Part shown: positions 1-64,000 of the stretch, piece after piece
Position numbering within the stretch: position 1 is the stretch's first letter
Layout: every line of letters starts with the position of its first letter
DNA from: Macrostomum lignano
Taxonomy: Eukaryota
DNA: 64,000 bases
NCBI GenBank assembly: GCA_002269645.1
Contig: NIVC01002186.1
Location: forward strand, 62,001 to 126,000
Reading direction: 5' to 3'
The notes under the pieces: model-generated
Seen by the model: the letters and a program-made list of their open reading frames with translations, nothing else
What the model was told of the DNA's origin: nothing
Databases searched by the model: none
Made by a program: the position numbers and the translations under genes

Positions 1-149
1 GAGTGACTAAGTGGTTGAGTGGCTGAGACAGAAGTCCACAGACCACAGAAGACCACAGACCACATCCACTACCACAGAAGTCCCTGTGGTAGTGGATGGG
101 TGTTTCTGCGGTGTTGGCTGAGTCAAGTGGCTGTGTCCATAAGGGTTTG

Positions 150-670
150 GTGAGGGTCAGTGAGGGTCAGTGAGGGTCAGTGAGGGTGAGGGTCAGTGAG
201 GGTCAGTGAGGGTCAGTGAGGGTCAGTGAGGGTCAGTGAGGGTCAGTGAGGGTCAGTGAGGGTCAGTGAGGGTCAGTGAGGGTCAGTGAGGGTCAGTGAG
301 GGTCAGTGAGGGTCAGTGAGGGTCAGTGAGGGTCAGTGAGGGTCAGTGAGGGTCAGTGAGGGTCAGTGAGGGTCAGTGAGGGTCAGTGAGGGTCACTGAG
401 GGTCAGTGAGGGTCAGTGAGGGTCAGTGAGGGTCACTGAGGGTCAGTGAGGGTCAGTGAGGGTCAGTGAGGGTCAGTGAGGGTCAGTGAGGGTCACTGAG
501 GGTCAGTGAGGGTCAGTGAGGGTCAGTGAGGGTCAGTGAGGGTCAGTGAGGGTCAGTGAGGGTCAGTGAGGGTCAGTGAGGGTCAGTGAGGGTCACTGAG
601 GGTCACTGAGGGTCACTGAGGGTCAGTGAGGGTCAGTGAGGGTCACTGAGGGTCACTGAGGGTCAGTGAG
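150..670. repeat. 10-bp tandem array GAGGGTCA(G/C)T, intronic
   Basis: About 50 near-identical copies. Confidence 0.97.
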
Positions 671-725
671 GTCTTTTACATCGCAACCCGTTTCCAACCG
701 CCCTCCTTCAACGCCAACCTGGCAG

Positions 726-3700
726 CTCCGTCACCGGATCCGGTTCGAAGTTTTCGGGTCCTGGCTACGAATTCGACTGATCTCCAGATCTCCTGGGACC
801 CGCCTGCGGCAGCGTCCGACTGCTTAGTGGTGCTGTGAGTTGCTGGACTTGGATTTATTATTGCTAATGTAGCTAATGGATTTTTAATGTAGCTCATGGA
901 CTGCTAATTCAGCTCATGGATTGCTAGTCTAGTTCAAGCACTAAGGCCGGGTTATAATAAACAGTTTGTTATTATCTAGATAGTTTATGAAGTGGATTGC
1001 TAGTCTATCCAATGAGCATATCTTTAAGTATCCGAAATATTGGATTCTTCTAGCTGATTGCTAAATTCTCATTTGACCTCCAATAATCATGGATAATTAA
1101 TTGCAAACACACACCATAATGCGAGGCAGCCTTGGCCGCAGCTCATGCCGAAGAGCTTATGGCATGAGTCGGCTCTGGTAGAGAGAAAGAGAGCTTTGCT
1201 TTTCATAACTGGGCAAGGCAGCTTCGGCTGCTTTTTCATAGAGAAGAAAATTGTGCCGCATGACTGACTCATCCTGCGTTTGGAGGGATTTTTTTGAGTG
1301 CTCCAGCTTCTCTGCCTCATCATCTCCCTTCCCCTCTCTCTTGGCATCAATGACTCGCTAGAATTTCTGTGGGACAGGACTCTGGGAACTCCCCCCCCTC
1401 GGCCCCTTCCTTCTCAGCTCACTCTCCACTGGACACTCGAGTGGCCTTCGCTGTGGAGTGCGGACTCTGAAACTGTATGAGGCTGTAAGGAGCTTAAAAA
1501 TGTGCAGGCTAGATTTTTTAAAAATTGACTGGCTAGGAATCAGCCTCTCGATCATTCACGCAGTTTTAGATTCGATTTTCCCAATACTGCCGTCATTTGG
1601 GATTGACATCGAGTGGCGCTCTGCATTGCTAGCAATCTGGACTTTCAAATTCAGACTGATGGAGATTGGAAATTGTTGCTTTAAGTAGGAATATGCTGAG
1701 CCTTAGCACCGAAGGACCCTAGCAACGAAGGACCCTAGCAACAAAGGATCCTAGCAACGAAGGACCGTAGCAACAAAGGACCCTAGCAACAAAAGATCCT
1801 AGCAACAAAGGACCCTAGCAACAAAACACCCTAGCAATAAAGGACCCTAGCAACAAAGGACCCTAGCAACAAAGGACCCTAGCAACGAAGGACCGTAGCA
1901 ACAAAGGACCCTAGCAACAAAAGATCCTAGCAACAAAGGACCCTAGCAACAAAACACCCTAGCAATAAAGGACCCTAGCAACAAAGGACCCTAGCAACAA
2001 AGGACCCTAGCAACGAAGGACCGTAGCAACAAAGGACCCTAGCAACAAAAGATCCTAGCAACAAAGGACCCTAGCAACAAAACACCCTAGCAATAAAGGA
2101 CCCTAGCAACAAAGGACCCTAGCAACAAAGGACCCTAGCAACAAAGGACCCTAGCAACAAGGGATCGTAGCAACAAGGGACACTAGCACCGAAATACCCT
2201 AGCAACAAAGGACCCAAGCAACAATGGACCCTAACAACAAAGGACCCTAGCAACGAAAGACCCTAGCATCAAAGAACTTCAACACCGAAGGAACCTAGAA
2301 CAAAAGAGGCAGCACCAAGGACCCATTCCGAACCTCCTCGCCCACCCGCGCAGTCTGCAGCTCCGCGACCTGACGCTGCAGTCGGACAGGCAGTTCAACG
2401 CCACCTGCTCGCCGCCAGCCGAGGGCCTTCGCCTGCGGGTCCACCCGCACCGACGCTACCGCCTGCTGGCCACTGTCCTGTCTGACTTCGGCCAGTCCCG
2501 TCCGGCCATGCTGAGCCTGCGGACTCCCTCGGCCAGGCCGAACCGGAGCCCATCGAATTTCACCGCTGTGGGCGCGAGCTCCGGCGCCCAGCTCACCTGG
2601 CTGCCGCCGCCGCTGCCGGGTCGCAATGGACTCCTGGTTGGCTACCGGATCCGCTACCGGGAGCTGCCGGCCGAGTCCGACGTCTCGGCGACCGCGCTCG
2701 GTGAAGATGCCGACATTGGCGATGACGACGATGAAAGCATCGTCGATGGCGCGGTGTACAAAGTGACCGTGCCGGGCGATCAGCTGACTCACCGGCTGGC
2801 CGGACTGAAGCCGTTGAGACGCTACGCTGCTCAAGTGGCCGCCAGGACTGTCAATGGAACCGGCAGGTTCACCCGCTGGCTGGTGTTCAGCACCCTGCCC
2901 GGTGCCTACAGATTACGGCCTGCTAGTGAGTGGGTGGGAGAGTCTGTGGGATGGGGAAGTTCGGGTATGGGATAGTTTTGGGATGGGGAAGTTTGAGTAT
3001 GGGATAGTTTTGGGAAGTTTGAGTATGGATAGTTTGGATGGGGAAGTTTGAGTATGGATAGTTTTGGGATAGGGAATTTGAGTATGGGATAGTTTTGGAT
3101 AGGGAAGTTTCGGGTATGGGATAGTTTTGGATGGGGAAGTTTGGGTATGGGATAGTTTGGAATGGGGAAGTTTGAGTATGGGATAGTTTTGGGATAGGGA
3201 ATTTCGGGTATGGGATAGTTTTGGATGGGGAAGTTCCGGTATGGGATAGTTTGGAATGGGGAAGTTTGAGTATGGGATAGTTTTGGGATAGGGAATTTCG
3301 GGTATGGGATAGTTTTGGATGGGGAAGTTCCGGTATGGGATAGTTTGGAATGGGGAAGTTTGAGTATGGGATAGTTTTGGGATAGGGAAGTTCGGATATG
3401 GGATAGTTTTGGGATAGGGAAGTTTGAGTATGGGATAGTTTGGAATGGGGAAGTTTGAGTATGGGATAGTTTGGAATGGGGAAGTTTGAGTATGGGATAG
3501 TTTGGAATGGGGAAGTTCGGATATGGGATAGTTTTGGGATAGGGAAGTTTGAGTATGGGATAGTTTGGAATGGGGAAGTTTGAGTATGGGATAGTTTTGA
3601 GATGAGGAATTTCGGGTATGGGATGGGGTAGTTCGGGGATGGATAGGAAATACTAAAGATTGGGATGGAAATTTTGTGAACTGGAGAGTTTAGAGATGAA

Positions 3701-6700
3701 GGAAGCTTGAGGATCAATGGGAGGAAGAAGAGGAAGACTGCCTTTGAAAAGTCCAAGCCGAGGCCTCCCGCCCGGACCGCTCAGGACTGCGCGACCAGAA
3801 TACCGAGTCGCAGCTTCACGGAGACGTGCCGCTGCCGGAGAAGATCCGAATCCGGCCCAAGGATGTGACCGCCATCGGCAAGCGGGACTCCATCCTGCTG
3901 TCCTGGACGCGACCGTCTGCCCTGGTGATCCCCGACAAGTACGTCATCTACTATGGCAGCCAGCTGCCCAAGGAGAGGCTGGCTGGCGAAATCTCCGGCG
4001 ACCAGGACGCCTATCAGATTCGGAATCTCGGTGAGGATTTGCAAATTTTAGAGCTTTTTGGCTTCTCATAAGGAGATTTTGGAATCTAATAGTGAGATTT
4101 TGGAATATCATGGTGAGCTTTTGGAATCACAAGGTGAGATTTTGGAATCTCAAATGAGATTTGGGAATCTCATGTTGTGATTTTGGAATCTCAAGTGAAA
4201 TTTTGGAACCTCAAGTGAGATTTTGGAATCTCATGGTCTCATAATTTTGGAATCTCATGGTCTCATGATTTTGGAATCTCATGGTCTCATGATTTTGGAA
4301 TCTCATGGTCTCATGATTTTGGAATCTCATGGTCTCATTATTTTGGAATCTCATGGTGAGATTTTTTAATCTCATGTTGTGATTTTGGAATCTCATGTTG
4401 TGATTTTGGAATCTCAAGTGAGATTTTGGAATTTCATGGTCTCATGATTTTGGAATCTCATGGTGAGATAATGGAACCGCAAGATAAGATTTTGGAATTT
4501 TATGGTGAGAATTTAGAATCTCATGGTGAAATTTTGGAATCTCATGTTGTGATTTTGAAATTGCAAGGTGAGATTTCGGAATCTCATTGCGAGATTTTGG
4601 AACTTCACGGTGAGATTTTGGAATCTCATGTGAGATTTTGGAATCTTATAGTGAGACTTTGTGATTTTAGAATCGCAAGGTAAGACTTAAAAATCTCATG
4701 TTATGATTTTGGAATCGCAAAGTGAGATTTTGTAATCTTATGGCAAGATTTTGGAATCTCATGTTGTGATTTTGAAATTGCAAGGTGAGGTTTTGGAATC
4801 TCATGGCAAGATTTTGGAATCTCAAGGTGAGATTTAAAAATCTAAGAATAAGACTGAGAAATTCCAGGGTAAGATTTGAAAATCTACTGAAATAGCTAAT
4901 ACTCGTGCCAAGGACCACTATAGCAGGGGTACTACAGTGGTCCTTGACTCGGGCGTACGGGAAAGGGTCGAACCTGCATGAGACGCCAGGGCTGATGCTG
5001 AAAGCGCTATAAACAAGAAATAAAACTCGTCTACAGTCTAAAAAAGAACAAAATTTTGAAATTACGAGCGCGCCTGCTTGAAACGATGATAAACAAAGTA
5101 AATTTCAACGCAAAATTTGATTGACATTCAATTTTTTTTGTCGAAAATGTTCATCAGACAATATCCATTAGGAACAAGTGCAGAGGCGGAAGTTGAATAA
5201 TTCTGGTCAATATTTAGTCAGGTAGTGCAAACACAATCCCAGTGTTGTTGCAGATGGAATGCATGGGGAACTCAGTTGCACTTCTGCCCAGTCCGCTGAC
5301 TTCTGAGCACACGCTCACACAGGGTGTACAGCAGCCCCTGACTTTCTAATCGTCAAACATGTACACTCTGTGAGCCTTGGGGCTCGGCCCTTATGAATGC
5401 AAATCGCACTACAACGATTTGGGCTTTGGGCTAAAAAACGCCCAAAAATTAATCTGGCCTCGCACGGAATCGAACCAGGGGTCGAGGCGCGCTCAGCCCC
5501 TCCCCCAGCAGTCAGTAACCGCTTTACTAACCCTGCATTGCAGTGCCCAACCAGTACTACTTCATCACCATTGTGGCCATCAAAGACGGAGTCCAGGCGG
5601 AGACGCCACTGCACGAGAAAACCCAGAGCGGGACCCGTAAGAAAATATTTAAAATATTAAAATTTTGTCTAGAGAGCTATTTATACTACTCACAGTAACG
5701 TTATTACGCGCATGACTGTCTTTAATTAGTTTGCGGCGTAAATATTTCATTTTGAATGGTAGCATGAATATTGTTAATCTACGCTCATATATGCTGTCAG
5801 CTTCCATGGCTCTTCTTCGTTGATAATATTTCTAGCTGGGGACACTCCTGTCTAACAGGTGACTCTCCTGTCTAACAGGTGACACTCCTGTCTAACAGGT
5901 GACTCTCCTGTCTAACAGGTGACTCTCCTGTCTAACAGGTGACTCTCCTGTCTAACAGGTGACTCTCCTGTCTAACCCTTAGGTACCCAATTAAATTAGA
6001 GCTGTATTATAAAGTACAGTGACCCATTTATCCCATTTTTATTGCGAATGCTACTACTATCAGCAACCATAAATATTAGAATTCCTGTTACGTTTAAATG
6101 CATTAAACAACAATGTGGTGCGAATATGAATATATAATTGCAATATTATCAATGCAAACATCAATTATCAAACCTGCCCGTATGCTTCATTTACAGGTGG
6201 TCAAACTTGTAAGTATGAGTATCGTTTTTTGATTTAAACCGTTTTCTGTTGTCGTCAGCGCACAAATTTTCCTTCTACGAAACTACCGATGTATACCAGA
6301 CAAAGTCTGCTGGTGCACTTGTACTTTAAGAAGCGCAACCACACTGAACGCAACCCAGCACCAACAAGTTCAAATCCATATGCTTTAAGCGTTTTGTCCG
6401 TTTTTATTCTGGCCCCGACAAATTTCTTTTCGGGGAGAGAAATAGCCAATTTAGTGAACCAATCTACAGAACGAGCTAATGGCTTTTCTTAAATTTTGGT
6501 GTAGGTTACGAAAAAAACTTATGTACTACTTATAATCTGCATGTATTTAACTGGAAAGCGAGCTGGTCTCAATAGTGTGTCAGCTCCCACTGAACCCTGA
6601 CTGATAGAAGTGTGTCAGCTCCCACTGAACCCTGACTGATAGAAGTGTGTCAGCTCCCACTGAACCCTGACTGATAGAAGTGTGTCAGCTCCCACTGAAC

Positions 6701-9700
6701 CCTGACTGATAGAAGTGTGTCAGCTCCCACTGAACCCTGACTGATAGAAGTGTGTCAGCTCCCACTGAACCCTGACTGATAGAAGTGTGTCAGCTCCCAC
6801 TGAACCCTGACTGACAGAAGTGTGTCAGCTCCCACTGAACTCTGACTGATAGAAGTGTGTCAGCTCCCACTGAACCCTGACTGATAGAAGTGTGTCAGCT
6901 CCCACTGAACCCTGACTGACAGAAGTGTGTCAGCTCCCACTGAACTCTGACTGATAGAAGTGTGTCAGCTCCCACTGAACCCTGACTGATAGAAGTGTGC
7001 CAGCTCCCACTGAACCCTGACTGATAGAAGTGTGTCAGCTCCCACTGAACCCTGACTGATAGAAGTGTGTCAGCTCCCACTGAACCCTGACTGATAGAAG
7101 TGTGTCAGCTCCCACTGAACCCTGACTGATAGAAGTGTGTCAGCTCCCACTGAACCCTGACTGACAGAAGTGTGTCAGCTCCCACTGAACTCTGACTGAT
7201 AGAAGTGTGCCAGCTCCCACTGAACCCTGACTGATAGAAGTGTGTCAGCTCCCACTGAACCCTGACTGATAGAAGTGTGTCAGCTCCCACTGAACCCTGA
7301 CTGATAGAAGTGTGTCAGCTCCCACTGAACCCTGACTGACAGAAGTGTGTCAGCTCCCACTGAACTCTGACTGATAGAAGTGTGTCAGCTCCCACTGAAC
7401 CCTGACTGATAGAAGTGTGTCAGCTCCCACTGAACCCTGACTGACAGAAGTGTGTCAGCTCCCACTGAACTCTGACTGACAGAAGTGTGTCAGCTCTACA
7501 GACCCTGACTGACAGAAGTGTGTCAGCTCAGACTGGCCCCTCCTGTCAGCTCACACTGGCTCTTCCTGTTAGTCACACTGGCTCTTCCTGTCAGCTCACA
7601 CTGGCCCTGTCAGCTCCCACAGATCTGCACTCTCGCGAATTTCCGCAGACGACCGGCAGTCGCCCAGCGTCCCGCTGAACGTGAAGGCCACCGTCATGGA
7701 CGGCCGTACAGCGGTGGTCAGCTGGACAGACCGGGACCTCGGCCTGCCCGGCTCGGACGCGGCCGGCCGCCTTTACGAAGTCGAACTCGCCGAGGATGCC
7801 ACCTCGTCCAGATCGTCCTCGGCTGTCGTTGACGCGAAACCGCGCCGATTCAACACGACGGGGCTTCGACTGCGGCTGTCCCAGCTGCGCCCGTTCACCG
7901 CCTACGCGGCCAGGATCCGCTGCCACCTGGGCTACATGCAGAGCGACTTCAGCATGGTGGCCACCTTCGTCACCAAGGCTGAGCCGCCGGGCACGCCGCC
8001 GCTGGAGCTGCGGGTGGCCCGCACCAGCCTGTCCGGCTCCGTGCTGCTCACCTGGCGGCCGCCGCTGGAGCCGAACGGGCCACTGACTGGCTACACAGTG
8101 TACTACGCTCCTCACGGCGGTCGGTTCATCAGCCGCAACGCCGCGGCTAAGGAGACTCAAATTGTTGTCACCGGCCTGCAGCAGTCCAGTCTGTATGTGT
8201 TCAAGGTGCGCGCCGAGAACCAGGCGGGCGTCGGGCCGGCCACCAACTTGACAGCATTTATGACGCCGGATGGTGAGTTCGAGGAGTGAGGTGGCTGCGG
8301 AGTGAGGTGGTTGCGGAGTGAGGTGGCTGCGGAGTGAGGTAGCTGCGGAGTGAGGTGGTTGCGGAGTGAGGTGGTTGCGGAGTGAGGTGGCTGCGGAGTG
8401 AGGTGGCTGGCGGAGTGAGGTGGCTGGCGGAGTGAGGTGGCTGGCGGAGTGAGGTGGCTGGCGGAGTGAGGTGGCTGCGGAGTGAGGTGGCTGGCGGAGT
8501 GAGGTGGCTGCGGAGTGAGGTGGCTGCGGAGTGAGGTGGCTGCGGAGTAAGGTGGCTGGCGGAGTGAGGTGGCTGCGGAGTGAGGTGGCTGGCGGAGTGA
8601 GGTGGCTGCGGAGTGAGGTGGTTGTGGAATGAGGTGATAAATGGGGGCTAGGATAGCAGTTTAGCACTGCATCAGCCTATCAAGCTTGTTATTCTTTAAA
8701 CTGCCAACCCGCAGCAAACGGATACGGCGGCGGCATGGTGCTTGACGCAATTGCAGGATCAGGATCCCAATGTAAGCATAAAGTGAATGGTCAAGCTTTA
8801 GTTCAGCAACAATATCGATACTATAGCGTAGCTAAACTTACTTTTTCAGCCGACCCCCCTCTGCAAGCGGCCAGCTCGCCGGATTCCGAGAGCGACCGGA
8901 AGCTGTGGTTCGTCATCGGCGGCGGATTCGGCCTGGCGATTGTGCTCCTGATTGTTGCCATAGCAACCGTGTGCCTCTGTCGAAGCGGCGAGGCAGCGGG
9001 CGGCACCGGAGGAGGCGGCGGCCGCCGGCGCAGACAGGCGGACCGGGCGGCCAAGGAGGAGGCGAGCCTGATTGGTCAAGAGGCGGCAGCCAATCAGCGG
9101 CACCCGGGCTCGCCACGGGCTCGTTCCGGCAAGAATTCGCCAGACGCGCAGGCGGCGGCGCTGCTGATATCGACAGGCGGAGGCCAGCACCAGCTGCAGC
9201 ACCAGCAACAGACGCCAGACCTCTGCCGCCGGTCGGAGAACTGCCTGGAGCTGCGGCACCTTCCACAGGCGGGCCGTGGCGCTGACGGCCCTGTAGGTGG
9301 ACCGTTCGGCCGGAGCTCGGTGCACCCGCCGCACCACCTGGGCGGCGGCCACCTCGGCCTCGGAGGCGGGCGCGGCTTCATGGGCGAGCCGCTGCTGCTC
9401 GATCACCCGGGCGGCGCGTCGCCGAACCCACCGGGACACTTCAGGAACATCTCCAGCTCCGGGCTTTACCCGCCGGGGACGCCGCCGTCCTACCAGCCAG
9501 GCGCTGCTGCTGCTGCCATCGGGGCTTCGTCAAGAGGCCTTGCCTCGCCGCCGCGAGTTGACGCGCCCGACTTCAGCTCGGGTGAGCCGCGGCCTTGGTG
9601 TACATGGGCTGTTGTGGGGGGTCCTCGTTGTACATTGGTGTCGAGAGGGGGCGTCAATGTACATTGGTGTCGTGAGGGGGCGTCAGTGTGCATTGGTGTC

Positions 9701-10769
9701 GTGAGGGGGGCGTCAATGTACATTGGTGTCGTGAGGGGCGTCAATGTACATTGGTGTCGTGAGGGGGGCGTCAATGTACATTGGTGTCGTGAGGGGGCGT
9801 CAATGTACATTGGTGTCGTGAGGGGGCGTCAATGTACATTGGTGTCGTGAGGGGGCGTTAATGTACATGGCTGTTGTGTGGGGAAGCTACACCGCACACA
9901 ACTAAACAAGCTACACCCTCACTCGTTCCCACTCGCAAGCAGGCAAGCTGTCCAGCCCGCACTCGAGTCTCAGCTCTTCCATTGGTTCGCCATCCAAGCG
10001 ACGTCCGTCTACATCGGCGGCGGCGGCAGTGGCGTCTGCAGCTGCACCGACGCTCATGCTGGCGTCGCTAGGCAACGGTCGCTCAGTCAACGTAACGCCT
10101 GACATTCTCAACCCGCCCGTTGCCCGTCCATCGCGCAGCCTGCACGGCGGCAACGGAGGCAGCGGCGGCGACGGTGGCAGCGGCGGTGGCCTCGGCGGCG
10201 CATATAACGGAGGCGGCGGCGGCGGATCCACATTCGACAGTCAGACGTCAAGAAGTGTATGTACCATTGGTGATCATGTTCCATAATGTAGATATGTGTT
10301 TTCTGTACGAGCGTATGGTGTACTGTGTATGCTGTATGGTGTACATGCTCTATGGTGTACATGCTGTATGGTGTACATGCTCTATGGTGTACATGCTGTA
10401 TGGTGTACATGCTCTATGGTGTACATGCTGTATGGTGTACATGCTCTATGGTGTACATGCTGTATGGTGTACATGCTCTATGGTGTACATGCTCTATGGT
10501 GTACATGCTCTATGGTGTACATGCTCTATGGTGTACATGCTCTATGGTGTACATGCTCTATGGTGTACATGCTCTATGGTGTACATGCTCTATGGTGTAC
10601 ATGCTCTATGGTGTACATGCTCTATGGTGTACATGCTCTCTGGTATAAAGCATCCAAACCTCACTTGTGCCCATTTCAGTTCGTGCTGTCAACCGAGGAC
10701 ATGACAAAGACTCTTGACGGCCTCATGAACGATCTGAGGTGCCTGACTAACAAAGAATTCGAGTGCTGA
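726..10769 (+). CDS. fra/DCC: Frazzled/DCC/neogenin-family netrin receptor, 3' part (5 FN3 domains, TM, cytoplasmic P1 and P3 motifs); 5' exons lie upstream of the window
   Basis: Hand-spliced exons 726-834, 2354-2925, 3785-4030, 5544-5636, 7649-8272, 8850-9581, 9943-10256, 10680-10769, all AG/GT with matching phases. FN3 signatures (TNSTDLQISWDPP; LTWLPP..NGLLVGYRIRY; LTWRPPLEPNGPLTGYTVYY), TM segment LWFVIGGGFGLAIVLLIVAIATVCLC, P1-like TPDLCRRSENCLELRHL, and C-terminal STEDMTKTLDGLMNDLRCLTNKEFEC matching the DCC/frazzled P3 motif. The 5544-5636 exon is not in the ORF track but completes an FN3 domain. Confidence 0.92.
1712..2295. repeat. 16-bp tandem array AAGGACCCTAGCAACA, intronic
   Basis: Direct inspection; variant blocks recur. 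Confidence 0.95.
2945..3650. repeat. About 31-bp G-rich array GGGATAGTTTTGGATGGGGAAGTTTGAGTAT, intronic
   Basis: Direct inspection. Confidence 0.92.
4070..4860. repeat. Degenerate array of about 21 bp GATTTTGGAATCTCATGGTGA, intronic
   Basis: Direct inspection. Confidence 0.9.
5842..5975. repeat. 20-bp array GACTCTCCTGTCTAACAGGT with internal mini-hairpin CCTGT/ACAGG
   Basis: About 7 copies. Confidence 0.9.
6577..7530. repeat. 35-bp array AGAAGTGTGTCAGCTCCCACTGAACCCTGACTGAT, intronic
   Basis: About 27 highly homogeneous copies, degenerating toward the acceptor. Confidence 0.97.
8283..8635. repeat. 16/17-bp array GAGTGAGGTGGCTG(G)CG, intronic
   Basis: Begins about 10 nt after the donor at 8273. 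Confidence 0.95.
9628..9868. repeat. About 30-bp array TGTACATTGGTGTCGTGAGGGGGCGTCAA, intronic
   Basis: About 8 copies. Confidence 0.92.
10314..10645. repeat. 16-bp array TATGGTGTACATGCT(C/G), intronic
   Basis: About 20 copies. Confidence 0.95.
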
Positions 10770-11345
10770 ACCGCCTAAAAAAGAGCTTAGTGCAATGATC
10801 GATTAAATGTAATATTTTACCCTCTTCACTTAGAGGATGCTGCTGATAGTTCTAGCCAGTAACACATTCAGTAGTATTTGCTAATAATGTATTATTCTCT
10901 ATATTCATATTTTCAAGCTAATTTTCCCCAGCCCCTATCTAATAGTGGCTTAAAGAGCTGAAATTTTAAAAAAAGTTATTTAATTTGTGCAATTGAAAAT
11001 CGCAAAGAATTATTTATATAAATTGCTGACAAGTGTACAAATGATTCTGTCGAATAAATAAACGAGACGCACAAAAAATAACAAATTTTGTTTATTTAAT
11101 TCTATCGACAACGAAAAGTATAATAATTTTCCGGGTTTATTTTTTTACTTTAAAATTGTTGCAATACTCGCTCAATGCTACTGTTAGTAGAGCTTTTAGA
11201 AATTAAATTAAAAAATATATCCGATTAGCAACCTGACGAAATTGATCAGTGGTGATTTATACTACTGAAAGTGCAGTATTTTTTAACATGAATAACACGG
11301 CAACAACAGATAAGACATAAGTTAATAGTACACCAGCGCCTCGGG

Positions 11346-12899
11346 TTAGTAGTATATTCGGCAATGGGGCAGCTGTAGCTGAAGGTAATTTCGAATTCCA
11401 CGACTGGCCGCGGCGCAGTTGGTCAGCTCCAGGGACTGCAGGCGGCGCGCCCGGATCAGGTGGCACAGGCCGTCCTCAGTGACCTTGGTGACGCCTGTGG
11501 GGTGGGGGAACCGGTTGGTGGTTACCGGTTGGTGGCTACTGGTTGATGATTACCGGTTGAGGATTTCCGGTTGATGGCTACCGGTTGAGGGTTACCGGTG
11601 GAGGGTTTACTAATTGGTTACCGGTTGGTGGCTACCAGTTGGTGGCTACCGGTTGGTGACTACCGGTTGATGGCTACCGGTTGGTGACTACCGGTTGATG
11701 GCTACCGGTTGGTGGTTCACGGACTACTTAATTGTCGTTTATATACTTAAGTCTACTTAAGTAGTCCGTGTGGTGGTTACGGGTTGAGGGTTACCGGCTG
11801 GTGGCTACCGGTTGATGGCTACCGGTTGGTGGCTACCGGTTGGTGGCTACCGGTTGGTGGCTACCGGTTGGTGGCTACCGGTTGGTGGCTACCGGTTGGT
11901 GGCTACCGGTTGATGGCTACCGGTAGGTGGCCACCGGTTGGTGGCTACCGGTTGGTGGCTACCGGTTGGTGGCTACCGGTTGGTGGCTACCGGTTGGTGG
12001 CTACCGGTTGGTGGCTACCGGTTGAGTTAGAGGCGACCACGAAATTCAATTTTATCTTAAGGGGAGAGGACCAGAGGACTCGTGGTAAAGGAAGCGAGAA
12101 GTAACTCCGGAATTCTGGGTGGGTAGCGTAATTCTACTGACGAAAATAGTTCACCCCGCAGCCAGGGGATGATGGAGCGGGAGAGGAAACAGCTGTGTCG
12201 CCTTCTGCTGCCTTGTGGCAATTCTGGAACCGGCTGCCCAGCTGCTTCATGTGACTCTCTGATGTCAGTCGGTGGAACGCTACTGATGAACTCAAGAGGC
12301 TGGGCCATGGATACAGACTTATAAAGACAATTACAGTGTTTCACAGGTAGTTAGAGATGTCTACAAACTGTTACAGGTATTTACAAACTTTTACAGACAC
12401 ATATTGAATCTATATCTATAGAAAGAATCTACAGACTTTCACAGTCATTTAGAGATACGAGCTATCTACAACCTTATACTGGTCGGAACTATTTACTTGT
12501 AAATAGCTTGTAAATAGCAGATAGCTTGTAAATAGCAGATAGCTTGTAAATAGCAGATAGCTTGTAAATAAAGGCAAATACAGTCATTTACAGACAGTTA
12601 CTGACATTCAAAGGCTAGTTACGAATACATGCAGTCCTTTACAAAATTTCACGGATATTTACAGTTATTTCGAGATTGGCAAACTTGAGATCGGCATTTC
12701 TTACCTGACAGTGAGAGCTGGGTCAGAGTTCGAATCCCGGTGGCGTGTCTGACTGCGGTGTCGCTGAGGCCGGAGCACCAGCGAAGGCTGAGCAGGCGCA
12801 GCTTCGGCATAGTGGACAGGTAGCCAACTCCGATGTCCGAGATGGCCGGACACCTGCGATTGGCGGGGTTAAACATTTTTAATCCGGAATGTCTGTCTA

Positions 12900-12965
<66 letters not shown>

Positions 12966-15404
12966 AGAACACATGGCTCACAAGTCAGCAACATCAGTAG
13001 ATAAAAGCTAGATCCCCCCCAACAAAGGAGAAAAAACTTTCAAGAGTCAAATTAAAAACGACGGCCCAAGAAAGTAGTCAAACCAGCGGTTGCTCTGCTG
13101 AGGGCCCATCAGCCGGCTCTAACTGCCGCCTCATGAACAGGCATTCAACCCAAAGGGCCGCAGCCAACAAAGGCTATAATTTGCTTGCTGAAGCAAACTG
13201 CTTGACAGTGGCTAATTGCTGTAATTGAGCACATCTGTTGTGTTGCTCATATGCATACTCACATGCCTCACTGTCACATGAACAGTAATTAGACATTGCA
13301 ACTTTCCTAAAATCCCAGCTCAGCTCACTGGACAAATTTCATTTTTTTGCTTTGCGCTTATTATTTGAAAACTTCACATCTTTCCTTACATCTAGTATTT
13401 CCTAGTGTGGCTTCTTTATACTCGTGTGTGTTTCTCACTTCGCTTCCGCTCCCGACACAAGACTGTCATCCCGGCTCCTTCCCTCCTGACACAATACTGT
13501 CAACCCGGCTCCTTCCCTCCTGACACAATACTGTCAACCCGGCTCCTTCCCTCCTGACACAATACTGTCAACCCGGCTCCTTCCCTCCTGACACAATACT
13601 GTCAACCCGGCTCCTTCCCTCCTGACACAATACTGTCAACCCGGCTCCTTCCCTCCTGACACAATACTGTCAACCCGGCTCCTTCCCTCCTGACACAATA
13701 CTGTCAACCCGGCTCCTTCCCTCCTGACACAATACTGTCAACCCGGCTCCTTCCCTCCTGACACAATACTGTCAACCCGGCTCCTTCCCTCCTGACACAA
13801 TACTGTCAACCCGGCTCCTTCCCTCCCGACACAAGACTGTCATCCCGGCTCCTTCCCTCCTGACACAATACTGTCAACCCGGCTCCTTCCCTCCTGACAC
13901 AATACTGTCAACCCGGCTCCTTCCCTCCTGACACAATACTGTCAACCCGGCTCCTTCCCTCCTGACACAATACTGTCAACCCGGCTCCTTCCCTCCTGAC
14001 ACAATACTGTCAACCCGGCTCCTTCCCTCCTGACACAATACTGTCAACCCGGCTCCTTCCCTCCTGACACAATACTGTCAACCCGGCTCCTTCCCTCCTG
14101 ACACAATACTGTCAACCCGGCTCCTTCCCTCCTGACACAATACTGTCAACCCGGCTCCTTCCATCCTGACACAATACTGTCACCCCGGCCCACCTGTCCA
14201 GCCACAGAGCCTCCAGCTGTGTCAGATCGCAGGCGATGCACTCCAGCGCCACATCCGTCAGGCGGGCGCACCAGCCCAAGTCCAGCTCGCGCAGCTGCCG
14301 CATCCCGTCGGCCAGCGCGTCAACGGCTTCATCTGTCAGCTTGGAGCAGCCGTTCAGGCAGAGCCGCCGAAGGCCGGGCAGAGCAGCGGCCAGCGATGCG
14401 GCGCCCCGGTCGGTGATCTCCCAGCAGCTGGGCAGGTCGAGGCTGAGCAGCCCGGCCGGACAGTCGGCCAGGCAAGGCAGGCAGCAGTCTGTGAGGTGGC
14501 AGCCCTGCAGTTCCAGCCGCCTGAGGCAGCCGAGCCGGGCCGCCAGCGCCGCCACGCTCTGGTCGGTGAGGCCGGCGCAGTCCGACACGGAGAGGCTGGC
14601 GAGGCTGCCAGACAGCAGGCGGCAAGCGGCCGCGGTCGGCTCGGCCAGCCGGTTGCAGCCGGTGAGGCTCAGAGCGGCCAGCGGCCCGCCGGCGGCCAGC
14701 AGGGCGGCCAATCCGGAGTCGGTCAGAGGCGAATCGATGACGGCCAGGTCGGCAATCCGGCCGGCCAGGTGGGCGAGCCGGGGCAGCAGGCTGTCCAGGT
14801 GGGCGTCAGTCAGGCCGGAGAAGCCGATCGAGTCGATGCGACGCTCGGCAATGCTGGCGAAGAGTCGGTCGATCGACTCCGACCAGTCGGCGTCTGAGTC
14901 GGCGGCCTCGGGCGGGACGAGACGCAGCGGCAGCAGCAGGCGGAGGTGGCGCCAGAAGCTCAGGCGGTAGAGGGCGTCCCGCCAGGCCGGACAGACGCGG
15001 CAGAGGCGGGCGGCCTCGTAGGGGCTGCAGTGGGCGGCCAGCCGCTCGGCCAGCCAGCCGCTTGACGCCAGCTCGGCGGGGTCCGGGGCGGACGGCCGCT
15101 GATTGCAGCGGTGAAGTAATCCGCTGGCCAGATGGCGGCGATGGTGGCGCGGCGTCTGCCGAGGCTGCTGCTGCGGCGGCGGCGGCGATGTCGGCTGTTT
15201 TTGCTGCTGCTGCTGCTGCCCGCCGCCGAAGTTGAAGAAGCGCAGTTTCAGCGCCGCCACGGGACTGGATGGCGGCGGGCCCGCTGCTTCCACGCTTCCG
15301 GCGCTGTTGTTTACGCCGCTGCCGCTGCTGCTGCCCGGACGTCGCAGACTGCGCAGGCTGTGCGTCAGGTCGGCGCAGGCTTTCGCCAGAGCTCCAACAT
15401 CCAT
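11346..15404 (-). CDS. FBXL16: F-box/leucine-rich repeat protein 16-like (3 exons)
   Basis: Exons 15404-14194, 12853-12705, 11494-11346, phases 2 and 1 consistent. F-box-like segment (CSPYEAARLCRVCPAWRDAL) followed by cysteine-containing LRRs. Spliced C-terminus IACDLTQLEALWLDR|CPAISDIGVGYLSTMPKLRLLSLRWC...LSLSG|VTKVTEDGLCHLIRARRLQSLELTNC...LPHCRIYY* parallels the FBXL16 C-terminus (from memory). Start ATG 15404 is assumed. Confidence 0.88.
11508..12025. repeat. 14-bp array GGCTACCGGTTGGT, intronic (FBXL16)
   Basis: Two blocks separated by a short unique stretch. Confidence 0.92.
12893..12965. repeat. (CTGT)n microsatellite
   Basis: Direct inspection. Confidence 0.97.
13455..14186. repeat. 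34-bp array GTCAACCCGGCTCCTTCCCTCCTGACACAATACT abutting the FBXL16 exon 1 donor
   Basis: About 21 copies. Confidence 0.97.
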
Positions 15405-15852
15405 TCGAGTTGTCAATGGATGCCAAATTCACTGCGGGATGAATCTGCCGAGAGGCGTAACGCGCGGCATCCCTAAAAAATCTCTTCGTCTCCGCCCGGG
15501 TTTCCCCTCTTTTCTCCTGGCCCCACCCGCCTCCCACAGCGCACTGCTCAAATTCACAACAGTTTCGTCCTTTCGCTTGCTCGTGCTCTGCTTCGACAGA
15601 TTTCATTGGCTCAAAAATCTCTTTTGCTGGCAGAGGGCGCGGGCAAGGGAACTCCCATCGGCTGTCCTGTCCCTGCCCTCTTCCCCATCCTCTTTTAGCT
15701 ACTTCTTCTCCATATTTCAGAGCGCGGCACGGGCCGGCCTCAAGCCTCTGTTATATACTAGCAGATAGAGCTCACCTTATCCACCTCCCAGCTTCACTTG
15801 TTCTTCTTCATGCTCCTGTGCTGCTCATGCGTTCTAGTCTCTCCGCCCTCAC

Positions 15853-15902
<50 letters not shown>

Positions 15903-16479
15903 GCTTTCCGCTCCTCAATTAATCCTGGCAACCTTTCTCCCCTTTCAGCTTGTATACAAGGGGGTTGGATCGAGGATAGGATGGGGGTGTCGAAGTTGCA
16001 GACCCTTGCAGCAGTTCAAAAGAAGAAGAAGAAGAAGACAGATTCGGGCGGGGCCGCTCGAAGCAGCCGCCTGTTGTTTCCGTGCCAGATAGAGTGAGAC
16101 GAGCGAGCGATATTCGAGTAGGTAACGGAGCCTGAGCTGGGGAGGGGGGTTATGATGCAAAATTAAGAATTCGACAAGAAGCTCTTCATCAAGAATTTCC
16201 TTTGAGTGAGCACGAACTGAAAGGTGAGCTAGGCTACCAGTATAGGTTGTTAAGGCGATGTTAGTTGAGCAAAGCGTATTGCAAGATTTCAGATTGAATC
16301 CAGCTCTCAAAAATGAGCTCTGGAGTATGCTTTTGCTTTCGCAAGTCGAAGTATAATATTGCTGATAACTGCTTTAGCATTCTGAGAACGCTGAGGTGCC
16401 ACGGGTCAAGGGGGGGGGGTCGCTAAGATACCATGACTCAACGAGAAGTTGCTGAGATGGCATGACTCAAAGGCTTAGC

Positions 16480-18690
16480 CGGACTCATCTCTTAGCTGGA
16501 TTCTCATCTACGAGTATAGCCGGACTGTAATCATCTCTAGCAGGTCTCTTAGCCGGACTCTCGATCATGTCTTAGCCGGACTCTCATCTCTTAGCCAGAC
16601 TCTCATCTCTTAGCCAGACTCTGACCTCTTTGCCAGACTCTCATCTTTTAGCCGGATTCTCATCTCTTAGCCAGATTCTCATCTCTTAGTCAGACTCTCA
16701 TCTCTTAGCCAGACTCTCATCTTTTAGCCAGACTCTCATCTCTTAGCCAGACTCTCATCTTTTAGCCAGACTCTCATCTCGTAGCCATACTCTCATCTCT
16801 TAGCCAGATTCTCATCTCTTAGTCAGACTCTCAATTGTTATCCGGATTCTCATCTCTTAGCGAGACTCTCATCTCTTAGTCAGACTCTCATCTCTCAGTC
16901 AGACTCTCATCTTTTAGCCAGACTCTCATCTCTTAGCCAGACTCTCATTTCTTAGCCGGACTCTCAGGTCTTAGCCGGACTCTCATCTTTTAGCCAGACT
17001 CTCATCTCTTAGCCAGACTCTCACCTCTTAGCCAGACTGTCATCTCTTAGCCAGACTCTCATCTTTTAGCCAGACTCTCATCTCTTAGCCAGACTCTCAT
17101 TTCTTAGCCGGACTCTCAGGTCTTAGCCGGACTCTCATGTCTTAGCCAGATTCTCATCTCTTAGCCGAACTCTCATGTCTTAGCCAAACTACCATCTCTT
17201 AGCCAGACTCTCATCTCTTAGCCAGATTCTCATCTCTTAGTCAGACTCTCATCTCTTAGCCAGACTCTCATTTCTTAGCCGGACTCTCAGGTCTTAGCCG
17301 GACTCTCATGTCTTAGCCAGATTCTCATCTTTTAGCCAGACTCTCATCTCTTAGCCAGACTCTCATTTCTTAGCCGGACTCTCATCTCTTAGCCAGATTC
17401 TCATCTCTTAGTCAGACTCTCAATTGTTATCCGGATTCTCATCTCTTAGCGAGACTCTCATCTGTTAGTCAGACTCTCATCTTTTAGCCAGACTCTCATC
17501 TTTTAGCCAGACTCTCATCTCTTAGCCAGACTCTAATTTCTTAGCCGGACTCTCAGGTCTTAGCCGGACTCTCATGTCTTAGCCAGATTCTCATCTCTTA
17601 GCCGGACTCTCATGTCTTAGCCAGACTACCATCTCTTAGCCAGACTCTCATCTCTTAGCCAGACTCTCATCTCTTAGCGAGACTCTCATCTCTTAGTCAG
17701 ACTCTCATCTTTTAGCCAGACTCTCTTCTTTTAGCCAGACTCTCATCTCTTAGCCAGACTCTCATCTCTTAGTCAGACTCTCATTTCTTAGCCGTATTCT
17801 CATCTCTTAGCCAGACTCTCATCTCTCAGTCAGACTCTCATCTTTTAGCCAGACTCTCATCTCTTAGCCAGACTCTCATTTCTTAGCCGGACTCTCAGGT
17901 CTTAGCCGGACTCTCATCTTTTAGCCAGACTCTCATCTCTTAGCCGGACTCTCAGGTCTTAGCCGGACTCTCATGTCTTAGCCAGATTCTCATCTCTTAG
18001 CCGGACTCTCATGTCTTAGCCAGACTACCATCTCTTAGCCAGACTCTCATCTCTTAGCCAGATTCTCATCTCTTAGTCAGACTCTCAATTGTTATCCGGA
18101 TTCTCATCTCTTAGCGAGACTCTCATCTCTTAGTCAGACTCTCATCTTTTAGCCAGACTCTCATCTTTTAGCCAGACTCTCATCTCTTAGCCAGACTCTA
18201 ATTTCTTAGCCGGACTCTGAGGTCTTAGCCGGACTCTCATGTCTTAGCCAGATTCTCATCTCTTAGCCAGACTCTCGTCTTTTAGCCAGACTCCCATCTC
18301 TTAGCCAGACTCTCATCTCTTAGCCAGATTCTCATCTCTTAGTCAGACTCTCAATTGTTATCCGGATTCTCATCTCTTAGCGAGACTCTCATCTCTTAGT
18401 CAGACTCTCATCTCTTAGTCAGACTCTCATCTTTTAGCCAGACTCTCATCTCTTAGCCAGACTCTCATCTTTTAGCCAGACTCCCATCTCTTAGCCAGAC
18501 TCTCACCTCTTAGCCAGACTGTCATCTCTTAGCCAGACTCTCATCTCTTAGCCAGATTCTCATCTCTTAGTCAGACTCTCAATTGTTATCCGGATTCTCA
18601 TCTCTTAGCCAGACTCTCATTTCTTAGCCAGACTCTCATTTCTTAGCCGGACTCTCATGTCTTAGCCAGACTGTCATCTCTTAGCCCGGA
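16480..18690. repeat. 19-bp satellite TTAGCCAGACTCTCATCTC with recurring higher-order variants, intergenic
   Basis: Over 100 copies; variant TCAATTGTTATCCGGATT recurs at about 16830, 17420, 18085, 18350 and 18580. Confidence 0.95.
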
Positions 18691-20309
18691 GTCTCATTGC
18701 AGCTGTATATAGAGACAGAAATAAATTGTGAGGAAAATGTCACAGACAAAAGATTTTCAATTCTCCATCTGAAAGAAGTGAGTGACTTGCATGGGTTGTT
18801 TTTGGCTAATTGTATATTATAAACGGTATGCGACTATGAACACGTCGCATATTCAGACTGTTTCATTCTTAAAGCAGCAAGAGCAAATAGCATATAAATA
18901 TAAATTAAAATAAAGTTAGGATTTGCATTGCTCAGTACAATAGAGTAGTATCATGCGCACATATATAGTGCAGCTAAATCTGTTACAAAGCCAGATATAT
19001 AATGTTTTAAAGCAGATGTGGCAGCACGAAAAAGAGAGGACGCGGTGCACTTTTAATAGCGATCGTAGCACAAAACTAGGTGTATAAATAAAATTTTAAA
19101 AAGTTTGAGAACCTAGAACCAACAGTACCGTCAGGACACTTAATTAGGAAAATTTAATTATGAATAAAAATTTATTAAATACCAAGATGAATTCTGTGAC
19201 AATGCCGATTTTGTGCAATAACGATACAAAACGGAGAAATGCCAAATAACGCCAGTAATATCCCATACATACTACTATCTTAGAGAGAGATGCGACAGTA
19301 GTGCAGTTAGTTTTACAAGAAACCCTCAAAATGGTTTTTAAATTATAAAACGGTAATTAGAGTTCAATGAAAACAGAAAGAGTTACCAGAATTGGCAAAT
19401 TATGAAAATATAAAGAAATAAAAATTATTGAAGGCGACAGCAGGCACAACAGAGGCCAGTTTGATTAATTTATTTAATTAGTTTCATCAGTAACGCAATC
19501 ACGGAGAGGGGAGGCACACATACACGAAAACTGATGTCGGAAGGTGAGAAAGCGCGCGCCGTGTATTTGTGTGTACGATGCATTTAAACTACTCATAGTA
19601 GGTCGGGAAACTACGATTATTAGAAATTTTTAGGAGGCAGGATTTACTGAAAACCACAAGAGAAATGGAGATCGGTGAGCCCAGCGCTGTAAAACAAATA
19701 TAGTATCATTATAACAAAACAAAAAACCGCACAAGGCAGATAAAGCTGTATAAAAAATAATAATAACTATTATTATTATTATTACCAGGGCAAAGAAAGC
19801 GTTAAAAAATTGCACATTAAATTTGTTAATTTATAACAAAACAACATGATTTTCACTTCCGGATTTGTTGCAATGCAGTTCAACAAACAACTGGGCAAAA
19901 ATGAGATAAAAAGTTGCAAAACAAAAAAAAATAACAAACAATTTTTTATACACCAGAGAAGAAACGGTTGCAAAAGTGCAAAGCCTTTTTTTGTTTAAAT
20001 ATTTTATTTGATAGTCAGAGCTCTGCTGAAGATGCATAGATAAGCGAGATTGTGCTTGCAAAGATGCCCAGTGCTGTATAGCGAAAAACAGCAATTAAAA
20101 AACAGGATATATGCCAGCTGCTGTACCAATTATAATTCTGACTGAACAGTTAAATGTTGTAAAATTTAATTTAAATTAATATAATACACACGCCACACAC
20201 CTCCGAGATGAGGGGCCGCCACCAGTCACTGATAGACATCTTTTAGCAAAAGTAAAAAGTACAGATTGTCCTTCTAATAAGAGAAATCCTTGCAGTTTCA
20301 TTTCACGAC

Positions 20310-20605
20310 ATTGAGGGTTGCAGTTCAATTCCTCAAGATTGAAGTTTGGGGTTCGATTCCCAGACATACATTATGGGTTGGAGTTAAACTCCTCAAGATT
20401 GAAGTTTGGGGTTCGATTCCCAGACATACATTATGGGTTGGAGTTAAACTCCTCAAGATTGAAGTTTGGGGTTCGATTCCCAGACATTGTGGGTTGAAGT
20501 TCAATTCCTCAAGATTGAAGTTTGGGGTTCGATTCCCAGACATACATTATGGGTTGGAGTTAAATTCCTCAAGATTGAAGTTTGGGGTTCGATTCCCAGA
20601 CATTG
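20310..20605. repeat. 56-60 bp array, each unit carrying a perfect Pol III B-box GGTTCGATTCC
   Basis: B-box copies at 20350, 20410, 20470, 20526, 20586. Confidence 0.9.
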
Positions 20606-20719
20606 TGGATTGGAGTCTAGGACATTGTAGAATGGGGTCACAGATCACAGAAGCATATAAAAACCAGAGCAGCAGACAGCTGGTGAAGTTCAGCATTTCA
20701 ACCGAAGTGTCTCTAAAGC

Positions 20720-23700
20720 TCATGGATCGTGAAAAATCTGCGTAGCCATAATCTCGCCCGTGCTAAGAGTCTGCGTTGCCATAGTGACCATTTTTCTACC
20801 GCCGTTACAGGCGGCCGGCGTAGTTGGCGCCTGACAACGCGAGCAGCAGCCGCCGCTTGTCGAACCCGATGGCGTTGGCTGCGGCGGCTGCTGATGCAGC
20901 GTTGGCGGCGGCGGCTCATCCTTGCCTTCGGAGAGGTCGGGCGTCAGCACAGGCGACGGCACGGAGCTGCTAGTCCGACTGTCGGCGTCGTCCTGCAGCA
21001 CCCGGCGCAGCTCAGTCTCGTCAATGTCGGACAGGAATTTGATATCGTCGGCCAGCTCGAGGCTGTCCAGCGGTTCGGGGCCCAGCGGACTCTTAACGGC
21101 CGAGGCGGCGGCGGTCAGGGCTCCGCCGGACAGGCGCTCCATCACGGCTCGGTCGGCCTCCTTCCAAACCTGAGTAGCGCGCCATTTAGCGCGGCTCTCC
21201 TTTGGCGCCAGGATGGCGTTGAAGTACAGAATCTCGTTCATCTGGAGTGGGGCGGTTAAATAGGCTAGATTACACGGATGGGAGGGGCGGATATGAGGGG
21301 CAGAGGATAGGAGCGAATGAAGGGGCGGAGGGTAGGAGCGGATGAAGGGGCGGATGGTAGGAGCGGATGAAGGGGCGGAGGGTAGGAGCGGATGAAGGGG
21401 TGGAGGGCAGGAGCGGATTAAGGGGCGGTTGAGCGGATGAAGGGGTGGAGGGCAGGAGGGGATGAAGGGGTGGAGGGCAGGAGCGGATTAAGGGGTGGAG
21501 GGCAGGAGCGGATGAAGGGGTGGAGGGCAGGAGCGGATGAAGGGGTGGAGGGCAGGAGCGGATGAAGGGGTGGAGGGTAGGAGCGAATGAAGGGGTGGAG
21601 GGCAGGAGGGGATGAAGGGGTGGAGGGCAGGAGCGGATTAAGGGGTGGAGGGCAGGAGCGGATGAAGGGGTGGAGGGCAGGAGCGGATGAAGGGGTGGAG
21701 GGCAGGAGCGGATGAAGGGGTGGAGGGTAGGAGCGAATGAAGGGGTGGAGGGCAGGAGCGGATGAAGGGGTGGAGGGTAGGAGCGGATGAAGGGGTGGAG
21801 GGCAGGAGCGGATGAAGGGGTGGAGGGTAGGAGCGAATGAAGGGGTGGAGGGCAGGAGCGGACGAAGAGGGGATATGAGGAGCGGATGAGGAGCGGAGGA
21901 ACGTAGGGGCGGATGCCTGGTAGGGGTGGAAAGTGGAGTAAAGAAGGGAATAAAACTGATGGAGTCCAAAAGATGGATTCCACTATAAATGGCATTCTAA
22001 AATGAATTAATGCCTTAGTATAATTAGTTCACCTTAAAGTGCTTCTGCAAATCGTCCACGTGTTTAAAGATGGACTTGTCAAAGAACACGTGCTCGTGCC
22101 GGCCCAGATCGATGATGCCCCACAGTCTGGCGCAGTGGAACACCCGGCCGCGGCGATTGGTCAGCGTCCGAGGCGCGGTTTGATCTACGCCGGCAGAGCC
22201 GCCGCCGCCGGCGCCGGACTTGCCGTCTCGGTTGGAGCGCCGGCCGCCGGTGATGATGATGTTGAGCTTCTGGGCGCGCCGGCAGGACACTGAGCCGTCG
22301 GCCGGGTGAATGTCGAAGAATAGGGACTGTTTGCGCAGGAATTCTTCCAGCTCGATCTGAGTCCAGCCGATTAGATTGCGGGCCTGCTCGGCGCCTTCGC
22401 CGGACCTGGCCGAATAAAAGCAACAGGAAGCGAGCTTCATTGGCGAGCTCGAATCGGCATGGGAAGGGGGCGGACGGAGAGAGCGGGTGGAAAAGGGGGA
22501 GGATTGGAACAAAGAGGGGGGCGGAAAGGGGAGGAAAAGAATTAAAACTAAGAGGGCGGAAAGGGGGAGGATTGAAACGAAGAGGGCGGAAAGGGGGAGG
22601 AAAAGAATTAAAACTAAGAGGGCGGAAAGGAGAGGATTGAAACGAAGAGGGCGGAAAGGAGAGGACTGAAACGAAGAGGGCGGAAAGGGGGAGGATTGGA
22701 ACAAAGAGGGGGCGGAAAGGGGAGGATTAGAAATAAGAGGGGCGGAAAGGAGAGGAAAAGAATTAAAACTAAGAGGGCGGAAAGGAGAGGATTGAAACGA
22801 AGAGGGCGAAAAGGGGGAGGATTGAAACGAAGAAGAGCGGAAAGGGGGAGGATTGAAACGAAGAGGGCGAAAAGGGGGAGGATTGAAACGAAGAAGAGCG
22901 GAAAGGGGGAGGATTGAAACGAAGAAGAGCGGAAAGGGGGAGGATTGAAACGAAGAAGAGCGGAAAGGGGGAGGATTGAAACGAAGAAGAGCGGAAAGGG
23001 GGAGGATTAAAACGAAGAAGAATCAGGAGGGCGTAATCAGGGGGCAATGGAAACGGAGAATAGGAGTGGGAAACTGAAAGAATCGAGTATTCAAGAACAA
23101 ACTAGCAAGCCCTCTCTACCGAAAGGTGTTCGAATAAATTTCTAGAAAAAATAGAACGCAGCTAAGCAATGTCTGTAAAAGAATCTGCGACATCATCGAG
23201 CTGGCAGCATTTCAAGCTGGGACAACGCGTTGTCAACAATATTTAAGCGAACTTCGACACGTTCCAACACGAAAGATCTGAGAGGAGAAATCGACAGCTT
23301 TTGTTTCCTTTTTTGACTAAGGTTCAACAGTCCATAGATGCGTAGACCATCAGCAATGAGTCATGCCAGTCCTGGCTACCCAGTTACCCAGGTGCTGCTA
23401 TTTCAAAAATCCGCATATTCATACGCGCATAAAGTGCAGGAAAATTCCAGTAAGAGACCTGACGTAGCTTAAAAATTTTCCTATCTAGAAGCTTAAAGCC
23501 TCTCTAATCCAGTGGCTGAGAGAGAGAGAGAGAGGGAACTAAATGAATGCGCATCTTCGCGTCACGTGAACCGCCGCATAGAGGCTGCAGCGCCGCCACT
23601 TCAGCCCAACCCCTCCCCTAACCCTCCCGATCCCAAAACTGATTGGAATTTGCGCAGAAAACGCCTGCAAAAGCAACCACCGCAATGGCATCAGTAGCAC

Positions 23701-25873
23701 TGTATATATATGTAGCCATTTGATTTCTACTGTAAACTAGTCTAATGTAAACTCCAGCGGCAAGCCTATCTATTACACTAAACAAAGAAAGTTATAAAAT
23801 AGCCGAATTACCTAGACAATACGGAGAACAGCTGCGGTATGGACAATAAGCCACCCTTTCGTTCGAGCACTTTGCGCAGAAACATGACAGTTTTGTATTC
23901 GGCCGCCGTCATGCTGACTGGACCGGCACCGCCACTGATGCTGCTGGAGAGACCGCCGCTGCTGCTGCCGCCGCCGGGGCCAGCTGTTGATGTTGGCGTT
24001 GTTGGCAGCGACTTGCCTGCGGGTTGGACAATCGGGACAGTGTTAAACTGCGTCGATAGCAGTGCTCTGACAGACGAAATGGGGATCGGATCTAGTAGGT
24101 CTAGAATCGGATCTAGTAGGTCTAGAATCGGATCTAGTAGGTCTAGAATCGGATCTAGTAGGTCTAGAATCGGATCTAGTAGGTCTAGAATCGGATCTAG
24201 TAGGTCTAGAATCGGATCTAGTAGGTCTGAATCGGATCTAGTAGGTCTGAATCGGATCTAGTAGGTCTAGAATCGGATCTAGTAGGTCTAGAATCGGATC
24301 TAGTAGGTCTAGAATCGGATCTAGTAGGTCTAGAATCGGATCCAGCAGGTCTAGAATCGGATCTAGTAAGTCTAGAATCGGATCTAGTAGGTCTAGAATC
24401 GGATCTAGTAGGTCTAGGATCGAATCAAGCAGGTCTAGGATCGAATCAAGCAGGTCTAGGATCGGATCTAGTAGGTCTAGAATCGGATCTAGTAGGTCTA
24501 GAATCGGATCTAGTAGGTCTAGAATCGGATCTAGTAGGTCTAGAATCGGATCTAGTAGGTCTAGAATCGGATCCAGCAGGTCTAGAATCGGATCTAGTAA
24601 GTCTAGAATCGGATCTAGTAGGTCTAGAATCGGATCTAGTAGGTCTAGGATCGAATCAAGCAGGTCTAGGATCGAATCAAGCAGGTCTAGGATCGAATCA
24701 AGCAGGTCTAGGATCGGATCTAGCTAGTAGGTCTAGAATCGAATCTAGTAGGTCTAGAATCGGATCTAGTAGGTCTAGAATCGGATCTAGTAGGTTTAGA
24801 ATCGGATTAATAGGTCTAGAATAGGATCCAGCAGGTCTAGGATCGGATCCAGCAGGTCTAGAATCAGATCTAGCAGGTCTAGAATCAGATCTAGTAGGTC
24901 TAGAATCGGATCTAGGAGATCCATATTCTGATCTATGAGACCGAGAATAGCTACTAAAGGATGCCTCACCTGAGCTACGCTGATCGCCAGAGCAGCTTGG
25001 CATAACGAGACTCTTAGGCCGGGCCATTCGAGCCGACTGCGAGTGATGCAGGCCGCCGCCGAGGTTGCCGCTGCCGCGATTCCTCGACTGCAACTGCTGC
25101 TGCTGGTGCCGCTGCGAGGAGCCGCCGGCCCCGCTGCCGCCCACGCCGCCGCCGCTCAGGCAGTGCGCAGCAAACGTGTCCCGCAAGCCAACTAGCTCGC
25201 CTTGCAATTCGAACACGTGCCGATGCCTGGCCAGAAACCTGGCAAACTCGGCCTGCGGTCCCACCACGGCTCGAATCTCTGGCGGCGCCTGGCTGAGATG
25301 CCCGGCTAAGCTTTTAATTGGCACCCAGCGGTCCTCGCGCCGGCTAAGCCGGGTCTGAAAGAACCGGACCGCCTCAGTCTCGCGGGCGAAGTCGTTCGGA
25401 TCGCCGCTAACCGAGTGCAAAGCGGCGGCCGCGTCGGAGCCGGACCTGGCCGAGTTGTTCGAACCGATGGAGTCGCGCCGGCCGCCGTTGTGATGCTGCG
25501 AGCGGCCGCTGCCAGATGATGAAGCCGCCGCCGCCGCCGCAGCCGCCGCTTGAGCAGCCGCGGCAGCCATCGTCGAACTCGACGAAGACGACGAGGCCGC
25601 TGTCGCCGCGGTATCGCCGCTGATCTGCGAGAGTGCGCCGTCCAGACTAACGGCAGAGACGGACTCGCCGTTCACTCGAAACAGCGACGGATATTTCTGC
25701 AGGAAGGGCTTGAGCCCGCCGGCCGAGGCCACGGCCTCTCGCATGTCTTGGGTGAAGTGCCGGCTGTGGAAATGCTGCGACAGCGACGTCAGGCGGACGC
25801 CGTCGGGCGAGTCGACATTCATGAGCACCTCAAGAAAATAGAGCATAGACCGGTGCGCCGGGTCGCCCATCAT
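20720..25873 (-). CDS. Egalitarian/LIN-66-like protein: three winged-helix (LOTUS-like) repeats + OB/cold-shock-like domain + C-terminal TQT (LC8-binding-like) motif, about 667 aa
   Basis: Exons 25873-24970, 24016-23812, 22405-22033, 21241-20720, phases 1/2/0 consistent, total 2004 nt. WH1 SMLYFLEVLM..LSQHF..FTQDMRE..GGLKPFLQKYPSLFRV and WH2 AVRFFQTRL..VPIKSLAGHLSQAPPEIRAVVG..EFARFL resemble the Egalitarian N-terminal repeats. GRVFHCARLWGIIDLGRHEHVFFDKSIF..VN/MNEILYFNAIL..KWRATQVW is OB/CSD-like. An acceptor at 25927-25929 means an upstream exon or earlier start is possible. Confidence 0.8.
21290..21865. repeat. 25-bp purine-rich array GGAGCGGATGAAGGGGTGGAGGGCA, intronic
   Basis: Direct inspection. 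Confidence 0.95.
22465..23010. repeat. 29-31 bp purine-rich array GGGCGGAAAGGGGGAGGATTGAAACGAAGA, intronic
   Basis: Direct inspection. Confidence 0.92.
24085..24915. repeat. 21-bp array GGATCTAGTAGGTCTAGAATC, intronic
   Basis: About 39 copies with a duplicated variant block. Confidence 0.95.
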
Positions 25874-26494
25874 TTTGTAGAGGAAAACCTCGCGCGACTT
25901 CAAGTAGGACAGGCACGACTGGGCGTCTGAAATGAACGAAATGCAATTATTATAGATAAATATAGAACTACTGACAGTAGCGCAATTGGACATGTTGCAT
26001 ATAAATTGATTTTTCAGCAACACAGCATAAACTTTAAAAAAAGGTTAATTAGCTTTCCAGAGCCCCATAGCTAGAAACAAAACGTTTCCTTTTTAAAACA
26101 AAACTTATTTATCTTTTGAGGCAGATAAGCCGGTGATAAAAGAAGAAAATAATGACTAGTTACGAAAGAAAAACTGAAGGAAACTTTGTTAGCGAGAGAA
26201 ATGGCGGCCCAAAACTGGAATTCCTTAAGCTTCAGTCTTAACTTCACTCTCATTAGAACAAAATTCTTTAGACTGTCTAGTTAGCTAAGCATGCACACCG
26301 ACCTGCGGCCAGTCCGCCCTGCCGTAGTGCTCGCGGTGATAAATAGATAACTTCAACCAACCCTCACAATGATGTCACGAGCAAGCTAGTACATAACAAT
26401 CATCGTCAAGGATGTACGCTTCTATACTGTACCGTGGTAGGTTTTTTGTGGTTCACGCGTGCCTATTGGCATATCATGCACTTGTTAATCATAC

Positions 26495-26745
26495 GGGGGA
26501 ATTGCTGAGATGCTGAGAGCCTGAGATCCCAATGCTAAAAGGGAGAATTGCTGAGATGCCAATGCTAAAGGGGGGGGGGAATTGCTGAGATGCCAATGCT
26601 AAAGGTGGGGGAATTGCTGAGATGCTGCCAATGCCAAACGGGGGAATTTCTGAGATGCCAATGCTAAAGGGGGGGGGAATTGCTGAGATGCCAATGCTTA
26701 AGGGGGGGGAATTGCTGAGATGCCAATGCTAAAGGGGGGAGTTGC
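26495..26745. repeat. About 37-bp array GGGAATTGCTGAGATGCCAATGCTAAAGGGGG
   Basis: About 6 copies; a related TGCTGAGATG(G/C)CA motif occurs at 16385-16470. Confidence 0.85.
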
Positions 26746-28133
26746 TTTAAATGTCTTATTCTTTAAGAAACTCACCAGTCACATCTGTTGGGTCGCCATC
26801 GCCAATAGGCGTAGTGGCGGCCAAATTATTTGGCACTTGTTGAGCTTGCTGCGGTGAACTGGTCATATATGTGCAGCTTAGAATTGATTTGTTTAACTAT
26901 TATACAGAGATTGTGCGTTAAAAATGCTTTTCAAAACCGGACAAATCAAACCAACGGGGGAACGGATTTTTTATTCACAAATGAATTGAGACTTTACGCA
27001 CTGCCGCGTGGCTGAAGCCGAAACAAAAAGGTGCTTAATATTAAAATTTGTATGTATTGTTATATAATGGGCAGTTTAGCTCAGAAATTGCTTATAGCCG
27101 CGACTCCTCCCGTTGCAAAGCCTCGGAGAAGAAAAGAAAAGTGCCACAGAAACCGAACGGATGGGAGGACCAAAATTTTTTGAGGAGAATTGAATTCGGG
27201 AAAGTGTAAAAGCTACATGGGAGATCGAGGACGAGGGGGGGGGGCAAAGAACCTGGCTGGGAAATATAGGAATGCAACAAACCTGGAACCCTGTCTGTCT
27301 ACCCGCCCTCCGCTTGACTGGTACCCTTCCCTCAGCCGTCCAACCTCGGCCAGCCTCTCTTTACTTCGAGCCAGCTGTCCCTCATCCCCCTCCCCATTCG
27401 GATGGTCTGCAGCTACCGCATCCGAGATCTGCAGATCTGCAGAATCCAACAGAACCAGCGGGCATCCAATAGCAGTGAACGCAGCTGGTCTGGTCCAGCA
27501 CTAGCCTAGCAGACAGTCCGAGCCACGTATGGAAAGCAACGAGAAAGAGAGAGAGAGAGAGAGGAAAAATCAATAGATTCCAGAGGGATGCAGCGCAGCG
27601 GCACTGAACCTTCCGCCTTTTCCATCTATTATTATACACATGTATACTACTTATATACCAAAGTCTACTTACTTCCGTCCCATTCTAGACCCGACGAAAG
27701 TCTAAAGAAGAGATTCTTGAATTTTATTTGTCTTTCAAATACTTAGCAGCTCGCGCGCATCATCTGCCGCCAGGATGGACTGGGGGGGGGGGATTTTTTA
27801 TTGAAGGAAGCAGCTGATCTGCAGCTGCAATGCGAACTATGTTTTCTTTGTCTACAAAAGAGACCGCCCAGGCTGGATGGATGGAGTCTTGCGGACTGGC
27901 GATATTGGCGCAAACCCTTACTTAGCAAGCAGAAAGAGACTAAAATACAAAGCTTTGAACCTCAGATCTGAAGCGAAATTTTCTGCTTTGATATTCAAAG
28001 AGATTTGATTTGAGAGTTTCAGAAGGTTTGATTGGAGAATCGTTAACTCACGATGTTTCAACGCCCACTTTGGCCTAAATGTTATGGTGCTGTAACCGCT
28101 AATTTGGTGTCAGTGCTACTAGTATGATATTAG

Positions 28134-28537
28134 TATTGGTTTTGTCAGCCTAACTGAGAATAAAGCCATCCAATGTGAGAATCCTGCCTACGCTGACTGC
28201 GAAGGGCCTGGCTGCGTGCAGCCTTAGTCTATGGGCCATAGACAATAAAGGACAAGCAAAGTGATAAAAAGCCGTCCAATGTGAGAATCCTGCCTACGCT
28301 GAATACGAAGGGCCTAGCTGCGTCCAGCCTAGTCTATGAGCCATAGACTATAAAGGACAAGCAAATTTTTAAAAGACCAATCGATTCTCACATTGGATGG
28401 CTTTTTATCACTTTGCTTGTCCTTTATAGTCTATGGCTCATAGACTAGGCTGGACGCAGCTAGGCCCTTCGTATTCAGCGTAGGCAGGATTCTCACTTTG
28501 GATGGCTTTATTCTCAGTTAGGCTGACAAAACCAATA
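28134..28537. mobile_element. Foldback/MITE element with long terminal inverted repeats and an internal duplicated unit of about 110 bp
   Basis: Left end TATTGGTTTTGTCAGCCTAACTGAGAATAAAGCCATCCAA is the reverse complement of right end TTGGATGGCTTTATTCTCAGTTAGGCTGACAAAACCAATA. Two direct copies of the unit on the left, inverted copy on the right. TA at both ends could be a TSD. Confidence 0.8.
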
Positions 28538-31129
28538 TGGTGTTATATAACGAAAATGCCATTCGTGCAAAATGCCATAGAGTATTCTAAGTTTCTAACG
28601 CCCGGCACAAATACTCGTACAGCAATATATATCAGGAAGCTTCTACACGTGGTGACGCTCATTCTCATACACCAGTTTGTCCTTCAAGAATTTTTTTTTT
28701 AGCAAGCAGCAAAGTAGACGCGCAGAGCCGTCTGTAACCCAGGAGGTACACGCATAGATCATCAGCCCCAGGTGGTGGCAAAAATGGTGCACACGCATTG
28801 CATAACGGCAGACAGTAATGGCGCGACGGCCATAAAGCAGTTGCAGACGGGACGTCTATCGAAATGACCTGGAAGAAACTGGACGAAGAAAGAATGCGCC
28901 CAGGCCACTTAGTACCTACTAGCAAACAGGGTATAAACTGTACAGATCCTGGAATCGCCGATTAATCCTGCAGCAGGCCAAACCAATCGATCAGTCAAGG
29001 AAAGACGGGAATGGAATGGAGTTGAAGAGAAGCAAGCGATGCTTTATCTCAGTTGGTTGGAGGGCGCAAATTGTTAAAGGCCGATGTATTGGCAAAGCGC
29101 ACTGTGCCAATGGAGCTTAAACAAAAATGACCTAACAAAGTATGAAGCAGATTCCTATTGCTTTCAAAGCTTTTATTTTCGTAATCAGAGATAAAAACGC
29201 TGGTACTCGAACCAATGCAGATTTCTTGTATTTTAATCACTATTTTTATTTTTGCCTACTAAATACTAAAAACTATTACAATGTAGGTTATTAAAGTTCC
29301 AACAGACTACTTGTAGTAGCAGTATTGAGACGAATTACAGCTGTTTGAAAGGCAAGATCATAAAAGCTTTGTACTTTTTTCAGAAAAAAGTAATTATAGA
29401 ATAGGAAAAATATTTTAGAACAAAAGGTCAGAAGAGAAAGAATATATGAAATTGATTGACACAAAAATTAAAAGTAACAAACTGAAAAAAACTTGCTGAT
29501 TTATTTCACAAAGGCTTCTATATATTAATATTGACATACATGCCCAACCTCAAAATTTCACCCATCCAGTGCGACTTAGTTTTGTCCAGATTTGCGACTT
29601 AGTTCCTCTTGATTGCAACTGAGTTCCCCTGATTGCGACTTAATTTTCACTTTGTATATGACTTTTCTTGCCTTTTTCTCATTTCTTCTCTTTCTCTTTC
29701 TCTCTTCTCTTTGCCTCTCTTTCTTCTCCCTCCTTTCTTTTCCTTTTCTCTTCCTCTATTTACTTTCTTCCCCCAATTTTTTGTTTTTTTTGCATTTTTG
29801 ATTTTGCAACTTTACTTGGCCAGTGGCCATTTCACTTATCCAGGATAAATAAGAAATTAGAATGTACATAGAATTACCTTTAAAATAGTTTATATCTAGA
29901 TGATAAAACCAAGGACTACTCAAGTAGAAAGATGGGAAACTATGTTTCTTAGAAAATGTTAAGGAGACTGGTTTCTACCAAAAATACACAATAGAGATAG
30001 AAAGTTTTCATTTGTCTATCACAAAAAATTTTTATTGCTTTTGATAGGAGGCAGACCCAATGTTCAGCTTTTGATCTGTTGTGCCTTTCTTGTAGCTCTA
30101 TTGATATTTATAAAGCTTTTTGTTTAGAAAATTATGATTCTTTATTAACTTTTTATTATATATACATTTCCTATACCTTAAAATCCTATACCTGAAAATG
30201 CATGGCACAGCTTGCTCTGGTTTTATAAATCTATTTTAGCATCTCCATTACACATATTATTACACAGTCAGCTAAGAATGATAAAATTGATTCATAAAAC
30301 CAATGAACTAAGCCATGCCATTTTAATGGTTTTTAGGCATAGGACATATGCAATTGTATATAGAAAAAATTAATATAAAATTCTAATATTTAACTTAATT
30401 TTTCAAATGAATGATTTGAATTCTTCAACACTATAGGGCCTTTTTATAAGCTAGCCTGCATTACTGAGCATTCTATAAAGCTAGAACCATAAGATCTACC
30501 TATAGTAAATGACACAGAAGAATCTAAAAAATGGAAGGTAGGGACTATAAGCATAGACTACTATTGATTCAATGTATTAAGGACAGATAATTCTTTTTTG
30601 GGTTCAAAATATAGAATACAATGTGGTACTAGTGATATACCCAATATAATTCAAGAGTGAAGTGTCTAACTTTTGCTATCAAAAAAAGTGGGGGCAATAT
30701 ATAACTGGACAATATTATGGTACACACCTTAATCTAATTGAGTTTAATTGAACAATTCTTTCTAAAAATATAACCAATGATTATGTACACAATATTATAT
30801 ATTACAATATTTGATAGGAGACACCAATGAATAATATTGTGATAAAACAGAACAATAAATAGTATTATGTACATATGCATTAGGTATACAAATATTTGCA
30901 GAAATTATTATGTTTATCAAGTATAAATATGATAAGAAATATCATAGTATAGGAAGACATATAGCAGGACTAAATATTTTAAATAAGCTCATACAGCTAT
31001 ATAAAATAAAATATAATAATAATTTAATCTAAAATTAGTTCTTACTTGTCATTATTAGTCCTATTAGAAAATAAGTTCATTATCTTATTACTATCTCAAA
31101 TATAACAACAATAACTAAAGATTTATAGT

Positions 31130-31950
31130 TACTTTTTTGATATAACCATAGATTAAATGACTGTATAAAGAATCTAAGACCAAGGTTATGGTAGGCAATC
31201 AGTGCAGTGACTGGTTTAGGGAAAAGTGTGAATGAGATAAGGATATATCCTATCACTTACTCTTTTCAATTGTTTCCTAGAATAGATAATGATAAAAACC
31301 ATAAAGGAACTAGATAAGGTTAGAATCAGCTATGGAGAAATGAATATAAAAAACTTTGCTTACAAGAATGATTTGATTGGCAAGGATAAATAAAAATTGA
31401 AAGAAATGACAACAAAGCTTGACACAATTTCAAAAATGTTTGTCATGGAAATCAGCACAAAAAGAGCAAGACAATAGTAATAAGAAATGGTAAAAACAAA
31501 ATCAAGCCAGGGATTATGATTGATAGAGAAGAACTAGAATAGATTAAATATCTTTAAGTTTAAATATCTAGGGGCAACCATTATGGAAAATGGGACATTG
31601 GAAGAACATAGTAAAATCAAAATTGGCATTGCAACCAGCTTAATAATAATGCTTGATGAACTTTGGTAACTCAAAAAAGTTGGTTTAAAATTTGCCTCAA
31701 GATCAAAGGTGGTCACATGGATGACATGACACTGCTCTATAGGTGCAAGAGCTAGACTCTAGGAAAGAAAAGTATAAAGACATTCATTTTTTTAAATTAA
31801 ATATTACAAAAATGCTTAAGATTTCATAGAAAAGGAAAAAGACAAATGCATAGGTTTGGAGTAAAGTTAAAAAAGGTATTAGGAAAAGAACCAGAATCTA
31901 TAGAGATTAGCTCAAATACTATAGGCATCAAACAAAGAAAGGAGTACAGT
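31130..31950 (+). pseudogene. Decayed RTE-like non-LTR retrotransposon reverse transcriptase remnant
   Basis: Translation across stops and frameshifts gives LYKESKTKVMVG, R*GYILS (RQGCILS), LFNCFLE, MEIS.K.SK, FKYLGATI, LLYRCKS*TL (LLYGCESWTL) and KMLKIS* (ISW), a collinear LINE RT motif order. Confidence 0.8.
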
Positions 31951-34581
31951 GATCTGCTAGTTTGGTGTTAGGCATTGCATTATTGTCAGCAGCTTCCCTC
32001 GTCCTTGCCCTGGGTTGCTGACTGTGGCTGGGCAGCCTCTCTCCCTTTTTGCTGCCTGTTCTCTGGTGCCCCCTCTTCTTTGCACTCTTGCTTATAGCCA
32101 CAAGCTTCTCTGCTGTGGCCTGCTCTGCATTTCATTTCTGTCCTGAGGTCACGCTAGTAGACTGTTTCCCTTGTCATGTGAGCAAGTCACTTGACAAGTC
32201 TTGTTTTCTTAAAGTCCTAAAGTGTATTAAACATGTTTAATAAGGTAATTTAGGTGACTCATGTTTCTAAAAATAGATACTGAGTCATGCAGCCCTATGC
32301 ACTTTACTCACAGACCCTGCCTTCTCTAAGGCAGAGGGTGACATAAGTTCTAAAAATAGAACAGAGTCACAACAAGGTCTAGCACACACTGGCATAGCGA
32401 GGACTCCCTGCCATAAATATGCGCCCCTCACCCTTGGTTCTGTCAAGGATTCTTCTTCTTATTGTGCTTCTTTAGTCTAGTTTGCCAGACTTTGTTATTG
32501 TTTTCTAAGCCCCTAAGTCTTCTGTCTTAATCTAGTTTCCCATTTAAGCAATCTGTCGCCTGACTAAAGATTAGATGCCCAAGCCTAAAGGAGGCTAACA
32601 CTGCCTTCCTAGCCATTCCCTAAGCCCAGTAGGATCTGCTGACCAGAACACCTTGTTTATTAATCTTCAAATCTGCATGCTGTGCTGAGTTTGTTGAATT
32701 GGTTATTTTGTTCCAATGGGAAGCTCACCTCATCTAAGGCCAAGACCTAAAGGAACTGGTGGCAGCACTACCTATGCTACTAAGAGCTTCTGGTTGAGAA
32801 GATGGAGAGCCCAAATCACTGTGCTAGACAGGAAAAGAAGCACAAGTACAAAAGGAGCTATAGCAAATGTCTTTATTTAAGGGAAAATAGGTGAAAGAAA
32901 AGGAAAACCAAAAAGGTAATAGAAAGATATCTAAAAGAATAGACTACATAGACAATAGAGAGGCTAAGAAAAATAGCAAAAGACAGGCAGTAATAGAATA
33001 AGCTAGTGCATGAATAAGTATAGGGGCCTAACTATAACCATTATAACTATAACAAAAAAGAACTACAAATGTGCCTATACAATTTAAATTGATACTGAAG
33101 CTAAGATATACTATATACAGTTGGAACTTAACTATTATAATAAAACAAAAACCTAAGCCTAACTACCAAAATACAAAATAGTAAAGTTTGTAAACTTAGT
33201 ATAAGTCTGGGTTTTTATTTATGCATAGTATATCCTTACACCTTAAATTTTAAAATTCCACAGTTAAATTTGAAAATCAAATATAGTTTAGGTGTAGTAT
33301 TACAACCAATTTTCATAGACATTTCTACTATTTAAAATTAAAATGAGAAGAAAAGAAGCTTGCACTTTAACCTTTAATTATACTTTGAAATTAGGCATAG
33401 ACAATTAGTGATTTTGTTTCTAGCAAAAATCCTAGTTTATCATTTGTTTTCATAATAATTTATAGGGGATAATAATAATAATAATATAGTATTAACTTGA
33501 TTCTAATCACAATATTATAAATATAGTATTATCTAATAGCTAACTTACTATTAGGCTATAGTAATTCTTTTATAAATAAATGCTTGATAAACAGCTAAAA
33601 CAACATGATCTAATAAAATTGCTATCTTTTGTCAATATTTGTCTTTTTAAAAAGGATTTGATTTGGGCTTTAGCCAAAGACACACAGCTGCTACATCTTG
33701 CCACATCTGCATTTCATAGAATTAGAACAAATTTATAATTGGAAGTGCTTATCCCTATGCCAATATTTCCAATTTTATTCACACAGATCCGTGTTGATAA
33801 TTTTTAGTCTATCTCCATATCAGCTTATTGAAATAGCTACCACCATTTAAGTATATAGGCTGTGTCAATAATTCTAATTTTATTCACATAGATCCATGTC
33901 AATAATTTTCAGCTTATCCCTATAGCAGCTTATTAGAATAAAGAACCTTAAAATTAATCTGTTTAAGGACCCCAGAGATCCTTATAGATATGGTATTTAC
34001 ATATAATTTATTAGCATTCTATATGTAGTTTTATATATTTTCTAAATTAAAAATCTACTATTGTATTGTATTTTTTGTTTTAAGTGATTGTCATATGTTG
34101 CGTCATATATATATGACTATACAGTATATATATATATCTAGTTATATGTTCATTTTTTTATTTTAAAAAAGTTGCTTGCAAAAATTGTTTTTTTGTTTTC
34201 TTTTTTACAAATCTTTTAAATAAACTACTAAATATTAAATAGTATTGAATACTTTGTTAAAACTTTTTAACTGTTAAAAGGGTTTGTTTCAAATATTTGC
34301 GTAGCTGTTGGCTTTGCTTAAAATTATCAAATGACCCATAATTAAGGCAAATGAGACTTGCAAAATCCAAAATGTAATAATGATAATAATAATAACAATA
34401 TTGATTTTGGATGGAAAGTTAGCAAGATGTTAAAATGACACTGTCACACTGTGACTTCAATGGAAAGTCATAAAACATAGTAATTACAATTACTTTGAGC
34501 TACACCATGATATATGTTACAATAAAAAAAGATTAATATAGTAGCAACATTTAATGGGAATACACAAACTAAACACAAACA

Positions 34582-36113
34582 GTACCTAGACACTTTGTCA
34601 TCTTACAACTTTGTTATCCAGATGACAATCTGTCCAATATCTCAGAGGGTGGATGACGATGACGAAGTGACTTAGACTTGTGGACACTTCATCTATAAAA
34701 CAAAAGTTTTCAAAGTTAGAACAAAACCCCTCCTCCCCTCCCATATCACCCCTAACATGCACATGATTTTGTTATTTTAAGACATTGTGTTGTACTCTAT
34801 CAACTGCTACCTGCGCCAAGGAATAAAACTGAAAAATGTCCCACTTCTCCTTGCTATAATGTCAGGCAAGTCTATTCACAACTACAATGCCATTTTTAAT
34901 GTGCTGAGAACCCTGGTTGCTGGTCAAGCCATGCCAGAGGCCTGTGTTCTGGATTTTGAAGCCACTGTATGGCAGTCTCTGCGCACTCTTTTTCCCCATG
35001 CAAAATTGCAGGGCTGCCTCTTTCACTATAGCCAAGCAATCTTCCATCAGGTGCAGCAGCAGGGCTTCCAGCGAGCCTACTTGGCTGATCCTGGCACTCG
35101 AGAGTTCTGCCGCATGCTAATGGCGCTGCCATATCTGCCAGCTGAACACATGGCAGAAGGCCTGGCCCAGACTATTGCCGGGGGGCAGTCGCTGGAACTG
35201 CTCGACCTGGCTGAATACGTCAGCAGCACTTAGCTAGAGAATCTAGTGCATGGCATAAGAGAAATCAGCGTATTTGGCCAGGCTATCCAAACTAACAATG
35301 AAGTTGAAGGCTGGCACCATTGCCTGCAGCAGAGGGTGGAGCAAAATCAGCTGACACTCTACCCTCTGATGGAACTGTTGCACAAGGAGGCTCAGCTGGT
35401 GCCAATATACACTGCCTTGGTGTGCGAGCAAGCTGCTAACCAGCACCATCAGAAAATGCAGTATCAGCAGCTTTAAGAATTAGCAAAGCTTAACTAGGCA
35501 AAGTATTGAGCCAGCGAGCTCTCTATGCGCAGCTTTTGGTCAGGTGTAGTCGCCTAGGCCACATTCCCCATTTTGGTGGGCAAGCCAAATAAGTAGAATT
35601 AAATTTCATGTTAAAAGCAGTGACATTTTCTTACTCCCTCTCCTCTCTGCCTCCTTTTAGCACCCAATTTCTTTTTTGTGACTGTGTCTTTGTGCCTTCA
35701 ATCTTTGTGCCAAATGTATTTACATATTTACATATTATTTATTTACGAGTTATACTATATATATATATACTTGTACTATACTAGATACATATGAGATGAC
35801 AATCTTTGTGGTTCTAACTCTGCCATTGTCTGGTCCCAAGTCTAGAATGAGAAAGGAGGAGGGGACAGTCTCACTTTAGCCTCATTTTTTATATATAGGC
35901 CCTACTTGTACATGTATGCAGAAGCATCTGTTAATTGAGTCTACAGACTACAATACTTGTTATTAGTAGATGACGAACTGACCAAACTTTAAAGATTGCT
36001 GATTGGCTGGATGACGAAGTGTCCTACCTTCAATTTCAAAGTAGATGACGAAGTTGTAAGGTGACGAAGTTGTAAAATGACAAAGTTATAAGATGACAAA
36101 GTTTCTAGGATCC
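34582..36113 (+). mobile_element. Mutator (MULE) DNA transposon, internally deleted, about 1.53 kb
   Basis: Perfect 9-bp TSD ACACAAACA (34573-34581 and 36114-36122). TIRs CCTAGA(C/A)ACTTTGTCATCTTA(C/T)AACTTTGT. GATGACGAAGT subterminal repeats. Confidence 0.88.
34787..35476 (+). pseudogene. MULE transposase C-terminal fragment with one in-frame stop (35231-35233)
   Basis: PLLLAIMSGKS..Y, VLDFEATVWQSLRTLFPHAKLQGCLFHYSQAI and (R/Q)TNNEVEGWHH are MULE DDE-domain motifs. ORFs 34787-35233 and 35246-35476 share one frame; the TAG falls where a conserved Trp is expected. N-terminal part is missing. Confidence 0.88.
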
Positions 36114-37263
36114 ACACAAACAACTGCACAATCTTAGCTATATAGGGATAAGCTAAAAATTATTGATATAGATCCATCTGTGTGGATAAAATTTAAATTA
36201 TTGACATGGCCTATAGATTTAAATAGTGGCAGCTATTTCAATAAGCTAGAAATTATTGACATGGATCCATGTGGATTAAATTGGAATTATTGGCATGGGA
36301 CTAGGCCTATAAGCGTAAGCGTGGGGATAAGCACTTCCTTACCTTTGATTAGGCCTAAGCCTATTATCTGACCTAGGCTATATATCTAGACTTTCTAGTA
36401 GGCCCTAACTTAATATTAAATAGGCCTTATTTTATGGGCCTAGTAGACAAAATGATAATAGGCCTATGCCACCTATCATAGGCCCCTATTTTTGTAGACA
36501 AAAGAGTGGCAAATAAACTGGTAGCAGACAAAACAATTGTCAACTGTCTATACTAGGCAATGGTATGGTATACAAGCTAGGGCCTAGGCATATTGCCAAA
36601 AATTATTTATTGATGAGCTAGAAAATACTAAGGCCTAATCAAAAGACAATTTGTCAAATAGGATCTTTTATTGATTTAAATTCAGTATGAAAAAATAGGT
36701 GTCAAAAAATAAAACACATTTTATTTTTTATTGTATTGCATATGCTTAGGGCGTTAGGCGCACAAAATTTTGACAAATTGTCCAACTGAGATCACGAAGA
36801 ATATTTTCAACGAAAATTGTCGTTGTACCTTGCAAATATAAATCATTAAACAAAATACAAATTCTTGACTAAGTACGGTAAAGACTTAAAAATGCGCCAT
36901 TATCTACAGAAAAAAATGTGATATATACCACTGTTTGTCCATCCCGTCGTCCAACGGTATATTGAAATAATTATTTATTTACGGTGTTTTGTTAATTTTA
37001 TAAGTTTAAACAAACAGTTAAGAATAAGCTCGCATAAAGGACGCTTAGTAATCAAATTTTCTAATTAACCTATTAATCCTATTTCTGTGTAACATTTTTT
37101 ATGAAATGCTGTTTCTTAATTTTATGTGTTTCTTATATTTATTTACATCTGAGCCCTGCGTTAAAAATCTTTTTTTCAAGCTGAATCATTGCGCTACTTC
37201 AGTCGAAGTAAATTAATTTCTGTTTAACTCTCTAAAAGATCGCTTTAAGGTGTTTACATCGTC

Positions 37264-40200
37264 ATGGATGTCGAGTACGATATTATTGTTTTGGGTACTG
37301 GACTGAAGGTAATTTTTGTTTTTGTCATTCTTTAGTAGCTGAGTTTTTTTACTATAAATTGTCATTCAGTAATTTACCACAGCACTGACTTCACTAAGTA
37401 ATTTGCAAACACTAAGAAAATGACTAGACATCACAGGAATCTAAGACAAGAGTAAACTTAAGTGGCAAGTTTTCAAACAGATATAAATATAAAAGCTAAA
37501 AAAATGTCTAATAATAGGTCTAACTTTTGATAAATCAGTTATCTAGATAGTGAGTATATAGACTAGTCTGTTGATAAGATTATAGTGATATTTTAAATGG
37601 CAATGCTTTTTTAGCTAGCATTGGTCAAATAAGCTCATCACTATTTTGCTAATACCATTAAAAAATGTAACTTTTTTATTTAGTTGGCATTAGTCAAATA
37701 AGCTCATCAATTGTTTAGCTAGCATTCTTGCCCTATTACTAGTTAGGATAGATTTCTTACACAAAAGTTTTTACATGTTTATATGCAAATAATTATATAT
37801 TGTCAATTTTATGCACACTTGTGTTTATATACTTTTAGTAAAGGTATTGGCAATGACTAGAGTTCCGGCATTAGAACCCATTTTCTAATGGATACGGATC
37901 TGGCAGTGCCATTATAACATAGATAGAACATCATATTTTTCTTTCTACAGATGGCTGATATTAAGATTTTGTTCTGGATTAAAATTTAAGATAATATGAT
38001 AAGATTCAAGATGAGATGTTTCTAATATTCAGACTTCTTAAGATATGTTCTTAGCAGTCTTTATATGCTTCTATATGGCATTGCTAGACCCCTAGCTGTT
38101 AGAAAATGGGTTCCAGTGCTAGAACTCTAGCCATTACCAAAGGTATATGCTTATGTGCACTTGTACAAAAAGAATCACAGGCTTTTGAGTTTTTTATATA
38201 ATGCATAGACTTACAATATGGTAAGTTTAACATTAGGCAATTATTATTGTTATTGTGACCATATAAATAGCAAGATGGTTATTTTTATGGTCAACCCTTA
38301 AAACAAATACTATCTAAATAAAGTGATAAACTTGCTGTATAAATACTAAGAATAAGATGGTTAATTTTAAAAATATATTTTTTTTAATTTAAAATAAAAG
38401 TATTTCTTATTTTACAAAACAAGGCCTTGTGTCTTTTTAGCTAAATCCACTTTTCTTTGGCTTTAATAGAGTATTTTGGCGAAAATGTGATCAAAATTGG
38501 TGAAGAATTGCTCTCTCTAGAGCATTATAGACATACAAATATCAGAGATTTTGTATATTACATTTGTAGATTTAATGCAAACCAGTAATCACTAAGACTA
38601 AAAATGGCTTGATAGGCTGCTTGCAATGTAAAATTAGAAAGAAGGCTACATCATAGTCTGGATCATGGCAGGCTTATGCTAGGATAAAAAATCTAGTTTT
38701 TTGTTTTATGCAAGCAAGTAAAAATGTATACCAAAAATAATATTACTTAGGCCTATACATCCAACTTTTTACAATATATTCTTTTAAAAACAAAAATATT
38801 TCCTAAAATTTAAAGTGTAAATTCTTTCCAGAAATTTTTATTCTTTGTTTTACTTTTTTTCTATTAGTTTTTTAATGAAGTTAGATTACCTAATTTTTGG
38901 TTGAAATTTTGATTGAAACAAATTATTTAGTTTACTAGGTTTTTTACTAGCCTATTATAGTGTAAATATGATTAATAAAAGTTTTTGTATAGCCTTAGTA
39001 TGTTATTAACTACACTGTAGGCCTAATGCATTATAAAAGAATTTATATAGAGTTTGGGTTAGCTTGCAACATTACTAAATAGTAATGTAATGATATCTGA
39101 TGCAATTTTAATGTGCAAGTTTGGATCCAGAATGCCAAAGGGCAATATCTGATCCTTAAAAACCCATGTGCCACACTATTAATAAACGATCATCTCTACA
39201 AAAATATCAAACAGGAATGCATTCTCAGCGGTCTGATGTCAGTCAGTGGCAAGAAGGTGCTGCACATGGACCGCAATAATTACTATGGCGGAGACAGTGC
39301 TTCAATCACGCCATTGAATGACCTGTTTGGCATGTTCAAGATGGGCGATCCGCCAGCCTATTTGGAGAAATTCCGTGACTGGAACGTCGACTTAATCCCC
39401 AAATTTCTCATGGCCAATGGCGCCCTGGTCAAGCTGCTGCTATTCACTGGCGTCACTCGCTACCTCGAGTTCAAGAGCGTTGAGGGTAGCTACGTTTACA
39501 AGGGCGGCAAGATTCACAAGGTGCCGTGCAACGAGAAGGAGGCCCTAGCCAGCTCGCTTATGGGCATGTTTGAGAAGCGAAGGTTTGTCAGAATTTAATA
39601 CAATATTCTGCATGTGTACAGTTTCTCTCTCTGTTTCACTGACTCGTTGATACCTTCTGATTCTTTAGGGGTCACTGACTCCCTTCTACCCTCCCGATAC
39701 TTCAGGGGTCACTGACTCCCTTCTACCCTCCCGATACTTCAGGGGTCACTGACTCCCTTCTACCCTCCCGATACTTCAGGGGTCACTGACTCCCTTCTAC
39801 CCTCCCGATACTTCAGGGGTCAATGACTCCCTTCTACCCTCCCGATTCTTTAGGGGTCACTGACTCCCTGCAACCCTCCGATTCTTTAGGGGTCACTGAC
39901 TCCCTTCTACCCTCCGATTCTTTAGGGGTCACTGACTCCCTTCTACCCTCCCGATACTTCAGGGGTCACTGACTCCCTGCAACCCTCCGATTCTTTAGGG
40001 GTCACTGACTCCCTGCAACCCTCCGATTCTTTAGGGGTCACTGACTCCCTTCTACCCTCCGATTCTTTAGGGGTCACTGACTCCCTTCTACCCTCCCGAT
40101 ACTTCAGGGGTCACTGACTCCTTGCTACCCTCCGATTCTTTAGGGGTCACTGACCTGCAACCCTCCCGATACTTCAGGGGTCACTGACTCCCTGCAACCC

Positions 40201-43200
40201 TCCGATTCTTTAGGGGTCACTGACTCCCTGCAACCCTCCGATTCTTTAGGGGTCACTGACTCCCTTCTACCCTCCGATTCTTTAGGGGTCACTGACTCCC
40301 TTCTACCCTCCCGATACTTCAGGGGTCACTGACTCCCTGCTACCCTCCGATTCTTTAGGGGTCACTGACTCCCTTCTACCCTCCGATTCTTTAGGGGTCA
40401 CTGACTCCCTTCTACCCTCCGATTCTTTAGGGGTCGCTGACTACCTTCTACCCTCCGATTCTTTAGGGGTCGCTGACTACCTGCTACCCTCCGATTCTTT
40501 AGGGGTCACTGACTCCCTGCTACCATCCGATACTTCAGGGGTCACTGACTGCCTGCTTCCCCCAAGCCTTAAGCAGCTAACGAGTCTCAGATTATTTGAA
40601 GTCTTCCAACAAAAAATTTAATAATTGGCTTACTTCATTCTCAATCTCGCACCCCTTATCCAGGTTCCGCAAGTTCCTCATCTGGGCGCAGAACATTGAC
40701 GAGAACAACCGCGCCACCTGGGAGGGCATCGACATTCACAAGGACACGGTCAAGGCCGCCTACGAGAAATTCGGCGTCGACCAGAACACCACCGATTTCA
40801 CTGGGCACGCCATCTGCCTGTATCTTAACGACGGATATATGAGCAGTCCGGCTATTGAAGCCATCAGGCGCATCAAGCTGTACAGCGAGTCGCTGGCCAG
40901 GTAACTATGTGTGTTTTAATACTAAGCTATCTATCGGAAACCCTTTAAAAAATTGGTGTACTTTAAATAGTATACTGTGTACTTTAAATAGTATACTGTG
41001 TGCTTTAAATAGTATACCTTGTACTTTAAGTTGTATACTGTGTACTTTAAATAGTATACCTTGTACTTTAAGTTGTATACTGTGTACTTTAAATTGTATA
41101 CTGTGTACTTTAAATTGTATACTGTGTACTTTAAATTGTATACTGTGTACTTTAAATTGTATACCTTGTACTTTAAATAGTATACCTTGTACTTTAAGTT
41201 GTATACTGTGTACTTTAAATTGTATACTGTGTACTTTAAATTGTATACTGTGTACTTTAAATTGTATACTGTGTACTTTAAATTGTATACCTTGTACTAT
41301 AAATATTATATACCGTGTACTTTAATATCACTTTAATGTACGGAACAACTAATACAAACAATATATGCCGGTATTAAGCATTTTTAACAATTGGAATTCA
41401 AGCCAATTTTCTATCAAAACTATGATTTTATAGTATTTTATAGTAGTCTATAGTATTAATATAGTATAGTGCTATCTCTTTTTTTTAGTAACAAAGCATT
41501 AAAAGTGTCATCCCCAGATAATGCAGGCACACATGAACTACAAATTATCGTCACCTGCAAATTTTCTCTCGCGTACACGAAAATTGGTTAGAGGGGAGGG
41601 GCCTGTACTTGCGATTCACGTCCGTTTAGGACTAAACCTCCCAAGATCGCACAGTGGGTGCATGTGTACAATTGTACATGCCCTGTGCCTAAAAACCATT
41701 AAAATGGCACGCTCGGCTGATTGGTTTTATGAATCTATTTTATCATTCTTAGCTGACTGTGTAACAGTATGTGTAACGGAGATTATAAAATATATTCATG
41801 AAACGAAAGAGTCAAGCTGTGCCATGCATTTTGATGATTTTTAGGTACAGGGAATGTAGGTTCAGAAAAATAGAATCCTAATTTTCTGAATGAAAAGCTT
41901 TATGAATATCAATATAGTTAAAAAAAAGGCACAACATATCAAAAGATAAACATTGGTTCTGTGCCCTATCGAAAGCAATAACAATTATTGTGCTGAAAAT
42001 GAAAACTTCCTGTCTTTAGTTGATTATGTGTCAAAAACCAGCCTCCTTAACATTTTCTAAGAAACATTGTTTCCGTACTACTTTGATGAGATGATGAGAA
42101 ACTCTGGTCTCGTTCTCAGGGGTCAGCAGAATGGGCACGAATGCTTGTCGACTGTCTACAGCGTCCAGCAGCCTTGGTTTCAATCCCCTCTCCTCTTCCC
42201 CAGGTACGGCAGCTCGCCCTACCTGTACCCGATGTACGGCCTTGGCGAGCTGCCGCAAGGCTTCGCCCGCCTGTCGGCCGTGTACGGCGGCACCTACATG
42301 CTCAACAAGCCGGACGCTGAGATTGTCTTCGACGAGACTGGCGCCGTAGCCGGCGTGCAGTCTGAAGGCCAGGTGGCCAAGTGCAAAGCCGTCATCTGCG
42401 ATCCCAACTATGCCACGGATCGGGTGCGCAAAGTTGGCAGCGTTATCCGGGCTATCTGCATCCTACGGCACCCAATCCCGGACACTGGGGACAAACTGTC
42501 CGCCCAAATTATCATTCCGCAGAATCAGGTCAACAGGAAGAACGGTATGTCAATAATCTCTTTCAAGAGTAGTTTCCAAGAAAGTGCTTGTTTTTCTTAG
42601 AAAAAATAAAAGTTAGAAACAGGCGGACTGAAAGCTGGCAAATAGGTGTACGGGAGCTGGCAAATAGGTGTATGGGAGCTGGCAAATAGGTGTATGGGAG
42701 CTGGAATGAATATAGGTGTAGTGAAGTTGAAAAATAGGTGTACCCGGTATGGGAGCTGGGAAACAGGTGTAATGGAAGCTGGGAAACAGGTGTAATGGAA
42801 GCTGGGAAACAGGTGTATAGAAGCTGGGAAACAGGTGTATAGAAGCTGGGAAACAGGTGTAATGGAAGCTGGGAAACAGGTGTAATGGAAGCTGGGAAAC
42901 AGGTGTAATGGAAGCTGGGAAACAGGTGTAATGGAAGCTGGGAAACAGGTGTATAGAAGCTGGGAAACAGGTGTAATGGAAGCTGGGAAACAGGTGTAAT
43001 GGAAGCTGGGAAACAGGTGTAATGGAAGCTGGGAAACAGGTGTAATGGAAGCTGGGAAACAGGTGTATAGAAGCTGGGAAACAGGTTTAATGGAAGCTGG
43101 GAAACAGGTGTATAGAAGCTGGGAAACAGGTGTATAGACGCTGGGAAACAGGTGTAATGGAAGCTGGGAAACAGGTGTATAGAAGCTGGGAAACAGGTGT

Positions 43201-46200
43201 ATAGAAGCTGGGAAACAGGTGTATAGAAGCTGGGAAACAGGTGTATAGAAGCTGGGAAACAGGTGTAATGAAAGCTGGGAAACAGGTGTAATGAAAGCTG
43301 GGAAACAGGTGTAATGAAAGCTGGGAAACAGGTGTATAGAAGCTGGGAAACAGGTGTAATGGAAGCTGGGAAACAGGTGTATAGAAGCTGGGAAACAGGT
43401 GTATAGAAGCTGGGAAACAGGTGTATAGAAGCTGGGAAACAGGTGTATAGAAGCTGGGAAACAGGTGTAATGGAAGCTGGGAAACAGGTGTAATGGAAGC
43501 TGGGAAACAGGTGTAATGGAAGCTGGGAAACAGGTGTATAGAAGCTGGGAAACAGGTGTATAGAAGCTGGGAAACAGGTGTATAGAAGCTGGGAAACAGG
43601 TGTATAGAAGCTGGGAAACAGGTGTATAGAAGCTGGGAAACAGGTGTAATGGAAGCTGGGAAACAGGTGTAATGGAAGCTGGGAAACAGGTGTAATGGAA
43701 GCTGGGAAACAGGTGTATAGAAGCTGGGAAACAGGTGTATAGAAGCTGGGAAACAGGTGTAATGGAAGCTGGGAAACAGGTGTATAGAAGCTGGGAAACA
43801 GGTGTATAGAAGCTGGGAAACAGGTGTATAGAAGCTGGGAAACAGGTGTATAGAAGCTGGGAAACAGGTGTAATGGAAGCTGGGAAACAGGTGTAATGGA
43901 AGCTGGGAAACAGGTGTAATGGAAGCTGGGAAACAGGTGTATAGAAGCTGGGAAACAGGTGTATAGAAGCTGGGAAACAGGCGGAATGGTAATTGGGTAG
44001 CAGGTGAAATTAATGCATAAATCGACAGTTAGTGCTATGCGCTTGTTGTGCCCTATGTTGAGTGTACAAAAAGGCATATTTTGTGTATGTCTATGTACAT
44101 TTTTCTACAAGCATTGGTTTGTGTGCGGTTCTTTCCTGGGCTTTATCAGCAGTTGGCTGCTCGATAAATTCGAAATTCAGAACAGGCCTCGTTCAAAAGC
44201 ACTGCTTGATAAGAAGGCCGGGCCAATCCCAATATTGCGTTTCGCCTTTTGTAGAAGCAGAATTTTTCGCCTTCAGTTTCGCTTGGGCTAGTTTAACTGA
44301 TTACTTTTCATTTGTGAAGAATTTGGCTATCAATAGATATACGTGAAAATCAGCGGGGAGATGGATCAGAGGCGAATGTGAGAATAGCGAGGGGAGAATG
44401 TAAGAACCAAATAGGAGAGGGTGAGAATCAGATTGGAGAGGGTGAGAATCAGATTGGAGAGGGTGAGAATCAGATTTGAGAGGAGAATCAGATTGGAGAG
44501 GGTGAGAATCAGATTGGAGAGGGTGAGAATCAGATGACAGAGGGTGAGAATCAGATAAAGAGGGTGAGAATAAGATGGAGAGGGTGAGAATCAGATGGAG
44601 AGGGTGAGAATCAGATGGGAGGGTGAGAATCAGATGGAGAGGATGAGAATCAGATGGGAGAGTGAGAATCAGATAGGAGAGTGTGAGAATCAGATAGGAG
44701 AGTGTGAGAATCAGATGGGAGAGGATGAGACTCGGAGTGGATAGGGTGAGAATTAGAGGAGAGGGTGAGAATCAGATGGAGAGGGTGAGAATTAGATGGG
44801 AGGGTGAGAATCAGATGGGAGGGTGAGAATCAGATAGGAGAGTGTGAGAATCAGATGGGAGAGGATGAGACTCGGAGTGGAGAGGGGGGGAGAATTAGAG
44901 TGGAGAGGGGGAGAATTAGAGTGGAGAGGGAGAGGGGGAGAATTAGAGTGGAGAGGGAGAGGGGGAGAATTAGAGTGGAGAGAGAGGGGGGAGAATTAGA
45001 GTGGAGAGGGAGAGGGGGAGAATTAGAGTGGAGAGGGAGAGGGGGAGAATTAGAGTGGAGAGGGAGAGGGGGAGAATTAGAGTGGAGAGGGAGAGGGGGA
45101 GAATTAGAGTGGAGAGGGAGAGGGGGAGAATTAGAGTGGAGAGGGAGAGGGGGAGAATTAGAGTGGAGAGGGAGAGGGGGAGAGTTAGAGTGGAGAGGGA
45201 GAGGGGGAGAATTAGAGTGGAGAGGGAGAGGGGGAGAATTAGAGTGGAGAGGGAGAGGGGGAGAATTAGAGTAGAGAGGGAGAGGGGGAGAATTAGAGGG
45301 AGAGGGGGAGAATTAGAGTGAAGAGGGTGAGAATCAGAGAAAAGAGGTTGAGATTCAGAGGAGAGAGGGTGAAAATCAAAGGAGAGAGGGTGAAAATCAA
45401 AGGAGAGAGGGTGAAAATCAAAGGAGAGAGGGTGAAAATCAAAGGAGAGAGGGTGAGAATCAAAGGAGATAGGGTGAGAATCAGAGGAGAGAGGGTGAAA
45501 TTCAAAGGAGAGAGGGTGAGAATCAGAGGAGAGAGGTTGAAAATCAAAGGAGAGAGGGTGAGAATCAGAAGAGGGGGTGAGAATCAGATTGTAGAGGGTG
45601 AGACTCAGCAGGAAAATTAAGAGAATCAGTTGGTAGAGGTAAAGGTGGACAGCAGAGAGAGTTATAGCTCATAGAATGAATGAGCCCCATACTCCGTGCT
45701 GCCTCAGACATCTACGTGTGCGCGGTCTCCTACGCTCACAACGTGGCTTCCAAGCCGAACTTCATCGCCATGGTTTCCACCATCGTTGAGACGGCCAATC
45801 CGCGTGAGGAGCTCCGACCCGGCCTGAACCTGCTTGGCCCGATCGATCAGATCTTCTACAAGGAGAGCGACCTGCTTGAGCCCACCGATAGTGGCGAAAA
45901 GTCCAAGGTAGGCAATTTTGCTGTTGAATGTGGTGTCTTAAGCGTTTTATAGTTTCACGGCTCAGGTGTGGTATAATACGGGTTTTAATAACTCAGGTGT
46001 GGTATAATACGGGTTTAAATGACTCAGGTGTGGTATAATACGGGTTTTAATGACCCCAGGTGTAAAATGTGCGGCTTTTAATGGCCCAGGTGTAAAATGT
46101 GCGGCTTTTAATGGCCCAGGTGTAAAATGTGCGGCTTTTAATGGCCCAGGTGTAAAATGTGCGGCTTTTAATGGCCCAGGTGTAAAATGTGCGGCTTTTA

Positions 46201-46599
46201 ATGGCCCAGGTGTAAAATGTGCGGCTTTTAATGGCCCAGGTGTAAAATGTGCGGCTTTTAATGGCCCAGGTGTAAAATGTGCGGCTTTTAATGGCCCAGG
46301 TGTAAAATGTGCGGCTTTTAATGGCCCAGGTGTAAAATGTGCGGCTTTTAATGGCCCAGGTGTAAAATGTGCGGCTTTTAATGACCCAGGTGTAAAATGT
46401 GCGGATTTCGAGGAGCCATAACCATCCTATCATGCTCCCCCTTCCTCGCCCTCAGGTGTACATCTCGAAGAGCTACGACGCCACCACGCACTTTGAGACC
46501 ACTTGCCGCGACGTTCTGGACGTCTACGAGCGCCTGATGGGCGAGAAATTCGACTTCAGCAAAGTGCAGGACAAGATTGTTAATGCCGAGGACGACTAA
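37264..46599 (+). CDS. GDI: Rab GDP dissociation inhibitor (6 exons, 444 aa)
   Basis: Exons 37264-37308, 39215-39582, 40664-40900, 42204-42544, 45708-45907, 46456-46599 give 1335 nt with consistent phases. [15 protein letters not shown]|[74 protein letters not shown] and [17 protein letters not shown] are hallmark Rab GDI motifs. Confidence 0.97.
37849..38138. mobile_element. MULE-type MITE in Rab GDI intron 1 (290 bp)
   Basis: 63-bp imperfect TIRs (GGCAATGACTAGAGTTCCGG... and ...CTAGAACTCTAGCCATTACC), flanked by AAAGGTATT and AAAGGTATA (9-bp TSD with one mismatch). Confidence 0.75.
39655..40555. repeat. 36-37 bp array GGGGTCACTGACTCCCTTCTACCCTCCGATTCTTTA, GDI intron 2
   Basis: About 24 copies. 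Confidence 0.95.
40950..41325. repeat. 24-bp array TGTACTTTAAATTGTATACTGTG-type, GDI intron 3
   Basis: Direct inspection. Confidence 0.92.
42640..43980. repeat. 22/23-bp array AGCTGGGAAACAGGTGTA(TAG/ATGG)A, GDI intron 4
   Basis: About 58 copies of two interspersed variants. Confidence 0.97.
44410..45600. repeat. Compound purine-rich arrays (GAGGGTGAGAATCAGAT; GAGAGGGGGAGAATTAGAGTGGAGAGG; GAGAGGGTGAAAATCAAAGGA), GDI intron 4
   Basis: Three related units that grade into one another. Confidence 0.92.
45960..46405. repeat. 30-bp array GGCCCAGGTGTAAAATGTGCGGCTTTTAAT, GDI intron 5
   Basis: About 12 near-perfect copies plus 3 diverged 5' copies. Confidence 0.97.
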
Positions 46600-47344
46600 A
46601 GCACTGGATTGGAAGCCGTGATTGAATAACTTGACTGACTGAAACTATTATTAACGCAAAACTAATCGGTGGGTGGAGTCAGACACTCGGTTCTCTCTCT
46701 CTCTCTCTTTCATTTCCCTGGCTCTCCCCTTTTTTGTTGCTTTTGTTTCTGTTTCGTTGCTCGCCGAAAATTTCCAATAACAAATCGCCTGCAGACGGAG
46801 TGTGTACGTTCGTAAAAAATATTAATAAATATTTTTGGGTACAGATTTACGGTGATTTCATTAGCAATATATTAGTTATTAATTCTTAGTGTTTTAGTTA
46901 ACAATCGGTTATAATTATGTCAGATTACTAACTATATACAATATATGCAAGACTTTAATGTGCTTTGCCACTCACAAGCCCCTCCAAAAAGATAATGCTT
47001 AATAGTCTAACTTTATTTTTATTGTTGTTTTGTCTTGTCTCCCGCCCCCGATCTTCTGCCTGCCTGCCTACTGCAACTGAAAAGCCGGTTTTGTGCGTGT
47101 TTGCTTTCTATCATCTTATATCTGTTTGTGTTGGCACTGGTATTGCTTAATTATTACTTTTTCATAGCGGTGTAGTACTTGCAGTAGTATCTTTTATTTT
47201 AGTTTTTTTTGTTGCGCTGGACTGCCGTCAAACTGTTATAACTATTAATATCGTTATATGGCATGTTTTTTTGATTAGTAATTTGTATCGCGTAAATTCA
47301 GTACCCAACTAAAATATGTGTGTGTTAGCCGAGATCAAACCTTA

Positions 47345-48370
47345 GGACCACCACAGGTATGTTTGTAAACAAAGCCAATAATAGAGTGCAGTCACATTGG
47401 AGATCGAACCTAGGACCACCACAGGTATGTTTGTAAACAAAGCCAATAATAGAGTGCAGTCACATTGGAGATCGAACCTAGGACCACCACAGGTATGTTT
47501 GTAAACAAAGCTAATAATAGGGTGCAGTCACGTTGGAGATCGAACCTAGGACCACCACAGGTATGTTTGTAAACAAAGCCAATAATAGAGTGCAGTCACA
47601 TTGGAGATCGAACCTAGGACCACCACAGGTATGTTTGTAAACAAAGCTAATAATAGGGTGCAGTCACATTGGAGATCGAACCTAGGACCACCACAGGTAT
47701 GTTTGTAAACAAAGCCAATAATAGGGTGCAGTCACATTGGAGATCGAACCTAGGACCACCACAGGTATGTTTGTAAACAAAGCTAATAATAGGGTGCAGT
47801 CACATTGGAGATCGAACCTAGGACCACCACAGGTATGTTTGTAAACAAAGCCAATAATAGGGTGCAGTCACATTGGAGATCGAACCTAGGACCACCACAG
47901 GTATGTTTGTAAACAAAGCCAATAATAGGGTGCAGTCACATTGGAGATCGAACCTAGGACCACCACAGGTATGTTTGTAAACAAAGCTAATAATAGGGTG
48001 CAGTCACGTTGGAGATCGAACCTAGGACCACCACAGGTATGTTTGTAAACAAAGCCAATAATAGGGTGCAGTCACATTGGAGATCGAACCTAGGACCACC
48101 ACAGGTATGTTTGTAAACAAAGCCAATAATAGGGTGCAGTCACGTTGGAGATCGAACCTAGGACCACCACAGGTATGTTTGTAAACAAAGCCAATAATAG
48201 GGTGCAGTCACATTGGAGATCGAACCTAGGACCACCACAGGTATGTTTGTAAACAAAGCCAATAATAGGGTGCAGTCACGTTGGAGATCGAACCTAGGAC
48301 CACCACAGGTATGTTTGTAAACAAAGCCAATAATAGTGTGCAGTCACATTGGAAATCGAACCTAGGACCT
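47345..48370. repeat. 68-bp array containing a tRNA T-loop-like GGTTCGATCTCC on the minus strand
   Basis: Period 68 (47345, 47413, 47481...), about 15 copies. Confidence 0.95.
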
Positions 48371-49319
48371 ACATGTAGAACCTAGAACTTGGAACTGCTT
48401 GATACTCTATAGGCTTTATCGTACACACACAGGTACGCCTTGATTGATCTTGATTGTTTCCTTGATTATCTATCTATCTATTAACAACTTAATATCCGGT
48501 TCCGTTTGTGTTACTCTTGCTGTGTGCAAAGTTGAATTTGTTAAAATATTTTGTGATCAAAATTTGCAAATAATACTACTACTGAAACTACTATAAATAT
48601 AATTCTGTCAATTTTCATTAAAATAAGATCTTATTTGATTTCGCAGTCGGCTTGGCTTTTCCGTTTTCTGTCTCGCTTTCCTCTCTGATAAATTTTCAAT
48701 CTGTTATTTAATTATTAATTATTAGTCTAGGCTCGCACTGCTATTGGGTGTCAGCGTCTGTGTCAATGTCGCACTTGTTCGCATAATATTCCTCTCTTTA
48801 TATTCATATATAATTATCGCTTGTTTATTCACGATTCTTATACTGTTATAATTATAGTTATTATGATTACTATTATTTATGCTTATAAAGTTTATAAAGT
48901 AACTTACTGAGTCGCACTTGGCCCCCTCCCAATATTGATAAAACACACCGATCCTGATGATGTTAATGATGACTGGCTTGAGCCTCTGTTGTCTCCGCTA
49001 CCCTTTGTCTGTGCCCCCCGCCCCCTGATTTATTTGTTGTTGTTGAGGCTACAAAAATGTTGAGTATGCTATAATAATTATTATTACTACAAGTCTGAGG
49101 TTTCACCACGCCCCGTGTGTTCCTGTTTTGGCAACACTTTAAAAAGTTCTTCTGCTATTCTGTTAAGTCGTTTCTCGTCTTATATATTTAACAACTAAAC
49201 AGTCTGTTTGATCTGGTCTGTTGTCTCCCAGGCTTTGTTATTTCATTTGCGTCCTCTCCTACTGCCTCAATTTGAGTAGTATAGTACGATTCCTTTAGTA
49301 TTATAATACACTTCTTATA

Positions 49320-49615
49320 TAGAATGTTGAGGGCAGGCACGTACATTGTGCACTCTTAAAGTACAATAATTGATCACAGCTCAGCCGCAGCTATTGCGCG
49401 GCGCATCTGAAGGCTGCTCACGACTACGACTGTTCAGTCCAAGGACTGGGAAGTCGCCACACGCACCCTCAGTTACCCCAGCTAATGCTGGCACCCATTT
49501 TACAGCTGGGTGAACTGAAGCAATGCAGAGTTAAGTGTCTTGCTCAAGGACACAAATTGTTCTGAGTGGGTCAATAATCGAACCCCTGACCTTTCAATCA
49601 CATCACAACCCGTCA
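49320..49615 (-). mobile_element. tRNA-derived CORE-type SINE copy
   Basis: Minus strand reads B-box-like GGTTCGATT, then TGTGTCCTTGAGCAAGACACTTAACTC..CTTCAGTTCACCCAGCTGTAAAATGGG, closely resembling the CORE-SINE (MIR core) consensus from memory. Boundaries approximate. Confidence 0.65.
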
Positions 49616-50230
49616 TTTTGAATTCAAATTAACTTCAAAAATGCAAAAAAGCCAGTTGTAAGTTGATGAGAGGCTGAAGTTTCCAAATTTTGGCCACTTA
49701 ATAGCTGCTTTCGGACAAGTGACAAGTGAAATTTCCTGCCACTTACAACCGAAGCAATATGTTTAGTTGCTTGAGAAAAAATAAAAGCCACAAGCCATTA
49801 ATATCGACCCCACATTCGACTTTTATAGCCCATGTGTGTTCATTAAAAAAAGAGAGCAATTAACCATGCTTGGGCGATGAAAGCGAGTTATATTATGTAC
49901 TTTATTTCACAACTCTTCTTCAATGACTTTCCTTCAACCAAGAAGCCAACAGTTTCTTCTGTAGTAAGCGATTTTAAGCGAAACACATTTGCCAACAAAC
50001 AAATGCACAAATGAATACAGCCTCCAGCTTCTCCAGCGGGCTCCTCGGGCAACTATGAAGATATTAATTTATAGAGAACAAAATAACCGAAGCAGAAAGT
50101 ATTTAAAATAAGCGAACTTCGCCTTAGTAGAAGTATTCGTATTCCTTTCCTGGCCTTGGCTATACGAAAGTTAATAATGACGTCATCGCGTCGATTGCGC
50201 TCATCGTCAGTCAGTCATGTGACTTTCTTC

Positions 50231-51265
50231 TCAAGAGTCGCCGGCACCCACCGCCTTGCCCGGCGCCGAAGCCTTGGTCGGCTTTTTCACCTTCGACTCC
50301 TTCACCGACGGCAGTGCGCCCGTCGGCGGCCGGTGCCGACCGCAGCGCCGGATCTCGCCGCGCAGCCGGAGCAGCTCTGCCTCCATGCTGGCCATTCGGG
50401 CGGCGCTGCGCGCCCTGGCGCCGATCTCCGCTCTACCGCGCGCCGCCGACGATTCCACAAGGTGGCGAATTGTGCGCTCCGATTGCACCAGCTTGTTAGT
50501 CAGGGCCCGCTCCGCCACCGGCCACTGCACCTGGAAGTACAGCACCTCCTGCTGCAGCGGAGTGAGCTCAATGTTGGCTGGCAGCCAGCTGTCGCCGGAT
50601 TCGTCGGGCCCATTCAGGCCAACCAGAGCGGACAGCCGTTCCGCGCCCTGCCTGACCTCCGACAGCAGCTGCTGCAGGTGCTCGGCCATCGACATCGAGT
50701 CCATGCCGCTGCGCCTGTGGCCTGCCACCGTCAGGATGGTCACCTCCTCGGCCGCCTCGCGATCCGAGTTGCTGCTCTGCTCGTTCATTGCAGCTTTGAA
50801 GGCCGCCTCCGCCTCTGCCGTCGCCGTCGCTGCTGCTGGTGGTTTTCTGTTGAATCGGCTAGAAAGCAGATGCCTCAGCCGGCTGGCAGGCTTTCGGCTA
50901 CTCTTTGCTGCGCTGGTGTTCGTGTCCAGGCACTCCTGCTGCTTCTGCTGCTGAGGTGGCGGTGGTGGAGCCAGCTGGGCCGACAGGCAGGCAGCGGCTA
51001 TGCGCTGCGGCGCCGCATCGAGTAGCGCTAGTAGGGCGGCGCAGTTCTTTAGCAGCGCGGGGACGTACACGAACTCGCTGCTGCCTCGGCCTCGGCCTTT
51101 GCTGCCAACTGAGCCACGCGGCCGCCGCAGCACCACAGGCGGGTAGCCGAGCCGGCGGCATTCGTGGTCCACGTTGTAAGCCGTGCTGACAAGCTCCGCC
51201 GCCGCGGATTCCGTCATGGCACCCGCTGTACCGTCGAATGTCTTCGCTGTGGGATCGGCGGCCAT
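50231..51265 (-). CDS. Hypothetical protein with C-terminal predicted coiled coil (344 aa from first ATG)
   Basis: Uninterrupted GC-rich ORF with exon-like codon usage between AT-rich flanks. Heptad-like segments (LTNKLVQSERTIRHL; RMASMEAELLRLRGEI). No family recognised. A possible acceptor at 51272-51274 suggests upstream exons. Confidence 0.65.
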   Translation of the reverse strand: MAADPTAKTFDGTAGAMTESAAAELVSTAYNVDHECRRLGYPPVVLRRPRGSVGSKGRGRGSSEFVYVPALLKNCAALLALLDAAPQRIAAACLSAQLAPPPPPQQQKQQECLDTNTSAAKSSRKPASRLRHLLSSRFNRKPPAAATATAEAEAAFKAAMNEQSSNSDREAAEEVTILTVAGHRRSGMDSMSMAEHLQQLLSEVRQGAERLSALVGLNGPDESGDSWLPANIELTPLQQEVLYFQVQWPVAERALTNKLVQSERTIRHLVESSAARGRAEIGARARSAARMASMEAELLRLRGEIRRCGRHRPPTGALPSVKESKVKKPTKASAPGKAVGAGDS

Positions 51266-51479
51266 TTTCTCCTGTTCGGGACTTGCCAATTCTGCGCTGA
51301 TTTTCAATGCTTTTCAATTGCGACTCTCCAGTCAGTCTATATTTATTGTCTGACCAAGCAACTGTTCAATTTGAGTGACTGATGGGAGCTTTCAGCCATA
51401 GACAGCTGGCTGGGGAACCCGGCTGAGCTTAGGACAAATGAATCTAAATATTCTGGGTTTACAAAAATGGAGGTATGTA

Positions 51480-51905
<426 letters not shown>

Positions 51906-52534
51906 ACATTGCTCATAATACTACTGCAAGTAGTTAACCGTAGCATTACAAAACCAGTCCAGTGCAGCAAGCATTTCAAAGCTCCCGTGCCTCTTGGCGA
52001 CCGTCAGTCTGGCTGAGCCTAAAATAAGTTGAAAGCGCGCAAGACAAAAAAATGCAGAGCCATTCGTCACAGCTCCGCTCGGAATCTGCGTGTCCCCTCC
52101 CCACTTGAATTTAACTGGTTGTTGCGCGATGACGGCGTCTCCATCATCGGTCGCGGTTTGTATTCGACAAGGACACATACTTGGATTGCAGCAGAGGGCA
52201 ACTGGAAGAGATAAGAGTAAAAGAACGCGATTTAACGCCAAGGATGCGCAAACTGCACGCACTGTGCACAATTGGGAATACACTGTAGTGCCTGTGTAAC
52301 ATTGGAAAGTAAAAACGATAGCTGACTGGATGCAATGCCGGTTTTGCTTTCCATCTCTTCTCTCTCCCCTTTCACGTGTGCATGTGTACGAGTCAAGCTT
52401 TTCTGTTGCACAGCTCGCCATCCTGTCTGCGTATCCTTTGTGCTGCCCGTAATCGCAGCTGCGTGTGCCTCTCATCTTTGATTGATTTCTGTAGAATTGT
52501 AAGGGCTGGTTGCAATTCTGCACTGCTGTGCACA

Positions 52535-53735
52535 GCCCTCTGTAATGCCTGATCACACAGTCTTCTGTAATGCCTGATCACACAGTCTTCTGTAGTGCCT
52601 GATCACACAACCCTCAGTAATGCCTGATCACACAGCCCTCAGTAATGCCTGATCACACAGTCTTCTGTAATGCCTGATCACACAGTCTTCTGTAATGCCT
52701 GATCACACAGCCCTCAGTAATGCCTGATCACACAGCCCTCAGTAATGCCTGATCACACAGTCTTCTGTAATGCCTGATCACACAGTCTTCTGTAATGCCT
52801 GATCACACAGCCCTCAGTAATGCCTGATCACACAGTCTTCTGTAATGCCTGATCACACAGTCTTCTGTAGTGCCTGATCACACAGCCCTCAGTAATGCCT
52901 GATCACACAGCCCTCAGTAATGCCTGATCACACAGTCTTCTGTAATGCCTGATCACACAGTCTTCTGTAATGCCTGATCACACAGTCTTCTGTAATGCCT
53001 GATCACACAGCCCTCAGTAATGCCTGATCACACAGTCTTCTGTAATGCCTGATCACACAGTCTTCTGTAATGCCTGATCACACAGCCCTCAGTAATGCCT
53101 GATCACACAGCCCTCAGTAATGCCTGATCACACAGTCTTCTGTAATGCCTGATCACACAGTCTTCTGTAATGCCTGATCACACAGTCTTCTGTAATGCCT
53201 GATCACACAGCCCTCAGTAATGCCTGATCACACAGTCTTCTGTAATGCCTGATCACACAGTCTTCTGTAATGCCTGATCACACAACCCTCTAATGCCTGA
53301 TCACACAGTCTTCTGTAATGCCTGATCACACAGTCTTCTGTAATGCCTGATCACACAGTCTTCTGTAATGCCTGATCACACAGCCCTCAGTAATGCCTGA
53401 TCACACAGTCTTCTGTAATGCCTGATCACACAGTTTTCTGTAATGCCTGATCACACAGTCTTCTGTAATGCCTGATCACACAGTCTTCTGTAATTCCTGA
53501 TCACACAGTCTTCTGTAATGCCTGATCACACAGTCTTCTGTAATGCCTGATCACACAGTCTTCTGTAATGCCTGATCACACAGCCCTCAGTAATGCCTGA
53601 TCACACAGTCTTCTGTAATGCCTGATCACACAGTTTTCTGTAATGCCTGATCACACAGTCTTCTGTAATGCCTGATCACACAGTCTTCTGTAATTCCTGA
53701 TCACACAGTCTTCTGTAATGCCTGATCACACAGCC
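52535..53735. repeat. 25-bp array TGCCTGATCACACAG(TCTTCT/CCCTCA)GTAA
   Basis: About 48 copies, two variants. Confidence 0.97.
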
Positions 53736-53894
53736 CTCTGCATGGTCACTCCACGCTGTCTCCGCCACAACGCATTCTGCTGTTTGCAATCTGTGTACTT
53801 TTTCAGCCACAAGGCCACTTTTTACTGCAGTTGTAAATCACTGGCAAACTGCTGCTGCTGCTGCTGCAAAACTTTCCACCTATTTGCTACGTTA

Positions 53895-54738
53895 CGACCT
53901 GCTCCTGATTGTTCAGGTCTGGCCAATAGCACCTGTTCCTGATTGTTCAGGTCCGGCCAATAGCACCTGTTCCTGATTGTTCAGGTCCGGCCAACAGCAC
54001 CTGTTCCTGATTGTTCAGGTCTGGCCAATAGCACCTGCTCCTGATTGTTCAGGTCCGGCCAACAGCACCTGTTCCTGATTGTTCAGGTCCGGCCAACAGT
54101 ACCTGTTCCTGATTGTTCAGGTCTGGCCAATAGCACCTGCTCCTGATTGTTCAGGTCTGGCCAATAGCACCTGTTCCTGATTGTTCAGGTCTGGCCAATA
54201 GCACCTGTTCCTGATTGTTCAGGTCCGGCCAATAGCACCTGCTCCTGATTGTTCAGGTCTGGCCAATAGCACCTGTTCCTGATTGTTCAGGTCTGGCCAA
54301 TAGCACCTGTTCCTGATTGTTCAGGTCCGGCCAACAGCACCTGTTCCTGATTGTTCAGGTCTGGCCAATAGCACCTGCTCCTGATTGTTCAGGTCCGGCC
54401 AACAGCACCTGTTCCTGATTGTTCAGGTCCGGCCAACAGTACCTGTTCCTGATTGTTCAGGTCTGGCCAATAGCACCTGCTCCTGATTGTTCAGGTCTGG
54501 CCAATAGCACCTGTTCCTGATTGTTCAGGTCTGGCCAATAGCACCTGTTCCTGATTGTTCAGGTCCGGCCAACAGCACCTGTTCCTGATTGTTCAGGTCC
54601 GGCCAACAGCACCTGCTCCTGAGTGTTCAGGTCCGGCCAACAGCACCTGTTCCTGATTGTTCAGGTCCGGCCAACAGCACCTGTTCCTGATTGTTCAGGT
54701 CCGGCCAACAGCACCTGTTCCTGAGTGTTCAGGTCTGG
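53895..54738. repeat. 34-bp array CACCTGTTCCTGATTGTTCAGGTCCGGCCAACAG with internal CCTGA/TCAGG hairpin
   Basis: About 25 copies; a variant recurs at 340-bp (10-unit) spacing. Confidence 0.96.
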
Positions 54739-55244
54739 CCTCCTTAATTGCTTTCAGGCCATACAATATACAGGCAATACACTGCAGACGCTAGGCATCA
54801 AGCAAATGAAATCGGTCTGACTTCTTGAGTTTTCCATTGACGAGATTTCGGCACAGCCGAGGCACTGCCAGATGGGCCAATCCTTTTGGGAATAAAATAG
54901 AGCCAAGGCGCAGAAGTCGCAGTTTCTGCATAAAACTTCCATTTTTTCTCCATACTTTTATTCTACACCTTTCCTAGCCGAGTCGCAATCCCCATCTTAA
55001 ATGTTCCTCTTTAATGTTCATCCACAGTCATAACCGTATTCGTGAAAAAAGCACAACTGCGTCGAAAGATGACTTGGAAATGATTAAACGATTCGTTTGA
55101 AAATCCGCAAGACGATACGGAGCGAAGCTTCTTTGAGGGTCAGACAGTCGGGACACCACTAAGCTGGGGCTGTAATACGCAATTAGACTTAGTTCGTTCG
55201 CTAAAGAGCCCTGAGCTTTGAGCTTTAAGGATACTAGAATAGCC

Positions 55245-56155
55245 CCAAGCGGTAACTGACACAATCATGTTTCAGATCGGGATGCCACAATGACCCGAAG
55301 CGGTAACTGACACAATCATGTTTCAGATCGGGATGCCACAATGACCCGAAGCGGTAACTGACACAATCATGTTTCAGGTGGGGATGCTACAATAACCCGA
55401 AGCGGTAACTGACACAATCATGTTTCAGATCGGGATGCCACAATGACCCGAAGCGATAACTGACACAATCATGTTTCAGATCGGGATGCCACAATGACCC
55501 GAAGCGGTAACTGACACAATCATGTTTCAGATCGGGATGCCACAATGACCCGAAGCGGTAACTGACACAATCATGTTTCAGATCGGGATGCCACAATGAC
55601 CCGAAGCGGTAACTGACACAATCATGTTTCAGGTGGGATGCTACAATAACCCGAAGCGGTAACTGACACAATCATGTTTCAGATCGGGATGCCACAATGA
55701 CCCGAAGCGATAACTGACACAATCATGTTTCAGATCGGGATGCCACAATGACCCGAAGCGGTAACTGACACAATCATGTTTCAGATCGGGATGCCACAAT
55801 GACCCGAAGCGGTAACTGACACAATCATGTTTCAGGTGGGGATGCTACAATACCCGAAGCGGTAACTGACACAATCATGTTTCAGGTGGGGATGCCACAA
55901 TGACCCGAAGCGGTAACTGACACAATCATGTTTCAGATCGGGATGCCACAATGACCCGAAGCGGTAACTGACACAATCATGTTTCAGATCGGGATGCCAC
56001 AATGACCCGAAGCGGTAACTGACACAATCATGTTTCAGATCGGGATGCCACAATACCCGAAGCGGTAACTGACACAATCATGTTTCAGATCGGGATGCCA
56101 CAATGACCCGAAGCGGTAACTGACACAATCATGTTTCAGGTGGGGATGCTACAAA
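55245..56155. repeat. 51-bp array GATCGGGATGCCACAATGACCCGAAGCGGTAACTGACACAATCATGTTTCA
   Basis: About 18 copies. Confidence 0.96.
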
Positions 56156-56931
56156 GACCCGCATTCATTGTAGCTCTTTGTACGTACCAGGGCAGTAGGT
56201 TAGAATTTGCGGCACCCCTTCAGAGCATTTTTCATAGCTAGAAAATAAACAAGAATTGACGAAGTATTTAGTGCGCATCTTTTTATATACGCCTTCCCTC
56301 CTATACACCTACCAAGGGACAAAGCAATGTCGAAGACAGACAAAACCAGCTTGGATGCCGCCAGTCATGGTGTCCGTGGTTGGAGGGAGGAAAATTATCA
56401 AGCGTTTGCAAGTTCCGCTGTTCAACGGCACCAACTGCACAGAACTATGGGGGGGGGGGTTATTGCCGGGCGCAGAAGACTAAATTGATGGCTCGAGTGG
56501 CTTCATGGGGACCCTGAGTGTAGGGGGGGGGGCAAGGATAGGTGAGGGGGGTCGGCTGGCTGTCTTGCCGCGCTATTTGTACTTTTTTCATATCCGGCCG
56601 AAACAATTGCAGGAAAAGAAGGGGCGGAGAACTTGATGCAGCTGGTCCCAGCAGCCTACATGGTGCTTCCAGCTGTCTGGGATGGGCTGCTGCTGGAAAT
56701 TCCCCAGCCCCCAACAATTCTGCCCAAGCCAATCCCTGGTCCCAGGGCTGGCTTTCTCGGCCTCAGCCCCGGAGCCTCGCTGTTGGCATTCCCAACTTGG
56801 CCGACCCCGCCTCTCTCAGTCTGCAGGCAAAGCTGCCCGGGCAACAGCAGTTATCAAGGCTTACGGGACGGCTAATGCGGTAGAAGGGCTTCCAATTTCA
56901 CTGTTCAAAGCGGCGCAGCTTAGTAACAAAG

Positions 56932-59900
56932 ATGGAGAGCAGCAGAGGGCGAGCTGCTGGGAAGATATCCCGCTACTATGTGAACGTAGGTTGCGATCAG
57001 CACCAGCACCAGCACCAGCACCAGCACCAGCACCAGCACCAGCACCAGCACCAGCACGCAGCTTCGTCGACAGCCGAGTCTCGCCACGTGAGCGTGTTTG
57101 TCACCTTCCTGTCGTCGACTGGCAGCTGCGAAGATGGCGAAGGCGCCGCCTCCTGCCAGCTGCGACAGCGTCAGCAGCGGCTCCGCCAGAAAGGGCAGCG
57201 GCCCGCCTCGGTGCATTGCCACCACCGGCTGGAGGGCGTCCAGGCGGGTAAGTAACTGGTGGATGAGCGATTCGACGTTTCACTCCTTCCTAACCTTCTC
57301 ATCGTTGGCTCCAATTGACAGGTGCGAAAGCGGAACTGAAAGAAGTTGTCATTAATAATCAGCACGCTGGATTCGAATTTGATATGCCTCGGAAACAGAA
57401 AATCGATCAGCAGAAGAACCAAGACTTGAGTCAGCAAAAGAACCAAGACTTGAGTCAGCAAAAGAACCAAGACTTGAGTCAGCAAAAGAACCAAGACTTG
57501 AGTCAGCAAAAGAACCAAGACTTGAGTCAGCAAAAGAACCAAGACTTGAGTCAGCAAAAGAACCAAGACTTGAGTCAGACAAAGAGCCAAGACTTGAGTC
57601 AGACAAAGAACCAAGACTTGAGTCAGACAAAGAACCAAGACTTGAGTCAGCAAAAGAACCAAGACTTGAGTCAGACAAAGAACCAAGACTTGAGTCCGAA
57701 GAAGAACCAAGACTTAGGTCAGCAAAAGAACCAAGACTTGAGTCAGCAAAAGAACCAAGACTTGAGTCAGACAAAGAGCCAAGACTTGAGTCAGCAAAAG
57801 AACCAAGACTTGAGTCAGAGAAAGAGCCAAGACTTGAGTCAGCAAAAGAACCAAGACTTGAGTCAGCAAAAGAACCAAGACTTAGGTCAGCAAAAGAACC
57901 AAGACTTGAGTCAGGAAAGGAACCAAGACTTAGGTCAGCAAAAGAACCAAGACTTGAGTCAGGAAAGGAACCAAGACTTAGGTCAGCAAAAGAACCAAGA
58001 CTTGAGTTCGAAGAAGAACCAAGACTTGAGTCAGAGAAAGAGCCAAGACTTGAGTCAGCAAAAGAACCAAGACTTGAGTCAGCAAAAGAACCAAGACTTG
58101 AGTCAGCAAAAGAACCAAGACTTGAGTCAGACAAAGAACCAAGACTCGATTCAATCAAGCAATGAGGTCTCAACAGAAAATCAGCGACAGAACCACAAAG
58201 ATATTCCAGGTGAGCGTATATTGAGACACCATTAAAGTAGATAAATGGGAATGAGATCTAATAAAATGCACTGTTGCGAAAGATTTATGATATTTAAAAT
58301 ATTAAGAGGAGAGTGAGATCGATTTCTTTCATAAGGAGATTCTTAAAATGCAAAAAAATGAAAACTGAGAGTAGAGATGAGAGACAATGATGAGAAGAAG
58401 ATTAGAGAAGAAGAGACTGAGAGATGAGAAGGGGAGATAAGAGGAAAACAGAGATATACATGGTCGATGGATATAAGGATTGTCAGAGAGGGATAGAAGG
58501 CTTGTCAGAGAGGGATATAAGGCTTGTCAAATAGGGATAGAAGGCTTGTCAGAGAGGGATAGAAGGCTTTTCAGAGAGGGATAGAAGGCTTGTCAGAGAG
58601 GGATAGAAGGCTTGTCAGAGAGGGATAGAAAGCTTGTCAGAGAGGGATATAAGGCTTGTCAGAGAGGGATAGAAGGCTTGTCAGAGAGGGATAGAAGGCT
58701 TTTCAGAGAGGGATAGAAGGCTTGTCAGAGAGGGATAGAAGGCTTGACAGAGAGGGATATAAGGCTTGTCAGAGAGGGATATAAGGCTTGTCAGAGAGGG
58801 ATAGAAGGCTTGTCAGAGAGGGATAGAAGGCTTGTCAGAGAGGAAATAAGGCTTGTCAGAGAGGGATAGAAGGCTTGTCAGAGAGGGATAGAAGGCTTGT
58901 CAGAGAGGGATATAAGGCTTGTCAGAGAGGGATAGAAGGCTTGTCAGAGAGGGATAGAAGGCTTGTCAGAGAGGGATATAAGGCTTGTCAGAGAGGGATA
59001 GAAGGCTTGTCAGAGAGGGATATAAGGCTTGTCAGTGAAATAGAGGGCTTGTCAGAAGGATAGAAAGATAGAACAGCTGCATGCATCAGATATAAGAGAA
59101 GTTCGACTTCAACCAACTCTCTCCACTCCACTCACCCGCCTCAGCCAAATCTACTGACTCGCTGAGTCCTGAGTGCAAGACGACAGCTGAAACCGAAAAT
59201 GAGGCAGCGACTGCGACACCTTCAAACTCTGAGACGTTGGACAGCGCTGTCACCGACCTTAGGAGAGCTTCGCTTATTTCAGTGAGACTCCAGAGGCTGA
59301 GATTGAAAAGTATCCATTGTTACTTTTGGTCTGGTGAAATTGTCTAAACACCATATTGCGAATCTCCCCCTCTCTAAATACCCCTACTGCTAATCTCCCC
59401 CTCTCTAAATACCCCTACTGCTAATCTCCCCCTCTCTAAATACCCCTACTGCTAATCTCCCCCTCTCTAAATACCCCTACTGCTAATCTCCCCCTCTCTA
59501 AATACCCCTACTGCTAATCTCCCCCTCTCTAAATACCCCTACTGCTAATCTCCCCCTCTCTAAATACCCCTACTGCTAATCTCCCCCCTCTCTAAATACC
59601 CCTACTGCTAATCTCCCCCTCTCTAAATATCCCTACTGCTAATCTCCCCCTCTCTAAATACCCCTACTGCTAATCTCCCCCTCTATAAATACCCCTACTG
59701 CTAATCTCCCCCTCTCTAAATATCCCTACTGTTAATCTCCCCCTCTATAAATACCCCTACTTCGAATCTCCCTCCCCCTCTCTAAATACACTACTGCGAA
59801 TCCCCCCTCTCTAAATACCCCACTGCTAATCTCCCCCTCTCTAAATACACTACTGCTAATCTCCACCCTCTCTAAATACACCACTGCTAATCTTCCCCCC

Positions 59901-60076
59901 CTCTAAATATCCCAAACTCACCACCATATTTTCAGAGCTGCAGCAGCGCAGGGACAGTCGAGTGCCAGGCGGAATCCGAGCCGTGCGACTCCGAGGCTCT
60001 CCGGCAGCACCTGATGAAGGAGCACGGGCAGCAGCTGGCGGCCGGGCTGCTGGCCGAGGCTTATCAGCAGCTGCTG
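56932..60076 (+). CDS. Hypothetical multi-exon protein with HQ dipeptide run and about 31 x QQKNQDLS repeats; terminal exon probably near 61617-61680
   Basis: Exons 56932-57247, 57322-58209, 59145-59281, 59936-60076 join in frame (phases 1,1,0) with canonical donors GTAAGT, GTGAGC, GTGAGA, GTGAGG and pyrimidine-rich CAG acceptors. Start and terminal exon uncertain. Confidence 0.6.
58480..59060. repeat. 22-bp array AGAAGGCTTGTCAGAGAGGGAT, intronic
   Basis: Direct inspection. Confidence 0.95.
59355..59915. repeat. 31-bp array TGCTAATCTCCCCCTCTCTAAATACCCCTAC, intronic
   Basis: Direct inspection. Confidence 0.95.
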
Positions 60077-60139
60077 GTGAGGCAGTCAATATGGGAATCA
60101 TTTAATAGGGAACAAGGGAATTAGAAAGATAAGACAGGT

Positions 60140-61592
60140 TTTGGGCGGAAAGAACTGGGAGGGAGTGGGCGGAAAGAACTGGAAGAGAGGGGCGGAAAGA
60201 ACTGTGAGAGGGGGCGAAAAGAACTGGGAGGGAGGGGCGGAAAGAACTGTGAGAGGGGGCGGAAAGAACTGGAAGAGAGGGGCGGAAAGAACTGTGAGAG
60301 GGGGCGGAAAGAACTGGGAGGGAGGGGCGGAAAGAACTGTGAGAGGGGGCGGAAAGAACTGGGAGGGAGGGGCGGAAAGAACTGTGAGGGAGGGGCGGAA
60401 AGAACTGGGAGGGAGGGGCGGAAAGAACTGGGAGGGAGGGGCGGAAAGAACTGGGAGGGAGGGGCGGAAAGAACTGGGAGGGAGGGGCGGAAAGAACTGG
60501 GAGGGAGGGGCGGAAAGAACTGGGAGGGAGGGGCGGAAAGAACTGGGAGGGAGGGGCGGAACGAACTGGGAGGGAGGGGCGGAAAGAACTGGGAGGGAGG
60601 GGCGGAAAGAACTGGGAGGGAGGCAGGGGCGGAAAGAACTGGGAGGGAGGGGCGGAAAGAACTGGGAGGCAGGGGCAGAAAGAACTGGGAGGCAGGGGCG
60701 GAAAGAACTGAGAGGGAGGCAGGGGCGGAAAGAACTGGGAGGGAGGGGCGGAAAGAACTGGGAGGCAGGGGCAGAAAGAACTGGGAGGCAGGGGCGGAAA
60801 GAACTGAGAGGGAGGCAGGGGCGGAAAGAACTGGGAGGCAGGGGCGGAAAGAACTGGGAGGGAGGGGCGGAAAGAACTGGGAGGCAGGGGCGGAAAGAAC
60901 TGGGAGGCAGGGGCGGAAAGAACTGGGAGGCAGGGGCAGAAGGAACTGGGAGGCAGGGGCGGAAAGAACTGGGAGGCAGGGGCGGAAAGAACTGGGAGGA
61001 AGGGGCGGAAAGAACTGGGAGGCAGGGGCGGAAAGAACTGGGAGGAAGGGGCGGAAAGAACTGGGAGGGAGGGGCGGAAAGAACTGGGAGGCAGGGGCGG
61101 AAAGAACTGGGAGGCAGGGGCAGAAGGAACTGGGAGGCAGGGGCGGAAAGAACTGAGAGGGAGGCAGGGGCGGAAAGAACTGAGAGGGAGGGGGCGGAAA
61201 GAACTGGGAGGGAGTGGCGGAAAGAACTGGGAGGCAGGGGCGGAAAGAACTGGGAGGCAGGGGCGGAAAGAACTGGGAGGCAGGGGCAGAAGGAACTGGG
61301 AGGCAGGGGCGGAAAGAACTGAGAGGGAGGCAGGGGCGGAAAGAACTGAGAGGGAGGGGGCGGAAAGAACTGGGAGGGAGTGGCGGAAAGAACTGGGAGG
61401 CAGGGGCGGAAAGAACTGGGAGGCAGGGGCGGAAAGAACTGGGAGGCAGGGGCGGAAAGAACTGGGAGGGAGGGGGCGGAAAGAACTGGGAGGGAGGGGC
61501 GGAAAGAACTGGGAGGGAGGGGCGGAAAGAACTGGGAGGCAGGGGCGGAAAGAACTGGGAGGCAGGGGCAGAAGGAACTGGCAGGGAGGGGC
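60140..61592. repeat. G-rich 21-25 bp array GGGGCGGAAAGAACTGGGAGG(C/G)A
   Basis: Direct inspection; multiple GGG tracts per unit. Confidence 0.95.
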
Positions 61593-62214
61593 GTAAAGAA
61601 TGATTTCACTCCTAAAGCATGTGAAAACGCGAAGCACGAATTGAGTATCCATAGAAATCTTGATGAAAAATGCATTAAACTTCTGATTTGTAGAAAGTAC
61701 ATTTAGAAAAATTCCAAACGCACTGCAGTCAATGCTCAGCAGCAATAAAACTTCTGCTCAAATATTTGCGCCAAAAAGTGAAAACTAGCATAAATACAGA
61801 TGAGCCGTGCTCCCGCTGGGTCACGTGATGCTTTCTTATCTACTGTACTACAGAGGCGCTTGACCAGTTTGCAGTCTGTCGGATAGCTAATTATCTAATT
61901 GGTCAAAATTTTGTATTGTTAAGCACGCATGCACTGGATAGCCGCAGGCTCAGTTTTCCGTTGGAGCGCAGTTTAATGCGAGGCTTCAAGCTGTCAGTAA
62001 GTGGCTGGCATTTTAAATTAATTCTCTGCCTTGCCACATGTCAGCCTCATGGCCAGCTTATGCAGCCTCCGATTGTGCTAGCTAAGGTTAGTGGTGTGCA
62101 CTGTCTGTCTGGGGCTGCGTGGAACACCATGACCAGGGCAAGCGGTTTCCATTTTAGAATCTAAGTTTAAAACTCTGTAAGATGTTTTGAAACAGTGGCT
62201 GTCAGCAACTAGCG

Positions 62215-63305
62215 CCACTGATGCTGCTGCCCCTGATGCTGATGCCCCTGATGCTGCTGCCCCTGATGCTGCTGCCCCTGATGCTGATGCCCCTGATGCT
62301 GATGCCCCTGATGCTGCTGCCCCTGATGCTGATGCTCCTGATGCTGATGCCCCTGATGCTGCTGCCCCTGATGCTGATGCCCCTGATGCTGCTGCCCCTG
62401 ATGCTGCTGCCCCTGATGCTGATGCCCCTGATGCTGCTGCCTCTGATGCTGCTGCCCCTGATGCTGCTGCCCCTGATGCTGCTGCCCCTGATGCTGCTGC
62501 CTCTGATGCTGCTGCCCCTGATGCTGATGCCCCTGATGCTGCTGCCCCTGATGCTGATGCCCCTGATGCTGCTGCCCCTGATGCTGCTGCCCCTGATGCT
62601 GATGCCCCTGATGCTGCTGCCCCTGATGCTGCTGCCCCTGATGCTGCTGCCCCTGATGCTGCTGCCCCTGATGCTGCTGCCCCTGATGCTGCTGCCCCTG
62701 ATGCTGCTGCCCCTGATGCTGCTGCCCCTGATGCTGATGCCCCTGATGCTGCTGCCACTGATGCTGCTGCCACTGATGCTGCTGCCTCTGATGCTGCTGC
62801 CCCTGATGCTGATGCCCCTGATGCTGATGGCCCTGATGCTGCTGCCACTGATGCTGCTGCCACTAATGCTAAAGCCCCTGGTGCCGAAAGCCCCTGATGC
62901 TGCTGCCCCTGATGCTGCTGCCCCTGATGCTGATGCCCCTGATGCTGATGCCCCTGATGCTGCTGCCACTGATGCTGCTGCCACTGATGCTGCTGCCTCT
63001 GATGCTGCTGCCCCTGATGCTGATGCCCCTGATGCTGCTGCCACTGATGCTGCTGCCCCTGATGCTGATGCCTCTGATGCTGCTGCCCCTGATGCTGATG
63101 CCCCTGATGCTGATGCCCCTGATGCTGCTGCCACTGATGCTGCTGCCACTAATGCTAAAGCCCCTGGTGCCGAAAGCCCCTGATGCTGCTGCCCCTGATG
63201 CTAAAGCCCCTGGTGCTTAAGCCCATGGTGCTAAAACCCCTGGTTCTGAAACCCATGGTGCTAAAGCCCCTGGTGCTAAAGCCCTTGGTGCTAAAGCCCC
63301 TGGTT
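62215..63305. repeat. 15-bp array GATGCTG(C/A)TGCCCCT grading into TGGTGCTAAAGCCCC
   Basis: About 65 copies; 62900-63180 re-duplicates an upstream block. Confidence 0.95.
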
Positions 63306-63768
63306 TTAAACAACGGTTTCTACTTTTTAATCTAGGTTTTATATTTATTGGCTTTCTATTACAACGGAAATTTCCACGCCAGAATCTATCTTTAGAGCTC
63401 CACGACACAGCCGGCCCTCCACCTCCCTCCAGTGTTTGTCATAGGGTCTGGGGCTACGCACAATGCCTGATAGCGTCTCGGGTACGTGGGGGCACTTTCC
63501 GGTCTGCTTGTGCAGGGTATATCATACAGTAATGTGCTTCACCTCGGCTGCCAGTGCAGTTCGTGCATATGCAGCATCTTTTTAAGCTACTTTCTTTGTC
63601 AGTTTAATGAAAAACTGGTCAGTTAGCACCTATCGGCTGAGCTGTTGTCAGTTCTGATTGCAATCGGACTGCTGATTCTTACTATTAAGTTTTTGATAAA
63701 GTTCATCTTCACATTGCATAAGGTAGTGTGAAAATATGTTTTTTCTGACTATTGTTTTTCTATGAGTC

Positions 63769-64000
<232 letters not shown>

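What the first reader, a model, noticed from the sequence alone, without database searches (positions are those of the whole stretch)
20720..25873. Egalitarian-like protein with the exonuclease domain replaced by an OB/cold-shock fold: candidate alternative dynein-mRNA adaptor
Seen: the spliced 667-aa product has three helical repeats (about 25850-25650, 25400-25200, and one split across exons 2 and 3), then a beta-rich aromatic domain (GRVFHCARLWGIIDLGRHEHVFFDKSIF..ILYFNAIL..KWRATQVW), and ends in MVTMATQTLSTGEIMATQIFHDP. Known, recalled rather than searched: Drosophila Egalitarian has N-terminal winged-helix/LOTUS-like repeats (N-terminal region binds BicD), a DEDD exonuclease-like RNA-binding domain, and a C-terminal ..SQTLSTGD.. 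site binding dynein light chain LC8; TQT is the canonical LC8 motif. No DEDD domain is present here. Inference: both ends of the Egl adaptor are kept while the RNA-binding module is swapped, giving a LIN-66-like architecture that could couple a different class of mRNAs to BicD/dynein.
Basis: partly seen in the sequence, partly recalled or inferred. Interest (0 to 1): 0.8.

Follow-up and report, generated by a model that had tools for sequence, protein, structure and literature searches.

The report
Egalitarian relative with cold-shock domain
This flatworm gene encodes a relative of the fly mRNA-transport adaptor Egalitarian in which a cold-shock-type barrel takes the place of the exonuclease-like module; molluscs, annelids and other spiralians share this build, so it is probably their untested version of the adaptor.

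Summary
It is 99% identical to a Macrostomum lignano protein.

The protein has three Egalitarian-type winged-helix domains (Pfam WH_Egal, E 7.7e-54). These are followed by a five-stranded OB barrel of the cold-shock/S1 class. The C-terminal tail aligns with the mapped dynein-light-chain site of fly Egl (TQTLSTGEI against SQTLSTGDV). No exonuclease domain is encoded anywhere in the window.

The gene is not a one-off. The same build is conserved across flatworms, nemerteans, annelids, molluscs, brachiopods and rotifers. Every named relative with the exonuclease build was an arthropod or nematode, and no protein carries both modules.

The ED2 residues that read the RNA minor groove in fly Egl are invariant here. 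The ED1 reading residues are replaced.

Best reading: this is the spiralian counterpart of Egl, dimerised by LC8, that binds RNA through ED2 plus the barrel and may couple it to BicD-dynein. BicD, LC8 and RNA binding are all untested. The comparison with LIN-66 is not supported, and the direction of the domain swap is unknown. I found no paper describing this family.

The parts
26776..26866 (-). Possible upstream coding exon (ATG at 26866-26864, 91 nt, GT donor at 26775-26774). It encodes MTSSPQQAQQVPNNLAATTPIGDGDPTDVT.
   Evidence: tblastn match at 100% to the N-terminus of P0002. Sequence and splice sites read. Whether it is used is unproven.
24970..25926 (-). Exon 1. Coding runs from ATG 25873 to 24970. 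The reading frame stays open upstream to an AG acceptor at 25928-25927, which could be a cis- or trans-splice acceptor.
   Evidence: P0001 starts inside this upstream extension.
25622..25864 (-). ED1, the first Egl-type winged-helix domain (aa 4-84). In fly Egl the matching domain binds BicD CC3 and the RNA minor groove.
   Evidence: Pfam WH_Egal. Aligned to Egl residues 12-77. AF2 pLDDT above 87. Foldseek hit to the Egl cryo-EM chains.
25151..25399 (-). ED2, the second Egl-type winged-helix domain (aa 159-241). It carries SLAGHLSQA, with G191/S194/Q195 matching Egl G124/S127/Q128.
23812..24016 (-). Exon 2, encoding a disordered linker and the first half of ED3 (ED3 starts at 23921).
22033..22405 (-). 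Exon 3, encoding the second half of ED3 (22405-22249), a linker, and the first half of the OB/cold-shock-like barrel (22176-22033).
20720..21241 (-). Exon 4, encoding the second half of the OB barrel plus a flanking helix (21241-21110), a disordered region, the C-terminal tail and the stop codon (20722-20720).
20723..20794 (-). C-terminal tail KMVTMATQTLSTGEIMATQIFHDP (aa 644-667). It holds a TQT anchor motif homologous to the Dlc/LC8 site of Egl and is predicted to form a beta-hairpin.
   Evidence: The Egl site is defined by the S965K/S969R mutant (10.1101/550277).

Best explanation
This is the Macrostomum lignano member of a conserved spiralian branch of the Egalitarian family. Its build is ED1-ED2-ED3 (LOTUS-like winged helices), one divergent cold-shock/S1-type OB barrel, a disordered region, and a C-terminal TQT tail.

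The proposed mechanism has four steps, all inferred.
1. An LC8 dimer clamps two tails and dimerises the protein, as Dlc does for fly Egl.
2. ED2 inserts its conserved SLAGHLSQA helix into an A-form RNA minor groove, and ED1 contributes with altered base preference.
3. The basic OB barrel, next to ED3, supplies the third RNA contact that ExoHD-XAD supplies in flies. It probably binds a single-stranded or loop segment, so the RNA signals recognised differ from fly localisation signals.
4. ED1 docks on the cargo-binding coiled coil of BicD and couples the RNP to dynein-dynactin.

Shown here: the architecture, the homology of each part, and the residue conservation. Not shown here: any of the binding events.
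For: Architecture
- Three WH_Egal domains, E 7.7e-54.
- A family profile hits Egl (9rvy_D) at E 1.8e-36. ED1-ED2 align colinearly, and the tail aligns to KLVDAESQTLSTGDVVITKIFFQ.
- AF2 models the three winged helices, a five-strand barrel and a C-terminal hairpin with confidence.
- Foldseek's top 12 hits are Egl chains from the Egl-BicD-RNA complexes. The next hits are S1 and cold-shock barrels.

The barrel is cold-shock-type
- A profile of 18 related barrels that includes this one hits Unr/CSDE1 CSDs at E 1.9e-6 and YB-1 at about 1e-4.
- hhalign against canonical CSDs gives 96% probability.
- The barrel is basic: pI is 10.2 here, with a family median of 9.7.

Residue level
- G, S and Q of the ED2 reading helix are invariant in 140 OB-type and 41 Exo-type sequences.
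- ED1 and ED2 are about 40% identical to those of scorpion Egl.
- 165 of 205 OB-type sequences keep the tail within their last 45 residues.

Family
- OB and Exo modules are mutually exclusive among 291 relatives.
- The ED1+ED2 tree splits the Exo type (arthropods, nematodes) from the OB type (spiralians) in 100% of 200 bootstraps.

Roles of the fly parts come from PMC13186709 and 10.1101/550277.
Against: - The ED1 residues that read bases in fly Egl (His31, Cys35) are invariant in the Exo type but replaced in the OB type (Ser/Gly). In this protein they are Thr29 and Gln33. A bulky residue at Cys35 (C35Y) impairs RNA and BicD association in flies.
- In flies, deleting XAD severely reduces RNA binding. 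There is no guarantee that a barrel can substitute for it.
- In the hhalign register, only 3 of 7 canonical CSD aromatic contact positions are kept (F459, W465, F477). The spiralian barrel alone matches CSDs weakly (12% probability), and no Pfam CSD hit was found. It could be a non-RNA-binding barrel.
- The ED1-ED2 linker is about 80 aa here, against a median of 11 in the Exo type. The domain-swapped dimer geometry of fly Egl therefore need not apply.
- LC8 is a general dimerisation hub, so the tail alone does not imply dynein.
- The ED1-BicD interface residues are not listed in the paper text or supplements, so their conservation could not be checked.
- No expression or localisation data were available.
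Confidence: 0.55

Rival explanations
1. The protein is a cytoplasmic RNA regulator (translation or stability, in the manner of CSDE1/Unr, YB-1 or LIN-66) with no link to BicD or dynein. LC8 serves only as a dimerisation clamp, and the winged helices and barrel bind RNA.
For: LC8 binds many non-dynein partners as a dimerisation hub. In flies its main role for Egl is dimerisation. The closest sequence relatives of the barrel are the CSDs of the translational regulators Unr/CSDE1 and YB-1. BicD binding could not be tested, and the ED1 helix differs from fly Egl.
Against: ED1 keeps clear ED1 identity. It scores as ED1 rather than ED2 or ED3 and is about 40% identical to arthropod ED1. It is among the most conserved parts of the family. 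In fly Egl the known partners of this domain are BicD and RNA.
Confidence: 0.28
2. The OB barrel is a non-canonical cold-shock-like domain used for protein-protein contacts or as a structural spacer, not for nucleic-acid binding. Any RNA binding rests on ED1 and ED2 alone.
For: Four of the 7 canonical aromatic or His contact positions are lost (W8 to V, F17 to I, H29 to D, F30 to K). No Pfam CSD or S1 hit was found. The best fold match is the S1-like domain of DBC1/CCAR2, from a PDB entry on the DBC1-SIRT1 protein interaction (8ez6_A). The invariant set H460, H473-E474-H475, D479 is unlike RNP motifs.
Against: The domain is strongly basic. F459, W465 and F477 sit at the canonical stacking positions. 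The barrel occupies the position of the RNA-binding ExoHD-XAD module.
Confidence: 0.2
3. The winged helices act like extended LOTUS domains (Oskar, TDRD5/7) that recruit and stimulate a DEAD-box helicase such as Vasa. The protein would then be a germ-granule scaffold rather than a transport adaptor.
For: The Egl domains are described as closely resembling LOTUS domains (PMC13186709). ED3 is strongly conserved in this family but is dispensable for RNA binding in fly Egl.
Against: Sequence and fold searches return Egl itself, not LOTUS proteins, as the top matches. The ED2 RNA-reading residues are invariant.
Confidence: 0.07
4. The architecture is a gene-model artefact: exons encoding an exonuclease domain are missing, or the locus is a decaying copy.
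For: Introns are long and full of tandem repeats. One database model of a sister copy (P0002) carries an extra 106-aa insert inside the barrel.
Against: No exonuclease-type sequence occurs in any frame of the 64-kb window. The P0002 insert has no match in the window. The ORF is intact with canonical splice sites. More than 140 orthologues from six phyla show the same colinear build without an exonuclease. Many were called on short contigs (about 2-6 kb) from JGI, ENA and Logan assemblies, and one is labelled a complete ORF (P0027).
Confidence: 0.02

Closest known systems
Drosophila Egalitarian (Egl) and C. elegans EGAL-1: the exonuclease-type Egl of arthropods and nematodes
   Same: - Colinear ED1-ED2-ED3 winged-helix domains of the same Pfam family (WH_Egal).
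- About 40% identity within ED1 and ED2.
- Invariant ED2 minor-groove residues (G/S/Q).
- Disordered linkers.
- The same C-terminal QTLSTG[DE]-type Dlc/LC8 tail at the very end of the protein.
- A short Cys-rich patch before the tail.

   Different: - No ExoHD (PF01612) and no XAD; a single cold-shock-like OB barrel follows ED3 instead.
- The ED1 base-reading His31/Cys35 are replaced.
- The ED1-ED2 linker is longer.
- ED3 is well conserved here but divergent in Egl.
- The protein is 667 aa against 1004.

Cold-shock domain proteins (Unr/CSDE1, YB-1/YBX2, LIN28, bacterial Csp) and S1-like barrels (DBC1/CCAR2, ribosomal S1, PNPase, NusA)
   Same: Five-stranded beta1-beta2-beta3-(short helix)-beta4-beta5 barrel. 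TM-scores reach 0.75 (normalised to target length) at 2.6-2.8 A rmsd. The barrel is basic. F459, W465 and F477 lie at CSD stacking positions. Profile-level homology runs through related multi-barrel proteins.
   Different: The barrel does not reach any Pfam CSD or S1 model. The RNP1 and RNP2 motifs are degenerate (LWGII and VFFD in place of GFGFI and VFVH). It has its own invariant signature, LWGIIDLGxHEHVF..D...SRAKWRAT.VW. It is combined with Egl winged helices and an LC8 tail, a combination not described for CSD proteins.
C. elegans LIN-66
   Same: A cytoplasmic protein with long disordered regions and one functionally required cold-shock domain (PMC11184513; 10.64898/2026.07.07.737059).
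   Different: LIN-66 is reported as nematode-specific and keeps the canonical CSD residues. Neither paper mentions winged helices or dynein.
LOTUS/OST-HTH domain proteins (Oskar, TDRD5/7, MARF1/Limkain b1)
   Same: A winged helix-turn-helix fold repeated in tandem in RNA-associated proteins. Egl domains are described as LOTUS-like (PMC13186709).
   Different: Sequence models and fold search pick Egl, not LOTUS proteins. These proteins have no Tudor, OSK or NYN partner domains and a different C-terminal tail.
Multi-barrel Egl-like proteins (Priapulus caudatus XP_014669431 and unnamed transcript-derived proteins P0219, P0190, P0170, P0221)
   Same: WH_Egal domains, barrels of the same family, and (in P0185, P0190 and P0219) the QT.STG tail.
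   Different: They carry one to five or more barrels and three to five winged helices, with no clear ED1. Their barrels are closer to canonical CSDs (Pfam DUF7930, S1-like and CSD hits).

Membership tests
Egalitarian/EGAL-1 (exonuclease-type Egl) | Three N-terminal Egl winged-helix domains (Pfam WH_Egal), colinear ED1-ED2-ED3 | tested here: met
   Pfam E 7.7e-54 with 3 stretches. Profile against Egl PDB chain E 1.8e-36. Foldseek to 9rw7_D E 7.5e-10. Domain-specific HMMs place the domains as ED1, ED2, ED3 in order.
Egalitarian/EGAL-1 (exonuclease-type Egl) | 3'-5' exonuclease homology domain (PF01612) followed by the tetrahelical XAD | tested here: not met
   No PF01612 hit. No hit to an ExoHD+XAD HMM built from 8 Exo-type relatives (named ones are arthropods), either in the protein or in any frame of the 64-kb window.
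Egalitarian/EGAL-1 (exonuclease-type Egl) | C-terminal Dlc/LC8-binding site (SQTLSTGD; Ser965/Ser969 needed) | tested here: met
   At sequence level, TQTLSTGEIMATQIFHD aligns to SQTLSTGDVVITKIFFQ and both serine positions are kept. Physical binding is not testable here.
Egalitarian/EGAL-1 (exonuclease-type Egl) | ED2 minor-groove reading residues Gly124, Ser127, Gln128 | tested here: met
   G191, S194 and Q195 in the window protein. These are invariant or nearly so in 140 OB-type and 41 Exo-type sequences.
Egalitarian/EGAL-1 (exonuclease-type Egl) | ED1 base-reading residues His31 and Cys35 | tested here: not met
   Exo type: H in 39/41 and C in 39/41 (the other two are alignment gaps). OB type: mostly S and G. 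The window protein has T29 and Q33.
Egalitarian/EGAL-1 (exonuclease-type Egl) | ED1 binds the CC3 cargo site of BicD | not testable with these tools
   Interface residues are not given in the paper text or supplements. No multimer prediction was available.
OB-type Egl-like family (database name 'Egal-1 winged helix domain-containing protein', about 560-680 aa) | Colinear ED1-ED2-ED3, one OB barrel, disordered region, C-terminal QT.STG tail | tested here: met
   Full-length alignment with 45 members at 35-49% identity. The domain order is the same as in nemertean, annelid, mollusc and brachiopod members.
OB-type Egl-like family (database name 'Egal-1 winged helix domain-containing protein', about 560-680 aa) | Invariant barrel signature LWGIIDLGxHEHVF..D and SRAKWRAT.VW | tested here: met
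   All invariant columns are present in the window protein (G456, H460, L464, W465 ... W514, W520).
Cold-shock domain / S1-like OB fold | Five-stranded antiparallel beta-barrel with OB topology | tested here: met
   Domain-only AF2 model has pLDDT 90 and pTM 0.79. Foldseek probability is about 1.0 to the DBC1 S1-like domain and to Unr, YBX2, YB-1 and Lin28B CSDs and S1 domains, with TM up to 0.75.
Cold-shock domain / S1-like OB fold | Sequence match to the family model (Pfam CSD PF00313 or S1) | tested here: not met
   No Pfam hit even at E<=10 for the isolated domain. hhalign of the spiralian barrel alignment against canonical CSDs gives only 12% probability, in the correct register.
Cold-shock domain / S1-like OB fold | Homology through intermediate sequences | tested here: met
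   The spiralian barrel HMM finds barrels in multi-barrel relatives (domain E from about 1e-13 to 1e-5). A joint profile hits Unr CSDs at 1.9e-6 and YB-1 at about 1e-4. hhalign gives 96.4% probability. Individual members hit Pfam DUF7930, CSD and S1-like.
Cold-shock domain / S1-like OB fold | RNP1/RNP2 aromatic platform for single-stranded nucleic acid | tested here: inconclusive
   3 of 7 positions are kept (F9, F15, F27 correspond to F459, W465, F477) and 4 are changed (V458, I467, D479, K480).
LC8 partners | TQT-type anchor in an otherwise disordered segment | tested here: met
   ATQTL at aa 649-653 follows a region with pLDDT below 50. Binding itself is not testable here.
LIN-66 | Sequence homology to nematode LIN-66 (CSD at aa 101-171 plus a structured region up to about aa 376) | not tested
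Both papers describe it as nematode-specific, and neither mentions winged helices or dynein.

The most novel reading that the evidence does not exclude
The winged-helix + cold-shock barrel + LC8-tail build is the ancestral protostome form of Egalitarian, and the exonuclease module was acquired later on the arthropod and nematode lines. In spiralians this protein would be the missing RNA adaptor for BicD-dynein. It would recognise localisation signals by a stem read by ED2 plus a single-stranded element held by the barrel. It would then underlie microtubule-dependent mRNA segregation such as the centrosomal mRNA localisation seen in mollusc embryos.
Probability: 0.3. Interest if true: 0.8.

Novelty: new variant of a known kind. 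Interest (0 to 1): 0.6.

Why it matters
Egl is the best-understood adaptor linking specific mRNAs to a motor, and the field describes it as restricted to invertebrates. Its structure was analysed only against close relatives, with at least 55% identity.

This work shows that a whole superphylum, the Spiralia, carries a different version. It keeps ED1-ED3, the ED2 RNA-reading helix and the LC8 tail, but has a cold-shock-type barrel where flies have ExoHD-XAD. That is a natural experiment on which parts of Egl are essential.

It also nominates a concrete candidate for the unknown machinery behind mRNA localisation in spiralian embryos. Centrosomal mRNAs in Ilyanassa and Spisula are noted in PMC8595238. 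The experimental tractability of M. lignano and of mollusc and annelid embryos is my own background knowledge.

If the protein turns out not to bind BicD, it would instead show how the Egl RNA-binding chassis was reused for another purpose.

Tried and rejected
- Pfam and PDB sequence searches with the barrel alone, or with the spiralian barrel alignment, gave nothing meaningful. Homology to CSDs emerged only after adding barrels from multi-barrel relatives.
- A word-indexed search with the 1394-aa multi-barrel protein P0219 returned only itself. The same search with the barrel alignment A3 returned only a few fragments, including Rotaria. The taxa of most multi-barrel relatives therefore stay unknown.
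- The Egl structure paper and its supplements do not list ED1-BicD interface residues, so interface conservation could not be scored.
- The LIN-66 link could not be tested by sequence. The two papers give no support for a shared architecture.
- Literature searches for the family ('egalitarian protein homolog'; 'Egal-1' with 'winged helix'; Egalitarian with cold shock) found no description of it. One broad search was badly posed and uninformative.
- PF26288, listed in precomputed annotations for 12 members, is absent from the local Pfam copy and could not be identified.
- The missing-exon and pseudogene readings were rejected.
- An exhaustive search for an exonuclease-type Egl in spiralian genomes was not possible. 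Only the top 150 of 504 profile hits could be inspected.

Full report
**Observation**

The minus strand between 25873 and 20720 carries four exons: 25873-24970, 24016-23812, 22405-22033 and 21241-20720. Every intron has GT..AG ends. The product is 99% identical over its whole length to Macrostomum lignano BOX15_Mlig021118g1, so the window comes from that flatworm.

The third helical repeat is split at codon 370 between exons 2 and 3. The beta-rich domain is split at codon 494/495 between exons 3 and 4.

A further exon may exist. An ATG at 26866 opens a 91-nt exon with a GT donor. It joins in frame to an AG acceptor at 25928-25927 and adds 48 residues, as in UniRef A0A1I8I3F0. Orthologues, however, start at the position of ATG 25873, so which start is used remains open.

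**Domains**

Pfam finds three copies of WH_Egal, the Egalitarian winged-helix domain, at E 7.7e-54.

AlphaFold2 run on a 46-sequence family alignment models these parts with pLDDT above 90:
- three winged helices (aa 5-84, 159-241, 335-422);
- a five-strand barrel with a short helix between strands 3 and 4 (aa 450-521), plus a flanking helix.

A C-terminal beta-hairpin (aa 648-665) is modelled at pLDDT about 75. The linkers are disordered.

A profile of the family hits one PDB protein convincingly: Egalitarian in the 2026 Egl-BicD-RNA cryo-EM structures (9rvy_D, E 1.8e-36). ED1 and ED2 align colinearly, and the last 23 residues align to KLVDAESQTLSTGDVVITKIFFQ. Foldseek agrees. Its 12 best matches are Egl chains (down to E 7.5e-10), followed by OB barrels.

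No exonuclease domain is found in the protein. None is found in any reading frame of the whole 64-kb window either.

**The middle domain**

Modelled on its own, the barrel has pLDDT 90 and pTM 0.79. Its best fold matches all have Foldseek probability near 1 and modest E-values (5e-3 to 5e-2):
- the S1-like domain of DBC1 (TM 0.75, 2.8 A);
- the CSDs of Unr, YBX2, YB-1 and Lin28B;
- the S1 domains of bS1, PNPase and NusA.

By sequence the spiralian barrel is too divergent for Pfam or PDB searches. Against canonical cold-shock domains it reaches only 12% hhalign probability, though in the correct register. Its HMM does, however, detect barrels in longer relatives that carry several copies.

A joint profile of 18 such barrels, including this one, gives clear results:
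- Unr/CSDE1 CSDs at E 1.9e-6 and YB-1 at about 1e-4;
- 96% hhalign probability against canonical CSDs;
- individual members touch Pfam DUF7930, CSD and S1-like.

In the hhalign register, three of seven canonical stacking positions are kept (F459, W465, F477) and four are changed. The domain is basic, with pI 10.2 here and a family median of 9.7. It also carries its own invariant set: H460, W465, D469, H473-E474-H475, D479, R511, W514 and W520.

**The tail**

The tail is more than a chance TQT. The block QT[LIVM][SFAV]TG[DE][IV] lies within the last 45 residues in 165 of 205 OB-type relatives and in 21 of 46 exonuclease-type relatives. Most of the rest are fragments.

The block coincides with the Egl site whose S965K/S969R mutant loses Dlc binding, dimerisation and, secondarily, RNA and BicD association (10.1101/550277).

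**Family and distribution**

The word-indexed search found 153 relatives. The listed ones are mostly about 560-630 aa with the same build, and parasitic-flatworm members reach about 1000 aa. Named members come from flatworms, nemerteans, annelids, molluscs and a brachiopod. They carry names such as 'Egal-1 winged helix domain-containing protein' or 'egalitarian protein homolog'.

An exhaustive profile search found 504 proteins at E<=1e-3. I classified the 291 sequences fetched, using HMMs for the barrel and for ExoHD+XAD. The result was 204 OB-type, 46 Exo-type and none with both.

Named Exo-type proteins are all arthropods or nematodes: scorpion, millipede, mite, wasp, stick insect, copepod, Trichuris and Panagrolaimus.

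Named OB-type proteins are spiralians, including the rotifer Seison. Parasitic flatworms carry two paralogues. There is one ecdysozoan exception, Priapulus, whose 934-aa protein has several winged helices, about four barrels and an SQTVSTGDI tail.

A neighbour-joining tree of ED1+ED2 separates the Exo type from the OB type in 100% of 200 bootstraps. Within each group it roughly follows the species tree.

I read this as one gene lineage whose middle module differs between Ecdysozoa (arthropods and nematodes) and Spiralia. The Priapulus protein hints that the barrel build may be the older one. That inference is weak, because its winged helices are divergent and a separate Exo-type gene in Priapulus or in spiralians could not be excluded.

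**Residue-level comparison with the fly structure**

According to PMC13186709:
- ED1 binds BicD CC3 and, through His31 and Cys35, the RNA minor groove;
- ED2 reads the next minor groove through Gly124, Ser127 and Gln128;
- ExoHD and XAD complete the RNA pocket;
- ED3 is dispensable;
- the short ED1-ED2 linker forces ED1 and ED2 of different chains to share one RNA.

Here the ED2 helix SLAGHLSQA keeps G, S and Q. These are invariant or nearly so in both family types.

The ED1 helix differs. It is LHDLSCQFG in every Exo-type sequence aligned at that helix, but ISQLAGRFG in the OB type and LTSLSQHFH in this protein.

The ED1-ED2 linker has a median of 11 residues in the Exo type and 26.5 in the OB type. 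It is about 80 residues here. ED3 is strongly conserved in the OB type and sits just before the barrel.

**Mechanism (inferred)**

LC8 dimerises the protein through the tail. ED2, and ED1 with altered preference, bind double-stranded RNA. The basic barrel next to ED3 replaces ExoHD-XAD as the third RNA contact, most likely on single-stranded RNA. ED1 couples the complex to BicD and dynein.

I put this at about 0.55. The main rival (0.28) is an RNA regulator that uses LC8 only for dimerisation and never meets BicD. It is also possible that the barrel is a non-RNA-binding cold-shock-like module (0.2; this does not exclude the main model). A LOTUS-like helicase-recruiting role (0.07) and a gene-model artefact (0.02) are unlikely.

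**Comparison with what is known**

The protein works most like Egl, but it fails two defining features of Egl proper: ExoHD-XAD and the ED1 His/Cys pair. I therefore file it in the Egl superfamily as an OB-type variant, not as Egl.

LIN-66 shares only the presence of a cold-shock domain and disorder. It is described as nematode-specific, and neither paper mentions winged helices or dynein.

I found no paper that describes the OB-type family. Current papers say only that Egl is restricted to invertebrates, and the structural paper compared only close orthologues.

**Limits**

- No binding, expression or localisation data exist here.
- Only the best 150 of the 504 profile hits could be inspected, and few carry organism names.
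- The tree is a simple distance tree on about 150 columns.

Noticed in passing
window 20308-20603, 21309-21889, 22492-23018, 24085-24915, 26521-26739: Every intron of the gene and both flanks hold long tandem arrays: 60-bp x5, 25-bp x23.5, 31-bp x16.8, 21-bp x39.5 and 32-bp x6.8. They create long spurious ORFs on both strands.
   Followed up: partly
window 26776-26866 and 25927-25928: A possible extra 5' coding exon with a GT donor joins in frame to an AG acceptor 54 nt upstream of ATG 25873. It gives a 715-aa product, as in UniRef A0A1I8I3F0. The AG could instead be a spliced-leader acceptor, because orthologues start at the position of ATG 25873.
   Followed up: partly
window 22033-22176 and 21110-21241 (protein aa 456-520): The barrel carries an invariant polar and aromatic set (H460, W465, D469, H473-E474-H475, D479, R511, W514, W520) that canonical cold-shock domains lack. 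The His cluster might be a metal or phosphate site.
   Followed up: no
window 20723-20794 (aa 644-667): The tail contains two ATQ half-sites (MATQTLS and MATQIFH) predicted as a beta-hairpin. The second strand is conserved in exonuclease-type Egl too (VVITKIFF), which suggests more than a single-strand LC8 motif. A Cys-rich patch just upstream (GGCCSRCQ) is also present in scorpion Egl (QCCNCCCH).
   Followed up: partly
related proteins P0185 (Priapulus caudatus XP_014669431), P0219, P0190, P0170, P0221, P0206: Longer relatives combine three to five Egl-type winged helices with one to five or more cold-shock-like barrels and, in P0185, P0190 and P0219, the same QT.STG tail. Only the Priapulus protein has a named organism.
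   Followed up: partly
related protein P0169 (Branchiostoma belcheri XP_019619473, 2119 aa): An amphioxus protein has at least nine WH_Egal domains fused to an AAA-type ATPase, with no barrel or exonuclease. Similar proteins are P0236 and P0243.
   Followed up: no
related proteins P0141-P0144 versus P0005-P0015: Parasitic flatworms carry two paralogues of the OB-type gene: a long one (about 900-1150 aa) and a short, more divergent one (about 590-690 aa) with a weak ED1. M. lignano itself has at least three copies (P0001/P0002, P0003, P0108).
   Followed up: partly
related protein P0002 (UniRef A0A1I8I3F0): This database model of a sister copy is named 'Phosphodiesterase I'. It carries a 106-aa insert inside the barrel that has no match in this window, so it is probably a mis-predicted intron.
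   Followed up: partly
alignment A1, region after the barrel (window aa about 540-640): Most family members share short conserved motifs in the disordered C-terminal half (SIEEEI..LP, DAAPSGAGVVPVWNF, SMVAERYYMN). The Macrostomum protein keeps only a weak version of the first (LELADDIKFLSDID).
   Followed up: no
window 2508-8289 (+), 14112-15416 (-), 34787-35233 (+), 39113-42600 (+): Neighbouring genes are exons of a fibronectin type III receptor-like protein, a leucine-rich-repeat protein, a MULE transposase fragment and a Rab GDP-dissociation inhibitor.
   Followed up: partly
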